Source: Spirochaetia bacterium (lineage in GTDB: Bacteria > Spirochaetota > Spirochaetia > SZUA-6 > Bin103). From it: DNA of 64,000 nucleotides. Made by a program: the position numbers and the translations under genes. Each line of letters begins with the position of its first letter. The stretch's first letter is position 1. Positions 1 through 64,000 of this stretch are shown here, piece by piece. The stretch spans positions 3,616,001 through 3,680,000 of the forward strand of contig OZ241863.1 of NCBI GenBank assembly GCA_965203055.1, in the 5' to 3' direction. Under the pieces are notes generated by a model. The model had not been told where the DNA came from, searched no databases, and was given only the letters and a program-made list of their open reading frames with translations.

Positions 1-2
1 TG

Positions 3-1010
3 CTGACGCTGCTCCTGATGTTTGCGCTGGCGGGCTCCGCCGTGTTCGTGCAGTCCGGTATGGACGAACAGGCGGCCTCCTTTACCCGCGCCCAGTTCGC
101 GGCGCGCGTGGTGCTGGCGCTGCTCTACCTGGATGCGCACTTCCGCGTACCCGCCGCACGCCGCTTCACGTGGTTCCTGATCGTCGGTTTCGCGGTGTCG
201 GCGGTCGCCTGGGGAGCGCAGGAGTGGCTGGCGGAACAGTGGCGCCGGCCGCTCTACCTGGCCGCCATCGGAGTGGAGATTCTGGCGCCTCTGTTGGCGG
301 TGTCCAGGCTCGGCCACTGGCCCGCGAACCCGCATCATCTCCCCGAACGGCTGGGGCTGTTCACCATCATCGTCCTGGGCGAGGCGGTGCGCGGCGTGGT
401 GGTGGGCGCCGTGCATGCCGAAGCGGCGCGGCTGGGCTTCATGATCGGATTCGCCCTGCCGGTCGGCATCTGGTGGTTCTATTTCCGCCTGCTCGACCGC
501 GGCGAGCTGCGCCGGCGCGTGGGCGGCGGGCAGATCCTCGCCTACCTGCATCTGCCGATGACGCTGGCGGTGGTGGTGATGGCCGCCGCCGTGGAGGTGA
601 GCCTGACGGCGTTCGGCGCAGTCGAACTGAGTGAGGCCGAAGCGCCCGGCCTGCTGGAAGCGGCGCGGCGTAGCGTCGTTCCCGCCGAGGCGAGTGAGCC
701 GCCGATCGGCGCCGGTGCCGGCCTGACCGGCGCGCGTCTCATGTTCGGCGGCCTGGCCGTCTGGCTGGCCTGCTTCCTGGCGATGCGCGTCTACGTGGTG
801 AGCATCCGCCGCCTCGGCGCGGCCGAGTGGATCACCGCCGGCGCCGGGGCGGCGCTGGCGGCCGGCGCGGTCCTGATCGGTCCGGTGCGCGCCCTGGAGG
901 TATTCATCTTCTGCGGGTCGCTGCTCCTGGCGCTGGCCGCCCTGGGATCATTGCTGAAGGAGCTGCGCCGCCGCCGCGCGGCTCGGCTCCCTGAAGGCGG
1001 TTCGGCCTAA
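3..1010 (+). CDS. Low temperature requirement protein A (LtrA) family membrane protein, 5'-partial
   Basis: Multiple hydrophobic helices; family motif HLPERLGLFTIIVLGE; frame open to the window edge. Confidence 0.8.
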   Translation: MTLLLMFALAGSAVFVQSGMDEQAASFTRAQFAARVVLALLYLDAHFRVPAARRFTWFLIVGFAVSAVAWGAQEWLAEQWRRPLYLAAIGVEILAPLLAVSRLGHWPANPHHLPERLGLFTIIVLGEAVRGVVVGAVHAEAARLGFMIGFALPVGIWWFYFRLLDRGELRRRVGGGQILAYLHLPMTLAVVVMAAAVEVSLTAFGAVELSEAEAPGLLEAARRSVVPAEASEPPIGAGAGLTGARLMFGGLAVWLACFLAMRVYVVSIRRLGAAEWITAGAGAALAAGAVLIGPVRALEVFIFCGSLLLALAALGSLLKELRRRRAARLPEGGSA

Positions 1011-1016
1011 ACTGAA

Positions 1017-2678
1017 CTAACCGGGTACTCCCAACGCGCAGCCGTCGGCGCGCGGGTCGCTGCCGCCCCACAGCACGCCCCCCGGCGCGCGCCAGATCAC
1101 TTGCCCGCGGCCGAATCCGGGGCGCTCCGGCCCGGCCGCCACCCGTACCTGGTGGCCGCGTCGTTCGAGGTCGGCGGCAACCTGCTCCAACCCTTCCTCC
1201 AGCGCCACCGGAGCGGCCGGCAGCGCTGCGGCGCTGGCTGCGGCCAGCTGGAACCGCGGCCGGTCCAGGGCCGCCTGCGGGTCCACGCCATCGTCCACCA
1301 GGGCCGATACTACCTGCAGGTGCCCCTGCGGCTGCATGAAGCCTCCCATCACGCCGAAGGCCGCCTGCAAGGAGCCGTCCGCGTTGGTGATGAGGCCCGG
1401 CATGATGGTGTGATAGGGGCGCTTGGCCGGCGCCAGGGCGTTGACGTGGCGCGGGTCCAACGAGAACCCCGCGCCGCGGTTCTGCAGCGAGAAGCCGCAG
1501 CCCTGCGGCACGATGCCGGTGCCGAAGCTCATGTAGTTGCTGCCGATGAAGGAACAGGCGTTGCCGGCGGCGTCGGCGGCGCACAGGTAGACGGTGTCCG
1601 CCGCCGGCACCGGTTCGTCGCCGCCGACCGGCGGCGCGCCGGCCCGGCGCAGGTCGACGTGGCGCGCCAGCGCCACGGCGTAGTCGCCGCTGAGGCACTG
1701 CTGCAGGGGCAGGGCGGCGTGTTCGGGGTCGGCTACGTGTTGCGCGGCGACGGCAAAGCCGCGCCGCATGCACTCGATCAACAGATGGTAGCGGTCCGCG
1801 TCCGGGTGCGGGCCACCGGCCGCCGGCAGCTCGAACCGGGCGAGGAGCTGCAGGGCGACCAGTACCGCCAATCCCTGACCGTTGGGCGGGCACTCCCAGA
1901 CCCGCTTGCCGCGATAGTCCACCGCCAACGGCTGCACCCACTCGCTGCGGTGCGCCGCCAAGTCTTCCATGGCCAGCACGCCGCCCGCGGCGCGCACCGC
2001 GGCCCCCACCTGTTCGGCTATGTTCCCGGTGTAGAACGGCTCCGCGCCCGCCGTGCCCCAGGCGCGCAGCGAGGCGGCCAGGGTCGGAATGCGCATCACC
2101 TCGCCGGCGCGCGGGGCGCGCCCCTGCGCGAGCAACTCGGCGCCGCCGCGCGCGGCGTGGAGCTGGCCGGCGGCGGCCTGCCACAGGCGGGCGGTAATGG
2201 GGGCCACCGGATAGCCGCCGGCGGCCAACTCGGCGGCCGGCGCCACCACCTGCGCGCGGGGCAGCGCGCCGAAGCGGGCCTGCAGGTCGGCCCACGCGGC
2301 AGGGGCGCCCGGCACGGTCACGTTATGGGCGTGGCCGGCGGGCAGCGCCGCGGCCAGCCCCTGGCGCCGCAGCAGCTCCAGGCTCAGCGCGCGCGGACTG
2401 CGCCCGGAACCGTTGAGGGCGTGCACGGTGCCGGTCGCGGCCTCGTAGTAGAGCACGAAGCAGTCCCCGCCGAGCCCGGTCTGGCACGGCATGGTGACTT
2501 GCAGGCCGGCGGCCGCGGCCACTGCCGCATCGGCGGCGGTCCCGCCGGCAGCGAGCATGCGCAGGCCGAACAGGGACGCCTGCGGCGACGACGAGGCCAC
2601 CATGCCACGCGTGGAGAGCACCGGCGAACGACGCCCGATGTAATGGTCATTGGAAGCAACTCGCACGCTGCCCTGCAT
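1017..2678 (-). CDS. ggt: Gamma-glutamyltransferase
   Basis: GMVASS, GGTAADAAVA, GLGGDCF, TVPGA, PPNGQG, nucleophile Thr in DTVYL, KRPYHTIMP, GVMGGFMQPQGH, SDPRADG; start codon uncertain. Confidence 0.93.
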   Translation of the reverse strand: MQGSVRVASNDHYIGRRSPVLSTRGMVASSSPQASLFGLRMLAAGGTAADAAVAAAAGLQVTMPCQTGLGGDCFVLYYEAATGTVHALNGSGRSPRALSLELLRRQGLAAALPAGHAHNVTVPGAPAAWADLQARFGALPRAQVVAPAAELAAGGYPVAPITARLWQAAAGQLHAARGGAELLAQGRAPRAGEVMRIPTLAASLRAWGTAGAEPFYTGNIAEQVGAAVRAAGGVLAMEDLAAHRSEWVQPLAVDYRGKRVWECPPNGQGLAVLVALQLLARFELPAAGGPHPDADRYHLLIECMRRGFAVAAQHVADPEHAALPLQQCLSGDYAVALARHVDLRRAGAPPVGGDEPVPAADTVYLCAADAAGNACSFIGSNYMSFGTGIVPQGCGFSLQNRGAGFSLDPRHVNALAPAKRPYHTIMPGLITNADGSLQAAFGVMGGFMQPQGHLQVVSALVDDGVDPQAALDRPRFQLAAASAAALPAAPVALEEGLEQVAADLERRGHQVRVAAGPERPGFGRGQVIWRAPGGVLWGGSDPRADGCALGVPG

Positions 2679-2745
2679 GATAGCACATACGCGGCGGCGC
2701 AACGATTGTCTACGGCTGCCCGTCGGACACAACCCGGACTCGCGG

Positions 2746-3345
2746 CTACAGGAGGACGTCTTCAATGGTCGTGAAGTACGCTGGGAAGCCAGTCGTTCCG
2801 CGGACCAGCAACGCCCTGATCTTCGTCTGTGATAAAATGCTCCAGGTACTCAAAACGGCTTTACGCAGACTATTTAGTTTCGGCAAATCAAGTCCCAGTC
2901 TCTTGATGGTCTCCTCGGCCGCCGAGTCGGTGGGATTACGAGGACGTATTTCTCCATTGCCATTGAACTTGAACCGTCTACCGCAGTTCTGTTGCAGAGG
3001 AGAAATCAACAACGCCGCGTCGAACCAGTCAGCCTTCCCATGACCGCAGTGACGCGGTTCTCCCTTTGATAGCTGCCGCAAACACGAGCAATGCAGGTTC
3101 TGGTAGTCAAGCTCACGAGAAGGGAATTGGCTTCTAGGTCGAAAGTGCTCCACATGACTATCGTCTCTTGCGACGGGCGACTCGCAGTAGCAGCAAATAT
3201 GTCCTTGCTCGTTCATCAGGGCATCATGAATCACCTGTTTGATTGGTCCCATCACCTGACTCCAGCAGCGTCGATTGGCTATGCCACCTTGCCGCTTCCA
3301 ATTCGAGAACCGCTGCGGCTCACGATTCTTGACGATATGCTTCAT
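2746..3345 (-). CDS. HNH endonuclease, Septu PtuB / TIGR02646-like
   Basis: EQGHICCYCE, HVEHFRP, DYQNLHCSC, HCGHGK; overlaps the 3' end of an ABC ATPase. Confidence 0.88.
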   Translation of the reverse strand: MKHIVKNREPQRFSNWKRQGGIANRRCWSQVMGPIKQVIHDALMNEQGHICCYCESPVARDDSHVEHFRPRSQFPSRELDYQNLHCSCLRQLSKGEPRHCGHGKADWFDAALLISPLQQNCGRRFKFNGNGEIRPRNPTDSAAEETIKRLGLDLPKLNSLRKAVLSTWSILSQTKIRALLVRGTTGFPAYFTTIEDVLL

Positions 3346-4585
3346 TTTCGAGAATCTCCTTTCTGTGAATATGAACGCTGGCTCTCACCAGATCGGGGTC
3401 TTCACCTATCGTACTCCGCAGATCATCAAGCATTTTCCTGGCCGCTTCCAGGTCTTCTTCTATGGTCCAAAACAAGTCGCTCAGTTGCTTCTTGATCTCC
3501 TGTGGTCGTTCGGGAACGCTCATTACGTCTTCCAGAATCCGTCCCGTCGTCTGGCCGTATGAATCGATCGGCTGGCTGGCACCGACCGTCTCCTCGGTCC
3601 GCTCCAACATCCAGATACGCTCCGGCTTGACGTGGCTGACTACCTGCGGGGAATGCGTCGATACTATGAATTGGCAGTTGCGAAAGGTGTCCTGCAGGGC
3701 CGCAACCACTCGGCGCTGCCAGCCGGGATGAAGGTGCAGATCGATTTCATCGATCAAGACGATGCCCTCGCCGCGGAGAGGGTCTTCAGACGCCGGATTT
3801 GCTATCGCCATTCTCCGTGCCAAGTCTCCGATCATCGCCAGAGCGCACTTCTCTCCGTCGGAAAGCTGGTTCACGATCAGCTCTTCTTCCTGCTTGAAGA
3901 CTACCATGCGCAACGGATTCCGCTTTACCGTGAGACCGGTAAACCCGGGAAGCAAGCGTTCGATTGCGTGCCTTACTGCCCGCAGCTGAAGATCATGGTA
4001 AGACGGCGTCGTCCTGTGTTGCTCGTTTTCAACATCCTCACGGTTCCTGAACCACTCGAAGAACGTCCGGAAGTCTCTCCGATCTCCCGACAACGCCTGG
4101 TCGTAAGCTGCAAGCTGATCGAATAGATGCCCGTTTCGGATCCGCAGCGGAATATCTACTACTGCCCTGTCGACGGGATAATAGACCACAATCGGTAAGC
4201 TAGCAGAGTCGTCTTCCTCGAGCTTCGAATGGATCAGATCAACTATATCTTTGATCTCCGCAAGTCTCGTTATGGTTTGTTGTCTGCGCCCTCTTCGAGT
4301 TTTCGAAACACTCCATTGGTAGGACCTTCCCTGGAATGCCAGGTCGATCTCGTTTCGAGTCTCAGGCTTGCCGTTGCTGATGTCGTTGTCGGTAAAGAAA
4401 CGCCCGGTACCATGGGTCGAGCGGATCCTCCCAACGAGACGCGACAGCATGATCGCCGCGCAGTCCAGGATCGCGGTCTTGCCGGCGCCGTTGACTCCCA
4501 ACAGCACGTTGACCTGCTCCGAGAACTCGAGATTTAGGTCTTGAATGCCTCGGAAACTGGTTAGCGAGAGAGACTTCAATTGCAT
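3320..4585 (-). CDS. ABC/AAA ATPase, Septu PtuA-like
   Basis: Walker A GVNGAGKT, signature LSDGEK, Walker B LIDEIDLHLHP, H-loop STHSP. Confidence 0.88.
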   Translation of the reverse strand: MQLKSLSLTSFRGIQDLNLEFSEQVNVLLGVNGAGKTAILDCAAIMLSRLVGRIRSTHGTGRFFTDNDISNGKPETRNEIDLAFQGRSYQWSVSKTRRGRRQQTITRLAEIKDIVDLIHSKLEEDDSASLPIVVYYPVDRAVVDIPLRIRNGHLFDQLAAYDQALSGDRRDFRTFFEWFRNREDVENEQHRTTPSYHDLQLRAVRHAIERLLPGFTGLTVKRNPLRMVVFKQEEELIVNQLSDGEKCALAMIGDLARRMAIANPASEDPLRGEGIVLIDEIDLHLHPGWQRRVVAALQDTFRNCQFIVSTHSPQVVSHVKPERIWMLERTEETVGASQPIDSYGQTTGRILEDVMSVPERPQEIKKQLSDLFWTIEEDLEAARKMLDDLRSTIGEDPDLVRASVHIHRKEILENEAYRQES

Positions 4586-4621
4586 TGCCGTTGCATCCAC
4601 CCGGCAGGTGAATCCACTCCT

Positions 4622-5854
4622 TTAGTAGTTGCCCGCGGCAGCGGTGGCGGCGCGCATCGCGGCGTAGGCTTCGTCGTCCCAGGAGGTCATGCGGCGCAGC
4701 CGCACCGGCACTTCCGCGGGACGCACCGGCCGGCCGCGGCACACCACCAGTTCCGGGCGCAGGCGGCGCTCGCCGACGCGCTCCTGCAGGTGGGAATCCT
4801 GAAACCGGAACTCACCCTCTTGCACCGAGAATACCAGCAGGTCGGCGCTGGCTCCAGGCAGCAGGGTGCCCAACTCCGGGGCGCGCCCGATGGCCTGCGC
4901 CGGGGCCAGGGTCGCCTTCTCCACCACCTCGGCAAGCGTCATGCCCAGCAGCAGGAACTTGGACATGGTGGTAGGCAGGTCGAACACCACCTGCTCGACG
5001 TTGTAGCGATGCAGGTCGGTGCTGATGGTGTCGGGATAGAAGGTGTGCTCGAACGCCTTCAACGCCGTCTCCCAGCGGAAGCTGCCGGAACCGTGGCCGA
5101 CGTCGAACACCACGCCCCGGGCGCGCGCCGCCTTGGCCTCAGGCAGCAACGCGCCGCCGGCAGCGTCGAGAATGCCGTCACCGCGGCCGGTGAAGCAATG
5201 CGTGACGATGTCCCCTTCGCGCAGGCGCCGCAGCACTTCGCGCGTATCGCCCCGGACGCTGATGTGCACCATCATGCGCGAGCCGCTGGCGGCGGCGGCG
5301 CGCCGCGCCAACTCCACCGCTTCCACGTTGTGGCCCAAGGCCATGGTGCCGGCGCGGAACTTCACCCCCAAGGCAATGTCACGGTGTTCGCGGATCGCCG
5401 CCGCGGTTTCCTGCGGGCGGGCGTACCGCAGGTCGAGCAACTCGCCGAGCGCCGCGGTGGGGATTCCCAGACAGCCGAGGTGGATGAACGGCAGAATGCG
5501 CAGCGCGGCCCCGTCGATGGCGGTACGCCGGAACTCCGGGAAGTTGACGCAGCCGCAGGTGCCGGCGTCGACCGCGGTGGTGACCCCGCCGCGCAACGCG
5601 GCGCGCGGATCGATGCCGAACAGGCTGCCCTCGTAGTAGTGGCCGTGCAGGTCCACCAGACCGGGGCACACGTAGCGGCCGGTGCAGTCCACCTCCGCCG
5701 GCGGGCGCTCTCGTTCTCCCAGACCTCCGATTGGCACGACGCCGGCAATGCGATCGCCGGCCACGACCACGTCGGCCAGGCCGTCGATGCGCCCGGCCGG
5801 ATCGATGACGTGGCCGCCGCGCAGCAGCAGGGTCGGCTCGCGTACCGTCTCCAT
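4622..5854 (-). CDS. Amidohydrolase/deacetylase, dihydroorotase-like family
   Basis: PGLVDLHGH, GVTTAVDAG, MMVHI, IVTHCF, DVGHGSGSF, ISTDLH metal-binding motifs. Confidence 0.88.
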   Translation of the reverse strand: METVREPTLLLRGGHVIDPAGRIDGLADVVVAGDRIAGVVPIGGLGERERPPAEVDCTGRYVCPGLVDLHGHYYEGSLFGIDPRAALRGGVTTAVDAGTCGCVNFPEFRRTAIDGAALRILPFIHLGCLGIPTAALGELLDLRYARPQETAAAIREHRDIALGVKFRAGTMALGHNVEAVELARRAAAASGSRMMVHISVRGDTREVLRRLREGDIVTHCFTGRGDGILDAAGGALLPEAKAARARGVVFDVGHGSGSFRWETALKAFEHTFYPDTISTDLHRYNVEQVVFDLPTTMSKFLLLGMTLAEVVEKATLAPAQAIGRAPELGTLLPGASADLLVFSVQEGEFRFQDSHLQERVGERRLRPELVVCRGRPVRPAEVPVRLRRMTSWDDEAYAAMRAATAAAGNY

Positions 5855-5989
5855 GTCCGCGCCCAGCGTGCCAGAGCCGCCCCCGCGCCGCAAGGCGGCG
5901 CCATCTGCGGTTATGGCGGCCCGTCAGCGCGGACGGCCGGCGCGGGACCGGTTGTAGACGCGCACGCGGACGGCTAACCTTGCAGCGAC

Positions 5990-7699
5990 GTGAACAGCGC
6001 CCCTCCCTCTCCCGCCCCGGACGCCGCCCCCGAGGCGTCCGACTTCATCCGCAAAGCGATTCGCGAAGACCTGGCCAACGGCCGCTTCGACCGCGTCCAG
6101 ACGCGCTGGCCGCCGGAGCCGAACGGCTACATCGGCATTGGCCACGCCAAGGCGATTACCCTCAACTTCGACGTCGCGCGCGAGTTCGGCGGCTTCTGCA
6201 GCCTGCGCTTCGACGACACCAACCCGGAACGGGAACGGCTGGAATACGTCGAAGCGATCAAGGAGGATATTCGCTGGCTCGGCTTCGACTGGGGCGATCA
6301 CGAGCATTACGCTTCCGACTACTACCAGCGTCTCTACGAGCTGGCGGAGCAACTGGTCGAGCAGGGAGACGCCTACGTCGACCGTCTGTCCGCGGAGCAG
6401 ATCAGCGAGTACCGCGGGGTGCCGACCCGGCCCGGCCGCGCGAGCCCCGACCGTGACCGCCCGCCCGCGGAGAGTCTCGACCTGCTGCGCCGCATGCGCG
6501 CCGGCGAGTTCCCCGACGGCTCCTGCGTGCTGCGCGCCCGCATCGACATGGCCTCCCCCAACCTGAACCTGCGCGACCCGGTGATGTACCGCATCCGCCG
6601 CGCCCGCCACTACCGGACCGGCGATGCCTGGTGCATCTATCCGCTCTACGACTGGGCGCACGGCCAGAGCGACTCGATCGAGGGGGTCACCCACTCACTC
6701 TGTTCGCTGGAGTTCGAGAACAATCGTCCGCTGTACGACTGGTTCCTGGACCGGCTGGGGGTGTTCCACTCGCGCCAGATCGAGTTCAACCATCTCAACG
6801 TGGCCTACGCCGTGCTGCACAAGCGCGTCCTGCGCCGGCTGGTGAGCGGCGGCACGGTGCGCGGCTGGGACGATCCGCGGCTGCTGACCCTGCGCGGACT
6901 GCGCCGGCGCGGCTACACGCCCAGCGCCATCCGCGCCTTCGTTCGCAGCGTCGGGCTCACCAAGACCACGGTGCTGATCAGCTACGCGCAACTGGAGTAC
7001 TACCTGCGCCAGGAGCTGAACCGGACCGCCACCCGGGTGATGGCGGTGCTGGACCCGGTGCGGGTGGTGATTACCAACTACCCGGAAGGGCGCAGCGAGC
7101 AGGTGGAGGTAGAGAACAATCCCGAGGACCCCGGCGCCGGAACGCGGCGGCTGCCGTTTACCCGCGAGCTGTTCATCGAGCGCAGCGACTTCCTGGAGCA
7201 AGCGCCGCGCAAGTTCTTCCGCATGGCGCCGGGCCGCGAGGTGCGGCTGAAGGGCGCCTACTACATCACCTGCAACGAGGTGGTGAAGGACAGCGCCGGC
7301 CGCGTGACCGAACTGCGCTGCAGCTACGATCCCGCCTCGCGCGGCGGCGGCACCGCGGACGGGCGGGTGGTGCGCGGCACCCTGCACTGGGTTTCGGCGG
7401 CGCACGCCCACACCGCCGAGGTGCGCCTCTACGATCACCTGTTCACGACCGAGAACATGAACGAGGTCGGCCACGAGGAGCTGGCGCAGCACCTCAACCC
7501 CGATTCGGAGGTGATCCTGACCGGCTGCAAGGTGGAACCGGGGCTTGCCGCGGCGCAGCCGGAGCAGATCTTCCAGTTTCTGCGCCGCGGCTACTTCGTG
7601 GTAGACAACCGCGACTCCCGCCCCGGCGCTCCGGTGTTCAACCGCTCGGTGGGCCTGCGCGACACCTGGGCCAGGCTGCAGCGCGCCGGCGGCGCCTGA
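5990..7699 (+). CDS. glnS: Glutamine--tRNA ligase
   Basis: PPEPNGY, LRFDDTNP, LRDPVMYR, THSLCSLEF, GWDDPRL, LRRRGY, FQFLRRGYF; HIGH and KMSKS-type motifs are atypical. Confidence 0.93.
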   Translation: MNSAPPSPAPDAAPEASDFIRKAIREDLANGRFDRVQTRWPPEPNGYIGIGHAKAITLNFDVAREFGGFCSLRFDDTNPERERLEYVEAIKEDIRWLGFDWGDHEHYASDYYQRLYELAEQLVEQGDAYVDRLSAEQISEYRGVPTRPGRASPDRDRPPAESLDLLRRMRAGEFPDGSCVLRARIDMASPNLNLRDPVMYRIRRARHYRTGDAWCIYPLYDWAHGQSDSIEGVTHSLCSLEFENNRPLYDWFLDRLGVFHSRQIEFNHLNVAYAVLHKRVLRRLVSGGTVRGWDDPRLLTLRGLRRRGYTPSAIRAFVRSVGLTKTTVLISYAQLEYYLRQELNRTATRVMAVLDPVRVVITNYPEGRSEQVEVENNPEDPGAGTRRLPFTRELFIERSDFLEQAPRKFFRMAPGREVRLKGAYYITCNEVVKDSAGRVTELRCSYDPASRGGGTADGRVVRGTLHWVSAAHAHTAEVRLYDHLFTTENMNEVGHEELAQHLNPDSEVILTGCKVEPGLAAAQPEQIFQFLRRGYFVVDNRDSRPGAPVFNRSVGLRDTWARLQRAGGA

Positions 7700-7739
7700 A
7701 ACCGCCCGCCGCCGACCGCCCCGCCGCTCGACTCCGGCG

Positions 7740-8273
7740 CTACTCCGCCAGCGTCCGGCGCCAGTCGGTCAGCGCCGCCGCGGTGCTCGCAAACGCCAGT
7801 TCCTCCCACGGTATGTCCGCGGGCTCGACCCAGCGCAGTTCCAGGGCCTCGGGACCAGGCCGGGGTGCGCCCGCCGTCACGCGCGCGCGGTAGACGATCA
7901 GCACCACCGGCTCGCCGCGCGGGCAGTAGACGCCGAGCAGGCCGCCGACCGCTACCACCACGCCGGTCTCTTCATACGCCTCGCGCGCGGCCGCTTCGGG
8001 CACCGGCTCGCCCCGGTCCACGTATCCCCCGGGGAAGGTCCAGCGATCCCGCGCCGGCTCGATACCGCGCCGCAGCAGCAACACCCGGCCGCCGGCTTCG
8101 ATGATCGTCCCGGCCGCAACCTTGGGATCGGCGTACACCACCCAGCCGCAGCGCGGGCATACCGGCAGGGTCTTGCCTTCCACCTCGCGCCGTACCAGCG
8201 GCGCCGCGCAACGGCTGCAAAAGCGCGCTGCCGGCGCTCCATGATGGGTGTGCGCATGTGGCTGACCGCTCAT
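7740..8273 (-). CDS. NUDIX hydrolase with N-terminal zinc ribbon
   Basis: CSRC...CPRC; Nudix box GGYVDRGEPVPEAAAREAYEETG. Confidence 0.92.
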   Translation of the reverse strand: MSGQPHAHTHHGAPAARFCSRCAAPLVRREVEGKTLPVCPRCGWVVYADPKVAAGTIIEAGGRVLLLRRGIEPARDRWTFPGGYVDRGEPVPEAAAREAYEETGVVVAVGGLLGVYCPRGEPVVLIVYRARVTAGAPRPGPEALELRWVEPADIPWEELAFASTAAALTDWRRTLAE

Positions 8274-8368
8274 CCTGCCTCCCGCCCGGAGCCTACGCTA
8301 TACGTCCTGAATATGCTAACGGCGCGGTCCCCTCCCTACGCAAGCATGTTTACGCGGTCGCGGTTTCG

Positions 8369-8397
8369 TTGACCCGCTCCGAGACTTGGTGTAAGCT
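8369..8397 (+). promoter_or_regulatory. Sigma70-like promoter of the ABC/sulfatase operon
   Basis: TTGACC-17 bp-TAAGCT, followed by a GAGGAG RBS before ATG 8425. Confidence 0.55.
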
Positions 8398-8424
8398 CGT
8401 GCGCACCATCCCGAGGAGAAATCA

Positions 8425-9732
8425 ATGAAACGTGCCGCGTCATTGTTGGCCCTGTTCGTCATCGTAACGGGATTCACATTTGCTACCGGCGCCGAAGAGG
8501 CGGCGGAGTCCGGTCCCGCCGGCAGGCTGTGGGTCGTCTATCGGGCACCGATCTGGTTCGACCGCTGGATCGGTCCGGTGCTGTCCGAGTTCGAGGAGAG
8601 GTATCCATCCGTCGAGGTGGAGATGCAGAACATCCCGCATTCGGAGTACACGTTCAAGATGCAGCTCGCGTTCGCCTCCGGCAACGTGCCCGATCTATTC
8701 GAGCTCAATCTGAACCAGAACTTCGACTTCTTTGCCTCGCAGGGACTTCTCGAGAACCTGCAGCCCTACGTCGTACGGGACGGGTTCCCCATTACCCGGT
8801 TCAGCAGCGCAGTAGTGGAGCGGCTCAGCAAGGACGGCGACCTCTACATCATGCCGATGGGGACGCACCCCGGCATCGCGGCGGTAGCGTACAACAAGAC
8901 TCACTTCGACATCGCCGGCGTGAGCTACCCGGCGGCCGACTGGACCTATGAAGACTACCTGGATATTGCCCGCAAGTTGACGGTGAAGGAAGCCGACGGT
9001 CGCATCGTCCGGTTCGGAACGGTTGCCCCCAAACAGTGGGTTCCCGTCGTAGCCGTGCTGGCGTCGTTCGGCGGCGGCTGGATCGACGATACGGGTACCA
9101 GGTCGGCATTGCTCGACCCCGACTCGGTGGCGGCATACCACTTCATCGACCGGCTCATCAACCAGGAGCGGCTGGCCCCGCGAGACGATGAGATGATCGG
9201 CAACCAGCGCGCGTCGTTCCTGGGCGGCCAGAGCTCCATGTACTTCATGGGCATCTGGGAGATAGGAACCATCACCCGCGGCATGGCGGAAGGCAACGAG
9301 GCGGCCATTGCGCCGATACCCATTGGGCCGGCGGGGCGGATTCCGGCCGGCGCCAACATGGAAGGCTTTGCCATGACTGCCGACGCGGCCAACAAGGAAG
9401 CCGCGTGGGCGATGCTCAAGTGGTTCGGCGGCGAAGACATGCAGCGCCGGGTTACGACCGAGGACCTCAATCTCACGCCGCGAACGGAGATCCTCGACGA
9501 GTTGAACGTCGCCGCCGACTCCTGGAAGGCGCCCTATGTCGAGGCTCTGTTCTCCGGCGAGTTCGTGCCGCCGCCGATTCCCGCCAACTACCGGGTTGGG
9601 GAAATGCGCAATACCATCCAGCAGAATCTCGATCCGGCGTTCGCCGGTACCATGTCGATCGATGAGGCGCTCCGCGCCGCGCACGAAGCGCTGCAGGTGG
9701 TGCTCGACAAACCGGTCCCCGAAGAGATGTAG
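8425..9732 (+). CDS. Carbohydrate ABC transporter substrate-binding protein
   Basis: Signal peptide; family-1 SBP features (SGNVPDLF, YNKTHFD, WTYEDY, NKEAAW). Confidence 0.9.
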   Translation: MKRAASLLALFVIVTGFTFATGAEEAAESGPAGRLWVVYRAPIWFDRWIGPVLSEFEERYPSVEVEMQNIPHSEYTFKMQLAFASGNVPDLFELNLNQNFDFFASQGLLENLQPYVVRDGFPITRFSSAVVERLSKDGDLYIMPMGTHPGIAAVAYNKTHFDIAGVSYPAADWTYEDYLDIARKLTVKEADGRIVRFGTVAPKQWVPVVAVLASFGGGWIDDTGTRSALLDPDSVAAYHFIDRLINQERLAPRDDEMIGNQRASFLGGQSSMYFMGIWEIGTITRGMAEGNEAAIAPIPIGPAGRIPAGANMEGFAMTADAANKEAAWAMLKWFGGEDMQRRVTTEDLNLTPRTEILDELNVAADSWKAPYVEALFSGEFVPPPIPANYRVGEMRNTIQQNLDPAFAGTMSIDEALRAAHEALQVVLDKPVPEEM

Positions 9733-9735
9733 CGC

Positions 9736-10635
9736 ATGACCCGAAGCCGGCGCCAGGCACTGTACGGATACGCGTTCGTCGCCCCGTTTCTCGCCGGCTT
9801 CGCCTTGCTGATGCTCGGCCCGCTGGTGTACTCGGTGTTCATCAGCCTGACCCGGTACACCATGCTGGCCCGGCCCACCTTCATCGGCATGGACAATTAC
9901 GTCCGCGCCGTTACCGACGATCCGCTGTTCTGGAAGTCGCTTGGCAACACTGCCTACTACGTAGTCATCCACGTACCGCTGGCGTTGGCCGGGTCTCTGG
10001 GATGCGCGCTTATCCTCAACGCATCGCTCAGGGGACGCAACGTCCTGCGCGCCGTCTACTACATACCGGCGATCATTCCCGTGGTCTCCACCGCCTATAT
10101 GTTCCGCTGGCTGTTCCGCACCAACTTCGGTCTGGTCAACACCGTCCTCGGCCTCCTGGGCATCACCGGGCCGGCATGGCTCGGCGATCCCGCCTGGGCC
10201 CTGGACACCATCATCATCATCAGCCTGTGGGGCATCGGCGGGCCGACGGCCATGATCTTCCTCGCCGGCCTCCAGGGGATCGACAGTTCATATTACGAGT
10301 GCGCCAGGATCGATGGCGCGAACCCGCTGCAGACGTTCGTCCGCATCACCCTTCCCATGCTCAGTCCCACGATCCTCTTCAACCTGGTCATCAGTCTGAT
10401 CCATAGCTTTCAGACGTTCGATCTGGTGTTCATCATCACCTCGGCCGGGGGCAGCGGCGCGGGCGGGCCGGCGCACTCGACGTTGTTCTACGTGTTGCAC
10501 CTGTACCGGACCGCGTTCGAGTACTTCGAGGTAGGTTACGGGGCGGCGCTGGCGTGGATCCTGTTCGCCATCATCATGAGTCTGGTTCTCGTTCAGTTCC
10601 GGCTCTCCGACCGATGGGTCTTCTATGGCGAGTGA
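9736..10635 (+). CDS. Carbohydrate ABC transporter permease
   Basis: TM helices; EAA loop YECARIDGAN. Confidence 0.92.
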   Translation: MTRSRRQALYGYAFVAPFLAGFALLMLGPLVYSVFISLTRYTMLARPTFIGMDNYVRAVTDDPLFWKSLGNTAYYVVIHVPLALAGSLGCALILNASLRGRNVLRAVYYIPAIIPVVSTAYMFRWLFRTNFGLVNTVLGLLGITGPAWLGDPAWALDTIIIISLWGIGGPTAMIFLAGLQGIDSSYYECARIDGANPLQTFVRITLPMLSPTILFNLVISLIHSFQTFDLVFIITSAGGSGAGGPAHSTLFYVLHLYRTAFEYFEVGYGAALAWILFAIIMSLVLVQFRLSDRWVFYGE

Positions 10636-11521
10636 AACGGCGCTGCGCAGGGCCGTACGGCGCCGCCCGCGGACGGCGCCCCCAGGCGGCCGCGCAGCAC
10701 TCTATCTTGGCGCCGTCCTGCTCGCCGCGGTGTTCTCACTGCCGCTGGTCTGGACGCTGTCGACCTCGCTTAAACCGGACAATCAACTGTACCTGGATCC
10801 GCCGCGGCTGTTCCCCTCTCCGGCGGTCTGGCAGAACTACGCCGCGGCGCTGCAGATGGCGCCGTTCGGCCGGTTCGCCTACAACACGCTCGTGATCACC
10901 GCGCTGGCCGGCATTGGCCGCGTCCTGGTCAGCACCGTGATCGCCTACGGCTTCGCCCGCTTTCGCTTTCCCGGCCGGGAGCTGCTGTTCACCGCGCTGC
11001 TCGCCACGATGATGGTGCCGCACGCGGTATTGCTGGTACCACAGTTCCTGTTGTTCAACGCGATCGGCTGGATCAACACGTTCCTGCCGCTCATCGTGCC
11101 CGCATACCTCGGCGGCACCCCGTTCATGATCTTCCTCGGTCGCCAGTTCATACGCTCGATCCCGCGTGAACTCGACCAGGCGGCGGAGATCGACGGCGCC
11201 GGCCCGCTCGCCACGCTGGTGCGCATAATCATGCCGAATGCCACCGCGTTCCTGGCCACGGCGACGATTCTGTCGTTTCAGTGGGATTGGCGGTCGTTCC
11301 TCGATCCTCTGGTCTACCTTCAGAGCCAGAGAAAGTACACGCTGGCCCTGGGTTTGCGCTATCTCGCGGAGCTCGGGGGCGGGGACACGATGGCCGGGCG
11401 GCCGTTCGAGCACTATCTCATGGCCGCCACGCTCGTGGTCGCGGTTCCGGTCGTGGTCGTCTTCCTGCTGTTCCAGCGCTACTTCGTGCGCGGCGTGGTC
11501 ATGTCCGGCATCAAGGGGTAG
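10625..11521 (+). CDS. Carbohydrate ABC transporter permease
   Basis: IPRELDQAAEIDGA; C-terminal FQRYFVRG...SGIKG. Confidence 0.92.
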   Translation: MASETALRRAVRRRPRTAPPGGRAALYLGAVLLAAVFSLPLVWTLSTSLKPDNQLYLDPPRLFPSPAVWQNYAAALQMAPFGRFAYNTLVITALAGIGRVLVSTVIAYGFARFRFPGRELLFTALLATMMVPHAVLLVPQFLLFNAIGWINTFLPLIVPAYLGGTPFMIFLGRQFIRSIPRELDQAAEIDGAGPLATLVRIIMPNATAFLATATILSFQWDWRSFLDPLVYLQSQRKYTLALGLRYLAELGGGDTMAGRPFEHYLMAATLVVAVPVVVVFLLFQRYFVRGVVMSGIKG

Positions 11522-11541
11522 ACTGTTCAACGGACCCTCGA

Positions 11542-12942
11542 ATGAAGCGCACTCCCAACATCGTGCTGGTGATTTGCGATCAGCTCCAGGTGTGGGCCAC
11601 CGGATGCTACGGCAACACCGCGGTCCGGACCCCGGCCATCGATGCCCTGGCCGCCGGCGGCGCGCGGTTCCAATACGCAGTTTCCAACGCCCCGGTCTGC
11701 ATGGCCGCCCGCTCGGTGATGATGTCGGGCAAGTACAACCGAAGCTGCACCGGCGGCGGCGCCAACGTGTCCTACGCCGGCAAGCCCGGCGACTTTGCGA
11801 TGCCCGAGTATCCCGACACCGGGCGCCCGCATCTGAAGGACGCCACGCTGGCCGAGACCCTGCGCGCCGCCGGCTACCACACCGCGGTCATCGGCAAGTG
11901 GCACATTCACTCATGGCCGCACGACGTCGGTTTCGACTCGTGGCTCATTCCGCGCGTCCACCATGCGCACAGCGCCCAGCTATTCACGGAGAACGGCGGC
12001 CCCGAGTTCGTTGCCCCCGGCTACAGCGTGGACTTCGAGGCAACCCGCGTCGAGCGGTTCCTGGCCGACCGCGCCCGCCGCAGCGAGCCGTTCTTCCTCT
12101 ACTACAGCATCTCCCCGCCGCACTGTCCGGTGGCCGATATTCCGGAGGAGTACCGCACGCGGTACGATCCGCAGCGCCTGCCGCTCAGAGGCAACGTCAA
12201 GCCCGATCGGTCGATCAGCGACCCGGAACGCTGGTACCGGATATACCGCTGGGACTACCGGTACTACTCCCATGGCCTTCCCTATACGCAGGAGCTGCCG
12301 GCGGGTTATGGGCTGCGGGAGCTGACCGCCGAGTATTACGGCGCGGTCACCTGGATGGATGCGGCGGTCGGGCGGATGCTCGCAGCGCTGGACCGGCAGG
12401 GGCTGGCGGACGATACGGTCGTCGTCTTCCTCTCCGATCACGGCGACAATCTGGGCAGCCACGGGCTGGTTCAGAAAGGAACCCCGAACACGGAGTCGGT
12501 CCGCATCCCGCTGCTCGTCCGGTACCCCGGGGTGGTGGACGCCGGACAGGTAGTGACCGGCGTCACCGCCGGAATCGTCGACCTCGCGCCGACCCTGCTT
12601 TCCCTTGCCGGGCAGCAGGCGCCGGCGCACCTGCACGGCAAAGACTGCGCGCCCTGGCTGCGCGGCAGCTCAGGCAGCACGGACGGCGCCGCCGGCGGCC
12701 AGCGCTGGACGTTCTTCGAGACCCGCAAGGGAGCCGGGGTGTACGATCGGCACCTGGTGTACTTCACCAAGCGCTACGCCAAGGACGGGACGCTCGCGGC
12801 CGGCGCTACCTGGCTGGCCGACCTGCGCACGGATCCCCTGGAGCTGACGGCTGCCGAGGGTACCTCGGTCTCCGCGACCGACGCCGCGCGATTGCGCCGC
12901 CTGCTCGGACAGTGGAACGAGAGCACGCCGTTCGGATACTGA
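11542..12942 (+). CDS. Formylglycine-dependent (S1) sulfatase
   Basis: PNIVLVICDQ, active site CMAAR, GYHTAVIGKWH, PPH, SDHGD. Confidence 0.92.
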   Translation: MKRTPNIVLVICDQLQVWATGCYGNTAVRTPAIDALAAGGARFQYAVSNAPVCMAARSVMMSGKYNRSCTGGGANVSYAGKPGDFAMPEYPDTGRPHLKDATLAETLRAAGYHTAVIGKWHIHSWPHDVGFDSWLIPRVHHAHSAQLFTENGGPEFVAPGYSVDFEATRVERFLADRARRSEPFFLYYSISPPHCPVADIPEEYRTRYDPQRLPLRGNVKPDRSISDPERWYRIYRWDYRYYSHGLPYTQELPAGYGLRELTAEYYGAVTWMDAAVGRMLAALDRQGLADDTVVVFLSDHGDNLGSHGLVQKGTPNTESVRIPLLVRYPGVVDAGQVVTGVTAGIVDLAPTLLSLAGQQAPAHLHGKDCAPWLRGSSGSTDGAAGGQRWTFFETRKGAGVYDRHLVYFTKRYAKDGTLAAGATWLADLRTDPLELTAAEGTSVSATDAARLRRLLGQWNESTPFGY

Positions 12943-12950
12943 GCACGAGC

Positions 12951-14267
12951 ATGGCAACCGAGACGATCATCAACATGGAAGGGGCGCGCATCAAGTTCGG
13001 GGCCGGCGCCACGCGCGAGCTGGGCTTCGAGTTGCGCGCCCTGGGCGTGCGCCGCGCGCTGCTGGTCACCGACCCGGTGCTGGCGCAGTTGGAGCCGGTG
13101 GCGGTGGCGCGCGAGTCGCTGCGCGGCGCCGGCATCGACACGGTCTGCTACGCGGAGACGCGGGTAGAGCCCAGCGACGCCTCGTTCCGGGAAGCAATCC
13201 GCGCCGCCCGGGAGAGCGGCTGCGACGGGTTCGCCGCGGTGGGAGGCGGTTCCAGCATCGACACCGCCAAGGCCGCCAATCTCTACACCACCTACCCGGC
13301 GGAGCTGCTGGCCTACGTCAATCAGCCGATTGGCCGCGGCGAGCCGGTGCCGGGACCGCTCAAGCCGCTGGTGGCGGTGCCCACTACCGCCGGCACCGGC
13401 AGCGAAACCACTGGCGTGACGATATTCGATTACCTGGCGATGGGCGCCAAGACCGGGATCGCCCATCGCGCGCTGCGGCCGGTGCTGGGCATCGTCGACC
13501 CGGACAACACCCGGACCCTGCCGCCGGCGGTGGCGGCCAGCACCGGGCTGGACGTACTCTGCCACGCCGTCGAGTCGTTCACCGCGCTGCCCTATACGGC
13601 GCGCGAGGCGCCGGCGGAGCCGGCGTTGCGGCCCGCCTACCAGGGCGCCAATCCGATCAGCGATCTGTGGGCCGAGCGCGCTATCGAGCTGGTGGCGCAA
13701 CACCTGGTGCGGGCGGTGCGCGACCCGGGCGACGGCGCGGCGCGCACCGCCATGCTGCTGGCCGCCACCTTCGCGGGCTACGGCTTCGGCAACGCCGGCG
13801 TGCACCTGCCGCACGGCATGTCCTATCCGGTATCCAGCATGGTCGCGGGCCGGCAGACCGGCGCCGCCCGGCAGACCGCGGGCGGCGGCTACCATGCGCC
13901 CGGCTACCCGGACGATCACCCGATGCTGCCGCACGGCATGTCGGTCATCCTCAACGCGCCGGCCGTGTTCCGCTTCACCGCCCCCGCCAACCCGGAGCGC
14001 CACCTGCGCGCCGCGCGGCTGATGGGCGCCGCGGTGGAGGGCGTGGACCGCTCCGGCGCGGGCGCCGCGCTCGCCGATGCCATCATCGACCTGATGCGGG
14101 CGGTCGCCGTACCCTCCGGGTTGGCCGCCGTAGGATTCACCCCGGAACACGTTCCGGCGCTGGTAGCGGGCACCCTGCCGCAGCACCGGGTCACCAAGCT
14201 GGCGCCGCGCCCGGCCTCCGAGGCCGATCTGCGAGCCCTGTTCACGGACGCCCTCCGCCATTGGTAG
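12951..14267 (+). CDS. Hydroxyacid-oxoacid transhydrogenase (Fe-containing ADH family)
   Basis: GGGSSIDTAK, PTTAGTGSETT, KTGIAH, RPAYQGANPISD, GNAGVHLPHGMSYP. Confidence 0.9.
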   Translation: MATETIINMEGARIKFGAGATRELGFELRALGVRRALLVTDPVLAQLEPVAVARESLRGAGIDTVCYAETRVEPSDASFREAIRAARESGCDGFAAVGGGSSIDTAKAANLYTTYPAELLAYVNQPIGRGEPVPGPLKPLVAVPTTAGTGSETTGVTIFDYLAMGAKTGIAHRALRPVLGIVDPDNTRTLPPAVAASTGLDVLCHAVESFTALPYTAREAPAEPALRPAYQGANPISDLWAERAIELVAQHLVRAVRDPGDGAARTAMLLAATFAGYGFGNAGVHLPHGMSYPVSSMVAGRQTGAARQTAGGGYHAPGYPDDHPMLPHGMSVILNAPAVFRFTAPANPERHLRAARLMGAAVEGVDRSGAGAALADAIIDLMRAVAVPSGLAAVGFTPEHVPALVAGTLPQHRVTKLAPRPASEADLRALFTDALRHW

Positions 14268-14306
14268 CGGACCGGCCAGATTGGTCGCTGCGGGTAGCCG
14301 GCGGCC

Positions 14307-15170
14307 TTACTCCGGTTCGTACCAACCGGAGCCGAAGATCAACCCGTCGCGGCGTATCACCCAACTGTGCTTGGACCCCTCCGCTCCGGTGACCGGATTG
14401 CGGTACCGGTAATCCACCCACACGCCCTCCTCGGTCGCGGCGGCTATCTCGGCGCCGAAGGCGTAGCCGCTCGAATCGATGCCTTCCGGGCCGTACAGGC
14501 TCTTGCCCAGCAGGCCAGGAGCGGTCGCGTGCGCGATCAGGATGCCATTCTGGTCGACAATGAACACGTACCACTCGCCGTCCACGCTCGCCATGCGGTT
14601 GTAGTAAGCCAGCGTGGCCGCGCGGCCCGCCTTGTCGTAGTACGCAAGTGCCTTCCGTACGAAGGCCTGGGTGAACGCCTCCGGCTCTGACTGCGGGGGA
14701 TCGGGTTCATACCAGCCGGAGCCGAAGATCAACCCGCCGCGGCGCACTACCCAGCTATGCTTGGTTCCCGGCTTGCCGGTGACGGGATTGAGGAACAGGT
14801 AGTCCACCCACGTGCCCTCCGCCGGCGCGGCGGTCATCACCGGGCCGAAGGCGTAGCCGGTCGCGTCGGTGCCGTCCGGGCCGTGCAGGCTGTTGCCCAA
14901 CAGGTGAGGGGCGGTCGCGTGCGCCAGCAACACGCCGTCCTCGTCGAAGATGAACACGTACCACTCGCCGTCCACGCTCGCCTCGCCGTTGTAGTAGGCC
15001 AGCGTGGCGGCGCGGCCGTCGCGCTCGTAGCGCTCGATCGCCTGCTGGACGAATGCCTGGGTATACAGGCCGGGCGTGGATTGAGAGACCTCCACCGGCG
15101 CCGCGACCGCGTGCGCGGCAATCAAAAGCAGGGCTCCGGCCACGCCGATTAGCGAATTAGCTCGTACCAT
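14307..15170 (-). CDS. Secreted protein with two tandem single-Cache domains
   Basis: Signal peptide; two near-identical units with VDGEWYVFI...WVDY...NPVTG...KHSWV...LIFGSGWYE. Confidence 0.82.
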   Translation of the reverse strand: MVRANSLIGVAGALLLIAAHAVAAPVEVSQSTPGLYTQAFVQQAIERYERDGRAATLAYYNGEASVDGEWYVFIFDEDGVLLAHATAPHLLGNSLHGPDGTDATGYAFGPVMTAAPAEGTWVDYLFLNPVTGKPGTKHSWVVRRGGLIFGSGWYEPDPPQSEPEAFTQAFVRKALAYYDKAGRAATLAYYNRMASVDGEWYVFIVDQNGILIAHATAPGLLGKSLYGPEGIDSSGYAFGAEIAAATEEGVWVDYRYRNPVTGAEGSKHSWVIRRDGLIFGSGWYEPE

Positions 15171-15192
15171 AACTACAGTCTATACCGGACTC

Positions 15193-15208
15193 TTGACGGC
15201 GCGGTCAA
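15193..15208. promoter_or_regulatory. Inverted repeat TTGAC-N6-GTCAA, candidate operator
   Basis: Perfect 5-bp arms in the short gap just upstream of the tandem-Cache gene. Confidence 0.3.
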
Positions 15209-15228
15209 ACCTGGCCAATCGACCCGCC

Positions 15229-15708
15229 TCAGTGGCCGGCCGGCGTGCCGGCAACCCCCACCTGCACGATGCGCGGCTGGTCGATTCCCGCCGCCCCGAC
15301 GTACTTGAAGGGCATCCCGTCGAGCTCGCGGGGCTGGGTATCCTGGGCGACGACAGCCGCATCGCCTGACAGCAACACCGCAAAGGGGGCGGCCTGCGTG
15401 CCGGCGCCCGGATCGGTGGGGAACGCGAACTCCGTGCCGGGCACGTTGGTGAAGACGATCCGTCCGTCGGCGTCCGAGATCCAGAACTCGTCGATGACCG
15501 TCTGCGCCGCGATCCGGGACAACGCGGCGTTGATTTCCTCCGGCGTCATGCCGGCCTGCAGCGCGGCGTCGATATAATGGGCGGTGAGGGTGGCCTCGGC
15601 GATCATGTGATCGGAGACCACGTCGGAAACGGCCGACATGCGGGCATTGCTGACGCATCCGGTGGCAAAGGCGACCGCGAGCAGCACGGCGCCGGCTATC
15701 CTGGTCAT
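15229..15708 (-). CDS. Putative lipoprotein with a Cache/PDC-like sensor domain
   Basis: GGAGG RBS; lipobox-like ATGC; IDEFWISDADGRIVFT and FKYVG...RIVQVG. Confidence 0.7.
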   Translation of the reverse strand: MTRIAGAVLLAVAFATGCVSNARMSAVSDVVSDHMIAEATLTAHYIDAALQAGMTPEEINAALSRIAAQTVIDEFWISDADGRIVFTNVPGTEFAFPTDPGAGTQAAPFAVLLSGDAAVVAQDTQPRELDGMPFKYVGAAGIDQPRIVQVGVAGTPAGH

Positions 15709-15830
15709 GTTCCAGCCTCCTGTACCGCTACCGTAATCGTTTCCCGCACCTGGCGCCAGCGCCGGCTGCGGTGCGCGCCGGCGCCAACCGCGCACCAAGT
15801 ATACTTTACCTGGAGGACCTTGGAGGACAC

Positions 15831-16892
15831 ATGACTATCCGAACCATGTTATTCGCCCTCGTCGGCGGGCTGACACTCCCGGCGGCGATCGCTGCCCAGC
15901 AAGCACCGGTCACCAACCTGACCATGGACGAGATATTGGCCGCGGCGGAACCGGCGAACCCGGAGCTGGCGTCCCTGGCGCTGCAACGCGAGAGCGCGCG
16001 CGTCGCGTTCGACCGCGCGGCGGCAGCCTCGGATGCCCGCCTCGACCAGCTTGCCGCGGAGCTGCAGTGGGAACGAGCGCAGCTCAATGTCCGCCAGGGA
16101 ACGTTCCGCGAGCGGCTGGCCATAGCGCAGGCCTATACCGATCTGCAGCAGGCGAACGAGGAGGTGAGCCTGCTGGAAGAGCGGCTGCGCCTGGCGCGGC
16201 TCGACTTGCAGTTGACCAACGCCCGCGTCGAGGTTGGCGCGGCCGGCACGGTGGAGCAGTTGCAGGCGCAGGTAGCGGCGCTCACCGCGGAGCTGAACCT
16301 GACCGGAGCGCGGAACCGGCGGCGCTTCACCACCCTGCCGAACCTGGCGGCCAAGAGCGGCCTGGATTCCACGGTCCTGGCAGCGGCCGCGCTCAGCTCG
16401 GAGCCGCCCGAACTGCCCGCTTTGGAGACTCCTGACAGCTACGCCGCCGCCACCGCGCGGCGGGTAGAACATCGCCACGCAGCCCGGCAGTTGGAACTCG
16501 ACGAGCTCAACCTGAACCTGTTGTCCGCCGAGGAAACGTCCCGGCTCGATCGGGAAGCGGCGGCCAACACCGCGGCCGGCAGCCGGGCGGCGCTGGAAAA
16601 TACCGCCGTCGACTTGCAGACCACGACCGCCGGCGCCTACGCGGCGGCGCAGCAGGCATACGCAACCGCCGCCCTGCGCGAGTTGCAGCTCGCGCTGCAG
16701 CAGGAACGGACGCGCCGGACCGACGAGCAGTTCGCCGCCGGCGTGATCACGCAATCCTCCCGCGCCAGCTCGCAGGCCGATCTGACCGCGGCGGTCAACG
16801 CGCTGCGCGCGGCGCGGTGGTCGGCCTACTTCGCGTGGCTGCGCCTGCAGGAGGCCGCGGGCATCGCCGCGCCGGTCGCGGGGGTGGAGTGA
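15831..16892 (+). CDS. TolC-family outer-membrane efflux protein
   Basis: GGAGG RBS, signal peptide, repeated helical OEP-like halves. Confidence 0.75.
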   Translation: MTIRTMLFALVGGLTLPAAIAAQQAPVTNLTMDEILAAAEPANPELASLALQRESARVAFDRAAAASDARLDQLAAELQWERAQLNVRQGTFRERLAIAQAYTDLQQANEEVSLLEERLRLARLDLQLTNARVEVGAAGTVEQLQAQVAALTAELNLTGARNRRRFTTLPNLAAKSGLDSTVLAAAALSSEPPELPALETPDSYAAATARRVEHRHAARQLELDELNLNLLSAEETSRLDREAAANTAAGSRAALENTAVDLQTTTAGAYAAAQQAYATAALRELQLALQQERTRRTDEQFAAGVITQSSRASSQADLTAAVNALRAARWSAYFAWLRLQEAAGIAAPVAGVE

Positions 16893-18307
16893 GACGTTGC
16901 CGGTGGTTGCCGGCGCTGCTTGGCCTGACCGCGGCACTGCCGGCGGTCGCGCAGGAAGGGCTGCGCATCGGCGACGCCGTGAGCGCAGCGCTCGCCGGCC
17001 ACCGGTCGGTAGCCGCGGCGGAAGGGGCGGTACGGTCCGCGGCGCTCGCCCTGCGGCTGGCGGAGCTCGACGCCGGCCGCACCTCGGTATCGGTCAGCGC
17101 GACCCCGGCCGCGGGCGTAGAGCTGGCGACGCTGCAGACTGACACGTTCGCGGCGGAGGGCAGCGCCACGGTCGGCGCCGCGGTCACCTTGCCGTGGGGA
17201 ATGGAGCTGGCGGGCAGTTACACGGCCGCGGTCAACCTGACCGGTACGGAGCGGAACGGCGACGGCTTCGCCGACGTGCACAGCGTGTCGGTTTCCCAGG
17301 AGCTGCTGTCCGAGGGGCGGTTGGCGCCCGCGGCGCTGGCGGTTGCCGAGCGCGGCGACCAGCTCCGCCTGGCCGGGCTGCGCCTGCAGCGCACCCGCAA
17401 TGAAGTGGTGTTGCAGGCCGCGCAGACCTTCCTGACCCTGGCCGCTCGGGCGGCGGCGGTCACGCTGCTGGAGGAGCGGCTGGCGCTGGCCGAGCGCGAC
17501 CTGACGCGCGTCGAGTCGCGGGCAGCGCAGCAGGCGGCCGACCGGCTTGAGGTGCTGGACGCGGCCATTGCCGTCACCGAGCAGCGCAACTCCCTCAAGG
17601 AGCTGCGCGCCGCGCTCGCGCTCGACACCGGCCAGTTCTTTGCCGACCTGGAGCTCGCGCCGCAACCGTTACTTGCGCCCGCGGCCGACTTGGCGGCGCT
17701 GCGCAGCGGCGCGCACGCGCTGCTTGCGGAGCCGATGCCGCCGAGCGCACTGGCCGGTGCGCCGGCGGTCCTGGAAGCCGAGGCCGCCCTGCGCAGCGCC
17801 GAGTTGCAGGCCGAGCGCGCGCAGCGCGGCGTGCTGCCGGAGCTCACGCTCAGCCTGGACTACCGTAAGCCGCGCTCGGCGCCGCGTCTCGGCTCGCTCA
17901 GCCTGTCGGTTACCGGCAGCTACGCGTTGTTCGACGGCGGCCGCAATGCGGTCGCCGCGGACCAGGCGCAGGAGCAGGCGGCGGCCGCTCGCCGGACCCT
18001 GGAGGCGACCCGAATCGAGGTAGCCGGCGCCTTCCGGCGCGCCCGCCTCGAACTCACCAGCGCCCTGGCGGCCGAAGAACTGGCGCGCCTGCGGCTGGAG
18101 CGGGCACGGCTGCGGCTGGAGCAGGCACGGCGGCGCCACGCCGCCGGCGCGGTCAGCGATACCGCGCTGCAGGAAGCGGTCCTGCTGCTGCGCGAGGCGG
18201 AGGATGCCGCCGGCGCGGCCGCGCTCGCCCTGGGAGGCGCCTACCTGGCACTTGCCATCGATCTCCGGCTGGACCTGCAACGGGAACTGGCAGCCATCGT
18301 CCGCTGA
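16889..18307 (+). CDS. TolC-family outer-membrane efflux protein
   Basis: GTGA overlap with the upstream gene; LPELTLSLDY...SYALFDGG motif. Confidence 0.82.
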   Translation: MRRCRWLPALLGLTAALPAVAQEGLRIGDAVSAALAGHRSVAAAEGAVRSAALALRLAELDAGRTSVSVSATPAAGVELATLQTDTFAAEGSATVGAAVTLPWGMELAGSYTAAVNLTGTERNGDGFADVHSVSVSQELLSEGRLAPAALAVAERGDQLRLAGLRLQRTRNEVVLQAAQTFLTLAARAAAVTLLEERLALAERDLTRVESRAAQQAADRLEVLDAAIAVTEQRNSLKELRAALALDTGQFFADLELAPQPLLAPAADLAALRSGAHALLAEPMPPSALAGAPAVLEAEAALRSAELQAERAQRGVLPELTLSLDYRKPRSAPRLGSLSLSVTGSYALFDGGRNAVAADQAQEQAAAARRTLEATRIEVAGAFRRARLELTSALAAEELARLRLERARLRLEQARRRHAAGAVSDTALQEAVLLLREAEDAAGAAALALGGAYLALAIDLRLDLQRELAAIVR

Positions 18308-18337
18308 CTACCGCAGCGGCGGTCGAGATGGCGGCGC

Positions 18338-19858
18338 TCAGCCGCCGAAGCCGCCGCCACCACCCCCTCCGGGGCCACCACCGCCACCACCGCCGAACAG
18401 CGCCCGCGGGCCGCCGATCGCCTGGAGCTGCTCTTGCAGAAACTGCAGACGTTTCTCCTCATCGTTCTCCAGGGACGGGTCTTCCTCGAGGCGCGCTTCG
18501 TAGGCCTGTTTGACCTGGGGATTGGCCAGCAGCCGTTCCACCAGCGCCTGGCGGCGTTCCGCCGGTAGCTGCGCCAGGCTGAAGCCGCCGCCCGCGCCAC
18601 CGCCTCCGCCGGCCCGCCCGCCGCCGCCAGCGCCCTGACCGCCGGCGGCCGCTTGGCCCTGCCCCGCGCCGGCAGCCGCGGCGGGGCGGCCGGAGGGCGC
18701 TGCGTCCGGCAACGGTTCGCCGGCGGCGCGTACCGGGGCGCCGTCGCGCAACGACTCCTGCCCTACGGTCACCACCACCGCGCCCGCGGCCAAGCCGCTG
18801 GTAATCTCTACCAGGTCCTCGGCCGTCAGCCCCACCGCCACCGGCGTGCGCAGCGCGGCGCCCTCTTCGACCCGGTAGACGATGCTCTGGTCGCGCTCCA
18901 GCAGCACCGCCCGCTTGGGAACCACCACCACGTCGGACCGGGTTTCGGTGGGCACCTGCACGGTGACGAACGTGCCCGGCACCAGCTCGCCGGCGGGGCC
19001 GGCGCCGTCCAGCTCCACCGTGACCTTCACGGTGCCCGACTCCGCGTCCACCACCGGGCTGACGCGGCTGATGACGCCGCCCGCGCGCACGTCACCGGCG
19101 GCCAGCACCCGCACCTCCCGGCCCACGGTCATGCTGCGCCGCCCGGCGTCAGGAACGTGCAATACCGCCTGCAGCGGATCGGGATCCAGCACGTTGAACA
19201 CTCGCGTACTCGCGCCGATCGTAGCCCCCGGTTCCACCGACCGCTCGCCGACGATGCCGGTCAGCGGCGAGCGTATCTCGGTGTCGGTGAGCTGCTGCCG
19301 GGAACGCTCCACGGCGATGGTGCGCAGCTCGAGCTGGTAGCGCTGATTCTCCAGTTCCTGATCGGTGACGCCGCCATGCTGCGCCAGCTCGGTAGTGCGG
19401 GCGTATTGCCGCCGGATGTTGTCGTAGTGCGCCTGGGCCTCGGCCAGCGCCAGGCGCGCGTCGCTTTGATCCAGCCGCGCCAGCACCTGTCCCGCGCGCA
19501 CCGCGTCCCCCTCCTCGACCAGGACCTCGACCACCTGGCCGCCGGCGCGCGCCACCACGTCGATGGAGCGCTCCGCAGTCAGGGTGGTGGTGGCCACCAG
19601 GAAGCTGGACACCGTTTCGCGCGCCGCCTCCGCGGTCACCACCGGGAGCGCCGCGGTCTGGCCGCCGAACCCGCCGACGCCGCCGCCCGGCGCACCGCCG
19701 GAGCCCGGCGCACCGCCGGAGCCGCTCGCCGCGCCGCCGGAACCGCCCAGCAGGTTGCTCACCACACCGCAGCCGGAAAGCGCCGCGGCCGCGGCCAGCA
19801 CCGCCAGCCCGGCCAGCGCCGAGCCGGGTGCCGTCGTTCGCCGCCGCCGGCGCGTCAC
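18338..19858 (-). CDS. RND efflux periplasmic adaptor (MFP) with Gly-rich extensions
   Basis: VLVEEGDAVRAGQVLARLD, IRSPLTG, SPVVDAESGTVKV; lipobox LSGC. Confidence 0.92.
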   Translation of the reverse strand: MTRRRRRTTAPGSALAGLAVLAAAAALSGCGVVSNLLGGSGGAASGSGGAPGSGGAPGGGVGGFGGQTAALPVVTAEAARETVSSFLVATTTLTAERSIDVVARAGGQVVEVLVEEGDAVRAGQVLARLDQSDARLALAEAQAHYDNIRRQYARTTELAQHGGVTDQELENQRYQLELRTIAVERSRQQLTDTEIRSPLTGIVGERSVEPGATIGASTRVFNVLDPDPLQAVLHVPDAGRRSMTVGREVRVLAAGDVRAGGVISRVSPVVDAESGTVKVTVELDGAGPAGELVPGTFVTVQVPTETRSDVVVVPKRAVLLERDQSIVYRVEEGAALRTPVAVGLTAEDLVEITSGLAAGAVVVTVGQESLRDGAPVRAAGEPLPDAAPSGRPAAAAGAGQGQAAAGGQGAGGGGRAGGGGGAGGGFSLAQLPAERRQALVERLLANPQVKQAYEARLEEDPSLENDEEKRLQFLQEQLQAIGGPRALFGGGGGGGPGGGGGGGFGG

Positions 19859-22800
19859 GAGCCCGCCTCCCCGCCGCTCAGGGGCCGGGGAGCGGGACGC
19901 ATCGCCCACGCCACCCGCCTGAGAAACTCGGCCAGATCGTCGAACAGCGCGTAGATGGTCGGCATCACCACCAGGGTCATGAAGGTGGAGGTGGTCAGGC
20001 CGCCGACCACGGCCAGCGCGATCGGCCCCCAGGTACCCGCGCGCCCCTCCACCGGACCGAACATGCCCGGCGCGATCAGCGGCGCCACCAGCGGGAACAA
20101 CCCCAGCAGCGTGGTGCAGGCGGTAATGAGAATCGGCCGCAGGCGGTCGCGCCCGCCGGTGATGATCGCCTCGGTGCGCGCCATCCCGCTCGCGCGCAGG
20201 CGGTTGACGTGATCCACCAGGATGATGCCGTTATTCACCACCACCCCGGCCAGGACCATGATGCCGAGCCAGGAGTTGGTGTTGAGCGTGGTCCCCGTAA
20301 GGTAGAACAGCAGGGCCACGCCGAGCAGCGAGAACGGCAGCGAGGTGAGAATGGTGATCGGGTGCACGAACGACTCGAACAGCGCCGCCATCACCAGATA
20401 GATGAACGCCGCGGCCAACAGCAGGGCGAACAGCGACGCCTGTTCCGATTGCTGGAAGCGGCGGAAGTTCTGCCCTGTCTCCGCGCTGTAGCCGGGCGGG
20501 AGCTGCTGCCGGCTGAGCAGGCCCTCGATCTGGCCGCGCAGGCGGAACATGCCGCGCAGGTCGGTGTTGGCGGTCACCGAGACGATCTCGCTGCCGCCGT
20601 CGCGCTGGATGGAGCGCGGACCCGGACGGCGCTCGAAGGCGGCCACCGTTCCCAGCGGCACCGCGCCGGCGCCCTGCTCCACCGGGAGCTGCGCCAGGCC
20701 GTTCAGGTCCACGCGCGCGGTCTCGGTCACGCGTACCCGGATCGGCAGCTCTTCGCCGCCCGCGGCCAGCATGCCGGCGGCGCTGTCGCTCAGGTTGGCG
20801 CTCAGGAGCTGCCCCACCTCGGTGGCGGTCAGATCGGCGGCGGTGGCGCGGTCGCGGTTGACCCGTACCTGGAGCTGCTCATCTCCCGATTCCAGGTTGG
20901 TGCTCACGTCGTCGACGCCCGGCAGGGCCGCCAGCCGGGCGCTGATGTCCTCGGCGAACAGCGCCAGCACCTCGGTGTTGGGTCCGGTGACGTCCACCGA
21001 CACGCCCAGCGCGCCGCCGCCGCCGCGGCCCCAGCGCCGTCCCACGGAGAAGGTGTAGCCGGGGAGCCGGGGCAGGAGTCCGCGGATCTCGTTGGTCAGG
21101 TCGGCGGTGGTGCGCTGCGCCGCGGCATCGTCCCGGAAGTACACGGTCACGTTGCCGCTGCGGGCAGAGAAGTTCGCCGCCACGGCGTCGATTTCCAGTT
21201 CCTCGGTGCGCGCCAGCAGATCGCGTTCGAACGCATCGAACACCGCCCGGGTCTCGGCGAAGGTCACGCCGTTCTCGGCGCTCACCGCGATCGACATGCG
21301 CCGCGCCGGGGTGGGCGGCGTGAACTCGCGCTCGATCTGGGTGAGCAGATAGATGCCGCCGCCGAGCATCACCAGCATACCGGCGACGGTGATCAGGCGA
21401 TGGCGCAGCGTCCAGCGCAGCACCGCGCGGTAGGCCGCGGACAGGGCGTCCATCACGCGGTGGCGGGTGGCGCCGGCCGCCACCAGGAAGCGCGAGCTGA
21501 CCACCGGGATCAGGCTCAGCGAAATCGCCAGCGAGGCGACCATGGCGGCCACCATGGTGGTGGCGAAGTCGCCCATGAAGCGCCCGAAGGGAGTGGCCGC
21601 AGTGAACAGGACCGGCACGAACACGATGATCGAGGTGACGGTGGCCGCCAGCACCGGGGTGGTCACCGCGCCGGCGCCGCGAATCGCCGCCGCGCGCGGC
21701 GCCAGGCCGCGCTCCCGATAGCGGTAGATGTTCTCCAGCACTACCACGCTGTTGTCCACCAGCATCCCCACCGCCAGCATCAGCCCGCTCAGCGAGATCA
21801 CGTTGAGCGAGAAGTTGAGCCCGCCCACGCGCCGCATCAGGAACACCACGGTGAAGGTGGCGATGATGGAGATCGGGATGGCGATGGCCACCACCAGCGT
21901 CGCCCGCACCCGCAGCAGGAAGGCGAACAGCACCAGCACCGCCAGGCCGGCGCCGATCAGGCCCGAGTTGCGCAGGTTGTTCAGGCTGGTGGTGATCTCC
22001 TGCGACTGGTCGAAGAACACGAAGGTGGTCAGGCCCGGGGCCGCCGCCTCGATGGCCGCCAACTGCGCGCGCGCGGCGCGTACCACGTTCACCACGTTGG
22101 CATCGGAGCTCTTCGACACGCGCACCGTGATCGCCTCCGCCAGGTTGAGCCGTTGCACGCTCTCCTGGTCGCCCACGCCGCGGCGCACCACGCCCACGTC
22201 GCCGACCCGGGCGCCGCCGGCGCCGGCAAGCGGCAGCGCGGCGATCTCGTCGAGGTCGGTGAACGCCCCCACCGAACGCACGAAGTAGCGCCGCCCGCCG
22301 TCGATCAGATAGCCGCCGGCGAGGTCCACGTTGTTGGCGCGCAGGCTGCGGGTCAGCTCATCGACGCTTACCCCGAGGGCGGCCATCGCCTGCGGATCGA
22401 GGTCGATCATCACCTGTTCGGCCTGCAGGCCGCGCACCTCCACGTCGGCTACCCCGTCGAGGCGCAGCAGGCGCGGTACGATCAGGTCTTCGGTGAGGCG
22501 TTCCAGCTCGACGCGGGAGCCGCCGGTGGCCACGCTGAACTGCAGGATCGGGATGTCGGAGGTGGAGAAGTTGGACACCCGAATGCGCCCCACGCCCTCC
22601 GGCAGGTCGGCGCGGATGCGGTCGATGCGGTCGCGGATCTCCGCCGCGGCCAAGTCCATGTCGGTGCCGATGACGAACTGGGCGCGAATCCGCGCCGAGC
22701 TGGCCGAGGAGGTTGAACTGACCGACTCGATCCCGCCCACGCCGCCGACGGCGCCCTCGATCGGCCCGGCGACGCGCCGCTCCACCTCCTCCGGCGAGGA

Positions 22801-22962
22801 GTTGGGAAACGGCGCCGTGACCGTCAGCGCCGGGCTCTCGATCTCGGGCAGGAACAGCAGCGGCAGGCGGCCGATGGCGAAGAAGCCGAACAGGCTGACC
22901 GCGGCGATCACCAGGATCACGGCCAGCGGGCGGCGTACGGAAAACTCGGCAAGCGACGTCAT
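19855..22962 (-). CDS. RND efflux permease (AcrB family)
   Basis: SVRRP start, GMLVDNSVVVLENI, GVVVNNGIILVD, RLRPILIT. Confidence 0.95.
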   Translation of the reverse strand: MTSLAEFSVRRPLAVILVIAAVSLFGFFAIGRLPLLFLPEIESPALTVTAPFPNSSPEEVERRVAGPIEGAVGGVGGIESVSSTSSASSARIRAQFVIGTDMDLAAAEIRDRIDRIRADLPEGVGRIRVSNFSTSDIPILQFSVATGGSRVELERLTEDLIVPRLLRLDGVADVEVRGLQAEQVMIDLDPQAMAALGVSVDELTRSLRANNVDLAGGYLIDGGRRYFVRSVGAFTDLDEIAALPLAGAGGARVGDVGVVRRGVGDQESVQRLNLAEAITVRVSKSSDANVVNVVRAARAQLAAIEAAAPGLTTFVFFDQSQEITTSLNNLRNSGLIGAGLAVLVLFAFLLRVRATLVVAIAIPISIIATFTVVFLMRRVGGLNFSLNVISLSGLMLAVGMLVDNSVVVLENIYRYRERGLAPRAAAIRGAGAVTTPVLAATVTSIIVFVPVLFTAATPFGRFMGDFATTMVAAMVASLAISLSLIPVVSSRFLVAAGATRHRVMDALSAAYRAVLRWTLRHRLITVAGMLVMLGGGIYLLTQIEREFTPPTPARRMSIAVSAENGVTFAETRAVFDAFERDLLARTEELEIDAVAANFSARSGNVTVYFRDDAAAQRTTADLTNEIRGLLPRLPGYTFSVGRRWGRGGGGALGVSVDVTGPNTEVLALFAEDISARLAALPGVDDVSTNLESGDEQLQVRVNRDRATAADLTATEVGQLLSANLSDSAAGMLAAGGEELPIRVRVTETARVDLNGLAQLPVEQGAGAVPLGTVAAFERRPGPRSIQRDGGSEIVSVTANTDLRGMFRLRGQIEGLLSRQQLPPGYSAETGQNFRRFQQSEQASLFALLLAAAFIYLVMAALFESFVHPITILTSLPFSLLGVALLFYLTGTTLNTNSWLGIMVLAGVVVNNGIILVDHVNRLRASGMARTEAIITGGRDRLRPILITACTTLLGLFPLVAPLIAPGMFGPVEGRAGTWGPIALAVVGGLTTSTFMTLVVMPTIYALFDDLAEFLRRVAWAMRPAPRPLSGGEAGS

Positions 22963-25900
22963 GAACGCACCTCCAGCGCGGCGCCGTTGGGGGCTCCGCC
23001 AGCGGCTCCGGCGGCAGGCTCGCGGCGTACCCCGTGCCCGCCAATGAGGGAATAGAGGGTCGGAATCAGCACCAGCGTAATCAGGGTGGAGAACAGCAGC
23101 CCGCCGATCACCGTCACCGCCAGCGGTTGGCGCAGCTCCCAGCCCTGACCGAGGCGCAGCGCCAGGGGCGCCAGCCCCAGCACCGTGGTGGCGGTGGTCA
23201 TCAGGATCGGGCGCAGCCGGGTCACCGCGGCGCGGTGAATCGCCGCCCCCGGCTCCAGGCCGCCGCGGCGCAGTCGATTGATGTAGTCCACCAGCACGAT
23301 GGCGTTGTTGACCACGATGCCGGCCATCATGATCACCCCGATCAAGGCGATGGCGCTCACCGGCACGGCGAACAGGGCCAGCGTCAGCACCACGCCCACC
23401 AAGCCGAACGGCACCGCCGCCAGGATGATGAGGGGATGCAGCAGCGACTCGAACTGGGCCGCCATCACCAGGTAGGTCAACACCACCGCCAGGATGAGAG
23501 CCAGCCGCATGCTGGCGAAGGAATCGACCATCTCCTGCCACTGCCCGGCCAGCTCGGCGGCCACGCCGTGCTCGGCCGCCACCTGCTCGAGCACCGCCTG
23601 CACCTCGCCGGTGACGCTGCCCAGATCGCGCCCGTCCAGGTTGCCGGTCACCAGCACCACGCGGCGCTGGTCGACGCGGCGGATCTCGTTGGCGCCCTCC
23701 ACTACGGTGACCGCCGCCACCGCCGACAACGGCACCGGCACGCCGCCCGCCGTGGTGACGATCAGCGCCTCCAGGTCCGCGATGGTGGCGCGGTCTTGCG
23801 GCCGGGCGCGCACCCGCAACGCCACGTCCCGGCGCCCGCGTTCCAGCTCGGTCGGCACCTCACCCTGCAGCTTGGCGGCCACGATCTCGCCGACCGTCTC
23901 CGCGTCCAGGCCCAACTCGGCCAGTTGCGGGCGGTTGAGGTCGATCACCACCTCCGGGCTGGTGCCGGCCAGGCGGGCGCTGACGTCGGCCAGTCCGGTG
24001 ACCGCCGCCAGGCGCTCGGCGGCGGTTCGGGCAGCACGCTGCAGCAGCGCGGGCGCGGCGCCGCTGACGCGCGCCTCCACCGCGGCGTCGAAGGTCAGGA
24101 GCGGCGGGCGGCTGAAGGTGACGGCGGCGCCGGCAAGGCCGGCCAGCGCCGCGCGGAGTTGCGCCAGGGCCTGATCCTCGGCGCCGCCCCGGTATTCCGG
24201 GCGCAGGTCGATCAGGAGCTGGCCGCGGTTCTCCCGCACCTCGTTGCCGGTGCGCGACGAACCGGCCACGGCGTAGGTCTGCGCCACCGCCGGCAGCTCG
24301 GCGGCGCGGCGCTGCAGCTCCGCCAGAACGGCGTCGGTGCGCGCCACCGGGGTGCCGGGCGGCAACTCCACGTCGGCGACGATGGCGCCCTGGCGAATTT
24401 CGGGAATCAGCTCGGTGCCGAGCAGCGGCACCAGGCTCAGCGAGCCGACCAGCAAGACGACGGCGAGCAGCACCACCAGCAGGCGGTGGCGGAGCGCCCA
24501 GCCCAGCAGCCGCGGATAGCCGCCGCTCGCCATCCGGTAGAGGCGGTCGAACAGCCACGTCAGCGGCGTGAGGAGCAGCCGCAGCACCAATCCGAGGCCG
24601 CGGGTGAGCGCCAGCAGGCCGCGTCCCGGCGCCGCCGCCACCCGCACCGCCAACAGCTCGCGGGCCGCGTCCTCCGCCGTCGGCGCCGGCGGCGGCTCGC
24701 CGGACGGGGGCGGCGGGGGCGCGGCGTCCGCGGCGCGCGGCGCGCGCAGGCCGGCCGCGCTGGCCATGGGAATCAGGGTCAGCGCCACCGCCAGGCTCAC
24801 CAGCAGCGAGAAGGTGACGGTCAGCGCCGGATCCACGAACAACTGCCCGGCGATGCCGCTCACGAACACCACGGGGATGAACACGCACAGCGTGGTCAGG
24901 GTCGCGGCGAGCACCGCGCCGCCCACCTCCGCGCCGCCGGCGCGGGCTGCGGCGCCGCGGTCGGCGGCGGCGCGCAGATGGCGGTCGATGCTTTCCAGCA
25001 CCACGATGGAGCTGTCCACCAGCATGCCGATGCCGAGCGCCAGCCCGCCGAGCGACATGATGTTGAGCGATACCCCGCCCAGGAACATGAGGAAGAAGCT
25101 GGCGATCACCGAAATGGGAATCGCCAGCCCCACCACCAAGGTGCTGCGCAGTCGGCGCAGGAACAGGTACAGCACCGCAATTGCCAACCCGCCGCCCAGC
25201 ACCGCGGCCTGGATCACGTCGCGGATCGACTGCTCGATGAAGCGCGACTGGTCCGCCGCCACACGCAGCTCGACGTCGACCACGCCGGCCAGCTCCTCCT
25301 CCACTTCGGCGAGGCGGGCCCGCACCGCCTGCGCCGCGGCCACGGTGTTGGCGGCGGCCTCCTTGTGAATGGCGATCTCCACGCTCGGCCGGCGGTTGGT
25401 ACGGGTGATGGTGGACTGCTCCCGGTAGCCGCTGCGCACCTCGGCCACGTCCTGCAGCCGCACCTGGACGTCGCCGGCCTCGCCCACCACGATGCGCCCG
25501 ATCTCCTCCAGGTCGGCGAACCGCGCCAGCACGCGCACGAGGTATTCGGCGGCGCCGTCGGCGATGCTGCCGCCGGTCAGGTTCACGTTCTCGCGCTGCA
25601 GCCGGGCGGCGATCTGGGCCAGCGAAATGCCGAGCAACGCCGCGCGGCGCTGGTCGACGTTGATCTGGATCTCCTCTTCCACGCCGCCGGAGACGACCGC
25701 GGCAGCCACGCCGTCGATGCTCTCCAGGCGTTGCTTGATCGTCTGTCCGGCCAGCAGCCGCAGTCCGGCCTGTTCGGCCGCGCCCGCCTCCCCCGGCGCC
25801 GCGCTGCCCACGCTGATGCGCATGATCGGGTCCAGCGCCGGGTCGAAGCGCAGCAGGATCGGGTCCTCCGCGGCGTCCGGCAACGCCAGTTGCGCGAGCT

Positions 25901-26231
25901 GTTCGCGCACGTCGATGGCGGCGAAGTCCATGTCGGTGCCCCAGGAGAACTCCATGATCACGTCGGAGAGGCCGGCGCGGGAGATGCTGGAGATGTCCGC
26001 CACGCCCGACACGATGCCCACCGCATCCTCGATGGGGATGGTGACGAAGGTCTCGACGTCGGCGGGCGCGACGCCGGGGTACTCGGTGCGGATGGTGATG
26101 GTGGGGAATGCCAGGTCGGGCAGCAGGTCGACCGGCAGTTCGCGGAACGAGATCAGCCCGAAGATCACCAGGGCGACGAAGAACACCACGACCGACACCG
26201 GCCGGCGGGTCGCCAGCGCGACGATCTTCAC
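22959..26231 (-). CDS. RND efflux permease (AcrB family)
   Basis: GMLVDSSIVVLESI, GIVVNNAIVLVD, RLRPILMT; GTG start with GAGGGG RBS. Confidence 0.95.
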   Translation of the reverse strand: MKIVALATRRPVSVVVFFVALVIFGLISFRELPVDLLPDLAFPTITIRTEYPGVAPADVETFVTIPIEDAVGIVSGVADISSISRAGLSDVIMEFSWGTDMDFAAIDVREQLAQLALPDAAEDPILLRFDPALDPIMRISVGSAAPGEAGAAEQAGLRLLAGQTIKQRLESIDGVAAAVVSGGVEEEIQINVDQRRAALLGISLAQIAARLQRENVNLTGGSIADGAAEYLVRVLARFADLEEIGRIVVGEAGDVQVRLQDVAEVRSGYREQSTITRTNRRPSVEIAIHKEAAANTVAAAQAVRARLAEVEEELAGVVDVELRVAADQSRFIEQSIRDVIQAAVLGGGLAIAVLYLFLRRLRSTLVVGLAIPISVIASFFLMFLGGVSLNIMSLGGLALGIGMLVDSSIVVLESIDRHLRAAADRGAAARAGGAEVGGAVLAATLTTLCVFIPVVFVSGIAGQLFVDPALTVTFSLLVSLAVALTLIPMASAAGLRAPRAADAAPPPPPSGEPPPAPTAEDAARELLAVRVAAAPGRGLLALTRGLGLVLRLLLTPLTWLFDRLYRMASGGYPRLLGWALRHRLLVVLLAVVLLVGSLSLVPLLGTELIPEIRQGAIVADVELPPGTPVARTDAVLAELQRRAAELPAVAQTYAVAGSSRTGNEVRENRGQLLIDLRPEYRGGAEDQALAQLRAALAGLAGAAVTFSRPPLLTFDAAVEARVSGAAPALLQRAARTAAERLAAVTGLADVSARLAGTSPEVVIDLNRPQLAELGLDAETVGEIVAAKLQGEVPTELERGRRDVALRVRARPQDRATIADLEALIVTTAGGVPVPLSAVAAVTVVEGANEIRRVDQRRVVLVTGNLDGRDLGSVTGEVQAVLEQVAAEHGVAAELAGQWQEMVDSFASMRLALILAVVLTYLVMAAQFESLLHPLIILAAVPFGLVGVVLTLALFAVPVSAIALIGVIMMAGIVVNNAIVLVDYINRLRRGGLEPGAAIHRAAVTRLRPILMTTATTVLGLAPLALRLGQGWELRQPLAVTVIGGLLFSTLITLVLIPTLYSLIGGHGVRREPAAGAAGGAPNGAALEVRS

Positions 26232-26480
26232 CGCTGCCCCTCGCGGGTATGGTGCCGGGACGCACGCCGCATCGACTGCAAGATACCGCACATCCGCGGC
26301 CGCGGCAGGCCCTGGCGGACCGCAGCCAGCACTAGCGGTGCCTGCCTGCTAGGTCCGGGTCCGGGGTGCGGCCCTTGCGGCTCCGCTATCGTTCGCGCAT
26401 AGTGGTAGCCGAGCTTGAGATTCCTGATCGCAACTCGTTGACGGCGTCCGATACGGTCAGCGAACGTGTATGGGAGGCAT

Positions 26481-27548
26481 ATGATGTCAAGCGTGCCACA
26501 GACCTATACGATCTCCGATTTCATCGATTGGCATTCCAGGAATCAGCTTATCCTGGCGCCTGATTTCCAGCGTGGTACCGTATGGACTCCGAGTGCCAAG
26601 GTCTTCTTGATTGATACGATCCTGAATAACTTCCCAATACCACAAGTCTTCATCCGTACCAAAATCGATGGTACAACGCAAGGAGTGATCAGAGAGGTCG
26701 TCGATGGGCAACAGCGATTGCGGGCCATCCTGGAATTCGCATCCGAAAAGCTGAAACTGACGGCCAACTCTCCTGTCCGCAAGGGAAAGAGATATAGCGA
26801 GCTGAACGACGACGATAAGGAGACTTTTCTATCGTATAACGTTCCGGTCGTGCAGTTGCTCAATGCGGACGATGCAGAAGTACTGGAGGTGTTCGCCCGT
26901 CTGAATTCGTATAGCGTCAAGCTGACTCCCGCGGAGTTGAGACATGCGGAATACTCGGAACCGGTCAAGTGGGCTATCTATGACGCGGCGCGGCACTGGA
27001 ACACTCTTTGGAATGATCTTGGCGTCGTGTCAGTTCGGGAAAGCGTTCGATTGAAGCACACTTCCGTCGTTGCCGAAATGTTCATGGCATTGGATAAAGG
27101 ATACGCCGACGGAGGAGAAAGAAAAATCAACGGATACTTTAGGGAGCGAAAATTAAAGTCAGAATCATTCTTCCGTCCTATCCGCAAACGAATAGACCTC
27201 GTCGTACAGGACATGCTCAGGAATTTGAAGGACGACTACGCCGGTACGACGTTCTTCGACGCTCCGAACTTCTTGACTCTGTTTGCAGCAATCGCGTTCC
27301 TCAGAGGTTGGCTACCAGGTAGCGGCGCGGCTGAGAACTTGAAACCCCCTGCTGGTACCGGGGTCGACTGGCAGCGAGCTTATGAAGAGCTCGCTCAGAT
27401 TGCGCAGGCGTTCGACGGCGACGACGAAAGGAATGGCAGGTATTCGACCTTTGTCAAAGCGACGCGAAGCAGTACCCATAGTCTTTCGTCTCGCAAACAC
27501 AGGTTACAAACACTGGTGAATGCAATCGGGGCAAATGCACCTTCTTAG
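26481..27548 (+). CDS. DUF262 (GmrS/ParB-like) domain protein
   Basis: PDFQRGTVW, IDTILNNFPIP, VVDGQQRL, VFARLNS; lower GC than flanks. Confidence 0.9.
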   Translation: MMSSVPQTYTISDFIDWHSRNQLILAPDFQRGTVWTPSAKVFLIDTILNNFPIPQVFIRTKIDGTTQGVIREVVDGQQRLRAILEFASEKLKLTANSPVRKGKRYSELNDDDKETFLSYNVPVVQLLNADDAEVLEVFARLNSYSVKLTPAELRHAEYSEPVKWAIYDAARHWNTLWNDLGVVSVRESVRLKHTSVVAEMFMALDKGYADGGERKINGYFRERKLKSESFFRPIRKRIDLVVQDMLRNLKDDYAGTTFFDAPNFLTLFAAIAFLRGWLPGSGAAENLKPPAGTGVDWQRAYEELAQIAQAFDGDDERNGRYSTFVKATRSSTHSLSSRKHRLQTLVNAIGANAPS

Positions 27549-28136
27549 ACATGTTTGGAGATTACATAGGAATGTCGCCCTACAGGTGGAAATAATTGGA
27601 CGAGCCAACTATGCGCTCTGTGCCGGACTGACATCTATGCGGTAGAGAAAGCAATCGTTCAGCTTCAAATTGAGTGGGAACAGTTCGTTCGGATGTTCAT
27701 TCTCGATTGTGCTACCGGTCGTTACGCAGATCGAAGTGGTCCAGTAACGTCGAATCTTCCTTCGAGGCCACCAACCCGCGAGAGGGCCGGACACCTACTA
27801 GTCAGCTTGTACAAAAGGAGAACCAGAGAACCTGATTGGTATCTTCCAAGAGATGCCATAGTTGCAGCCCATAGACTGCGTTTGTCGAATTGCCATAACA
27901 TCTCGGCTGTTCTGGGTTCATCACCCTGGTTACTGGATGATCTTCGCCATCTGCGAAATTACATTTCACACCAGTCGAAACAGTCCGCTTTGGAGCTGAG
28001 GAAGAACGGGATCGTTACCGCCTCCGGTCGCATAATGCCGGTACGAAATGCCCTCTCGTACGGGATTAATGGCGTGCAACGGTACATTGGCTGGGCAACC
28101 TTCATGAAGGACGTTTCGCGGAGGCTGGTCCGATAG
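27535..28136 (+). CDS. HEPN-domain protein; 5' end apparently frameshifted or start uncertain
   Basis: AIVQLQIEWEQFVR helix and RxxxxH motif RNYISH; main frame open from 27570 with no ATG before 27693. Confidence 0.7.
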
Positions 28137-28159
28137 CCTCCACGCTATCCGGCGGCCGT

Positions 28160-29068
28160 TTGCCGGGAACCGCACCGGCAGGCAACGTGCTGGCGCCGAC
28201 GCCGGCGGTGGTGGCGCTGGTCACCCTTCTGGCGCTGTTGTGGGGCGGCAACTCCGTATTCATCAAGGTGGGCCTGCGCGCGCTGCCGCCGTTCGCGCTG
28301 ACCGCAGTGCGGCTGGCGCTGGGACTGGCGGTGATCGGCGGCTGGGCGCTGGCGCGCCGCCTCCCGTTGCGCCTGCAGCGCGGCGAGCTCCTGCCGCTGG
28401 CGGCACTGGCGGCGCTGTTTCTGGTGCAGGTGGTGGCCCTGCATGCCGGCACCCGGTTCACGCTGGCCGCCCATTCCACGGTAATGATGAGCACCTACCC
28501 GCTGTTCACCTCGTTGTTCGCGCACCTGTTGATCGCCGGCGACCGGCTGACGCCGCGCACCGGCGCCGGGCTGGCGCTGGGATTCGCCGGAGTGGTGGCG
28601 ACCTTCGCCCCGCAACTGGCAGCGGGCGGCGCGGCAGGTACCGCGCTCGGCAGCGCGCTGGTGCTGGGCAGCGCCCTGCTGCTGGGGCTGCGCACCGCGG
28701 TGTCCAAACGCATGCTGCAGGCGGTCAGCGCCGAGAAGCTGCTGTTCTGGATGCTGCTGCTCAGCCTGCCGGCCGCGGCCGCGCTCAGCGCGGTGCTGGA
28801 GCGGGAGGAGAGGTTCGCGTTCGACCTCGCCGGGATGCTGGCCATCGGCTACGTGGGCGTGGTGATTGCCGGCTTCTGCTTCCTCTCCTGGACGGCGATT
28901 CTGGCCCGCTACCGCGCCAGCCGCCTGACGGTGATGTTCTTCGCCACGCCGCTGTCAGGCACCTTTCTGAGCTGGTGGATTGCCGGCGACCCGCTCGGCC
29001 CCAGTCTGCTGGTGGGCGCGCTGCTGGTGGCGGCGGGGATCGCCATCAACGCCAGTGCCCGCTCCTGA
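28160..29068 (+). CDS. DMT/EamA family transporter
   Basis: LLWGGN...PPF...R pattern, about 10 TM helices; start uncertain. Confidence 0.9.
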   Translation: MPGTAPAGNVLAPTPAVVALVTLLALLWGGNSVFIKVGLRALPPFALTAVRLALGLAVIGGWALARRLPLRLQRGELLPLAALAALFLVQVVALHAGTRFTLAAHSTVMMSTYPLFTSLFAHLLIAGDRLTPRTGAGLALGFAGVVATFAPQLAAGGAAGTALGSALVLGSALLLGLRTAVSKRMLQAVSAEKLLFWMLLLSLPAAAALSAVLEREERFAFDLAGMLAIGYVGVVIAGFCFLSWTAILARYRASRLTVMFFATPLSGTFLSWWIAGDPLGPSLLVGALLVAAGIAINASARS

Positions 29069-29104
29069 GCCGGTAGCGCTATATTGAAATCAGGGTAATC
29101 GACT

Positions 29105-29893
29105 GTGGATGGATGGTTGCAGCTTGCAGGGAAGACCGCGGTGGTGACCGGCGCGGCGTCGGGCATCGGGCGCGCCGCGGCGCTGGCGTTCGCCGAGGCG
29201 GGAACGCGGGTGGTGGCGGCGGACCGCGCGGCCGAGGCCGGCGCGCGGGTGGCGGCGGAGCTGGCCGGCGGCGCGGCGGCCGGGCACCGCTTCGAGGCGG
29301 TGGACGTGACCGATCCGGACAGCGTGCGCCGCCTGTTCGCCGCGGCGCCGTCGCCGGTGGACATCCTGGTCAACAACGCCGGCATCAACCTGCCCGCAGC
29401 GCTGCCGGAGGTGGACGCGGCCAGCGTGGCCCGGACCCTGGCGGTAAACCAGACCGGCATGATCCTGTGCGCGCAGGCGGCGGCGGCCGGCATGGTGGCG
29501 GCCGGCCGCGGGGTGATCGTCAACCTGGCCTCGGAGTCGGGGCTGGAGGGGTCGGCGGGCCAGAGCGTGTACGCGGCGAGCAAGGCCGCGGTCTACTCGC
29601 TGACCCGCTCCTGGGCCAAGGAGCTGGGACCGCGCGGGGTGCGCGTCACCGGCGTGGCGCCGGGCCCGCTGGAACCCACCGGCATGACCGGCGCCGGCTA
29701 CATGGCGGCCCTGGCGCGGGCGCGGGGCACCACCCCGGAGGCGATCGCGCGCGGCTACGCGGCGGCGATTCCGCTGGGGCGCGCCGGAACCCTGGCCGAA
29801 GTGGCCAACGTAATCCTGTTCCTGGCCTCGCCGCGCGCGTCCTACGTGACCGGCACGGTGGTAAACGTCAGCGGCGGGAAGTCGCGGGCATGA
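29105..29893 (+). CDS. SDR oxidoreductase, sorbitol-6-phosphate dehydrogenase (SorD)-like
   Basis: TGAASGIG, NNAG, SESGLEGSAGQSVYAASK, C-terminal SGGKSR. Confidence 0.85.
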   Translation: MDGWLQLAGKTAVVTGAASGIGRAAALAFAEAGTRVVAADRAAEAGARVAAELAGGAAAGHRFEAVDVTDPDSVRRLFAAAPSPVDILVNNAGINLPAALPEVDAASVARTLAVNQTGMILCAQAAAAGMVAAGRGVIVNLASESGLEGSAGQSVYAASKAAVYSLTRSWAKELGPRGVRVTGVAPGPLEPTGMTGAGYMAALARARGTTPEAIARGYAAAIPLGRAGTLAEVANVILFLASPRASYVTGTVVNVSGGKSRA

Positions 29894-31698
29894 GCGGCGG
29901 CGCCGCCGCGGCCCGGCAGCCCCACCACGGGGTGTTCATCACCGCTCCGGGGCAGGTGGAACTGCGCCGCGACCGTCTGCCGGAGCGCTGGTTCGACGGC
30001 CCTTACGTGATCACCGAGTCGCTGGGCAACTCGGTGTGCTCGTCCGACCAGAAGGCGGTGCGCCAGTTCACCGAGCACGCGCGCATTCCCGGCAACGCCA
30101 CCCAGGTGGCGCTTGGCCACGAGACCGTGCACCGGGTGCTGGCCGCGCCGCCGACCGCCCCCGTCCGGCCCGGCCAAGTGGTGTTGATCACCCCCGGTCT
30201 GTCCAGCGCCCCGGTGAATCCCGACTCCTTCGCGCCCGATCCCGAGGCCGGCGTACTGGCGGCGCTCGGCTACTCGTTCCGCTACGCCGCCGGCCTGCGC
30301 CGCTACAGCGGCCTGCCGGAGCGGGTCGGCGAAGTGGTCGCCGAACAGGGCCTGGGCGAGCTGTTCATTCCGATCCCGGACGCCATCAGCGCGGACTCGG
30401 CCACCAGCCTAGCGACGCTGGCCCATGCCGAGCCGTTCGCCTGCTGCCGCGGCGCGCTACGCCACATGTTCACCCGCGGCGCGGACGGCGAGCTGGCGCC
30501 GGGGCTGCCGCCGGCCGCGGACGTGGCGCTGCTCAGCGGCACCGGGCGGATGGCGATGATCACCCTGGCCATCCTGGCGCGCGGCCCGCACTGGCCGCGG
30601 CGCGTGGCGGTTACCGGCAGCCGCGCCCGGCTGCGCCAGCTTGGCGCCGCCCCGGTGGTGGCGGCCCTGCGCGACCGCGGCGTGAGCGTGCACCTGGTGG
30701 ACCGCGCCGACGGCGCGGCGCTGGCGGAGCTGCGCGCCGAGCGCGGCTTCGACGGAGTGTTCACCTTCTACGCCAACCAGGAGAGCTACGACCTGGCGGC
30801 GGAGTTGGTGCGCCCCGGCGGCAACCTCAACAACTTCGCCGGCGCCGGCGACCCGGACCTCGTGTTGCCGATGACCATTCCCGCGGCGGGGCCGGACAGA
30901 GCTCAGGAAGCGGGAGCGGCGATCGGCGAGATGATTCATCCGCAGGCGCTCGGCGCGCCGCGGCGGGTGCGCGGGCTGGCCGCGCCGGCGCGGGTGGCGC
31001 TGGCCGGGTTCGATGCCGGCGACGCGCGCGTCGAGCGGTTGCTGCGCGCCCTCCCCGCCGGCACCGCGGTGGCCGGCGCCGGCCCGGCGGGCCGCTTCCC
31101 GGCGCTGGCGTTTGGCGCCGACCCGCCCTACACCGACCTGTTCATCGCCGGCCGCGGCGCCGCGGCCGCGCGCACCTACCGCGAGCGCGAGCTGCTGTTG
31201 GCGCGCGACGCGGCGGTGAACTTCGTCGACGGCGGCACCGCCATCAGCATCCGCTCGCGCCACCTGCACTACCTTTCACGGCACCAGATCTGCGGCCCCG
31301 CGGTGCCCTACTACCTGACCAACACTTCGGAGCCGGCCTCCGCCGACCTGGCCGAACAGGCGCGCGCGCCGCTCAACTTCGACTGGATGGTGCGCCGCAT
31401 CGCCGGCCTGGCCGCGGCCCCGCAACTGATCCGCGACGTCGGGCGCCGGTCCCCGTTCGGTTCCCACTTCGTCCTCACCCAACTGGAGGAACTCCCCTAC
31501 GTGGAGGTCGGCGCCGTGCCGTTCCGCGCCGCCGCCCGCGCCGAGCGGCAGGCCGGCCACACCCGCACCGCCGCCGCCTTGACCGCCGCCGCCGGCGTGC
31601 TCGCCGCTACCGGCGACCAGTGGTCCCGCGCCGTCGAGGACGCCCTCTACCACGCCCACGACCTCCCCCACCCCTTCGCCGAGCAGGCGCTTCGCTAG
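29890..31698 (+). CDS. Zn-dependent MDR oxidoreductase, L-sorbose-1-phosphate reductase (SorE)-like, extended
   Basis: SVCSSD, LGHE, GYSF, EPFAC, GTGRM, GFDGVF...LNNFAG, W-S-x-x-x-E tail; ATGA overlap with the SDR gene. Confidence 0.72.
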   Translation: MSGGAAAARQPHHGVFITAPGQVELRRDRLPERWFDGPYVITESLGNSVCSSDQKAVRQFTEHARIPGNATQVALGHETVHRVLAAPPTAPVRPGQVVLITPGLSSAPVNPDSFAPDPEAGVLAALGYSFRYAAGLRRYSGLPERVGEVVAEQGLGELFIPIPDAISADSATSLATLAHAEPFACCRGALRHMFTRGADGELAPGLPPAADVALLSGTGRMAMITLAILARGPHWPRRVAVTGSRARLRQLGAAPVVAALRDRGVSVHLVDRADGAALAELRAERGFDGVFTFYANQESYDLAAELVRPGGNLNNFAGAGDPDLVLPMTIPAAGPDRAQEAGAAIGEMIHPQALGAPRRVRGLAAPARVALAGFDAGDARVERLLRALPAGTAVAGAGPAGRFPALAFGADPPYTDLFIAGRGAAAARTYRERELLLARDAAVNFVDGGTAISIRSRHLHYLSRHQICGPAVPYYLTNTSEPASADLAEQARAPLNFDWMVRRIAGLAAAPQLIRDVGRRSPFGSHFVLTQLEELPYVEVGAVPFRAAARAERQAGHTRTAAALTAAAGVLAATGDQWSRAVEDALYHAHDLPHPFAEQALR

Positions 31699-32009
31699 CG
31701 CGCCAGCCGCGCACTCGCCAGCCGATTGAGGCTCACGCCCTCCTCGGCTGCCTGCAGCACCAGCTCCCGGTGGACTTCCGGCGGCACCCGCACGACGAAC
31801 CGGCCGCTGTACTTGCGGTCCGCAAGCGGCTCCGGCGGGGTCTCTCCGTTGGCCTGCATATCCGCCACCACTTCCCCAACCAGTTTCTGCATCCCGGCCA
31901 GCGCATCCAGCGGAGTAGCCGCCAGCCAACTCAGCGACGGAAACTCGACGCAGGTCGCGACATGCTCATCATCTTCAGGAGACCAAGCTACCCGGTAGGT
32001 ATAATGCAT
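31695..32009 (-). CDS. hicB: HicB-family antitoxin (orphan)
   Basis: YTYRVAWSPEDDEHVATCVEFPSLS; RHH tail YSGRFVVRVPPEVHR...GVSLN. Confidence 0.88.
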   Translation of the reverse strand: MHYTYRVAWSPEDDEHVATCVEFPSLSWLAATPLDALAGMQKLVGEVVADMQANGETPPEPLADRKYSGRFVVRVPPEVHRELVLQAAEEGVSLNRLASARLAR

Positions 32010-32047
32010 AGTAGCACCAGCCATTCAGTATCAATAATAGTACCATA

Positions 32048-35000
32048 ATGAAAGGGCAGTTGTTCACTCAGTACTTTCTGACCGACGGCATCCGCGCGAC
32101 GTCGGAATGGGAGGCCGCGGCAGCGCAGCTCGCCGACTTCCGGCACCGCCTGGACCGCTGCTACGGGCGGTTCGCGGCGCTGCACCAGCCCAACGAGGCG
32201 GTGACCGAGCAGGACCTGATCCGCCCGGTGCTGGCGCTGTTGGGATGGAGCGACTACCTGCCGCAACAGGGCGCCGCCGGCCGCGAGGACGTCCCTGACC
32301 ACCTGCTGTTCGCCGACGCGACCGCCAAGGCGCGGGCCGCGGCGCGCCCCGACTCCGGCGCGCGCTTTCAGGACGCCCTGGTGGTGCAGGAGAGCAAGCG
32401 CTTCGGACTCCCGCTCGACCACCGCGACCGCCGCGGCGGCACGCCGCACGGGCAGATGCTGCGCTACCTGGCGACCGCCGAGCTCGCTTCCGAACACCGC
32501 CTGCGGTGGGGCATCCTGACCAACGGCGGCGTGTGGCGCCTGTACGACGCCCGCGCCCGCCCGCGCGCCGCCGGGTTCTTCGAAGCCGATCTGGCGGAGG
32601 TGCTGCAGCCCGGCGCCGAAGATGGCCTGCGCATCTTCCGGCTGTTGTTCGGGCGCGCTTCCTTTACGCTGCAAGGGACGGCGACCGCCGCCTTCCTCGA
32701 AGCCGCCATCGTCGAGGGCAAGCGCTACGAGGAGGCGGTCGCGCAGGACCTGTCGGCGGTCGTCTTCGAGCGCGTGTTCCCGCGCCTGGTGGCGGCGATC
32801 GCCGCCGCGGCCGGGGAGGGCGCCGGCCTGTCGGAAGTCCGCTCCGCCGCGCTGATCTTCCTGTACCGGCTGCTGTTCCTGCTCTACGCCGAGGACCGCG
32901 GGCTGCTGCCGGTCAACGACGCGCGCTACGATGACTACGGCCTGCGCCGGCGGGTGCGCGACGAGGTGTCCCGCCGGATGGCCGCAGGGGATACCTTCTC
33001 CGCGACCGCCGGCAACTACTACCACCACCTGACCGAGCTGTTCCGGCAGATCGACCGGGGCGATGCGTCGATCGGCCTGCCGCCCTACGACGGCGGCCTG
33101 TTCGCGCCCGAGGCGGCGCCGCTGCTGGAGCGCATCCGGGTGCCGGACACGGTGACCGCCGAGGTGATCTACGATCTCAGCCATACCGCGGTCGGCCAGG
33201 CGCGCGCCGGCCCGGGAACCGACGGCGCGCGGCGCTTCGTCAACTACCGCGACATGTCGGTGCAGCAACTCGGTTCGATCTACGAACGCCTGCTGGAACG
33301 GGAACCGGTGCGCGCCGCCGGCGGCGGGGTGGAGATTCGCCTCGAACCCTACGCCCGCAAGGACAGCGGCAGCTTCTATACCCCGCAGGAGTTGGTCGAT
33401 CTGCTCGTGGATCAGACCCTGAAGCCGCTGGCCGAGGAGCGGCTGCGGGCGTTCGTGACGCGCGCGCAGGAGCTGGCCGCCGACCGCCGACCGCTGGCCG
33501 CGCGGCAGGAGGCTTTGGCGCGGCTCGATCCGGCGGTCGCGGTGCTGCGCCTCAAGGTGCTGGACCCGGCCATGGGCAGCGGCCACTTCCTGGTGACCGC
33601 GGTCGACTTCCTGGCCGACTGCATCGCCGAGCTGATCGAGCGCGCGCCGGGTATGGCGGAGTGGCTGGACGGCGCCTACGAGTCACCTCTGGTGGGCCGG
33701 ATCGCGGAGATTCGGCAGGGGATTCTGCGCCGGGCGCGGGCCGGCGCCTGGGTCATCGACGCGGCGCACCTGACCGACCAGGCGATCATCCGGCGGCTGG
33801 TGCTGAAGCGCTGCATCTACGGGGTGGACAAGAACCCGCTGACGGTGGAACTGGCGAAGGTTTCGTTGTGGCTGCACAGCTTCACGGTGGGGGCGCCGCT
33901 GTCGTTCCTCGACCACCATCTGCGGTGCGGCGACTCGCTGCTTGGCCTGCGCGTGCGGGAGGCGCTGCGCGAGCTGGACCGGCTCGGCGGGTTGTTCGCC
34001 GGGGCGGCGATGGCCGGCGCGGAGGTGGCGGCCGAAGGGATGGGGCGGATCGAGGAGATGTCCGATGCCGACGCCGCGGAGGCGCACGAGTCGGCGGCGG
34101 TGTTCGAGGGGGTGGAGGAGACCACCGCCGACCTGCGCGGGCTGCTCGACCGTCTGTGCGGGCTGCGGTGGATCACGGCCGGCATGAAGGCTGCGGCGCG
34201 CCGGGCATTGGAGCTGCCGCTGGAGCAGACGTTGAACCAGCGGCCGACCGACGCCTACCGGATTCTGGCGCGCGGGGCGGAGGCGGTGCGTGACGGCGCG
34301 CCGGCGGACGGCGCAGCCGGCGGCGCACTGGACGGCGCGGCGGGGACGCTACGGGCAGCCGGAGCCCATGCCCGGCGCGAGCGGTTTCTGCACTGGGAGG
34401 CGGCATTCCCCGGCGTGTGGCGGGAGTGGCAGAACGAGCGACCGGAGGGCGGCTTCGACGCCGTGATCGGCAACCCGCCGTGGGACCGCATCAAGCTGCA
34501 GGAGGTCGAGTGGTTCGCCACCCGCGCGCCGAAGATCGCGCGCGCCCCGACCGCGGCCGCGCGGCGGGCGGCGATCCGCCGGCTGCGGGAGCGGGGCGCA
34601 CCGCTGGCCGCGGCCTTCGATGCGGCCAAGGAACGGGCCGACCAGCTCGCCCGCATGGTGCGCGCGGCCGGCAGCTTCCCGCTGCTCGGCGGCGGCGACG
34701 TCAATCTCTACTCGCTGTTCGTGGAGCGCGCCATGAGCCTGGTCAAACCGGGCGGGCTGGTGGGACTGCTCACCCCATCCGGCATCTACGCCGACAAGAC
34801 CGCCGCCCCGTTTTTCAAAGGGCTCTCTACCGCGGGACGAATCGGCGGCCTGTTCGATTTCGAGAACCGGCGCCCGGGCACCGGGCTACCGCCGTTCTTT
34901 CCAGACGTCAACTCGCGGTTCAAGTTCTGCGCGCTGATCTTCGGGGGCGAAGGACGGCGCTTCACGCAGACCCGGTGCGCCTTCTTCCTGCACGACACCC

Positions 35001-36136
35001 GCTCGGTCGACGATCCGCAGCGCTGCTTCCCGCTGGCGCCGGACGACTTTGCCCGCGTCAATCCCAACACCGGCACCGCGCCGGTGTTCCGCACCCGCCG
35101 CGACGCCGACCTCACCCGCGGTATCTACCAACGCCATCCGGTGCTGGTCGACCGCTCCGGCGCGGAGGAACGCCGCGCTTGGCCGGTCCGCTACCACACG
35201 ATGTTTCACATGACCAACGACTCCGGTCTGTTCCGCACCGCCGCCCAGCTCGACGCCGACGGGTTCTACCGGATCGCCGGCAACCGGTGGAAGCGGGGAG
35301 CCGAGCTCTGCCTGCCGCTGTACGAGGGAAAGATGGTGCAGGCGTTCGACCACCGCGCCGCCAGCGTGATCGTCAACCCCGACAACCTGAACCGGCCGGC
35401 CCAACCCCGCGAGGCCACGCCGGACCAGCACGCCGATCCGCACTGGCTGCCGGACCCGCAGTTCTGGGTACCTGCCGATGCATGCCGGTGGGACTGGCCG
35501 TTGGAGTGGGTCGTCGGATTCAAGGAGATAACCGCTCCCACCAACCACCGCACCGTGATCGGCTCGGTCTTCCCGCAGGCGGCGTTCGGCAACAAGACCC
35601 CGATATTCCTGCCGATGGCGGGCGCCGCTGTCGAGATGACGGACGCCTACAAAGCATCCGCCCCATTGCTGGTCGCCAATCTGAATGCGATGGCGTTCGA
35701 TTTCGTCGCCCGACAGAAGGTGCACGGCCAGACCCTCAATCTGTTCATCGTCGAGCAACTGCCGGTCATCGCGCCCGGCGATTATGACCGGCGCTTCGGC
35801 GCCGCGACCGCGCGCGATCTGGTGCGCGACCACGTCCTGCGCCTCACCTATACCGCCCACGACCTGACGCCCTTCGCCCGCGACCTGGGCTGCGGCGGCG
35901 CGCCGTTCCCCTGGGACCCCGCAGCGCGCCGCCACCTGAGCGCTCGCCTCGACGCCCTCTACTTCCACCTCTACGGCCTGTCCCGCGAGGACGCCGCCTA
36001 CGTCCTCGACACCTTCCCCATCGTCCGCCGCCAGGATGAGACCGCGTGCGGCCGCTACCGCACCCGCGACCTCATCCTCGCCTACATGAACGCCTTGGCC
36101 GCCGGCGACACCACCACCGACGTCACACCGCGCTAG
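32048..36136 (+). CDS. Type IIG restriction-modification fusion (Eco57I-like endonuclease/N6-adenine methyltransferase)
   Basis: N-terminal PD...ESK and WGILTNG; SGSFYTP, motif I LDPAMGSGHFL, motif IV GNPPW; C-terminal TRD-like region. Confidence 0.9.
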   Translation: MKGQLFTQYFLTDGIRATSEWEAAAAQLADFRHRLDRCYGRFAALHQPNEAVTEQDLIRPVLALLGWSDYLPQQGAAGREDVPDHLLFADATAKARAAARPDSGARFQDALVVQESKRFGLPLDHRDRRGGTPHGQMLRYLATAELASEHRLRWGILTNGGVWRLYDARARPRAAGFFEADLAEVLQPGAEDGLRIFRLLFGRASFTLQGTATAAFLEAAIVEGKRYEEAVAQDLSAVVFERVFPRLVAAIAAAAGEGAGLSEVRSAALIFLYRLLFLLYAEDRGLLPVNDARYDDYGLRRRVRDEVSRRMAAGDTFSATAGNYYHHLTELFRQIDRGDASIGLPPYDGGLFAPEAAPLLERIRVPDTVTAEVIYDLSHTAVGQARAGPGTDGARRFVNYRDMSVQQLGSIYERLLEREPVRAAGGGVEIRLEPYARKDSGSFYTPQELVDLLVDQTLKPLAEERLRAFVTRAQELAADRRPLAARQEALARLDPAVAVLRLKVLDPAMGSGHFLVTAVDFLADCIAELIERAPGMAEWLDGAYESPLVGRIAEIRQGILRRARAGAWVIDAAHLTDQAIIRRLVLKRCIYGVDKNPLTVELAKVSLWLHSFTVGAPLSFLDHHLRCGDSLLGLRVREALRELDRLGGLFAGAAMAGAEVAAEGMGRIEEMSDADAAEAHESAAVFEGVEETTADLRGLLDRLCGLRWITAGMKAAARRALELPLEQTLNQRPTDAYRILARGAEAVRDGAPADGAAGGALDGAAGTLRAAGAHARRERFLHWEAAFPGVWREWQNERPEGGFDAVIGNPPWDRIKLQEVEWFATRAPKIARAPTAAARRAAIRRLRERGAPLAAAFDAAKERADQLARMVRAAGSFPLLGGGDVNLYSLFVERAMSLVKPGGLVGLLTPSGIYADKTAAPFFKGLSTAGRIGGLFDFENRRPGTGLPPFFPDVNSRFKFCALIFGGEGRRFTQTRCAFFLHDTRSVDDPQRCFPLAPDDFARVNPNTGTAPVFRTRRDADLTRGIYQRHPVLVDRSGAEERRAWPVRYHTMFHMTNDSGLFRTAAQLDADGFYRIAGNRWKRGAELCLPLYEGKMVQAFDHRAASVIVNPDNLNRPAQPREATPDQHADPHWLPDPQFWVPADACRWDWPLEWVVGFKEITAPTNHRTVIGSVFPQAAFGNKTPIFLPMAGAAVEMTDAYKASAPLLVANLNAMAFDFVARQKVHGQTLNLFIVEQLPVIAPGDYDRRFGAATARDLVRDHVLRLTYTAHDLTPFARDLGCGGAPFPWDPAARRHLSARLDALYFHLYGLSREDAAYVLDTFPIVRRQDETACGRYRTRDLILAYMNALAAGDTTTDVTPR

Positions 36137-36351
36137 CCGTCGGCGTCCAGCGAGAAATCGAGAGCCTCGGAGTAACGCGGAAGCCGGTACCGGAACCGCA
36201 GCGCCGTGCCGCCAAGGAACGCCCAGTCGGAAAATGCCCCGTGGTCCTGCAGCGCAAGCAGGATGCGGGCCTGCAGGTACTCCCGCGCGGTATTGCGCGC
36301 CTGGACGCCGTGCGGCTCGCCGGCGAGCAGCTCCAGCAGCGCCGCTTTCAT
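36133..36351 (-). pseudogene. Truncated AbiEii nucleotidyltransferase toxin
   Basis: REYLQ...FLGGTALR...RYSEALDF (family consensus RxSEDLDF); ends after 72 aa at the R-M stop. Confidence 0.82.
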
Positions 36352-36980
36352 GACCATCCCTCCTCGTCGCGCCAGAGGTTGAGCAGCAGGCGAACGGCGC
36401 GCGCGACCTTGCGCGAACCGGTTCTCAGCACCGCGGCGCGCAGCCGCTCCGCGTCAAGTGAGTCGGCGGGCGTGAGACGAAGCTCCCGCAGGTAGGGAAG
36501 CCGATCGCTGTGCGGGGTCAGATACAGCAGGTCGACCAGCGCCTTCTCGGCGCGGGCGAGCATCACGCGCTGGCCGTGCGCGACCTCGATCTCGACGAAA
36601 CCGAACATCCGCCGCGGGAGCAGGTGGCGAAACAGAAACCGTCCGCGCGGCGTATCGAGCTGCTGCGCCCGGCGGGTGGTGACGCTGGTGGTCACGGGAA
36701 CGTACTCGGGAATCATGCCGTAATGGGCCAGTGCCGAGTGCAAGCTCACATAGGATGCTCGGTCGAGCGCCCCGGCGATGGCGAACGGATGGGCCGGCGC
36801 GGCGGCGTATGGCGCCGCGACGAGATACACCCCGCGCCGGAGCTGCGCGACCCGTCCGGCCTTGACCCAGCGATCCAACTGCCGCCTCAGGTTCTCCGGG
36901 GAGCGTTGTCCCGCAAGGATCTGTCCCGTACGAAACAGCCCATGGGGGGCCACTCTGGCCAGCAGTACCTCGAATCTCAT
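36348..36980 (-). CDS. AbiEi-type antitoxin (type IV TA)
   Basis: wHTH LRRGVY, SYVSLHSALAHYGMIPE, EKALVDLLY; ATGA coupling to the abiEii remnant. Confidence 0.88.
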   Translation of the reverse strand: MRFEVLLARVAPHGLFRTGQILAGQRSPENLRRQLDRWVKAGRVAQLRRGVYLVAAPYAAAPAHPFAIAGALDRASYVSLHSALAHYGMIPEYVPVTTSVTTRRAQQLDTPRGRFLFRHLLPRRMFGFVEIEVAHGQRVMLARAEKALVDLLYLTPHSDRLPYLRELRLTPADSLDAERLRAAVLRTGSRKVARAVRLLLNLWRDEEGWS

Positions 36981-37053
36981 GGCAATAACATGACATCAAT
37001 GTCTATTTATCGCCACGACAGTTCCACGCTATCCGGACGACCGTGTGCTACAC

Positions 37054-37143
37054 TGGCCGTATGACGAGTTCGCCCCGATCGCGGCCGCAATCGACCGGCT
37101 GATGGAGGCCAGGCAATGGGCAAGCACGAAGAAAGACGCCTAG
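37054..37143 (+). pseudogene. C-terminal remnant homologous to the ORF at 44999-45295
   Basis: Translates WPYDEFAPIAAAIDRLMEARQWASTKK versus WPYDEFLPIAKEIDKLLMSRRWASRKK. Confidence 0.75.
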
Positions 37144-37523
37144 ATAGCGACTACTCGGCGAAGCCGCTCTCCGGCCGACCCACCGCCGACGAGATTGCCG
37201 CGGCATGGGACGCAGACCCGTGGGGGCGTAGATTCTTTGTCGCTGACGACGTGATAGAGTTTCCAGATGGCGTCCTGGGAGCCAGATTTTCCGGCAAGTG
37301 GTATGTCGTGGACGATAGCGACAGCAACCGCCAGCGGCCGGACTTCAGCCAGCCCATCGAATGGGAGCCGGGCAAGAAGCCGGCGTTCCGCGTTCGGCAG
37401 GGGGATGACGGTAGCTGGTACGCCGTGAGTGACAACGGCGAACTGGACCTCGACCGACCCGTCAAATTGGTGGATGGCCACTGGGTGGAAGCCGACACAT
37501 CCAACGGAAGCGTTGAGGCATGA
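37116..37523 (+). CDS. Hypothetical acidic Trp-rich protein
   Basis: GGAGG RBS; N-terminus MGK...DSDYS..PL.G shared with 44832-45041. Confidence 0.65.
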   Translation: MGKHEERRLDSDYSAKPLSGRPTADEIAAAWDADPWGRRFFVADDVIEFPDGVLGARFSGKWYVVDDSDSNRQRPDFSQPIEWEPGKKPAFRVRQGDDGSWYAVSDNGELDLDRPVKLVDGHWVEADTSNGSVEA

Positions 37524-37925
37524 CTGCCGTCGAGGAATTGGCCTTGCGGATATCGATCCTGTCCTCCACCGCCGACCCCGCTTCGGTAACGGAGCTCGTC
37601 CCTCCGCGACGGGCGACAATCGGGTCCTGATAGCCGGGCACGTCGTGGAGATGACCCTGTCCTACCGGATCGCCGAGGCGGAACAGGTCTACGGCAAGCG
37701 GTGGGACGATGAGTTGGACCGGCACCTCCAGATGGGATGTTCGCCATAGACCGGATCTCCGCCGACGGTACCATGGGAAAGCGGCGACGGCCCGAACCCC
37801 GCGTGGTCGACGGCGTCTGCCGCCGGACCGCACGGATAGGCAACTGCGAAGACGTGGCCCCGATAAGCCACTCTTGGGGGACGAGGACGATCAATCCAGA
37901 CGGAACCTGCCGCCGCCCCGAGCCG

Positions 37926-37948
37926 TATAGTTGCGTCCCCGGGACGCA
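37926..37948 (+). promoter_or_regulatory. -10-like TATAGT followed by palindrome TGCGTCCC-C-GGGACGCA (copy A)
   Basis: Identical copy at 39732-39754; about 45 bp upstream of each mcrB start; no clear -35. Confidence 0.45.
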
Positions 37949-37993
37949 GCCGATCGACCACTCCACGCTCACCGCGCATGAAGGAGGATAGTT

Positions 37994-39547
37994 GTGTCCA
38001 AAGCTGCAGGATGGGATGCTTACTTCGAACTCGTACTGACCCTCAACTGGGACGATGTCGAGTCGGAGATGGAGCGTAAGCGCGCCAGTGAACGGTATTT
38101 GCGATCAGTAGTAAACAGCGGGGAGCTGCCTAGCGACTTAGCTACCTTCGGGAAACATTTAACTAAACTTAACAACAGGAAGAGGGTGAATGCTCTGTCT
38201 AAATGGCATCACGACGCTCCGGAACAAATGGAGGAAGCTCTGAGACGTCTTTGGGCTGGATTGTCTGACAGGTTGCCGCCGAGAGAAGAGGTATTCACAC
38301 GGATTCGCACATTCGCCGAGCAATTGCCGGTTGTCAAGTATCTCTCCACCCGGGAAGGGCGCATGGCGCTGATCTCCGCCCTGCTCGTAGGGATTTCGGC
38401 GGAGCGTTACCCTCGGTTCGGGGTGGAAATGTTTGAAAAGGCATACAAGTTTACGGACCACCCCGACACGTCCAAGGATGCGGACGAGGCGACTCGGTAT
38501 GAGCACGCGTTGAAGTTTCTCGACAAGTTCGTCGAGGAAGCTCGGGCGCGTGGACTCGAACGGCCTCGCAACCTCCTCGAAGCACGCTCGGTAGTCCGCA
38601 TACTATTCCGTGACAAACTCTACCCGGACCTCGATCCGCCACCGAAGGCCGGGTTGCAGCGGCTCGCCGACGAGTTGCTCATCGAGCGTGCCTTTCCTGT
38701 TCGTGTCAAGAAGCTGTTGGCCGACAAGCGACAGGTCGTGTTCCAGGGGCCGCCGGGTACGGGGAAGACCTACGTCGCGCGGAAGTTGGCGGAGTGCCTG
38801 GCGGGGTCGGCGCAACGCGTCCGGCTGGTGCAGTTCCATCCGTCCTATGCCTACGAGGACTTCGTGCAGGGCTTCCGCCCGTGTTTGCGGGACGGGCAGC
38901 CGGGCTTCGAACTCACCGGCGGACCGCTGCTCGCCGCGGCCGAACAGGCGCGGGCGGAGCCGGACGAGAGGCACTTCCTGGTCATCGACGAGATCAACCG
39001 CGGCAACCTCTCCAAGGTGTTCGGCGAGCTCTACTTCCTGCTCGAATACCGCAACGAGGAGATGAGCCTTCAGTACTCCGCCAAGCCCTTCTCCTTGCCC
39101 GACAACCTGTACTTGATCGGCACGATGAATACCGCCGACCGCTCCATCGCACTGGTAGACCTGGCGCTGCGCCGCCGATTCCACTTCGTGGAGTTTCACC
39201 CCGACAAGCCCCCGGTCGCCGGCCTGCTCGACCGCTGGCTGAAGCAGCACGCCGCCGAGTGGTCCTGGCTGGCGGCCGTCGTCGACCACGCGAATGGCAA
39301 GCTGAGCGACCGGCAGGCGGCGATCGGGCCGAGCTATTTCATGAAGCGGGACCTCGACGACGAGATGGTCCGTCTGATCTGGGAGCACAACGTGCTGCCC
39401 TACGTCGAGGAGCACCTGTACGGGGAGCACGAGCGGCTGCGCGAATTCGATCTGGACGCACTTCGGAAGGAGCTGGGCGACGGCGCGAACCGGGACGGCG
39501 GCGCCCCGCCCGCGGACGACGACGGACCTATCGATGAGACAGATTGA
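37994..39547 (+). CDS. mcrB: McrB-family AAA+ GTPase, copy 1
   Basis: GPPGTGKT, VQFHPSYAYEDF, IDEINRG, MNTADRS, LRRRF; AAGGAGG RBS. Confidence 0.93.
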   Translation: MSKAAGWDAYFELVLTLNWDDVESEMERKRASERYLRSVVNSGELPSDLATFGKHLTKLNNRKRVNALSKWHHDAPEQMEEALRRLWAGLSDRLPPREEVFTRIRTFAEQLPVVKYLSTREGRMALISALLVGISAERYPRFGVEMFEKAYKFTDHPDTSKDADEATRYEHALKFLDKFVEEARARGLERPRNLLEARSVVRILFRDKLYPDLDPPPKAGLQRLADELLIERAFPVRVKKLLADKRQVVFQGPPGTGKTYVARKLAECLAGSAQRVRLVQFHPSYAYEDFVQGFRPCLRDGQPGFELTGGPLLAAAEQARAEPDERHFLVIDEINRGNLSKVFGELYFLLEYRNEEMSLQYSAKPFSLPDNLYLIGTMNTADRSIALVDLALRRRFHFVEFHPDKPPVAGLLDRWLKQHAAEWSWLAAVVDHANGKLSDRQAAIGPSYFMKRDLDDEMVRLIWEHNVLPYVEEHLYGEHERLREFDLDALRKELGDGANRDGGAPPADDDGPIDETD

Positions 39548-39614
39548 CCTGCGGGAATACGAAAGCAGCGAACCGGTTGCGCTCGCGATCGACGAGCGTG
39601 ACCGGTTGGCCGAG
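39534..39614 (+). pseudogene. mcrC 5' fragment (about 27 codons) fused to the copy B leader
   Basis: MRQIDLREYESSEPVALAIDERDRLAE matches the N-terminus of McrC at 41408. Confidence 0.88.
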
Positions 39615-39731
39615 CCCAGCGTGGGCGACAGCGTCTGCCGCCGGTCTGCACGGATAGGCAACTGCGAGACGTGGCCCGATCCACTATTGGATGACGATCA
39701 GCCAGACGGAACCTACGGCCGTCCCGAGCCG

Positions 39732-39754
39732 TATAGTTGCGTCCCCGGGACGCA
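39732..39754 (+). promoter_or_regulatory. -10-like TATAGT plus palindrome (copy B)
   Basis: Identical to 37926-37948. Confidence 0.45.
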
Positions 39755-39798
39755 GCCGATCGACCACTCCACGCTCACCTCGCATGAAGGAGGGTAGT

Positions 39799-41421
39799 AT
39801 GTCCGAAGCTGCAGGATGGGATGCTTACTTCGAACTCGTAAAGACCCGCAAATGGGATGAGGTCGAGCCGTTGCTGGAGTATAAGCGTGCCACTGAACGG
39901 TACTTGCGATTAGTGACCAACGAGGTGCTGTCCAGCAACGAAAACTGGATCAAAAACGCAGCTAAAGATGACCGGCAAAACTTGGAATTTTGCGGCGGTC
40001 AGAGAATGGCAGCTCTGGCCAAATGGTATGACGAAGAGCCGGAACGAGTAGCGGCGGTGCTGAGGGAGCTTTGGGCCTCGTACAATGGATTGCCTGAAAG
40101 GTTACCGCCGAGGGATGAGGTGTTCACACGGATTCGCATATTCGCCAATCAGTTGCCGAGCGTCGACAAGAATCTCCGCGGCCCGGGAGGGCGTATGGGA
40201 CTGATCGCCGCCCTGCTTATGAGGATATCGGCTGAACATTACCCTCCGTTCGGCGTGGACATGTTCCAAAAGGCATACAAGATTACGGGCCACCCACAGC
40301 CACCACCCAAGGCGGACGAGGCGATTCTGTATAAGTACGCGTTGGAGTTCCTCGACAAGTTCGTCGAGGAAGCTCGGGCGCGTAGACTCGATTGGCCACG
40401 CAACCTCCTGGAAGCACAGTCGGTAGTCTACATGCTCCGTAAGAACGATCCCAAGAACCTGCGCAGTGTCCGAATAGTGCCGGAGGTCGACGAGACCGAT
40501 CCTGACTTCGATCCGCTACCGAAGGTCCGGTTGCAGGGTCTCGCCGATGAGTTGCTCATCGAGCGTGCCTTTCTTGGTCGTATCGAGAAGCTGCTGGCCG
40601 ACAAGCGGCAGGTCGTGTTCCAGGGGCCGCCGGGAACGGGAAAGACCTATGTCGCGCGGAAGTTGGCGGAGTGTCTGGCGGGGTCGGCGGAACGCGTCCG
40701 GCTGGTGCAGTTCCATCCGTCCTATGCCTACGAGGACTTCGTGCAGGGCTTCCGCCCGTGTTTGCGGGACGGGCAGCCGGGCTTCGAACTCACCGGCGGA
40801 CCGCTGCTCGCCGCGGCCGAACAGGCGCGGGCGGAGCCGGACGAGAGGCACTTCCTGGTCATCGACGAGATCAACCGCGGCAACCTCTCCAAGGTGTTCG
40901 GCGAGCTCTACTTCCTGCTCGAATACCGCAACGAGGAGATGAGCCTTCAGTACTCCGCCAAGCCCTTCTCCCTGCCCGACAACCTGTACTTGATCGGCAC
41001 GATGAATACCGCCGACCGCTCCATCGCACTGGTAGACCTGGCGCTGCGCCGCCGATTCCACTTCGTGGAGTTTCACCCCGACAAGCCGCCGGTCGCCGGC
41101 CTGCTCGACCGCTGGCTGGCGAAGCATGCCGCCGAGTGGGCCTGGCTGGCCGCCGCCGTCGACCGCGCGAATGAGAAGTTGAGCGACCGGCAGGCGGCGA
41201 TCGGGCCGAGCTACTTCATGAAGCGGGACCTCGACGACGAGATGGTCCGTCTGATCTGGGAGCACAACGTGCTGCCCTACGTCGAGGAGCACCTGTACGG
41301 GGAGCACGATCGGTTGCGCGAATTCGATCTGGACGCACTTCGGAAGGAGCTGGGCGAAGGCGCGAACCGGGACGGCGGCGCGCCGCCCGCGGACGACGGC
41401 CCGGAAGATGAGACAGATTGA
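39799..41421 (+). CDS. mcrB: McrB-family AAA+ GTPase, copy 2
   Basis: Same GTPase motifs as copy 1; diverged N-terminal domain; AAGGAGG RBS. Confidence 0.93.
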   Translation: MSEAAGWDAYFELVKTRKWDEVEPLLEYKRATERYLRLVTNEVLSSNENWIKNAAKDDRQNLEFCGGQRMAALAKWYDEEPERVAAVLRELWASYNGLPERLPPRDEVFTRIRIFANQLPSVDKNLRGPGGRMGLIAALLMRISAEHYPPFGVDMFQKAYKITGHPQPPPKADEAILYKYALEFLDKFVEEARARRLDWPRNLLEAQSVVYMLRKNDPKNLRSVRIVPEVDETDPDFDPLPKVRLQGLADELLIERAFLGRIEKLLADKRQVVFQGPPGTGKTYVARKLAECLAGSAERVRLVQFHPSYAYEDFVQGFRPCLRDGQPGFELTGGPLLAAAEQARAEPDERHFLVIDEINRGNLSKVFGELYFLLEYRNEEMSLQYSAKPFSLPDNLYLIGTMNTADRSIALVDLALRRRFHFVEFHPDKPPVAGLLDRWLAKHAAEWAWLAAAVDRANEKLSDRQAAIGPSYFMKRDLDDEMVRLIWEHNVLPYVEEHLYGEHDRLREFDLDALRKELGEGANRDGGAPPADDGPEDETD

Positions 41422-42637
41422 CCTGCGAGAATACGAGCGTAGCGAGCCGGTTGCGCTCGCGATCGACGAGCGTGACCGGTTGGCCGAGGCGCTCCGCGGG
41501 TCGATCACCATCGAGCCTGCGCCCGGCGCGGAGGACCGGTACTTCCTGACGCCGGGCTCCACCATCGGCGCGCTCGAAATCGGCGGCCTGTCGGTATCGA
41601 TCCGTCCCAAGCTGTCCATCTCGCGCGTGCTCTTTCTGGCGTCCTACGCCGCCGACAGGATCGAGCTGCGGGACCGCTTCGACTTCAGGGACGTGCAGGA
41701 CGTCGTGGAGCTGTTGGCGCTGCAGCTCGAGGCGGCCGCGCGGCAGGCGTTCGCCGCCGGACTGCTGCACGGGTATCGGACCGAGCAGGAAGCGCTGCAT
41801 ACCGTTCGCGGCCGCATCCGCGTCGAGGAGCAGCTCCGGCGCCGGTTCGGCCTCCCCGTGCCGCTGGAAGTCCAATACGACGAGTTCACGGACGACGTTA
41901 CGGCGAACCGGCTGGTGAAGGCGGCCGCCGCACGGCTCGCGCGGATGCGCACCCGCGCGCCCCGGTCGCGCGCCGGCCTGGCGTGGATCGGCGCGCGGCT
42001 CGATGCCGTGTCGCTGGTCGAGTACCCCGCGAACGCCGTGCCGGCGGTCGCGTTCGACCGGTTGAACCGCCACTACCGCCAAGTCGTGAAACTGTCCCAA
42101 CTCATCCTGCGGCAGCGGTCCTTCGATGCCGGCCGCGGCGGCGTCCACGCGGCGGGCTTTCTGATGGACATGAACGTGATCTTCCAGGAATTCGTCACGC
42201 GCGCGCTCCGGGACGCGCTGCATGTTTCGGAGCGCGTGTTCCGCTCCGATGACCAGCTCCGGCGGGTAACGCTGGACGAAGCCGGAAAGGTAGGGCTCCG
42301 GCCCGACCTGACGTGGTGGGACGGCGCGCGCTGCACGTTCGCCGGCGACGTCAAGTACAAGAGGATCAGGGACGCGCACGTGCCCAACGCCGACCTGTAC
42401 CAGCTCCTGGCCTACGTCACCGCGCTCGATCTGCCGGGCGGGCTGCTGATCTATGCGCAGGGCGAAGACGATCCGGCGTCACATCGGGTCCGTCACTCGG
42501 GGAAGCTGCTGGAGGTCGAAGCCCTCGACCTGTCCGGGACGCCGGCGGCCCTGCTCGCCAGGATCGATCAATTGGCGGACCAAGCCCGCACCCTGCGCGC
42601 CGCAGCCGTCCAACGCCTCGAACGCCGCGCGGCGTGA
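41408..42637 (+). CDS. mcrC: McrC-family restriction nuclease subunit
   Basis: DEFTDDVTANR, FLMDMNVIFQEFV, PD-(D/E)XK core LRPDL...DVKYK, ADLYQLLAY. Confidence 0.92.
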   Translation: MRQIDLREYERSEPVALAIDERDRLAEALRGSITIEPAPGAEDRYFLTPGSTIGALEIGGLSVSIRPKLSISRVLFLASYAADRIELRDRFDFRDVQDVVELLALQLEAAARQAFAAGLLHGYRTEQEALHTVRGRIRVEEQLRRRFGLPVPLEVQYDEFTDDVTANRLVKAAAARLARMRTRAPRSRAGLAWIGARLDAVSLVEYPANAVPAVAFDRLNRHYRQVVKLSQLILRQRSFDAGRGGVHAAGFLMDMNVIFQEFVTRALRDALHVSERVFRSDDQLRRVTLDEAGKVGLRPDLTWWDGARCTFAGDVKYKRIRDAHVPNADLYQLLAYVTALDLPGGLLIYAQGEDDPASHRVRHSGKLLEVEALDLSGTPAALLARIDQLADQARTLRAAAVQRLERRAA

Positions 42638-42717
42638 CCGGCTAGTCGCCGGGGCGTCGCTGCGGACGCGGAACATTGGGGGCGCTGAAGGAGCGTTCGT
42701 CGCCGCAGCCCTGTTCG

Positions 42718-43251
42718 TCAGGTGCTGCCTGCTCCGAGTCGACCGAGCTCGTTCTTGAAGCGGGCGATTACCCGTTCGTTGACGTGCAATGGGTTCGATT
42801 CCTGCATCTTGTGGGCGATAGCCGTGGCTCGCTGCGGAGTGACCGCTCCGGCGGCAACGACGTCCACCAGAAGACGAAGCCCGAAGCGGGCCCGGACCGC
42901 GCGGCGCTCGCACAGCCGGCGGAGTGCCGGGTCATTGGTAACGCAGGTCCACCCTTCCTCGCGGCACGTCACGAAGCAGAGACGGTCATTGAAGGACAAG
43001 GACACATCCATATCGACGCTGCCTGCCCTGAGCAGGCGGCTGGTGGCAACCTCGACGACGGAGACCGCCAAGCGCGTACAATCGGCTCGCGTCACCCCGT
43101 GCACCGCGTCCAACACCGGCGCGAGCACGGCCACGCGGCCGACGTGTTGGCCTATGAGCTTGAGCACCTCAAGATCGGAGTCGCGGTAATCGATGAAAAC
43201 GTCCGCGTCGACCAGGAGAACGGGGGGCGCGGATCGGTTCAGGTAGCCCAC
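42718..43251 (-). CDS. PIN-domain protein (putative nuclease toxin)
   Basis: LLVDADVFID, LSFND, VTNDPALR acidic PIN pattern; overlaps the XRE-peptidase 3' end. Confidence 0.78.
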   Translation of the reverse strand: MGYLNRSAPPVLLVDADVFIDYRDSDLEVLKLIGQHVGRVAVLAPVLDAVHGVTRADCTRLAVSVVEVATSRLLRAGSVDMDVSLSFNDRLCFVTCREEGWTCVTNDPALRRLCERRAVRARFGLRLLVDVVAAGAVTPQRATAIAHKMQESNPLHVNERVIARFKNELGRLGAGST

Positions 43252-44408
43252 TCACGAATGCGCTCCCGCATCTGCTCCTGGCTGAGGTTCAGGATTTCGG
43301 CGCCGCGCCCGATGGAGATACGCCCTTCCCGCAGCGCCTGGCGCACGAGGCGCGACAGACGATCTTCCATAAAATCATGCCGGGAAAGGCGGTCCGGCTC
43401 CCCCGAGCGGCCCCAATGCCAAGCGAACTCGCTCTGTCCCAGAGCGTGCGGCTCTTCGACCGTGCGCAACGTGCTCCCGGAGTACCGGCGATGTTGGGCA
43501 TGGAACGCTCCCCAGACATCGCTCGTTCCTCGCCCGGATTCGACCAGCCGGTAGAGCACCGTCTGGTAACTCACGCGGAACATCCGCTTGACCTTCAGCA
43601 CGCGCTCCAACAGCGAATGTCCCTCGGTCTGGTCCCACGCCGCCGCGAACGCCTCCTCCGGCATCAGGAACCGACTCGCGAAGGAGTCCGCTTCTCGTTC
43701 CGCCGTCGGATGGAGGTCGGTGGCGTCGCGCCGGTAATCGTCGGGGTGCAGCAACAGGTGACCCAACTCGTGGGCGGCCGTGAAGATCCAGCGCTCCACG
43801 GAGATCCGTTCCCAGGTATTCACCACCACGGCCGGGCCGCCGGCCCCGGTGCCGACGCTCAGCCCGAAGAACGAGTCGCGCCGGGTGTCCAGCAGCAGCA
43901 CCTTGACGCCGTGCCTCTCCAGCAGGCCGCAGATGTCCTGCACCGGCTCGCGTGTTCCGAGTCCGAACTTCTTGCGCGCGGCCTGTGCGACAGTAACGGC
44001 GTCATGGGCCGGGCCGGGAGGTTTCTTGACCGCGAACGGTTGAGGAGTGACGCCGAGATCAGCCTCCAGCGCGCAGTAGGCGTCGAGCCAGGTCGCAACC
44101 CGGGCCAGGATCTGCTCACGGGCGTGGACGCGCGTCCCCGCGCGAAACCGCACGCTCTCCAGGCGCCGCACCGGAGTCACCAGCTCGCCGACGGACACGC
44201 CGAGCACCTTGGCCAGCGCGGCCAGCGTCCGCGCCTGCGGCACCACCTCCCCGCGCTCGATCTTGCCCACGGACACCCGCGACAGCCCGGCCTCGCGGGC
44301 GAGCTCCGCCTGCGTGAGCTCACGGTCCAGCCGCAGCCGGGCGACGTTGGCCGCGACCCCAATTTCAGGCGCGTCTCCCTTGACAGCATCCCCTTCGACA
44401 GTTATCAT
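43239..44408 (-). CDS. XRE HTH + ImmA/IrrE (M78) metallopeptidase fusion
   Basis: LTQAELAREAGLSRVSVGKIERG; FTAAHELGH; EREADSFASRFLMP; start uncertain. Confidence 0.92.
   Translation of the reverse strand: MITVEGDAVKGDAPEIGVAANVARLRLDRELTQAELAREAGLSRVSVGKIERGEVVPQARTLAALAKVLGVSVGELVTPVRRLESVRFRAGTRVHAREQILARVATWLDAYCALEADLGVTPQPFAVKKPPGPAHDAVTVAQAARKKFGLGTREPVQDICGLLERHGVKVLLLDTRRDSFFGLSVGTGAGGPAVVVNTWERISVERWIFTAAHELGHLLLHPDDYRRDATDLHPTAEREADSFASRFLMPEEAFAAAWDQTEGHSLLERVLKVKRMFRVSYQTVLYRLVESGRGTSDVWGAFHAQHRRYSGSTLRTVEEPHALGQSEFAWHWGRSGEPDRLSRHDFMEDRLSRLVRQALREGRISIGRGAEILNLSQEQMRERIREWAT
44380..44408 (+). promoter_or_regulatory. Near-consensus sigma70 promoter, copy 1, overlapping the XRE gene start
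   Basis: TTGACA-17 bp-TATCAT. Confidence 0.7.
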
Positions 44409-44458
44409 ATACACAGATTCAGAAGAAATGACAATCTCAGAGACGGAGACAACACGTA

Positions 44459-44506
44459 ATGAGCACGACGATCACGTTCTTCCCAGTTGGCGACGGCGAC
44501 ATGACG
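44459..44506 (+). pseudogene. N-terminal remnant of a ComEC-like metallo-beta-lactamase-fold hydrolase
   Basis: GGAG RBS; MSTTITFFPVGDGDMT resembles the conserved first strand (F.VG.GD); similarity is lost afterwards and there is no HxHxDH. Confidence 0.55.
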
Positions 44507-44695
44507 TCCCGGATCATATCATCGGTGGCAGGCATCCGGCGGCTCCCGCATGAGGTGACGTCCAGCTCGCCGGCGGCGATGCCCGGCAGCTCGGCGGCAA
44601 CGCCGATCGACCACGCCGCGCTCACCGCGCACGATGAACCAAGCAGACCGGCGAGATAGGCCGGAAGGCAGCCGAATAGGGGAGAGGAGACATCG

Positions 44696-44812
44696 GTGAT
44701 ATTTGCACAGGCATTAGTCTTCGTTTCGTGGAAGATATACGAAACAGTCGCGTATTTTGCATACGTTGGCGTGGTTCGTATCGTTCAACTAGTTGAGTCG
44801 GTATTGTTGTGA
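44696..44812 (+). CDS. Putative 38-aa hydrophobic small protein
   Basis: GGAGAGGAG RBS + GTG; MIFAQALVFVSWKIYETVAYFAYVGVVRIVQLVESVLL; below the ORF-track cutoff. Confidence 0.3.
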   Translation: MIFAQALVFVSWKIYETVAYFAYVGVVRIVQLVESVLL

Positions 44813-44831
44813 ACAAGATCTTCGACGGCGG

Positions 44832-45041
44832 TCATGGCTTGCGCGGCGGCAGCAGCTTCTCGCCGGTGTACGCGTCCCAGGCGTTGCCGTCAGCGTCGAC
44901 GCGGACGAGGGTGTCCTCGTGACGCATCCCCCGCGCGGCATCCGCCCGGAGCTCCTCGATCGTGATCCCTCCGAGCGGGCGCCCGGAGTAATCGCTGTCT
45001 ACGGCTTGGGTTTCTTCGGCTTCTTCTTTCTGCTTGCCCAT
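44832..45041 (-). CDS. Small acidic hypothetical protein
   Basis: MGK...DSDYSGRPLGG start is homologous to 37116; overlaps its upstream ORF in the same way. Confidence 0.6.
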   Translation of the reverse strand: MGKQKEEAEETQAVDSDYSGRPLGGITIEELRADAARGMRHEDTLVRVDADGNAWDAYTGEKLLPPRKP

Positions 45042-45295
45042 CTGCGACTCATCAGGAGCTTATCGATCTCCTTCGCTATCGGCAAGAACTCGTCATACGG
45101 CCACTGCCTGATCCGCGTGGTCGGCTGTGCATGGGTGAGTATCTTGTCGAGCTGCGCCTTGAGGACCGATGACCCGCTCCGCCACGCAATGTACTGCGCA
45201 TACGCCCGCGCCCACAACTCGGCCTCGTGGGTCAGGTAGGCATTGCCGAGCTGCTGCAGGCGGCCCTTGACAGCATCTCCACCGCTGGTTATCAT
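44999..45295 (-). pseudogene. 5'-truncated ORF, possibly the C-terminal part of a zincin-like domain
   Basis: YL...ELWARAYAQYIA helix and QWPYDEF; 5' end runs into the duplicated promoter. Confidence 0.5.
45267..45295 (+). promoter_or_regulatory. Near-consensus sigma70 promoter, copy 2, upstream of nuclease-mcrB3-mcrC2
   Basis: TTGACA-17 bp-TATCAT with the same flanks as copy 1; AAGGAGG RBS downstream. Confidence 0.75.
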
Positions 45296-45336
45296 ATGGT
45301 CGATGATCGTTAAGATGATACAAGGAGGATAAGAGA

Positions 45337-45939
45337 ATGGCGCGGGTCGGAACCTTGCACCATCAGGTCGTTGACCAACTGATGAAACGGTTCTATGGCG
45401 GACCGTTGATAAACAACGTCTATCGGGGAGATTACGTCGAGGCACTGATCCTTTCCGCTTTGGGAGAAAAGTGGAAGCCTATTGGCGAGTGGGGCGGTTG
45501 GGACCTGGAAAGGGACGATGGCATCCGCTTGGAAGTCAAGCAGTCGGCGGCCCGGCAGCCCTGGCACGCTGCGGCGTCTGCCGGAAAGCCTTCCCGCTCC
45601 AGCTTCTACATCACTCCTCGTGGAGGGTACTACACCGATGCCGGATTTTGGAAGAGGTTTGATCCACCTGTCCGCTTTGCCGACATCTACGTCTTTGCCT
45701 GGCACCCGGAAAAGGCTCCCGACATTGCTGACCACCGTTGGGCCGAACAGTGGGAATTTTACGTGGTACGGGAGAGCAAGCTGCCGCCGAAGCCGCAAAG
45801 GACAAAGACGCAGAAAAGAAGTATCAGTACGGTCAAGAAACTGGCGGCGGCAGTTACCTATGACGAACTGGCCGCAAAGGTAACGGAATTGGCGGCGGAG
45901 ATTCCGCGTCGAGAGCTGAAAGCCAATCGGTTGAGGTAA
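45337..45939 (+). CDS. Putative PD-(D/E)XK nuclease
   Basis: RGDYVE helix, then WDL...IRLEVKQS catalytic pattern; strong RBS. Confidence 0.65.
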   Translation: MARVGTLHHQVVDQLMKRFYGGPLINNVYRGDYVEALILSALGEKWKPIGEWGGWDLERDDGIRLEVKQSAARQPWHAAASAGKPSRSSFYITPRGGYYTDAGFWKRFDPPVRFADIYVFAWHPEKAPDIADHRWAEQWEFYVVRESKLPPKPQRTKTQKRSISTVKKLAAAVTYDELAAKVTELAAEIPRRELKANRLR

Positions 45940-45985
45940 CGAAGGCCACCTCACATACACCGGCAATACCGAAGGAGGATAAGAA

Positions 45986-47806
45986 ATGGCGCGTTGGATC
46001 GGTCCCGGACCTGAATACGCTCATATCGGCTACGTTCTCGATGCAGTCGTAGTCTGGAAGGATCGGTGTTTCTTGAAAGATGGATCGGTGTTTACGGACG
46101 AATCGCTATGGACGCCGGCAAACGTCGAGGAGCTCGAGCAACTGGTGAAGGCGATGGACCGAAAAATGGGGGATATAAAGGACAACGAGTGGGAGATCCG
46201 TATATGGGAGCAACTCAAAGAGAAACTGACGGATGTCCGCCCGGAGTTGATCCATCTGGCCGCGGAGGCATTCTGGTTCACGTCGTTGTATCCCGATACG
46301 AGGGAGCCGAAATGGAAGCGCGGCCGCTTTAACGAGCTGTGGGAGATGGCTCAAGCCAACCCGATTGCCCAGAGCCGGAAGCATCTGATCGATGATGATC
46401 GGGTGCTGAGGGGTGTCGCGGTCGTTCATCCTCGACACTGGTGGCTCTACATTCCATTTCCCTATCTCTTGCGGATGGTTCGCTTGTGGAAGACGGAACC
46501 GCCCGGGGTTGACTTGGAACCGCCCTGGGGATTCATCCGCTGGCTGAATACGACGGTCGAATTCAATCCGAAGGCGCCGACGAAGATGCCGATGCGCCAT
46601 GCTATTCCCTACCTGCTGTTTCCGGACTACGTTGAGCGGGTCCAATCTTCAACAGATAAGCGTAATATCATCGCTGCGTTCGGAAAACCCGAAGACAAAG
46701 TGAAAACCGATGACGAAGTGATTTACGAGATACGCGAACATCTTGAGAAGGAACGGGGAACCAAGGAACTGGATTTCTACCATCCACCGCTCGCGGAAGA
46801 GTGGCCGCGATCCGAAAAGGAAGAACCTCAAGACGACGACACTAAACCCGAAAAGGCTCTGAATGTCATTCTGTATGGGCCGCCGGGAACCGGAAAGACC
46901 TACGAGACCGCTCAGCGGTGCGTCGAGATCTGCGATGGTGAGGCGAAGCCCAGCGAGATACGCAGTCGCTATCGGGAGCTGGTCGAAGCGGGGAGAATAG
47001 AGTTCATTACCTTCCACCAGTCCTACGGCTACGAGGAGCTCGTCGAAGGGCTGCGGCCGGAGACCGGAAGCGACGCCGGGATTCGTCTTGTCGCGACCGA
47101 CGGAGTGCTCAAGCGCATTGCCCGGCGCGCCCGGGAGAACGAGGGCGAGGCGCACGTGCTGGTGATCGACGAGATCAACCGCGCCAACGTGTCCAAGGTG
47201 ATGGGCGAGCTGATCACGCTGCTGGAGGAAGACAAGCGGCAGAATGCGGAGAACGAGGTCGCCGTGACGCTGCCGCACTCCGGCGAGCGCTTCACGCTGC
47301 CCGCGAACCTGCACTTGCTCGGCACCATGAACACCGCCGACCGTTCGATCGCGCTGCTCGACACGGCGCTGCGGCGGCGGTTCCAGTTCGTGGAGCTGGC
47401 GCCCGCTCCGGCTCTGCTGGAGGCGGCGGCCGAGGCTACGGGCGTCGCCCTCCCGGCGGTGCTCCAAGCCATGAACGACCGACTGGAATGGCTGCTCGAC
47501 CGCGATCACCTGATCGGCCACGCCTGGTTCATGGCCGCCCGCACCAAAGCGGACGTGGACGAGGTGATGCGCCGCAAGATCATTCCGCTGCTGGCCGAGT
47601 ACTTCTACGAGGATTGGGGAAAGGTCCGCGCCGTACTTGGCGGCGGCGATGACTTCGTACGGGGGGAGCGGCTGAAGCCGCCGCCGAACCTCGCTGATGA
47701 CGGCTATGAGGAGGAACGGCGGCGCTGGGGGGTCGTGCCCCACGAGTTCGCGGACGGCGCCTATGACCGTTTGGTCGGGGGACGACCGGCGGACGATGCC
47801 GAATAG
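45986..47806 (+). CDS. mcrB: McrB-family AAA+ GTPase, copy 3 (different lineage)
   Basis: YGPPGTGKT, ITFHQSYGYEE, IDEINRAN, MNTADRS, IGHAWF. Confidence 0.93.
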   Translation: MARWIGPGPEYAHIGYVLDAVVVWKDRCFLKDGSVFTDESLWTPANVEELEQLVKAMDRKMGDIKDNEWEIRIWEQLKEKLTDVRPELIHLAAEAFWFTSLYPDTREPKWKRGRFNELWEMAQANPIAQSRKHLIDDDRVLRGVAVVHPRHWWLYIPFPYLLRMVRLWKTEPPGVDLEPPWGFIRWLNTTVEFNPKAPTKMPMRHAIPYLLFPDYVERVQSSTDKRNIIAAFGKPEDKVKTDDEVIYEIREHLEKERGTKELDFYHPPLAEEWPRSEKEEPQDDDTKPEKALNVILYGPPGTGKTYETAQRCVEICDGEAKPSEIRSRYRELVEAGRIEFITFHQSYGYEELVEGLRPETGSDAGIRLVATDGVLKRIARRARENEGEAHVLVIDEINRANVSKVMGELITLLEEDKRQNAENEVAVTLPHSGERFTLPANLHLLGTMNTADRSIALLDTALRRRFQFVELAPAPALLEAAAEATGVALPAVLQAMNDRLEWLLDRDHLIGHAWFMAARTKADVDEVMRRKIIPLLAEYFYEDWGKVRAVLGGGDDFVRGERLKPPPNLADDGYEEERRRWGVVPHEFADGAYDRLVGGRPADDAE

Positions 47807-49043
47807 CCGGACTGCCGACTCTTTCACGTGTCGGGAATGGCAGCATCTGCCGGTCGGCGGTAACGGCCTTTCGGAGCGAGATGCCCGCCGACTGCACGCG
47901 CTTGCCGAGCGCGCACGCCGGCGGTTGGCGCCGCCGGCGGAGGTCCTGACCCGTACTAGCACCGGCATCAAGGCGGGTCAGGTAGTAGGCGTTCTGGCCG
48001 TGCCCGGCGGGCCGACCCTCGAGATCCTGCCCAAGATCGATCATGAGAACGGCGCCGTGCGGGCGGCGCTGGTGCGCATGCTCGCGGTCGCCTGGGGCTT
48101 GCGCGTGACCGACGGTGAGCTTGCGTCGATGGACACTCAGCGGTGCGATCTCCTCGAGATACTCATCCGGCTGTTCATCGCGCGACTGCTCACGATCGTC
48201 CGCCGCGGGTTGCCGCGCCGCTATCGCGAGCATCAGGAGGACCTGAAGCAACTGCGCGGTCGTCTGAACGTGACGCGGCAGGTAACCCGTTTCGTTGGCC
48301 GTCCCGATCAGATCGCCTGCCGCTTCGAGGAGTGGTCCGAGGACACGCCGCTGAACCGCGTGCTGAAGGCCGCGGTGTCGAGGCTCGCCGGTCTGACGCG
48401 CTCGGCCGATACCAGCCGGCGGCTCGCCGAGCTTGCCGCCCGCCTGGAGTTCGTGGGCGATACTGCGGACCCGTTGCGCGAGCAGGTGCGTCTGGACCGC
48501 ACCAACACGGCGTTTCACGACATATATCGTCAGGCCTGCCGGTTTCTCGCCCGGGAGTGGCAAGATACGACCACCGGAGCCGCGCAGGGCTTCGCACTGC
48601 TGTTCCCCATGAACGAGCTGTTCGAGGAGTTCGTGGGCCGCAGCGTTCGCGCCGCCTCTTCCCGGCCCGTCCATCTCCAACACTGGAGGCATCATGCGGT
48701 CGACGCCGCGCGCCCGCTGTTCGCCCTGCGGCCCGACATCGCCGTGGAGACGCCGGACGGCTGGGTCATTCTCGATACGAAGTGGAAGCGGCTCACGTTC
48801 GGCGACGACAAGCTGGGTATCGCCTCATCCGACATCTACCAGATGGCGGTCTACGGCGACGCCTATCGCGCCCAACGAGTGGTTCTGATCTATCCGTGGC
48901 ATGAGGGCGTGGACCGCCCGCCCGGGATTCTCCGCAACTGGTCGATCCGCGGCACCGGCCGCCGGCTCGACGTCGCGACCGTGGACGTCGGCCGCCCCGA
49001 TGCGGTGGTCGAATCGTTGCGCCAAATCGTGACCAACGGGTGA
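47796..49043 (+). CDS. mcrC: McrC-family restriction nuclease subunit 2
   Basis: LEILPKI, SEDTPLNR, FPMNELFEEFV, LRPDI...LDTKWK, DIYQMAVY. Confidence 0.92.
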   Translation: MPNSRTADSFTCREWQHLPVGGNGLSERDARRLHALAERARRRLAPPAEVLTRTSTGIKAGQVVGVLAVPGGPTLEILPKIDHENGAVRAALVRMLAVAWGLRVTDGELASMDTQRCDLLEILIRLFIARLLTIVRRGLPRRYREHQEDLKQLRGRLNVTRQVTRFVGRPDQIACRFEEWSEDTPLNRVLKAAVSRLAGLTRSADTSRRLAELAARLEFVGDTADPLREQVRLDRTNTAFHDIYRQACRFLAREWQDTTTGAAQGFALLFPMNELFEEFVGRSVRAASSRPVHLQHWRHHAVDAARPLFALRPDIAVETPDGWVILDTKWKRLTFGDDKLGIASSDIYQMAVYGDAYRAQRVVLIYPWHEGVDRPPGILRNWSIRGTGRRLDVATVDVGRPDAVVESLRQIVTNG

Positions 49044-49050
49044 CGCGGAT

Positions 49051-51186
49051 TCATGACCGTACGAAGATACCGGCGGCGCCCAGCTTCTTGCGTATCGCCG
49101 CGGTGAGTTTCTTCCCGGCGGGCAGCTCCACCGCGGTGGCGGAGAGTTGCCGGCCATTCTTGCCCACTGCCGCCAATACCCGCGCTGCGGTCTCGGCGTC
49201 GCCGCAGTCCACCACCACCGCCGGGCGCACGTCGATCCAACGCACCTCGGCGGCCCACGCGGCGACTTGCCGTTGCACGTTGTCCGGCAGCGGATGCTTC
49301 GACAACCGGCGCAGCGAGGCGACGATGCCATCCCCATCCCGGCCTGCCCTGACGGCGCGTTGCACCGACTCGCGGCGCAGGACGAACAACGTGCCCACCG
49401 AATCGGGTCCCTCCAACGCCGCGGTCGGCTCCGCATAGGCGCGGGCCTGGAGCTGGACCTCCACCGACGGCGCCAGAAACACGATTTCGAAGTTGGGCTG
49501 CACCAGGATCTCGCCGGTGTCCTTGGCCGCGTCGAACTCGAACTGATCCGTATCCTTCAGCAGATAGCGGCCGGCCTGCGTAAGACGGAAGCCCACTCGG
49601 CCGCTGACGAGCCGCCCCAGCGTCACTCCTCCCAGTGCCACCAGACGCCGGAAGAAGAAGGCGGCCAATGTTCCCTTCCACTGTTCGTCGAGGTCATCCA
49701 TGTCTTCGAGGGGCAGGAAGACTTCGTCCTCGGTCAACGGATTGTTCCGGCTCCGCCACCGGTCCAGGAAATCGTTCAGATTCACCGCCGCGGCGCCCGC
49801 AGTCGAGCGAAAGGCGGCAGTCACCGCCGCGCGGCACTCGATCGGGTGATACCACCGATCATCCGCGCCGGGATCGTACGGCAGATAATCGAGGCGTTCG
49901 GCGAGGATCAACGGGCCGTCGTCGCCGGCGGGCTCATCCGCGTCTTCGTCGTCTTCCACGGCGTCGCCTTCGTCGTCGCCTTCGGCGTCGGACAGCAGGT
50001 ACTCGCCATCCTCCTCATAGTCGTCATCGTCGTAATAGCCGTCGTCCAACAACGGGACCTTGTCATCCGCGGCGGCGCGCAACGCGTCGAGCACCAGTTT
50101 GAGTCGGGCGCCGGCGGCGAGGCCCAGCCAGCGCCGCCCGCGCTCGGTCACCTCCAGGCGGAGGTCTTTGCCGCTGTCACCCCTGACCGCCGCCAACCCA
50201 AGCTGGTGCGCTGATTCCGCGGCAAGGTCGGCCCGCGCACCGCGCGGCAGCGGGGCGCCGAGAGTGTCGAGGGTGTCGAGCCAGGCCGGCAGCGCCGTGA
50301 GCGCGCGGGCGATCGTGTTGCGGGAGCGCGCGAACAGCGTGGAGTGATCGGCCCTGAGGCGCGGCGGGGCCGCGGTTGCCTCGACCAGCAGCAGCGCCAT
50401 GTCATCGATCAACAGGGGCCGGCAGAACTGCGCTTCGTTGCGGTCGAATTCAGGCGCCGATTCCGCGGGAGTGGCGGCAAGCTGCGCCGCGCGCGGCGAG
50501 CGCCACACGCCGAAGAAGAGCCGGCCCCCGTTGTCGAGGCCGACCAACGCCAGCGCCTCCCGGCAGGCGAATGCCAACGCCGGTGCCAGGAGGTCCTCCT
50601 CGGGCTTACCGCGGAACGCGGTGAGCAGGTCGGCGATGGAAATCGGGGCGCCGTGCTGGAGCACCGCTACGATCAGTTGGCGCGCAAGGCCGACCGCCGC
50701 CGGCGGCGCCAGGCGCCATCGTTGCGGCCCCGGCCCTTGAGGCTCGACGCCGGAATCCTCCTGCCCCAGAAAGTCGGCCAACCACTCCGCCCCGCCCATC
50801 TCCTCGGCCAGTTCGGCGCGGCTGGTAGTCGTTTCGGCCCCGGAGCGGCTCAGCGCCGCGCAATCGCGCGCTGAGAAGTGCGCGGTCAGGTAGTCGATCA
50901 GGCGTTGCGGGTCGGCGTGCCCGTAGTGGTCGAGTACCGCCACGCGCGACAGCGCGTTCAAGACACCATGGAAGTAGCGCCGCGCGCCCGGCACGGCGTA
51001 GGACTTGCCGCCGGCCGGCGTGAACCATTCTTCGTCGATCAGTACGCGGACGTAGCCGGCGCGGGGCAGCCTGTAGCGTTCCTCCGGCTGCATTTCCAGC
51101 CAGAGCAGGCGTTGGTCGGGTTTCAACTTGTCCCATTGCGGCAGCAGTTCCAGGAGCCGCTCCCACTTGACGTCGGCCAGCTTCAC
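49051..51186 (-). CDS. XPB-associated protein with C-terminal Helicase_C_3-like domain
   Basis: ILVQPNFEIV...ESVQRA...PLPDNV; GTGA coupling to XPB; internal acidic tract. Confidence 0.75.
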   Translation of the reverse strand: MKLADVKWERLLELLPQWDKLKPDQRLLWLEMQPEERYRLPRAGYVRVLIDEEWFTPAGGKSYAVPGARRYFHGVLNALSRVAVLDHYGHADPQRLIDYLTAHFSARDCAALSRSGAETTTSRAELAEEMGGAEWLADFLGQEDSGVEPQGPGPQRWRLAPPAAVGLARQLIVAVLQHGAPISIADLLTAFRGKPEEDLLAPALAFACREALALVGLDNGGRLFFGVWRSPRAAQLAATPAESAPEFDRNEAQFCRPLLIDDMALLLVEATAAPPRLRADHSTLFARSRNTIARALTALPAWLDTLDTLGAPLPRGARADLAAESAHQLGLAAVRGDSGKDLRLEVTERGRRWLGLAAGARLKLVLDALRAAADDKVPLLDDGYYDDDDYEEDGEYLLSDAEGDDEGDAVEDDEDADEPAGDDGPLILAERLDYLPYDPGADDRWYHPIECRAAVTAAFRSTAGAAAVNLNDFLDRWRSRNNPLTEDEVFLPLEDMDDLDEQWKGTLAAFFFRRLVALGGVTLGRLVSGRVGFRLTQAGRYLLKDTDQFEFDAAKDTGEILVQPNFEIVFLAPSVEVQLQARAYAEPTAALEGPDSVGTLFVLRRESVQRAVRAGRDGDGIVASLRRLSKHPLPDNVQRQVAAWAAEVRWIDVRPAVVVDCGDAETAARVLAAVGKNGRQLSATAVELPAGKKLTAAIRKKLGAAGIFVRS

Positions 51187-52985
51187 CGCGGCCCACCGGG
51201 CGTGCCCGCGGGCACCAGCTGCAGCCGGCGTTCGCCGCCGGCTATATCCACAGCCGCCGCGGCGGCATCATCCGCTGCCCGGTGCATGGCCGGCGCCGCG
51301 GCGGCGTCGTCGCCGGCGGCGTCTTCGGCGTCGACGATGGCATATTCGTAGCCTTGCTCGCAGAGGAAGCGCTGGCGGTGCATGGCGTATTCCTGCTCGA
51401 CCGTGGCGGCGCTGACCAGCGAATAGAAGTGCGCCTGACTCCCGTCCCGCTTGGGACGCAGGATGCGCCCCAGGCGTTGCGCCTCCTCCTGGCGGGAACC
51501 GAAGGTCCCGGAGATCTGGATCGCGACGTTGGCCTCCGGCAGGTCGAGCGCCAGGCTGCCGATCTTGCTTACCGCCAGGCAGCGGAGCTCGCCGTCGCGG
51601 AACGCGGCGAACAGCTTGTCGCGCCGTTTCTGGGAGGAGCTGCCGGTGAGCACCGGGATGGCAACGGCGGCGGCCAGCTCCGTGATCTGCTCGACGTACA
51701 TCGCCATCACCAGGATGCGGTCGGCGCGGTGCCGCTCCAGCAGGGCGCGCACCAGGGCGGTCTTGGCCGGATTCTCGGCCGCCATGCGGAACTGCCGGCG
51801 CGCTCCCGCCGCAGCGTAGCTCAGGCGCCGCGGCGGCGGCAGCGACACGCGCACCTCGGTGCAGCGCGCGGTGGCGACCCACCCCTGCTGCTCCAGCTCG
51901 CGCCAGGGAACGTCGGCCTTCTTGGGACCGATCAGGGCGAACACGTCATCCTCGCGGCCATCTTCCCGCACCAGGGTTGCGGTCAGCCCCAACCGCCGGC
52001 GCGCCTGCAGGGCGGCGGTAACCTGGAATACCGGCGCCGGCAGCAGGTGCACTTCGTCGTAGATGATCAGGCCCCAGTTGCCGCGGTCGAACACTTCCAG
52101 ATTGGTCATCGGGTCGCCGGCCCGGCGGCGGTGGGTGAGCATCTGGTAGGTGGCCACCGTAAACGGCCGCAGGGCGCGGCCGGGACCGGCGTAGATGCCC
52201 ACCTGCTCCGCCTCCAGGGTGGTCTTGTCGAGCGCCTCGGCGATCCACTGCCGGGCGGCGGTGACGCTGGTGCAAAGGACCAGGGTAGTGCGCTGCAGGG
52301 CCTGCGCGCAGGCCAGGCCGACCACCGTCTTGCCGGCGCCGCACGGCAGCACGATCACGCCGCTGCCGCCGGCGCTGTGGCGGGCGGCAGCGAAGGCGCG
52401 CGCCGCCTCCGCCTGGTAGCCGCGCAACCCGAATGGCTGCCCGCTCAGGGTGGCGGCGCGCAACGCGAAGCTGAGCGGCTTGCCGCGCGCGTAGCCGGCT
52501 TCGTCGTTGGGCGGAAACCCGGCGCGCACCAGCGCCAGCTTGAGCAGGCCGCGTTTCTCGGCGTCGACCTGGAACGAGCGCCGGTCGACGCGGTCACCGA
52601 GCCATCGGGATACGTCGCGGCGGCGGCGCACGATCTCCAGCGCTTCGTCGTCGCTCGATTCGAGCGTCAGGCCGTCGTCTCCGGCCAGCAGGCGCAGCTT
52701 GCCGAAGCGGGCGGCGTGCGAGCGGATTTCGACGAGCGTGGCGTCCGGCACCGGGTAGCGGCTGAATTCGCGCAGCGTGGCGATGATCTGCTCCACCGTG
52801 ACCCCGGCGGAGCGCGCGTTCCAGATCGACAGGGCGGTAATGCGGTAGGTGTGCACGTGCTCGGGCGCCTTGATCAACTCCGCGAACGCCAGGAGTTGTG
52901 ACCGCGCGGCCTCGAAACGGGGACTGGCTACCTCCAGCAGGAGGGTATCCACGCCCTGCACGATGAGGGGTTGATCACTGGCCAT
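51183..52985 (-). CDS. DNA repair helicase XPB/Ssl2 family
   Basis: PLIVQG..LLLE, PEHVHTYRIT, LPCGAGKT, DEVH, GLTAT, QRLGRILRPK. Confidence 0.93.
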   Translation of the reverse strand: MASDQPLIVQGVDTLLLEVASPRFEAARSQLLAFAELIKAPEHVHTYRITALSIWNARSAGVTVEQIIATLREFSRYPVPDATLVEIRSHAARFGKLRLLAGDDGLTLESSDDEALEIVRRRRDVSRWLGDRVDRRSFQVDAEKRGLLKLALVRAGFPPNDEAGYARGKPLSFALRAATLSGQPFGLRGYQAEAARAFAAARHSAGGSGVIVLPCGAGKTVVGLACAQALQRTTLVLCTSVTAARQWIAEALDKTTLEAEQVGIYAGPGRALRPFTVATYQMLTHRRRAGDPMTNLEVFDRGNWGLIIYDEVHLLPAPVFQVTAALQARRRLGLTATLVREDGREDDVFALIGPKKADVPWRELEQQGWVATARCTEVRVSLPPPRRLSYAAAGARRQFRMAAENPAKTALVRALLERHRADRILVMAMYVEQITELAAAVAIPVLTGSSSQKRRDKLFAAFRDGELRCLAVSKIGSLALDLPEANVAIQISGTFGSRQEEAQRLGRILRPKRDGSQAHFYSLVSAATVEQEYAMHRQRFLCEQGYEYAIVDAEDAAGDDAAAAPAMHRAADDAAAAAVDIAGGERRLQLVPAGTPGGPR

Positions 52986-53094
52986 GAAACAGGGGCCCAG
53001 CATAACCCGAAGCTCGCTCCGGGGCCAACACGCCCGCAGCGGCGCCGGCAGGCGCGCAGGCGGCTTTCCGGGTAGGCTTGCGCCGATGCGCACG

Positions 53095-54123
53095 ATGAAG
53101 ATGAAAGCCGCGGCGCAGCCCCTCGGCGTCATGCTGGCGGCCGCGGTGGCGGCGCTCCTGTTCGGCGCCGGGCCGGCGGCTGCCGACACCGTTGCCGCCG
53201 GCCCGCTCAAGGCGGCGGCAGTCTACACGCAGCCGGTCACGCAGAAGTGGGTCCGCCGCCTGCACGAGGCGCTGAGCGCGGCGCAGCGCCGGGGCGAGAT
53301 CGAGTACCTCTTCTCCGAGCAGGTGGCGGCGGGCGGCGGCGATTACGTCCGCGCGCTGCGCGAGTATGCCGCGAGCGGCGCCGCGCTGATCGTCGGCGAG
53401 GCGTTCGGCATCGGCGCCGCAGCCCGGCAGGTGGCCGACGACCATCCCGGCGTCGCCTTCCTGATGGGCGACTCCCGGCCGCCGCACGGCGCCAACTTCG
53501 CGGTGTTCGACAACTACCTCCACGAAGCCTGCTACCTGATGGGCCTCCTGGCCGGATCGATGACCGCGACCGGCCGGATCGGCATGGTCGGCGGCTACCC
53601 GATCGGCGAGGTGAACCGCCTGTTCCACGCCTTCATGGCCGGCGCGCGCTCGGTCAATCCGGCGGTCGAGTTCAAGGTGGCGTTCATCGACTCCTGGTAT
53701 GACCCGCCGCAGGCCCGGGCGGCGGCGCTGGCGCAGGTAGCGGCCGGCGTCGACGTGCTCTACGCGGAGCGCGCCGGGGTGGTGGACGCCGCCCGCGAAA
53801 GCGGCATCATCGCCTTCGGCAGCGTCACCGACATGAACCGGGAGGAGAACGGCCACGGCGTCGTCGTCACCTCGGCGCTGTGGGACATGAATCCCGCCGT
53901 CGGCCACGCCATTCAGGCGGTCAGAGAGGGCCGCTTCGAAGCCGCCGACTACCGGGAATGGACCATGATGGCGAAGGGCGGCGCCCGCCTGGCCCCCTAC
54001 TACGAGTTCGAGGAGCGCATCCCGGCCGCCGCCAAGGCGCTGGTCGAAGCGATCCGGGCGGACATCCTCGCCGGCCGCCGGGTAGTCGAAATCGACGACT
54101 CCGTCCCCGAATCCACCTACTAG
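53095..54123 (+). CDS. BMP-family ABC substrate-binding protein
   Basis: Signal peptide; YLMGLLAG, IGMVGG, GARSVNP, SWYDP; start uncertain. Confidence 0.88.
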   Translation: MKMKAAAQPLGVMLAAAVAALLFGAGPAAADTVAAGPLKAAAVYTQPVTQKWVRRLHEALSAAQRRGEIEYLFSEQVAAGGGDYVRALREYAASGAALIVGEAFGIGAAARQVADDHPGVAFLMGDSRPPHGANFAVFDNYLHEACYLMGLLAGSMTATGRIGMVGGYPIGEVNRLFHAFMAGARSVNPAVEFKVAFIDSWYDPPQARAAALAQVAAGVDVLYAERAGVVDAARESGIIAFGSVTDMNREENGHGVVVTSALWDMNPAVGHAIQAVREGRFEAADYREWTMMAKGGARLAPYYEFEERIPAAAKALVEAIRADILAGRRVVEIDDSVPESTY

Positions 54124-54155
54124 GCCGGCAGGCCGCCGCGCGTGCCGCGGCGCTG

Positions 54156-55502
54156 CTACAGCGAGGCTGCCAGGACGCGGGAGTTGCGGCTGCGGTCGTA
54201 GCCGCCGCGGCGATTGGCCGGCAGGGTGTCGGGGGAGACCTCGGCAAACCCCTGCTGCATGAAGAAGTCCGCCGACTGGGTGGTCAGCGCTACGACCCGC
54301 TGCGCGCCGCGCGCCCGCGCCTCCTGCATCAGGCAGGTCACCAGCCGCACGCCGGTGCCGCTGCCGCGGTAGCCCTCGCTCACCACCAGGCTTTCGATCT
54401 CGGCGCTGTGGTCATCGAGCCGGCGCAGCGCGGCGCAGCCCTGGATCGTGTCGTCCACGCGGTACACGAAGTAGTCGTCGAGCCGCTCGGCGACGTCGGC
54501 CGCACTCCTCGCCCGCAGCAGCCCGGCGTCGATCTGCGGCTGCAGCAGGCGCATGATTTCCGGCACGTCGGCCGCCCGCGCCGCCGCGATGTCGATGTAC
54601 TGGTCGGCGTAGAACATGGTGCCGACCCCATCGGCGGAAAATATCTCGTCGATCAGGATGCCGTCGCGGCGCCCGTCCACGACGTGCACGCGGTCCACGC
54701 CCCCGGCGCAGGCGCCGACCGCGGCGGCGACCAGCGCGCCGGCATCGGCCTCGAGCTGCGCGCCGCAGCGCTCCAGCAGGCGCTCCGCGGCGCGGTAGTC
54801 GACGCTGGAATAGTACCCGTCGGGCCGCGTCGCCAGCTCGACTCCCGCGCACGGCACCGCGGCGACCCCCGCCGCGGCCCCTACCAGGAACACCTTGGCG
54901 GCGCGCAACTCCCGCGCCACCGCCACCACCAACTCCAGACTGGAAATGTTGTACGCCTTGCCGACCGCGTTCCAGCCGATGTTGGAGATGATCGGGATGG
55001 CGCCGGTCTCCAGCAGCGCGCGCAGCAATCCCGCGTCGACGCGCTCCACCCGCCCGGTACGTTGATAGTCCACGCCCTCCACGACTCCCGCGGTCCGCGC
55101 CCGCACCCAGTTGCCGACCACGGCGCGGGCGCCGCTTTCGGTAAGCAGCGCCAACAGCTCGTTGACCACGCCGGCCGCGCCGCGCATCACCGCGGCCATG
55201 TCGGCTTCCGCGGTGATGCGGCGCTCGCCGATGCCGGCCGGCGCCGGCGGCGGCCGGCGGCGCGGCCCGGCGGCGCGGCCCAGCGCCGCGTCGATGGCGC
55301 GGCGGGCGCCGGGCACCAGCACGATGTGGATTCCCATGCGCTGCAGCAGCACGATGTCCTTGATCAGCATCGGGAACAGCGGCGCGCCAAGCAGGTCGTC
55401 CTCGATCCGCAGGACGAACAGCCGCCCGCGGTAGTGCCCGAGATAGCTGAGCACGTCACGGGTCGCGGCGACGGAAGCGGCGGCAGTCATGGCGCTAGTC
55501 AT
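54156..55502 (-). CDS. argA: Amino-acid N-acetyltransferase (N-acetylglutamate synthase)
   Basis: AAK domain (GVDYQRTGRV, GVDRVH, EIFSADGVGT) plus C-terminal GNAT ending RSRNSRV. Confidence 0.9.
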   Translation of the reverse strand: MTSAMTAAASVAATRDVLSYLGHYRGRLFVLRIEDDLLGAPLFPMLIKDIVLLQRMGIHIVLVPGARRAIDAALGRAAGPRRRPPPAPAGIGERRITAEADMAAVMRGAAGVVNELLALLTESGARAVVGNWVRARTAGVVEGVDYQRTGRVERVDAGLLRALLETGAIPIISNIGWNAVGKAYNISSLELVVAVARELRAAKVFLVGAAAGVAAVPCAGVELATRPDGYYSSVDYRAAERLLERCGAQLEADAGALVAAAVGACAGGVDRVHVVDGRRDGILIDEIFSADGVGTMFYADQYIDIAAARAADVPEIMRLLQPQIDAGLLRARSAADVAERLDDYFVYRVDDTIQGCAALRRLDDHSAEIESLVVSEGYRGSGTGVRLVTCLMQEARARGAQRVVALTTQSADFFMQQGFAEVSPDTLPANRRGGYDRSRNSRVLAASL

Positions 55503-55663
55503 TGTCGCCGTTGCGCCTGCCCCTCTCAAGGGGGCGGCGGGCAGAGTTGGGCAGGGTGGGCAGGTACGGAACGGTTGCGCTTCCGCCGCGCCGCCGGTAG
55601 ATTCGGCGGCAGGAGTCACGGTGATCCATCCCTGCGAGTGCCGATCATGAGGCGCCGGCCAGC

Positions 55664-56767
55664 ATGAGCCGGCTGCGAAACTTTTCCGCCGGTCCCGGGG
55701 CGCTGCCGGTACCGGTACTGGAGGAAGCGCGCGCGGCACTGCTGGAGCTGCCCGGCGCCGGCGCTTCCATCATCGAGATCAGCCACCGCTCGGAGCGGTT
55801 CGCCGAGATACTGGCGGAGACCAGGGACAACCTGCGGGCCTTGTTGGGAATCGGCGACGACTACGAGGTGCTGTTGCTCCAGGGCGGCGCGCAACAGCAG
55901 TTTGCGATGATCCCGATGAACTTCCTTGCCGGCAGCGGGGGCTGCGCGGAGTACGTGGTGAGCGGGCATTGGAGCCGCGCGGCCTGCCGCGAAGCGGAGC
56001 TGGAAGGATGCTGCGCGGCGCTCTGGGACGGCGCCGGCGACGACTACCGGCGGATGCCCGGCAGCGCGGAGCTGGTGTTGGACGGCGCCCGCCGCTCCCG
56101 CGCCGCCTACGTGCACTACACGACCAACGAGACCATCCAGGGCACGCAGCTCCGGGAGTTGCCCCAGTTCGGGCCCGTGCCCGCGATCTGCGACGCCTCC
56201 TCCGACCTGCTCTCCCGGCCGCTGCCGATGGAGCGCTGCAGCATGGTCTACGCCAGCGCGCAGAAGAACCTGGGGCCGGCCGGACTTACCGTGGTGATCG
56301 TCCGCCGCGGCCTGCTGGAGCGCGGCGCCAAGAGGCTGCACCCCATGCTCGACTATCGGGAGCTGGCGGCGCAGGATTCGCTGCTGAACACGCCGCCGGT
56401 ATTCTCGATCTACGTGACGCTGCTGGTTACCCGCTGGATTCGCGGCGCGATCGGCGGCCTGGAAGCGATGGCGCGCCGCAACCGCGCCAAGGCCGAGACC
56501 CTGTACCAGGTACTGGACGGTAGCGGCGGCTTCTATCGAGGCCACGCCCGCCCGGACAGCCGGTCGCGCATGAACGTTACCTGGCGGCTGGCGGATGAGG
56601 GGCTGGAGCGGCGCTTCCTGGAGGAGGCGGCCGCGGCCGGCTGCATCGAGCTGCGCGGGCATCGTTCGATAGGCGGGGTGCGCGCTTCGCTGTACAACGC
56701 GGTGACCCTCGAAAGCTGCCGCGAGCTGGCCGCGTTCATGACGGAGTTTCAGCGCCGCCGCGGGTAG
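55664..56767 (+). CDS. serC: Phosphoserine aminotransferase
   Basis: [47 protein letters not shown]. Confidence 0.95.
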
Positions 56768-56771
56768 AGGA

Positions 56772-57752
56772 ATGAGCATGGCACAGGGATGTTGCGCGCC
56801 GGATGCGGCGCGCAACCGGCGCGCAACCGGTGGCGAAACGGCAGGGGCCGCCAACCGCGGCCCGCATGCCGCGGTCGGCGGCGCGCATGACGATGGCCGG
56901 CCGATGCGCGAGCTGGCCGCCGCAGCCTTCCTCATGGGCACCGCCGATGACGACGGCTTTCCGGCGGACGGCGAAGGCCCGGTCCGCGAGGTGTCGCTGA
57001 GCGGCTTCGCCATCGATCTGTGCGCGGTGAGCAACGACGAGTTCGCCGCCTTCGTGGAAGAGGCCGGCTACGTTACCGAAGCCGAGCACTTCGGCTGGTC
57101 GTTCGTGTTCAGGAACCACGTTCCCAAGAGCGCATTCAAGAAGCGGCTGGTGCGTACCGTGCCGGGACTGGCGTGGTGGTACGCGGTGGACCGCGCCTGC
57201 TGGAAGCGGCCCGAGGGGCCGGGCTCCAACGTCCGCAAGCGCGGCGGCCATCCGGTGACCCACGTCTCGCATGCCGACGCCCGCGCCTACTGCGCCTGGG
57301 CCGGCAAGCGGTTGCCGAGCGAAGCGGAGTGGGAGTATGCCGCGCGCGGCGGCCTGGAGCAGCGCACCTACGCCTGGGGCGACGCGCTGACCCCCGGCGG
57401 CAAGCATCACTGCAACATCTGGCAAGGCAAGTTCCCGGAGCGCGATCTGGCGGTCGACGGCTACGCCGGCACCTGTCCGGTGCGCGCGTTTCCGGCCAAC
57501 GGCTACGGACTGCACAACGTGGCGGGCAATGTGTGGGAGTGGTGCGCGGACTGGTTCAGCCCCGATTACCACCTCACCGCGTCACGCACCGACCCCGGCG
57601 GCCCCCCGCGCGGCAGCGGCCGCGTCATGCGCGGCGGTTCCTTTCTCTGCCACCGCTCCTACTGCAATCGCTACCGCGTCGCCGCCCGCACCAGCAATTC
57701 GCCCGACAGCTCCACCGCCAACCTCGGCTTTCGCTGCGCCCGTTCGCTGTAG
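56772..57752 (+). CDS. Formylglycine-generating enzyme (SUMF1)
   Basis: [41 protein letters not shown] with both catalytic Cys. Confidence 0.92.
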
Positions 57753-57789
57753 TACGAGGCAAGAGTCAGCGGCGCCGCGGCCGCCGCGC

Positions 57790-58785
57790 TCATGGGCGGC
57801 GGTTCCCCGGCACTTCGTTGCGGGCGGTCGCGCGGTGGCGCCGGTACCACTGCACCGTCTGTGCCAAGCCGGCCCGCAACGAGGTCCGAGGCGAAAATCC
57901 GAGCTCCTTGCGCGCCCGGGAAATGTCGAACCTGCGCCGGGCCTGGCCGGCGGGCCGACTGCGGTCCCACACGATCGCGCCGCGGTAGCCGGTAATCTCC
58001 CGCAGCAGCTCCACCACTTCGCGAATGCTGGTTTCGGCGCCGGAGGAAAGGTTCAGCAGCGCAGGCCGGTCGTACCGCTCGGCGGCGCGAATCATGCCCT
58101 GCGCCACGTCGCCGGCGAACACGAAGTCGCGCTGCGGCGCGCCGTTGCCCCAGACGGTCACCGACGGCAGGGCATCGTCCGCCGCCGCCACGAACTTGCG
58201 CACCAGAGCGGGCACCACGTGCGCCGCCTCCAGGTCGAAGTTGTCGTGCGGGCCGTAGATGTTGCCCGGCAGCGCCACCACGATCGGGAACCGGTACTGG
58301 CGCCAGTAGGCGAGCGACTGCACGTGCAGCATGCGCTTCGCCAGTGAGTAGGGCGCGCTTTCGTCTTGCGGAAACCCGTTCCAGAAGTCCTCTTCCCGGA
58401 TCGGCAGAGGTGCGTGCTCCGGGTATCCGCAACCGGTGCCGGCGGCCACCACCTTGGTTGCGCCGGCCTTCCATGCCTCGTGGAGCACGTTGGTGCCCAT
58501 CATCAGATTGCGGTAGAAGAAGTCGGCCGGGGCCGCCTGGTTGGCGCCGATGCCGCCCACGTAGCCGGCAAGATGAAAGACCACGCCGGCCGGCCGGTCG
58601 CGGAAGAGCTGTTCGGCGGCGTCCTGCCGCGTAAGGTCGTAGTCGCGGCTGCGCACCAGGTAGACGCCGGCGCAGTCCAGGGCCTGCAGGCAGCCGGCGA
58701 CGTGAGTCCCCAGCAATCCGCTGCCACCGGTCACCACGACCTGCCGGCCGCGCCAGAAATCCGCGGCGCCGCTGCCCTCCGTCAT
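57790..58785 (-). CDS. GDP-L-fucose synthase-like epimerase/reductase
   Basis: VTGGSGLLG, HLAGYVGGIGAN, YSLAK, NIYGPHDNF, HVVPAL. Confidence 0.9.
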   Translation of the reverse strand: MTEGSGAADFWRGRQVVVTGGSGLLGTHVAGCLQALDCAGVYLVRSRDYDLTRQDAAEQLFRDRPAGVVFHLAGYVGGIGANQAAPADFFYRNLMMGTNVLHEAWKAGATKVVAAGTGCGYPEHAPLPIREEDFWNGFPQDESAPYSLAKRMLHVQSLAYWRQYRFPIVVALPGNIYGPHDNFDLEAAHVVPALVRKFVAAADDALPSVTVWGNGAPQRDFVFAGDVAQGMIRAAERYDRPALLNLSSGAETSIREVVELLREITGYRGAIVWDRSRPAGQARRRFDISRARKELGFSPRTSLRAGLAQTVQWYRRHRATARNEVPGNRRP

Positions 58786-59369
58786 CGAAACGCCCGTTCG
58801 ACCAGCGCGCACACCACGTGCCCGATGGCGAGGTGAGCTTCCTGCACCTGCTGCGTCTGGCTGCTGGGCACGCGGATGCAGAGGTCGCAGCACGCCGCCA
58901 GGCCGTCCCCGCCCGCGCCGGTCAATCCCACCACCGTCATGCGCGCGGCCTGCGCCCGCCGCGCCGCGCGCACCACGTTCTCCGACGCGCCGCTGGTGCT
59001 GATCGCCAACAGAACGTCGCCGGCGCTGCCCAGAGCTTCCACTTGACGTTCGAACACGGCCCCCAGCCCGAAGTCATTGCCGACCGCGGTCACGATCGAG
59101 GTGTCGGTCGTCAGGGCCACGGCCGGCAGGCCGCGGCGCGCTACCGACGGATCCAACGCGCCTACGAACTCCGCGGCGAGGTGCTGACTGGCGGCGGCGC
59201 TGCCGCCGTTCCCGCAGATCAGCAGCTTGCCGCCGTGCTGCAGGGTTCGCCGAACCGCCCGTACCGCCGCCAGCACTTCGTTACCGCAGGCATCCATCAA
59301 GCGGCGCCGCAACTCGATCCCGGCGTCGAAGTGCGCCGCCAGCCGAGACCGGTCGTCGTGGTCGTCCAT
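58782..59369 (-). CDS. gmhA: Sedoheptulose-7-phosphate isomerase
   Basis: CGNGGSAA, LTTD, GND, ISTSG, QEAH. Confidence 0.92.
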   Translation of the reverse strand: MDDHDDRSRLAAHFDAGIELRRRLMDACGNEVLAAVRAVRRTLQHGGKLLICGNGGSAAASQHLAAEFVGALDPSVARRGLPAVALTTDTSIVTAVGNDFGLGAVFERQVEALGSAGDVLLAISTSGASENVVRAARRAQAARMTVVGLTGAGGDGLAACCDLCIRVPSSQTQQVQEAHLAIGHVVCALVERAFR

Positions 59370-59434
59370 GACAGCTCCCGTTGCCGCCTGCGAAGGTCGA
59401 ACTCGCGCCCGGCCTGCGCGAGGAGCGGCGCGGC

Positions 59435-60232
59435 TCATTCTGCCTCTCTTGCCGATGGTCGATCAAGCGCCGGGCCGCAGCCTTGCACCCACCCGGCCAT
59501 CAGTTTCCGCGCCCGGACAAGCCGGCCGGGGGTTCCGATGTCCACGAAGTCGGTGTCTGCGCGGTAGGCGCCGAGGCGCCCCTGCGCGGCCCAGGCAGGG
59601 AATATTTCGCGCTCCAGGGAGACGAAGCGCCCCTCGGGAACCTCCAACAGCAAGGAGCGGGGCAGCAGATAGACTCCCGCGCTGACCCAGGCCGGGCCGG
59701 CGGCCGGCTGCTTTTCGCCGAAGGACCTCACGAGTTGCGTGGCCGGGTCGATCCGCAGCCGCCCGAACGAAGACGCGGAGCGCACCCGCGCCGCGACCAG
59801 CGCCGCCGGGAAGGAGTGGTCGCGCTGCCAGTCGACAAACTTGGCCAGCGGGGTCCTGACGTAGCTGTCGGCGTTCATGATCAGCAATCGAGGGGCGGCC
59901 AGACGCCGGAACGCATGGCGCAGGGCCCCGGCGGTGCCCAAGGGAACCGGCTCCCGCGAGTATTCCAGCCGCAGCGAACCGCCGCACGATCGTCCCAGGA
60001 CCGCTTCCAGTTGGTCACCCCCGTAGCCGGTGCACAGTACGCAGCGCGCAACCCCGGCAGCGCGGATCTGACGCAGGAGGTGAGCCGCGAACGGCTGCCC
60101 GGCGACTTCGCAAAGCGCCTTCGGCAGGTCGCCGGAAACGGACCGCAGCCGCGTGCCGGCGCCGCCCGCCAGCAGCACCGCTTCGACGCCGGGCAGTGCC
60201 GCGCCGCCGCCGGCGCCGGGCGAGAGCGTCAC
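59435..60232 (-). CDS. Heptose-1-phosphate guanylyltransferase (HddC-like)
   Basis: LAGGAGTRL, PK, EPVPLGTAGA, DIGTP; located between hddA and gmhA. Confidence 0.85.
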   Translation of the reverse strand: MTLSPGAGGGAALPGVEAVLLAGGAGTRLRSVSGDLPKALCEVAGQPFAAHLLRQIRAAGVARCVLCTGYGGDQLEAVLGRSCGGSLRLEYSREPVPLGTAGALRHAFRRLAAPRLLIMNADSYVRTPLAKFVDWQRDHSFPAALVAARVRSASSFGRLRIDPATQLVRSFGEKQPAAGPAWVSAGVYLLPRSLLLEVPEGRFVSLEREIFPAWAAQGRLGAYRADTDFVDIGTPGRLVRARKLMAGWVQGCGPALDRPSAREAE

Positions 60233-61254
60233 GGATGACGGCTCCTCCACACCTGCAGGCCGCGGTCGCTGAAGCTGCATTCGACGAACACTCCGCCGGC
60301 CGCCTGCAGCGCATGACGCACCCGATGTTGCTTGGAAGTGGGAACGTACAGGACGAGGTAGCCGCCGCCGCCGGCGCCCGACAGCTTCCCGCCCAGGGCG
60401 CCGTGCCGGAGCGCGATCTCGTACAGCTTGTCCGCGGCGGTGCCCCGGGTCACCTCCGGGTTCATCATCTTCTTGTGCGCGAACCCCTCGTGCAGACCTC
60501 TCCCGAAGCGGTCCAGGTCCTTGTCCAACAACGCTTCCTTCATCCGTTCGACGTCCGCTTGAATGCAGTGCATGCCGTCCACGGTCTCCGTGCGGCCGCG
60601 CTTCAGGAACTCGAGCTGCCGGTCGATCAGTCCCAGGTCGGTGCGTACCTGGCCGACGTAGCAGAGCAGCAGGTGCGCCTCCAGGTCCCGCAGCAGGTCG
60701 CTGTCCAGGTCCAGCGGCACCACCGCCACGCCGCCGGCGCCGAACGTGATGTGGTTGAAGCCGCCGAACGTGGTGGCATACTGGTCCTGCTTGCCGCCCG
60801 CGATCTTGAGCTCGATGCGCTCGATCCGGTAGTTCAGTTCCGCCATCTCGGTGCGGGTCAGCCGGGTGTCGGTGTACGCCGCCAGGGCGCCGATGAGCGC
60901 GGCCGTCACCGCCGAGGACCCGCCGAGGCCGCCCCCGGCCGGGGCGTCCGAGCGAATATCGAGGTCGAAGCCCCGGCCGACCTCGAATTGCGCCGCGGCG
61001 GCCTTCGCCAGGTCCAGCACCCCGTCGTACACCGGTTCTTCGTGCAACCGGTAGTCGACCGCCCAGCCCAGGTCCAGCGACCGAATACTGACCCGCGAAT
61101 CGCTGCGCGGATGCAAGGTGACGTACGCGCTGCGGTCGATGGTGGACGAGAGCACGGCGCCGCCGTACCGCTCGTACCAGTCGGCCAGGTCGGTGCCGCC
61201 GCCCGCAAAGCTGATCCGCAACGGCGCCCTGGCCCTGATCCACCCGTCAGTCAC
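60229..61254 (-). CDS. hddA: D-glycero-alpha-D-manno-heptose-7-phosphate kinase (GHMP)
   Basis: RAPLRISFAGGGTD, GGLGGSS, GKQDQYA, GGKLSGAGGGG. Confidence 0.88.
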   Translation of the reverse strand: MTDGWIRARAPLRISFAGGGTDLADWYERYGGAVLSSTIDRSAYVTLHPRSDSRVSIRSLDLGWAVDYRLHEEPVYDGVLDLAKAAAAQFEVGRGFDLDIRSDAPAGGGLGGSSAVTAALIGALAAYTDTRLTRTEMAELNYRIERIELKIAGGKQDQYATTFGGFNHITFGAGGVAVVPLDLDSDLLRDLEAHLLLCYVGQVRTDLGLIDRQLEFLKRGRTETVDGMHCIQADVERMKEALLDKDLDRFGRGLHEGFAHKKMMNPEVTRGTAADKLYEIALRHGALGGKLSGAGGGGYLVLYVPTSKQHRVRHALQAAGGVFVECSFSDRGLQVWRSRHP

Positions 61255-61256
61255 GC

Positions 61257-62252
61257 CTACGCAATCGTCTTCAGCTTCCAGGGATTCTTTTGCAATTCGA
61301 CTATCCAATAGGTATAGAGATCGGTCAAGATTGCATCATAATCTATTCTTGGCTCCCAATTCGTAACCTTCTTGAACTTCTCTACGGACGGAATCTGGTT
61401 GGTTACGTCAGCCGGCCGCAGCAGACTCTCCTTCACCGTTACCTTTACGTTCTTGATATTCGATATCCTTATCAATCTCTGCAACACCTCGCCCACGCTG
61501 ATGGGAATGCTTCCTCCGACGTTATAGGCTTCGCCGGCTGCGCAGCGCCGTTCCGCCAGGTGATATGCCCTGACCATGTCCTTGACGTGCGCCAACACCC
61601 TGACCGAGTCCAGATTGCCTACCTGCACTTCCTTCGAAGAACCGAAGACCTTCATCGCAGCTAGCTGCTTGGCGAACGAAGATTCAAAGAACACGTCTCC
61701 TCGGCCCGGTCCGGTAGTAGTGAAGTTTCTGATTCTGATGGTCCTCGTTCCATAGGAGATGAAGTATTGCAGGAGCGCCATGTCCTGGCCGACCTTGGAT
61801 ACGCCGTAAGGCGAAGATGGTCTGAATTGGCTGTTCTCGGTTATTGGAACTTGATCGGTGTCTCCGTAAACTTCACTGGAGGTAATCCCGACCACCATTG
61901 CGCCACTATTGGTAGACCTTACCGCTTCCAGTAGATTGATCGTTCCATTCACGTTCGTGTCTACTGTGGCAGTCGGCATCGAATAGCTGACGGGAACATA
62001 TGATTGGGCGGCCAAGTGATAGATGACATCCGGTCGTACTTGATCGAGCACCTCATATATTGCCCGAAAATCAGTCAGGTCACCGGTCAGCAGCGTTACC
62101 CTGTCGATGATTCTCCTCAGATTCTCCCTGTTGCTGCGCCACCTCGTCACCCCGAATACTTCACAATTCCGTTCCACCAGATATTCGGCAAGATGGCTTC
62201 CCACAAACCCGGTCACCCCGGTTATCAGTACCTTTGACCTGGAACGATTCAT
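61257..62252 (-). CDS. GDP-sugar 4,6-dehydratase (Gmd-like, probably acting on GDP-heptose)
   Basis: ITGVTGFVGSH, HLAAQSYV, SSEVYG, SPYGVSK, GNLDSVR; lower GC than neighbours. Confidence 0.88.
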   Translation of the reverse strand: MNRSRSKVLITGVTGFVGSHLAEYLVERNCEVFGVTRWRSNRENLRRIIDRVTLLTGDLTDFRAIYEVLDQVRPDVIYHLAAQSYVPVSYSMPTATVDTNVNGTINLLEAVRSTNSGAMVVGITSSEVYGDTDQVPITENSQFRPSSPYGVSKVGQDMALLQYFISYGTRTIRIRNFTTTGPGRGDVFFESSFAKQLAAMKVFGSSKEVQVGNLDSVRVLAHVKDMVRAYHLAERRCAAGEAYNVGGSIPISVGEVLQRLIRISNIKNVKVTVKESLLRPADVTNQIPSVEKFKKVTNWEPRIDYDAILTDLYTYWIVELQKNPWKLKTIA

Positions 62253-63550
62253 CTCTGTTGGAGTTGGGTGAAGCGGGTGAAGAAGTCGGGGAAGGTCTTG
62301 GCGGTGCAGCCGGGATCGGTGATGGTGAGGCCGCTGGTGCGCAGGCCGGTGACGGCGAACGCCATGGCGATGCGGTGGTCGTCGTAGGTCTCGACCGCGG
62401 CGCCGCGCGGGGGCGCGGGTTCGATGCGCAGCATGCCGCGGCCCTCTTCTACCGGCACCCCCAGGCGGCGCAGCTCGGTCGCCAGGGCATGGACGCGATC
62501 GGTTTCCTGCAGCCGCGTATGGCCGATGCCGCGGATGGTTACCGGAGCGGCGGCGAACGGCGCGATGGCCGCCAAGGTGGGCGCGGTGTCGCTGATGGCC
62601 GTGAGGTCGGCGTCGATGCCGGCCAGCGCGCGCGGACCCTGCACGGTGACTCCGGCGGGGTCCCACTCGACGCGGCAGCCCATCCGCCGGAGCACCTCCA
62701 GGAATGCCAGGTCGCCCTGCAGCGAATCGCGCCGCAGGCCGGGCACGCGCACGCGCCCGCCGGTCACGGCCGCGGCGGCGAAGAAATAGGAAGCGCTGGT
62801 GGCGTCCGGCTCGATGCTCAGGTCCTGCGCCTGATAGCGCTGTCCGGCGGGGATCGAGAAGCGCCGCCCCTGCTCGGTGACAGCCGCCCCGAACCGGCGC
62901 ATGAGGCGTACCGTCATCGCCACGAACGGCTCCGAGACCAGGTTGCCCTCGACTTCCAGCGTGGTCGCCGCCCGGGCCAGCGGGGCGGCCATCAGCAGCG
63001 CGGAGATCGGTTGGCTGCTGCGCCCGCCGGAGACCTGCAGCGCGCCGCCTGCCAGGCCGCGGCCACAGATGGTGAACGGCATGCGCACCGGCTGCGCGGC
63101 CGCGCTGATGCGCGCGCCCTGCGCGGCCAGGGCGGCGAGCAACTCGTCCATCGGCCGCTCGCGCATGCGGGGCGCGCCGTCCACCGTGTAGCAGCCGGTT
63201 CCAAGCGCGAGCACCGCCGTGAGGAAGCGCGCCGCGGTCCCCGCGTTGCCGACGAACAGGTCGGCGCGCGGCGCCGGCAGCGCGCCGCCGCGGCCCTCCA
63301 CGCTGATCTCGGCGGCGGCGGGGTCCTGCCGGACCTCGATGCCCAGGGCCTGCAGCGCGGCGCCGAAGTAGCGCGTGTCGTCGCTGAACAGGGCGTTGCG
63401 CAGGGTGGAGGTGCCGGCGGCCAGCGCGGCCAAGCACATGGCGCGGTTGGTCAGGCTCTTGGAGCCGGGAACCTGCACCGCGGCGTCGACCGGTCCGCGC
63501 AACGGGATGATGGCCTGGGGCGGCTGGCGTTGATCGGCGGTGTGCGGCAT
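62249..63550 (-). CDS. aroA: 3-phosphoshikimate 1-carboxyvinyltransferase
   Basis: PGSKSLTNR, GNAGTAARF, RMRERP, SSQ, ETDR, DDHRIAM, KTFPDF. Confidence 0.96.
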   Translation of the reverse strand: MPHTADQRQPPQAIIPLRGPVDAAVQVPGSKSLTNRAMCLAALAAGTSTLRNALFSDDTRYFGAALQALGIEVRQDPAAAEISVEGRGGALPAPRADLFVGNAGTAARFLTAVLALGTGCYTVDGAPRMRERPMDELLAALAAQGARISAAAQPVRMPFTICGRGLAGGALQVSGGRSSQPISALLMAAPLARAATTLEVEGNLVSEPFVAMTVRLMRRFGAAVTEQGRRFSIPAGQRYQAQDLSIEPDATSASYFFAAAAVTGGRVRVPGLRRDSLQGDLAFLEVLRRMGCRVEWDPAGVTVQGPRALAGIDADLTAISDTAPTLAAIAPFAAAPVTIRGIGHTRLQETDRVHALATELRRLGVPVEEGRGMLRIEPAPPRGAAVETYDDHRIAMAFAVTGLRTSGLTITDPGCTAKTFPDFFTRFTQLQQR

Positions 63551-63625
63551 GCTGGTTACCCGACCGGAACGCCGTCGCGCGGCGTCCCCGAATCGACATC
63601 GAGCATGGTGCAACAGGAGTAGAAC

Positions 63626-64000
63626 ATGTACAAGACGCCGATTACTTCCGCCCAGGGCGCCCCTCCGGGCGGCCCCTACACCCCCGCGCTGCGCTGGGGA
63701 GACCTGGTGTTCGTATCGGGCCAAGTGGGAGTCGACCCCGCTACCGGCGAGCCGGTCGCCGGCGACTTCGGCGCCGAAGTGCGCCGCGTCCTCGACAACG
63801 TCAAGACCCTGGTAGAGGCCGGGGGCTCCTCCATGGACAAGGTGCTGAAGGTAACCGTCTACCTGACCGACATGGCGCGCTTCGCGGAGATGAACGCCAT
63901 CTACGAGGAATACTTTCCCGAGCCGCGGCCCGCGCGCAGTACGGTGCAGGCCGGGTTGGCGAAGCAGTTCCGGGTCGAGATAGACGTCATCGCCGGCATC
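63626..64000 (+). CDS. RidA/YjgF family protein; stop lies beyond the window
   Basis: AGGAG RBS; GPYT, VFVSGQ, KVTVYLTDM, MNAIY..YF..PRPARS, VEID. Confidence 0.92.
   Translation, partial: MYKTPITSAQGAPPGGPYTPALRWGDLVFVSGQVGVDPATGEPVAGDFGAEVRRVLDNVKTLVEAGGSSMDKVLKVTVYLTDMARFAEMNAIYEEYFPEPRPARSTVQAGLAKQFRVEIDVIAGI

Follow-up and report, generated by a model that had tools for sequence, protein, structure and literature searches.

An McrBC-type operon in the window (the whole 64,000-nt stretch of DNA analyzed) contains two tandem mcrB genes and one full mcrC gene, and the duplication is genuine and has been evolutionarily retained. The operon has the order leader-mcrB1-(mcrC scar)-leader-mcrB2-mcrC. 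The first-pass annotation had proposed a module with two readers and one nuclease. The anatomical part of that proposal stands, i.e., two intact McrB paralogs with GTPase motifs, one McrC, a scar, and N-terminal divergence, and we regard a modification-dependent (type IV) restriction operon of this kind as probable but by no means certain. McrBC systems are among the commonest modification-dependent defenses, and to our knowledge changes in their target range are known mostly from comparisons of distant homologs. Here, such a change would be visible inside one operon and among close strains, with the reader diverging (60% identity between the paralogs, 77% for a third allele), the motor kept uniform by gene conversion, and the nuclease encoded by a single gene. 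The locus is a compact case for asking whether one McrC can serve two readers.

Organization of the operon

The operon and its duplicated unit consist of the following features:

37792-39609, + strand: repeat unit, copy 1, head to tail with copy 2
39610-41487, + strand: repeat unit, copy 2, joined to copy 1 at a CCGA microhomology
37792..37993, + strand: leader, copy 1, a 5' untranslated region or the tail of an upstream ORF, with the RBS AAGGAGG at 37981-37987
37994-39547, + strand: mcrB1, 517 aa, GTG start with AAGGAGG 6 nt upstream, McrB-type AAA+ GTPase with a B1-type N-domain
39534..39611, + strand: mcrC' scar, codons 1-26 of mcrC, which overlap the end of mcrB1 in the way that the real gene overlaps mcrB2
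39610..39798, + strand: leader, copy 2, homologous to leader copy 1
39799-41421, + strand: mcrB2, 540 aa, ATG start with AAGGAGG 5 nt upstream, McrB-type AAA+ GTPase with a B2-type N-domain
41408-42637, + strand: mcrC, 409 aa, the sole full nuclease subunit of the operon

The repeat unit of ~1.82 kb comprises the leader, mcrB, and the first 26 codons of mcrC. The head-to-tail arrangement of ~1.8-kb units joined at CCGA near 39610, as described in the first-pass annotation, was recovered using both a repeat finder, which identified nine two-copy direct-repeat families over 37792-41488 with a start-to-start spacing of 1805-1877 nt, and pairwise alignment, in which the copies are homologous from 37792/39610 to 39611/41485. 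Outside the repeat, 100-nt control stretches were 41% and 56% identical, as for unrelated sequence. The junction reads ...GGTTGGCCGA/GCCCAGC, the slash marking the join, and CCGA is common to mcrC codons 25-26 and the left edge of the leader (GGCCCGAACC). The scar is identical to 41408-41485 at 73 of 78 nt, and its frame continues through leader 2 as an 87-aa ORF ending with TAG at 39795-39797, one base 5' of the mcrB2 ATG. We found no Rfam family for the leader (the two sub-threshold matches in 36000-48000 lie outside both copies), and the leaders folded no better than shuffled sequences (z of −0.46 for copy 1 and −0.31 for copy 2). A scan of 36900-42900 gave 0 promoter-like sites and 2 terminator-like sites versus 4.5 expected.

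Both mcrB frames (517 and 540 aa) are open, as the first-pass annotation had stated, and so is mcrC; the peptides that it quoted are present in the translations. mcrC starts with the ATG at 41408, within the end of mcrB2 (stop codon at 41419-41421), giving a 14-nt overlap, while 3' of mcrB1 there is only the 26-codon scar; the adjacent, coupled mcrC is that of mcrB2. PF07728 (AAA_5) matches McrB1 (residues 248-396) with an E value of 3.6e-21 and McrB2 with 9.6e-21. Both translations contain GPPGTGKT, LVIDEINR, and MNTADRS, which we take to be the Walker A, Walker B, and McrB signature NTAD motifs, and RRRF was also seen in McrB1. McrC matches PF10117 (McrBC; E value of 1.3e-50, residues 49-350) and contains RPD...GDVKYK, which we read as a PD-(D/E)xK-type motif. 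Like the canonical McrBC of E. coli K-12, a type IV system, the locus has an McrB that is an AAA+ GTPase and whose variable N-terminal domain is the putative DNA reader. In both, mcrC starts within the end of the mcrB before it, and both have the McrB motifs and a McrC of family PF10117. It differs in that two tandem mcrB genes serve one mcrC, in that the N-domain is all-helical and HhH-GPD-like by prediction rather than DUF3578/ADAM, and in NCBIfam scores that are far below the cut-offs. McrB1 scores 157.7 bits with the McrB model NF008457 versus an equivalog cut-off of 637 (E value of 4.3e-46 for McrB2), and is therefore not an equivalog of E. coli McrB, while McrC scores 93.6 bits with the corresponding model versus 338. 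With PADLOC, the McrB proteins gave generic REase_II/AAA matches only, and neither McrC nor a GTPase-less reader-only protein encoded elsewhere in the genome had a match.

Divergence and gene conversion between the mcrB copies

Four further features are relevant for the comparison of the two copies:

37994..38620, + strand: N-domain of McrB1, ~207 aa, all-helical, with an HhH-GPD/Ogg2-like predicted fold
39799..40443, + strand: N-domain of McrB2, 215 aa, with the same predicted fold as in McrB1
38814..39210, + strand: gene-conversion tract, copy 1 (GTPase core), identical to copy 2 at 396 of 397 nt
40691..41087, + strand: gene-conversion tract, copy 2, identical to copy 1 at 396 of 397 nt

In agreement with the N-terminal divergence and indels noted at first pass, 128 of 212 aligned residues (60%) are identical in the N-terminal parts of McrB1 and McrB2 versus 284 of 302 (94%) in the rest, and the center of the N-domain has 72% nucleotide identity with indels. 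The 3' part of the leader, the first codons, and the whole GTPase domain had been described as nearly identical. The leaders are identical at 170 of 189 aligned nt (90%). The GTPase domain is not uniformly so conserved but is a mosaic in which a 99.7% block, with a longest exact run of 281 nt in the core tract, is flanked by blocks of 89% and 87% identity.

We split the copies into N-domain center, flanks, GTPase core, and non-core GTPase and calculated dS and dN by the Nei-Gojobori method. The GTPase core has 2 synonymous differences at 94 synonymous sites, the first 40 codons and the non-core GTPase have dS values of 0.11-0.21, and the N-domain center has a dS of 0.436, about three times that of the flanks, with a dN/dS of 0.71 (Fisher tests: core versus rest of the GTPase, p=0.003; N-domain center versus flanks, p=0.0004). 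Because dN/dS for the whole N-domain is below 1 (0.75), positive selection on this domain is not demonstrated. The N-domains have a GC content of 55.0% (B1) and 55.2% (B2) versus 68.2% for the window. In a tree of N-domains, that of B2 groups with the N-domain of another gene of the same genome and not with that of B1, which sits on a long stem (0.44). The higher dS of the N-domain center and this grouping indicate that the history of the N-domains is older or separate and not just one of fast divergence after the duplication.

Alleles from other assemblies bear on the near-identical core. The N-domain of P0157 and P0159 is that of B2 (215 of 215 residues), but their core carries V321, K331, D334, R343, and Q381, and at these five residues B2 of this genome carries the residues of B1. 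Thus, the core of these B2-type alleles differs from that of the B1-type alleles P0154 and P0153 at positions where the two copies analyzed here agree. Because the alleles in other assemblies keep paralog-distinct cores, the GTPase core has been homogenized recently in this genome by gene conversion. As judged from the alignments, the similarity of the motors is partly due to such a recent tract, and the combination of a near-identical tract, diverged bounds, and non-converted alleles in relatives is that of concerted evolution. Among the other alleles, the N-domain of the B1 type was identical at 206/206, 206/206, and 205/206 residues in three alleles that have 1-5 changes in the GTPase part, and a third type, P0156/P0158, is identical to B2 at 165 of 214 residues (77%) in the N-domain and at 277-278 of 290 residues in the GTPase.

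In the reading that we prefer, each McrB variant would form hexamers, which may be mixed because the motors are nearly the same; the hexamers would use their readers to bind DNA, would translocate with GTP, and would bring in the single McrC for cutting. B1 would be a fast-evolving, derived reader and B2 the family-typical one, and with both, the spectrum of modified DNA under attack would be broadened or divided. Two different readers probably let the operon recognize more kinds of modified phage DNA.

Alternatively, B1 could be a redundant or decaying duplicate that is drifting or has a modulatory role only, with the locus functioning as an ordinary single-reader McrBC; E. coli has a short form of McrB that is a modulatory subunit. 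B1 departs from the consensus of its N-domain family at 11 of the 47 columns with a conservation of at least 80%, including both glycines of the hairpin-like GxGTR motif, W50, and P150, and could therefore be degenerate rather than re-targeted; its N-domain also sits on the long stem in the tree, and the N-domain dN/dS of 0.75 is compatible with relaxed constraint. Against this, all 517 codons of B1 are still in an open frame although the silent sites of the unit have diverged by ~13-20%, its N-domain was modeled with a pLDDT of 94.6, the B1-type N-domain is conserved in the three alleles with varying GTPases described above, and an 84% identical B1-type fragment, P0002, comes from another source. 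We consider a redundant B1 unlikely, while giving it a real chance.

A more far-reaching version of the two-reader reading, "one motor, many readers," has a smaller chance still in our estimate. Conversion would keep the motors interchangeable, mixed B1/B2 hexamers would allow combinatorial recognition of hypermodified DNA, and recombination would move reader cassettes between mcrB1, mcrB2, and genes for readers that lack a GTPase, namely the gene of the 468-aa double-reader protein described below and fragments elsewhere; this exchange would yield the B1, B2, and P0156-type strain alleles.

A 2008 study reports that intragenomic McrB homologs differ mainly in the N-terminal DNA-binding region, which was read as a shift in specificity (Fukuda et al., PMC2614495). 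Those cases, as far as described there, are two complete mcrBC homologs per genome, e.g., on a chromosome and a plasmid, in contrast to the one operon, shared mcrC, duplication scar, and concertedly evolving motor found here. LlaI and BsuMI are reported to be three-gene McrBC relatives with R1 as reader, R2 as motor, and R3 as nuclease (bioRxiv 10.64898/2026.08.31.748284). The operon analyzed here is likewise a three-gene McrBC-type operon, and their reader, which can be a separate protein that acts with the motor, sets a precedent for the N-domain proteins without a GTPase that this genome encodes; unlike in LlaI and BsuMI, where R1 is without a motor and the system is described as site-specific, both upstream genes here are full reader-motor fusions. 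In the open-access library that we searched for tandem or paralogous McrB proteins, no paper described a pair of mcrB genes with a common mcrC.

Predicted fold and role of the N-terminal domain

The N-domain family was not recognized in the first-pass annotation, which had suggested structure prediction and profile comparison. AF2 models of the N-domains of B1 (pTM 0.90) and B2 (pLDDT 92.8, pTM 0.90) pointed to an HhH-GPD/Ogg2-like fold, while Foldseek and hhalign gave no match. The best structural match of the B1 N-domain was 3n0u_A (Z 8.7, rmsd 3.6, 158 residues aligned; next row Z 4.6); the B2 N-domain matched 3n0u_A (Z 8.1, rmsd 3.9, 164 aligned; next row 5.1) and 3knt_D (Z 7.5, rmsd 4.0, 153 aligned; next row 3.7), although Z scores of 7.5-8.7 are middling for a helical protein, and with this comparison tool such scores can arise by chance when a model is helical. 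Ogg2 enzymes top the match lists of both models, covering the whole domain at 3-4 Z above the next row, and 17 of the first 30 rows for B1 are titled DNA glycosylases, EndoIII, or MutY. Because the best structural matches are Ogg2-type 8-oxoguanine glycosylases, we predict with high confidence that both N-domains have the HhH-GPD DNA-glycosylase fold and most resemble Ogg2 enzymes. At the sequence level, neither N-domain matched a Pfam family, including PF00730 (HhH-GPD), at E<=10; when the family was compared by hhalign with 24 EndoIII-type proteins from this genome and related ones, the probability was 0.14; Foldseek against PDB gave no match at E<=0.001; and a PDB sequence search with the family profile returned unrelated proteins (best E value of 0.76). 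In the ESM Atlas, the 30 nearest clusters are unnamed, and the nearest named one is DUF8425 at 0.92.

The locus defines an uncharacterized domain family of 341 representative clusters (representative proteins matching at E<=0.001), for which the library used has no Pfam model. Among the 50 longer members of the 150 that were listed, 41 have AAA_5 directly after the domain, and a domain of this family is usually followed immediately by an McrB-type GTPase. Relatives share 30-60% identity in the N-domain versus 70-80% in the GTPase. Many of them have 100-300 extra aa before the domain, with HARE-HTH in one case, so the domain need not be the only or main reader. The genome also encodes a 468-aa GTPase-less double-reader (tandem-domain) protein (G000:C1:3242253-3243659), whose gene adjoins a Schlafen/AlbA_2-HATPase_c_4 gene.

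Under the two-reader reading, the N-domain would be a base-flipping sensor of non-canonical bases and is probably catalytically dead, a use of the fold that would be the same as in the "iEndoIII" sensors of END nucleases. A 2025 preprint reports that inactive EndoIII/hOgg1-like sensors of hypermodified bases decide the specificity of END nucleases and, in section 9, that such a sensor also occurs fused to an McrB-like GTPase (Yee et al., PMC12191111). The likeness to the N-domains is one of fold class and architecture, with an HhH-GPD-fold domain that has no recognizable active glycosylase signature as the modification-sensing module, here a putative one, of a defense nuclease; the best matches here are Ogg2 and not EndoIII or hOGG1, and the abstract, section 9, and legend passages of that preprint make no mention of a tandem two-reader arrangement. 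The operon is also a case for asking whether McrBC specificity, too, can be set by dead-glycosylase sensors of the Ogg2/EndoIII-like kind, which have been tested to date in END nucleases. Compared with Ogg2-type 8-oxoguanine DNA glycosylases (Tm1821, MjOgg), the N-domain is similar in size (206-209 aa) and in predicted fold over the whole domain; it differs in that only 7-11% of residues are identical in structural alignments, in the absence of profile similarity, in the fusion to an McrB motor, and in catalytic residues that are probably absent.

Two other roles were considered for this domain. It could be an adaptor or regulatory module that contacts partner proteins or senses phage proteins rather than a nucleic-acid reader, with its divergence reflecting an arms race with protein ligands or inhibitors. 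Its position directly before the AAA+ part and often behind other N-terminal domains, the tandem-domain protein next to the Schlafen/AlbA_2-HATPase_c_4 gene, the lack of sequence similarity to glycosylases, and phage inhibitors that are reported to bind END nucleases, probably through their iEndoIII domain (PMC12191111), are consistent with such a module. DNA glycosylases of matching size, however, top the matches of both models and align along the whole domain, and McrB N-terminal domains are established DNA-binding parts according to two papers (PMC2614495, PMC11090510); we regard an adaptor role as decidedly improbable. An active DNA glycosylase, which would remove modified bases alongside cutting by the McrB motor and McrC, would fit the predicted HhH-GPD fold and the near-invariant acidic residues D173 and D186 of the family. 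We find it very improbable: the family matches no glycosylase sequence model, and in the family motif GxGTR...YPPF, the Pro-rich loop that follows the hairpin-like motif by ~20 residues has, judged by one-dimensional spacing, a near-invariant Phe at its end in place of the catalytic Asp of active glycosylases (bifunctional ones also have a catalytic Lys).

Occurrence in other assemblies and strains

Evidence from other assemblies and sequencing runs bears on whether the two copies are physically present. Other assemblies have B1-like, B2-like, and McrC-like proteins on record, each of the three on contigs 138,068 nt and 20,122 nt long, the exact 540-aa McrB2 is already recorded in a protein collection, and exact pieces of both N-domains occur in contigs of sequencing runs from three studies. 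In X3 and X4, contigs begin 25 nt 5' of the junction and extend 138-231 nt beyond it.

A chimera, assembled from two strain alleles of an mcrB that is single-copy, could account for the X1 depths of the N-domain pieces (24 and 16.6), which sum to approximately the flank depth, and of the shared-core piece (44.8), which is undoubled relative to flanks and linkers (41-52), but is extremely improbable: an assembler would not join mcrC codon 26 to the leader precisely at a 4-nt microhomology, the scar has its own 5/78 mismatches and leader 2 diverges by 10%, the copy-specific linker pieces in X1 are at full depth (48.2 and 51.2), the X3 and X4 junction-specific contigs come from other studies, the X3 core piece is at ~2x flank depth (4.3 versus 2), two further assemblies have both paralogs on equally long contigs, and the genome is one 4.56-Mb contig. 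The uneven contig depths in X1 suggest mixed strains, although contig depths cannot settle this.

The first-pass annotation had also proposed that the conserved flanks allow recombinational expansion or collapse of the cassette, which may be the case; no collapsed or expanded form of the locus was seen, and two adjacent full-length copies were present in no other genome among the 463 searched. A contig from the X8 metagenome joining 38067 to 39873 is read as a ~90% identical relative that aligns partly to each copy and not as a collapsed form. Searches of metagenome contigs with the B1 N-domain and with a 6-row alignment, and of genome contigs with the B2 N-domain alone, returned no relative, while the 6-row alignment identified one locus, L078, among the genome contigs.

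A tandem duplication upstream of mcrC

Using a repeat finder, we identified nine direct-repeat families between 37792 and 41488, each with two copies at a spacing of 1805-1877 nt. Pairwise alignment placed sharp edges of homology at 37792/39610 (start) and 39611/41485 (end), and the flanking 100-nt stretches outside these boundaries were only 41% and 56% identical. The repeated unit, arranged head-to-tail, comprises a leader of ~200 nt, the whole of mcrB and codons 1-26 of mcrC; the mcrC codons retained after mcrB1 are referred to here as the scar. The tandem duplication is real, and the first-pass annotation of a ~1.8-kb unit joined at CCGA near 39610, with both mcrB ORFs intact, was borne out. 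At the unit junction, the sequence reads GGTTGGCCGA on the left and GCCCAGC on the right. CCGA occurs both at the leader's left edge (GGCCCGAACC) and in mcrC (GGCCGAGG), and an illegitimate, microhomology-mediated duplication would leave such a trace.

Genes of the duplicated locus
37994-39547, + strand, mcrB1, 517 aa, GTG start
39799-41421, + strand, mcrB2, 540 aa, ATG start
41408-42637, + strand, mcrC, 409 aa

All three reading frames are open, and AAGGAGG is located 5-6 nt upstream of each mcrB start. A longer mcrB2 ORF from 39691 is probably unused; the 540-aa form agrees with the start of mcrB1 and with a protein-collection record. Both McrB proteins (B1 and B2) contain AAA_5 (E about 1e-21) as well as GPPGTGKT, VIDEINR, MNTADRS and RRRF, and can be aligned with NCBIfam's McrB model at scores far under the equivalog cut-off, while McrC matches PF10117 (E 1.3e-50) and contains RPD...GDVKYK. 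We note that the scar continues in frame through leader 2, the repeated stretch upstream of mcrB2, giving an 87-aa ORF (39534-39797) that begins within the end of mcrB1 and terminates a single base ahead of the mcrB2 ATG. Its counterpart at leader 1, an 84-aa ORF (37737-37991), terminates two bases short of the mcrB1 GTG. These leader ORFs could provide translational coupling or could have arisen by chance in GC-rich DNA.

An assembly artefact, including the chimera raised as an objection in the first-pass annotation, is unlikely, given that the genome consists of one contig of 4.56 Mb and that both the scar and leader 2 bear substitutions of their own. In addition, exact pieces of both N-domains are present in contigs of sequencing runs from three studies. 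Contigs of the runs X3 (39585-39840) and X4 (39585-39747) cross the junction at 39610, with a left arm of 25 letters that is under the 31-letter bridging rule, and in X3 the core piece has a depth ~2x that of the flank (4.3 vs 2). By contrast, in the run X1, depths were 24 and 16.6 for the N-domain pieces (contigs 38006-38548 and 39919-40380) and 41-52 for the flanks and copy-specific linkers, and the shared-core piece was not doubled (44.8). Contig depths are not decisive, and this pattern hints at co-occurring strains with other reader or core alleles. Independent support for the arrangement comes from two contigs, of 138,068 nt and 20,122 nt, for each of which B1-like, B2-like and McrC-like proteins are on record.

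Mosaic divergence and gene conversion

Segment-wise comparison of the two copies placed the highest divergence in the centre of the N-domain, and the claim that the GTPase is nearly identical and the N-terminus divergent held for the N-domain centre and the GTPase core, but the GTPase is uneven, with an 87% block and a 96% remainder.

Identity between the two copies by segment
Leader: 170/189 (90%)
First 34 codons of mcrB: 84%
N-domain centre: 372/516 (72%), plus 36 gap columns
Linker: 89%, one 45-nt indel
GTPase core (38814-39210): 396/397
92 nt after the GTPase core: 87%
Rest of mcrB: 96%
mcrC scar: 73/78 (94%)

Based on the Nei-Gojobori method, dS was 0.436 and dN/dS 0.71 in the N-domain centre, and dS was 0.11-0.21 in the first 40 codons and the non-core GTPase, while the GTPase core had 2 synonymous differences at 94 synonymous sites. 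In Fisher tests, the core differed from the rest of the GTPase (p=0.003) and the N-domain centre from its flanks (p=0.0004). In sequence terms, the two copies form a mosaic in which three histories are combined. Because selection on protein cannot raise dS, the N-domain centres either predate the remainder of the unit or are of outside origin; the GTPase core is younger.

A cluster look-up identified close alleles of both paralogs in other assemblies. The B2-type alleles P0157 and P0159 have an N-domain identical to that of B2 (215/215) and the core residues V321, K331, D334, R343 and Q381, whereas the B1-type alleles P0154, P0152 and P0153 have the core residues found in both copies here. That B2-type alleles keep their own core residues and B1-type alleles match both copies means that the B1 core has overwritten that of B2 in this lineage; gene conversion of the GTPase core is confirmed by these alleles. 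Compared with B2, a third allele (P0156/P0158) is changed at 49/214 aligned reader positions, mostly before residue 125, and at only 12-13/290 motor (GTPase) positions; B1 and B2 motors differ at 14/290. Across B1, B2 and P0156, most reader differences fall within residues 15-125.

The N-domain: predicted fold and distribution

The N-domains of B1 and B2 (B1N and B2N) had no Pfam match at E<=10, in line with the first-pass annotation, which did not recognise the family. In an exhaustive search, 341 representative proteins matched the 215 residues of B2N at E<=0.001, of which 140 matched at E<=1e-10. AAA_5 directly follows the N-domain in 41 of 50 relatives, the 50 being longer ones chosen from 150 listed; many relatives have a further 100-300 aa ahead of the N-domain, with HARE-HTH in one. 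A 31-row alignment revealed the conserved motifs WDxY, ExxYK, LRxLWA, RIRxF...LP, GxGTRxRxISxLLMGL, YPPF, ADEAxLYEHALxFLD and RLEAQSVVW.

The structure prediction that had been proposed gave confident, all-helical AlphaFold2 models (pLDDT 92.8 for B2N and 94.6 for B1N; pTM 0.90 for both). Foldseek returned no match for the N-domain model at E<=0.001, but with an exhaustive structural aligner the Ogg2-type 8-oxoguanine glycosylase Tm1821 ranked first for both B2N (Z 8.1 over 164 aligned residues, rmsd 3.9; next-best row Z 5.1) and B1N (Z 8.7 over 158 aligned residues, rmsd 3.6; next-best row Z 4.6). In a second structural comparison, MjOgg was at the top, with Z 7.5 over 153 aligned residues and the following row at 3.7. 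The Ogg2 matches cover the whole N-domain, the protein lengths are equal, and, judged by titles, HhH-GPD superfamily glycosylases make up 17 of the top 30 rows for B1N. At the sequence level, hhalign gave a probability of 0.14 for the family against 24 EndoIII-type proteins, and a PDB search with the family profile found nothing. These sequence comparisons gave no support for a glycosylase link; the N-domain probably has a glycosylase (HhH-GPD) fold, and it may or may not descend from that superfamily. In active HhH-GPD enzymes, a Gly/Pro-rich loop ends in Asp. In a one-dimensional reading, GxGTR is similar by its spacing to the HhH-motif hairpin, and the YPPF loop occupies the place of that Asp-ending loop. 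Read in this manner, the N-domain family would be catalytically dead.

A search of 463 genomes in two draws placed the domain exclusively in the taxonomic family to which the window belongs (13/23 and 7/11 genomes), against 0/37 and 0/389 genomes outside it; of the genomes searched, only that of the window has two adjacent full-length copies. Among relatives, readers are 30-60% and motors 70-80% identical. The N-domain tree unites every copy from this genome, together with the B1-type fragment P0002, in a single clade (support 100/99), in which B1 and P0002 are on a long stem (0.44) and B2 is grouped with domain 1 of a protein lacking the GTPase (84/92). The GTPase tree places B1 and B2 as close sisters (100/99). 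Differences between B1 and B2 are commoner at family-variable columns (mean conservation 0.46 vs 0.58, p=0.0009). They also affect 14 of 47 columns conserved at >=80%, B1 being the off-consensus copy in 11 of the 14, including at both hairpin glycines. GC content is 55% in both readers, 66% in the motor and 68% in the window.

Further reader copies
L003 1480-2886 (contig C1 of the window's genome G000, about 3242253-3243659): 468-aa protein, two tandem N-domains, no GTPase
L007 1495-1770 (G000:C1 about 2728000-2728360), - strand: 91-aa reader remnant, C-terminal half
L028 10030-10329 and 12081-12809 (relative G012), - strand: two partial readers, one C-terminal half and one N-terminal half

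The two domains of the 468-aa protein are 76% and 67% identical to the B2 reader in amino acids (83% and 79% in DNA), and the start of its gene overlaps the end of an SLFN_AlbA_2 plus HATPase_c_4 gene. This protein may act in trans as a reader or serve as a reservoir of cassettes. The L007 remnant, which is 72% identical to B2 residues 124-215 and has stops nearby, looks like a decayed copy. The G012 partial readers, located 4-6 kb upstream of its single mcrBC with a 495-aa ORF between them, may be a disrupted second reader gene.

Proposed function, precedents and surroundings

In McrBC systems, the N-domain of hexameric McrB is the part that binds DNA, and cutting is done by McrC, which bridges the hexamers. 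Based on this biology, each McrB paralog would form hexamers with readers that flip out and inspect non-canonical bases, followed by GTP-driven translocation and cleavage by the one McrC of the operon. Since the motors differ at so few positions, mixed B1/B2 rings are possible. The direct repeats, with their 397-nt tract of identity, should permit unequal crossing-over, leading to expansion or to collapse into a B1-reader/B2-tail form; we observed no collapsed or expanded mcrB form. As judged from sequence, a two-reader/one-nuclease system is a plausible interpretation.

Earlier publications cover both this class of reader and the notion of McrB paralogs that have diverged. According to a 2025 preprint (PMC12191111), iEndoIII, a catalytically inactive EndoIII/hOgg1-like domain, is the sensor for END nucleases attacking hypermodified phage DNA, its swap alters END preference, and the sensor also occurs in fusions with a NucS-like nuclease and with a McrB-like GTPase. 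Fukuda et al. 2008 (PMC2614495) described pairs of McrB homologs with different N-terminal regions within one genome; a shifted specificity was proposed, which their own assays could not demonstrate. LlaI/BsuMI are described as three-gene McrBC relatives in which the reader is a separate protein (bioRxiv 10.64898/2026.08.31.748284). In main text passages of a McrBC census (PMC11090510), we found no mention of two, multiple or second McrB, paralogs or glycosylase, and in the open-access literature searched no description of two reader-motor genes with one common mcrC. New details are the single-operon two-reader/one-nuclease layout, the concerted motor evolution, reader alleles at the level of strains, and a double-domain gene that contains readers only.

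The mcrB-mcrC neighbourhood is a defence island, in which a PIN gene and an HTH-M78 gene are also neighbours.

Other features of the defence island
32048-36136: type IIG/DrmMI-like methylase-nuclease, 1362 aa
36133-36980, - strand: AbiEi antitoxin, 210 aa, then a 74-aa N-terminal piece of AbiEii toxin
45986-47806 and 47697-49043: second, different McrBC pair, McrB3 (606 aa) and McrC2 (448 aa)

The AbiEi/AbiEii genes look like a truncated toxin-antitoxin pair; the AbiEii piece abuts the end of the 1362-aa gene. The second McrBC pair (McrC2: PF10117, E 1.9e-73) is unrelated to mcrB1/mcrB2/mcrC, and the N-terminal 290 aa of McrB3 matched no Pfam family. The GC content of this N-terminal part is 54.6% vs 66.2% for the McrB3 GTPase, and a 200-aa ORF without known family (45337-45939) lies directly upstream of the pair. 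A 33-nt piece of the leader 3' part (GCCGATCGACCAC...CGCGCA) recurs 5 kb downstream at 44602-44634, where the HTH-M78 gene is on one side and the second McrBC pair on the other; identity is 91% and 88% (blastn E 7e-7), and the piece encodes PIDHxxLTAH in the same frame at all three places. Finally, small ORFs upstream of mcrB, which matched none of the Pfam, NCBIfam and PADLOC families and have weak similarity (52% over 25 aa, E 6e-4), share a D(S/T)DYS(G/A)(R/K)P motif near their N-termini at 37116-37523 (+) and 44832-45041 (-), and the same motif is present in an ORF upstream of mcrB in G012 (L028 6622-7335, -).
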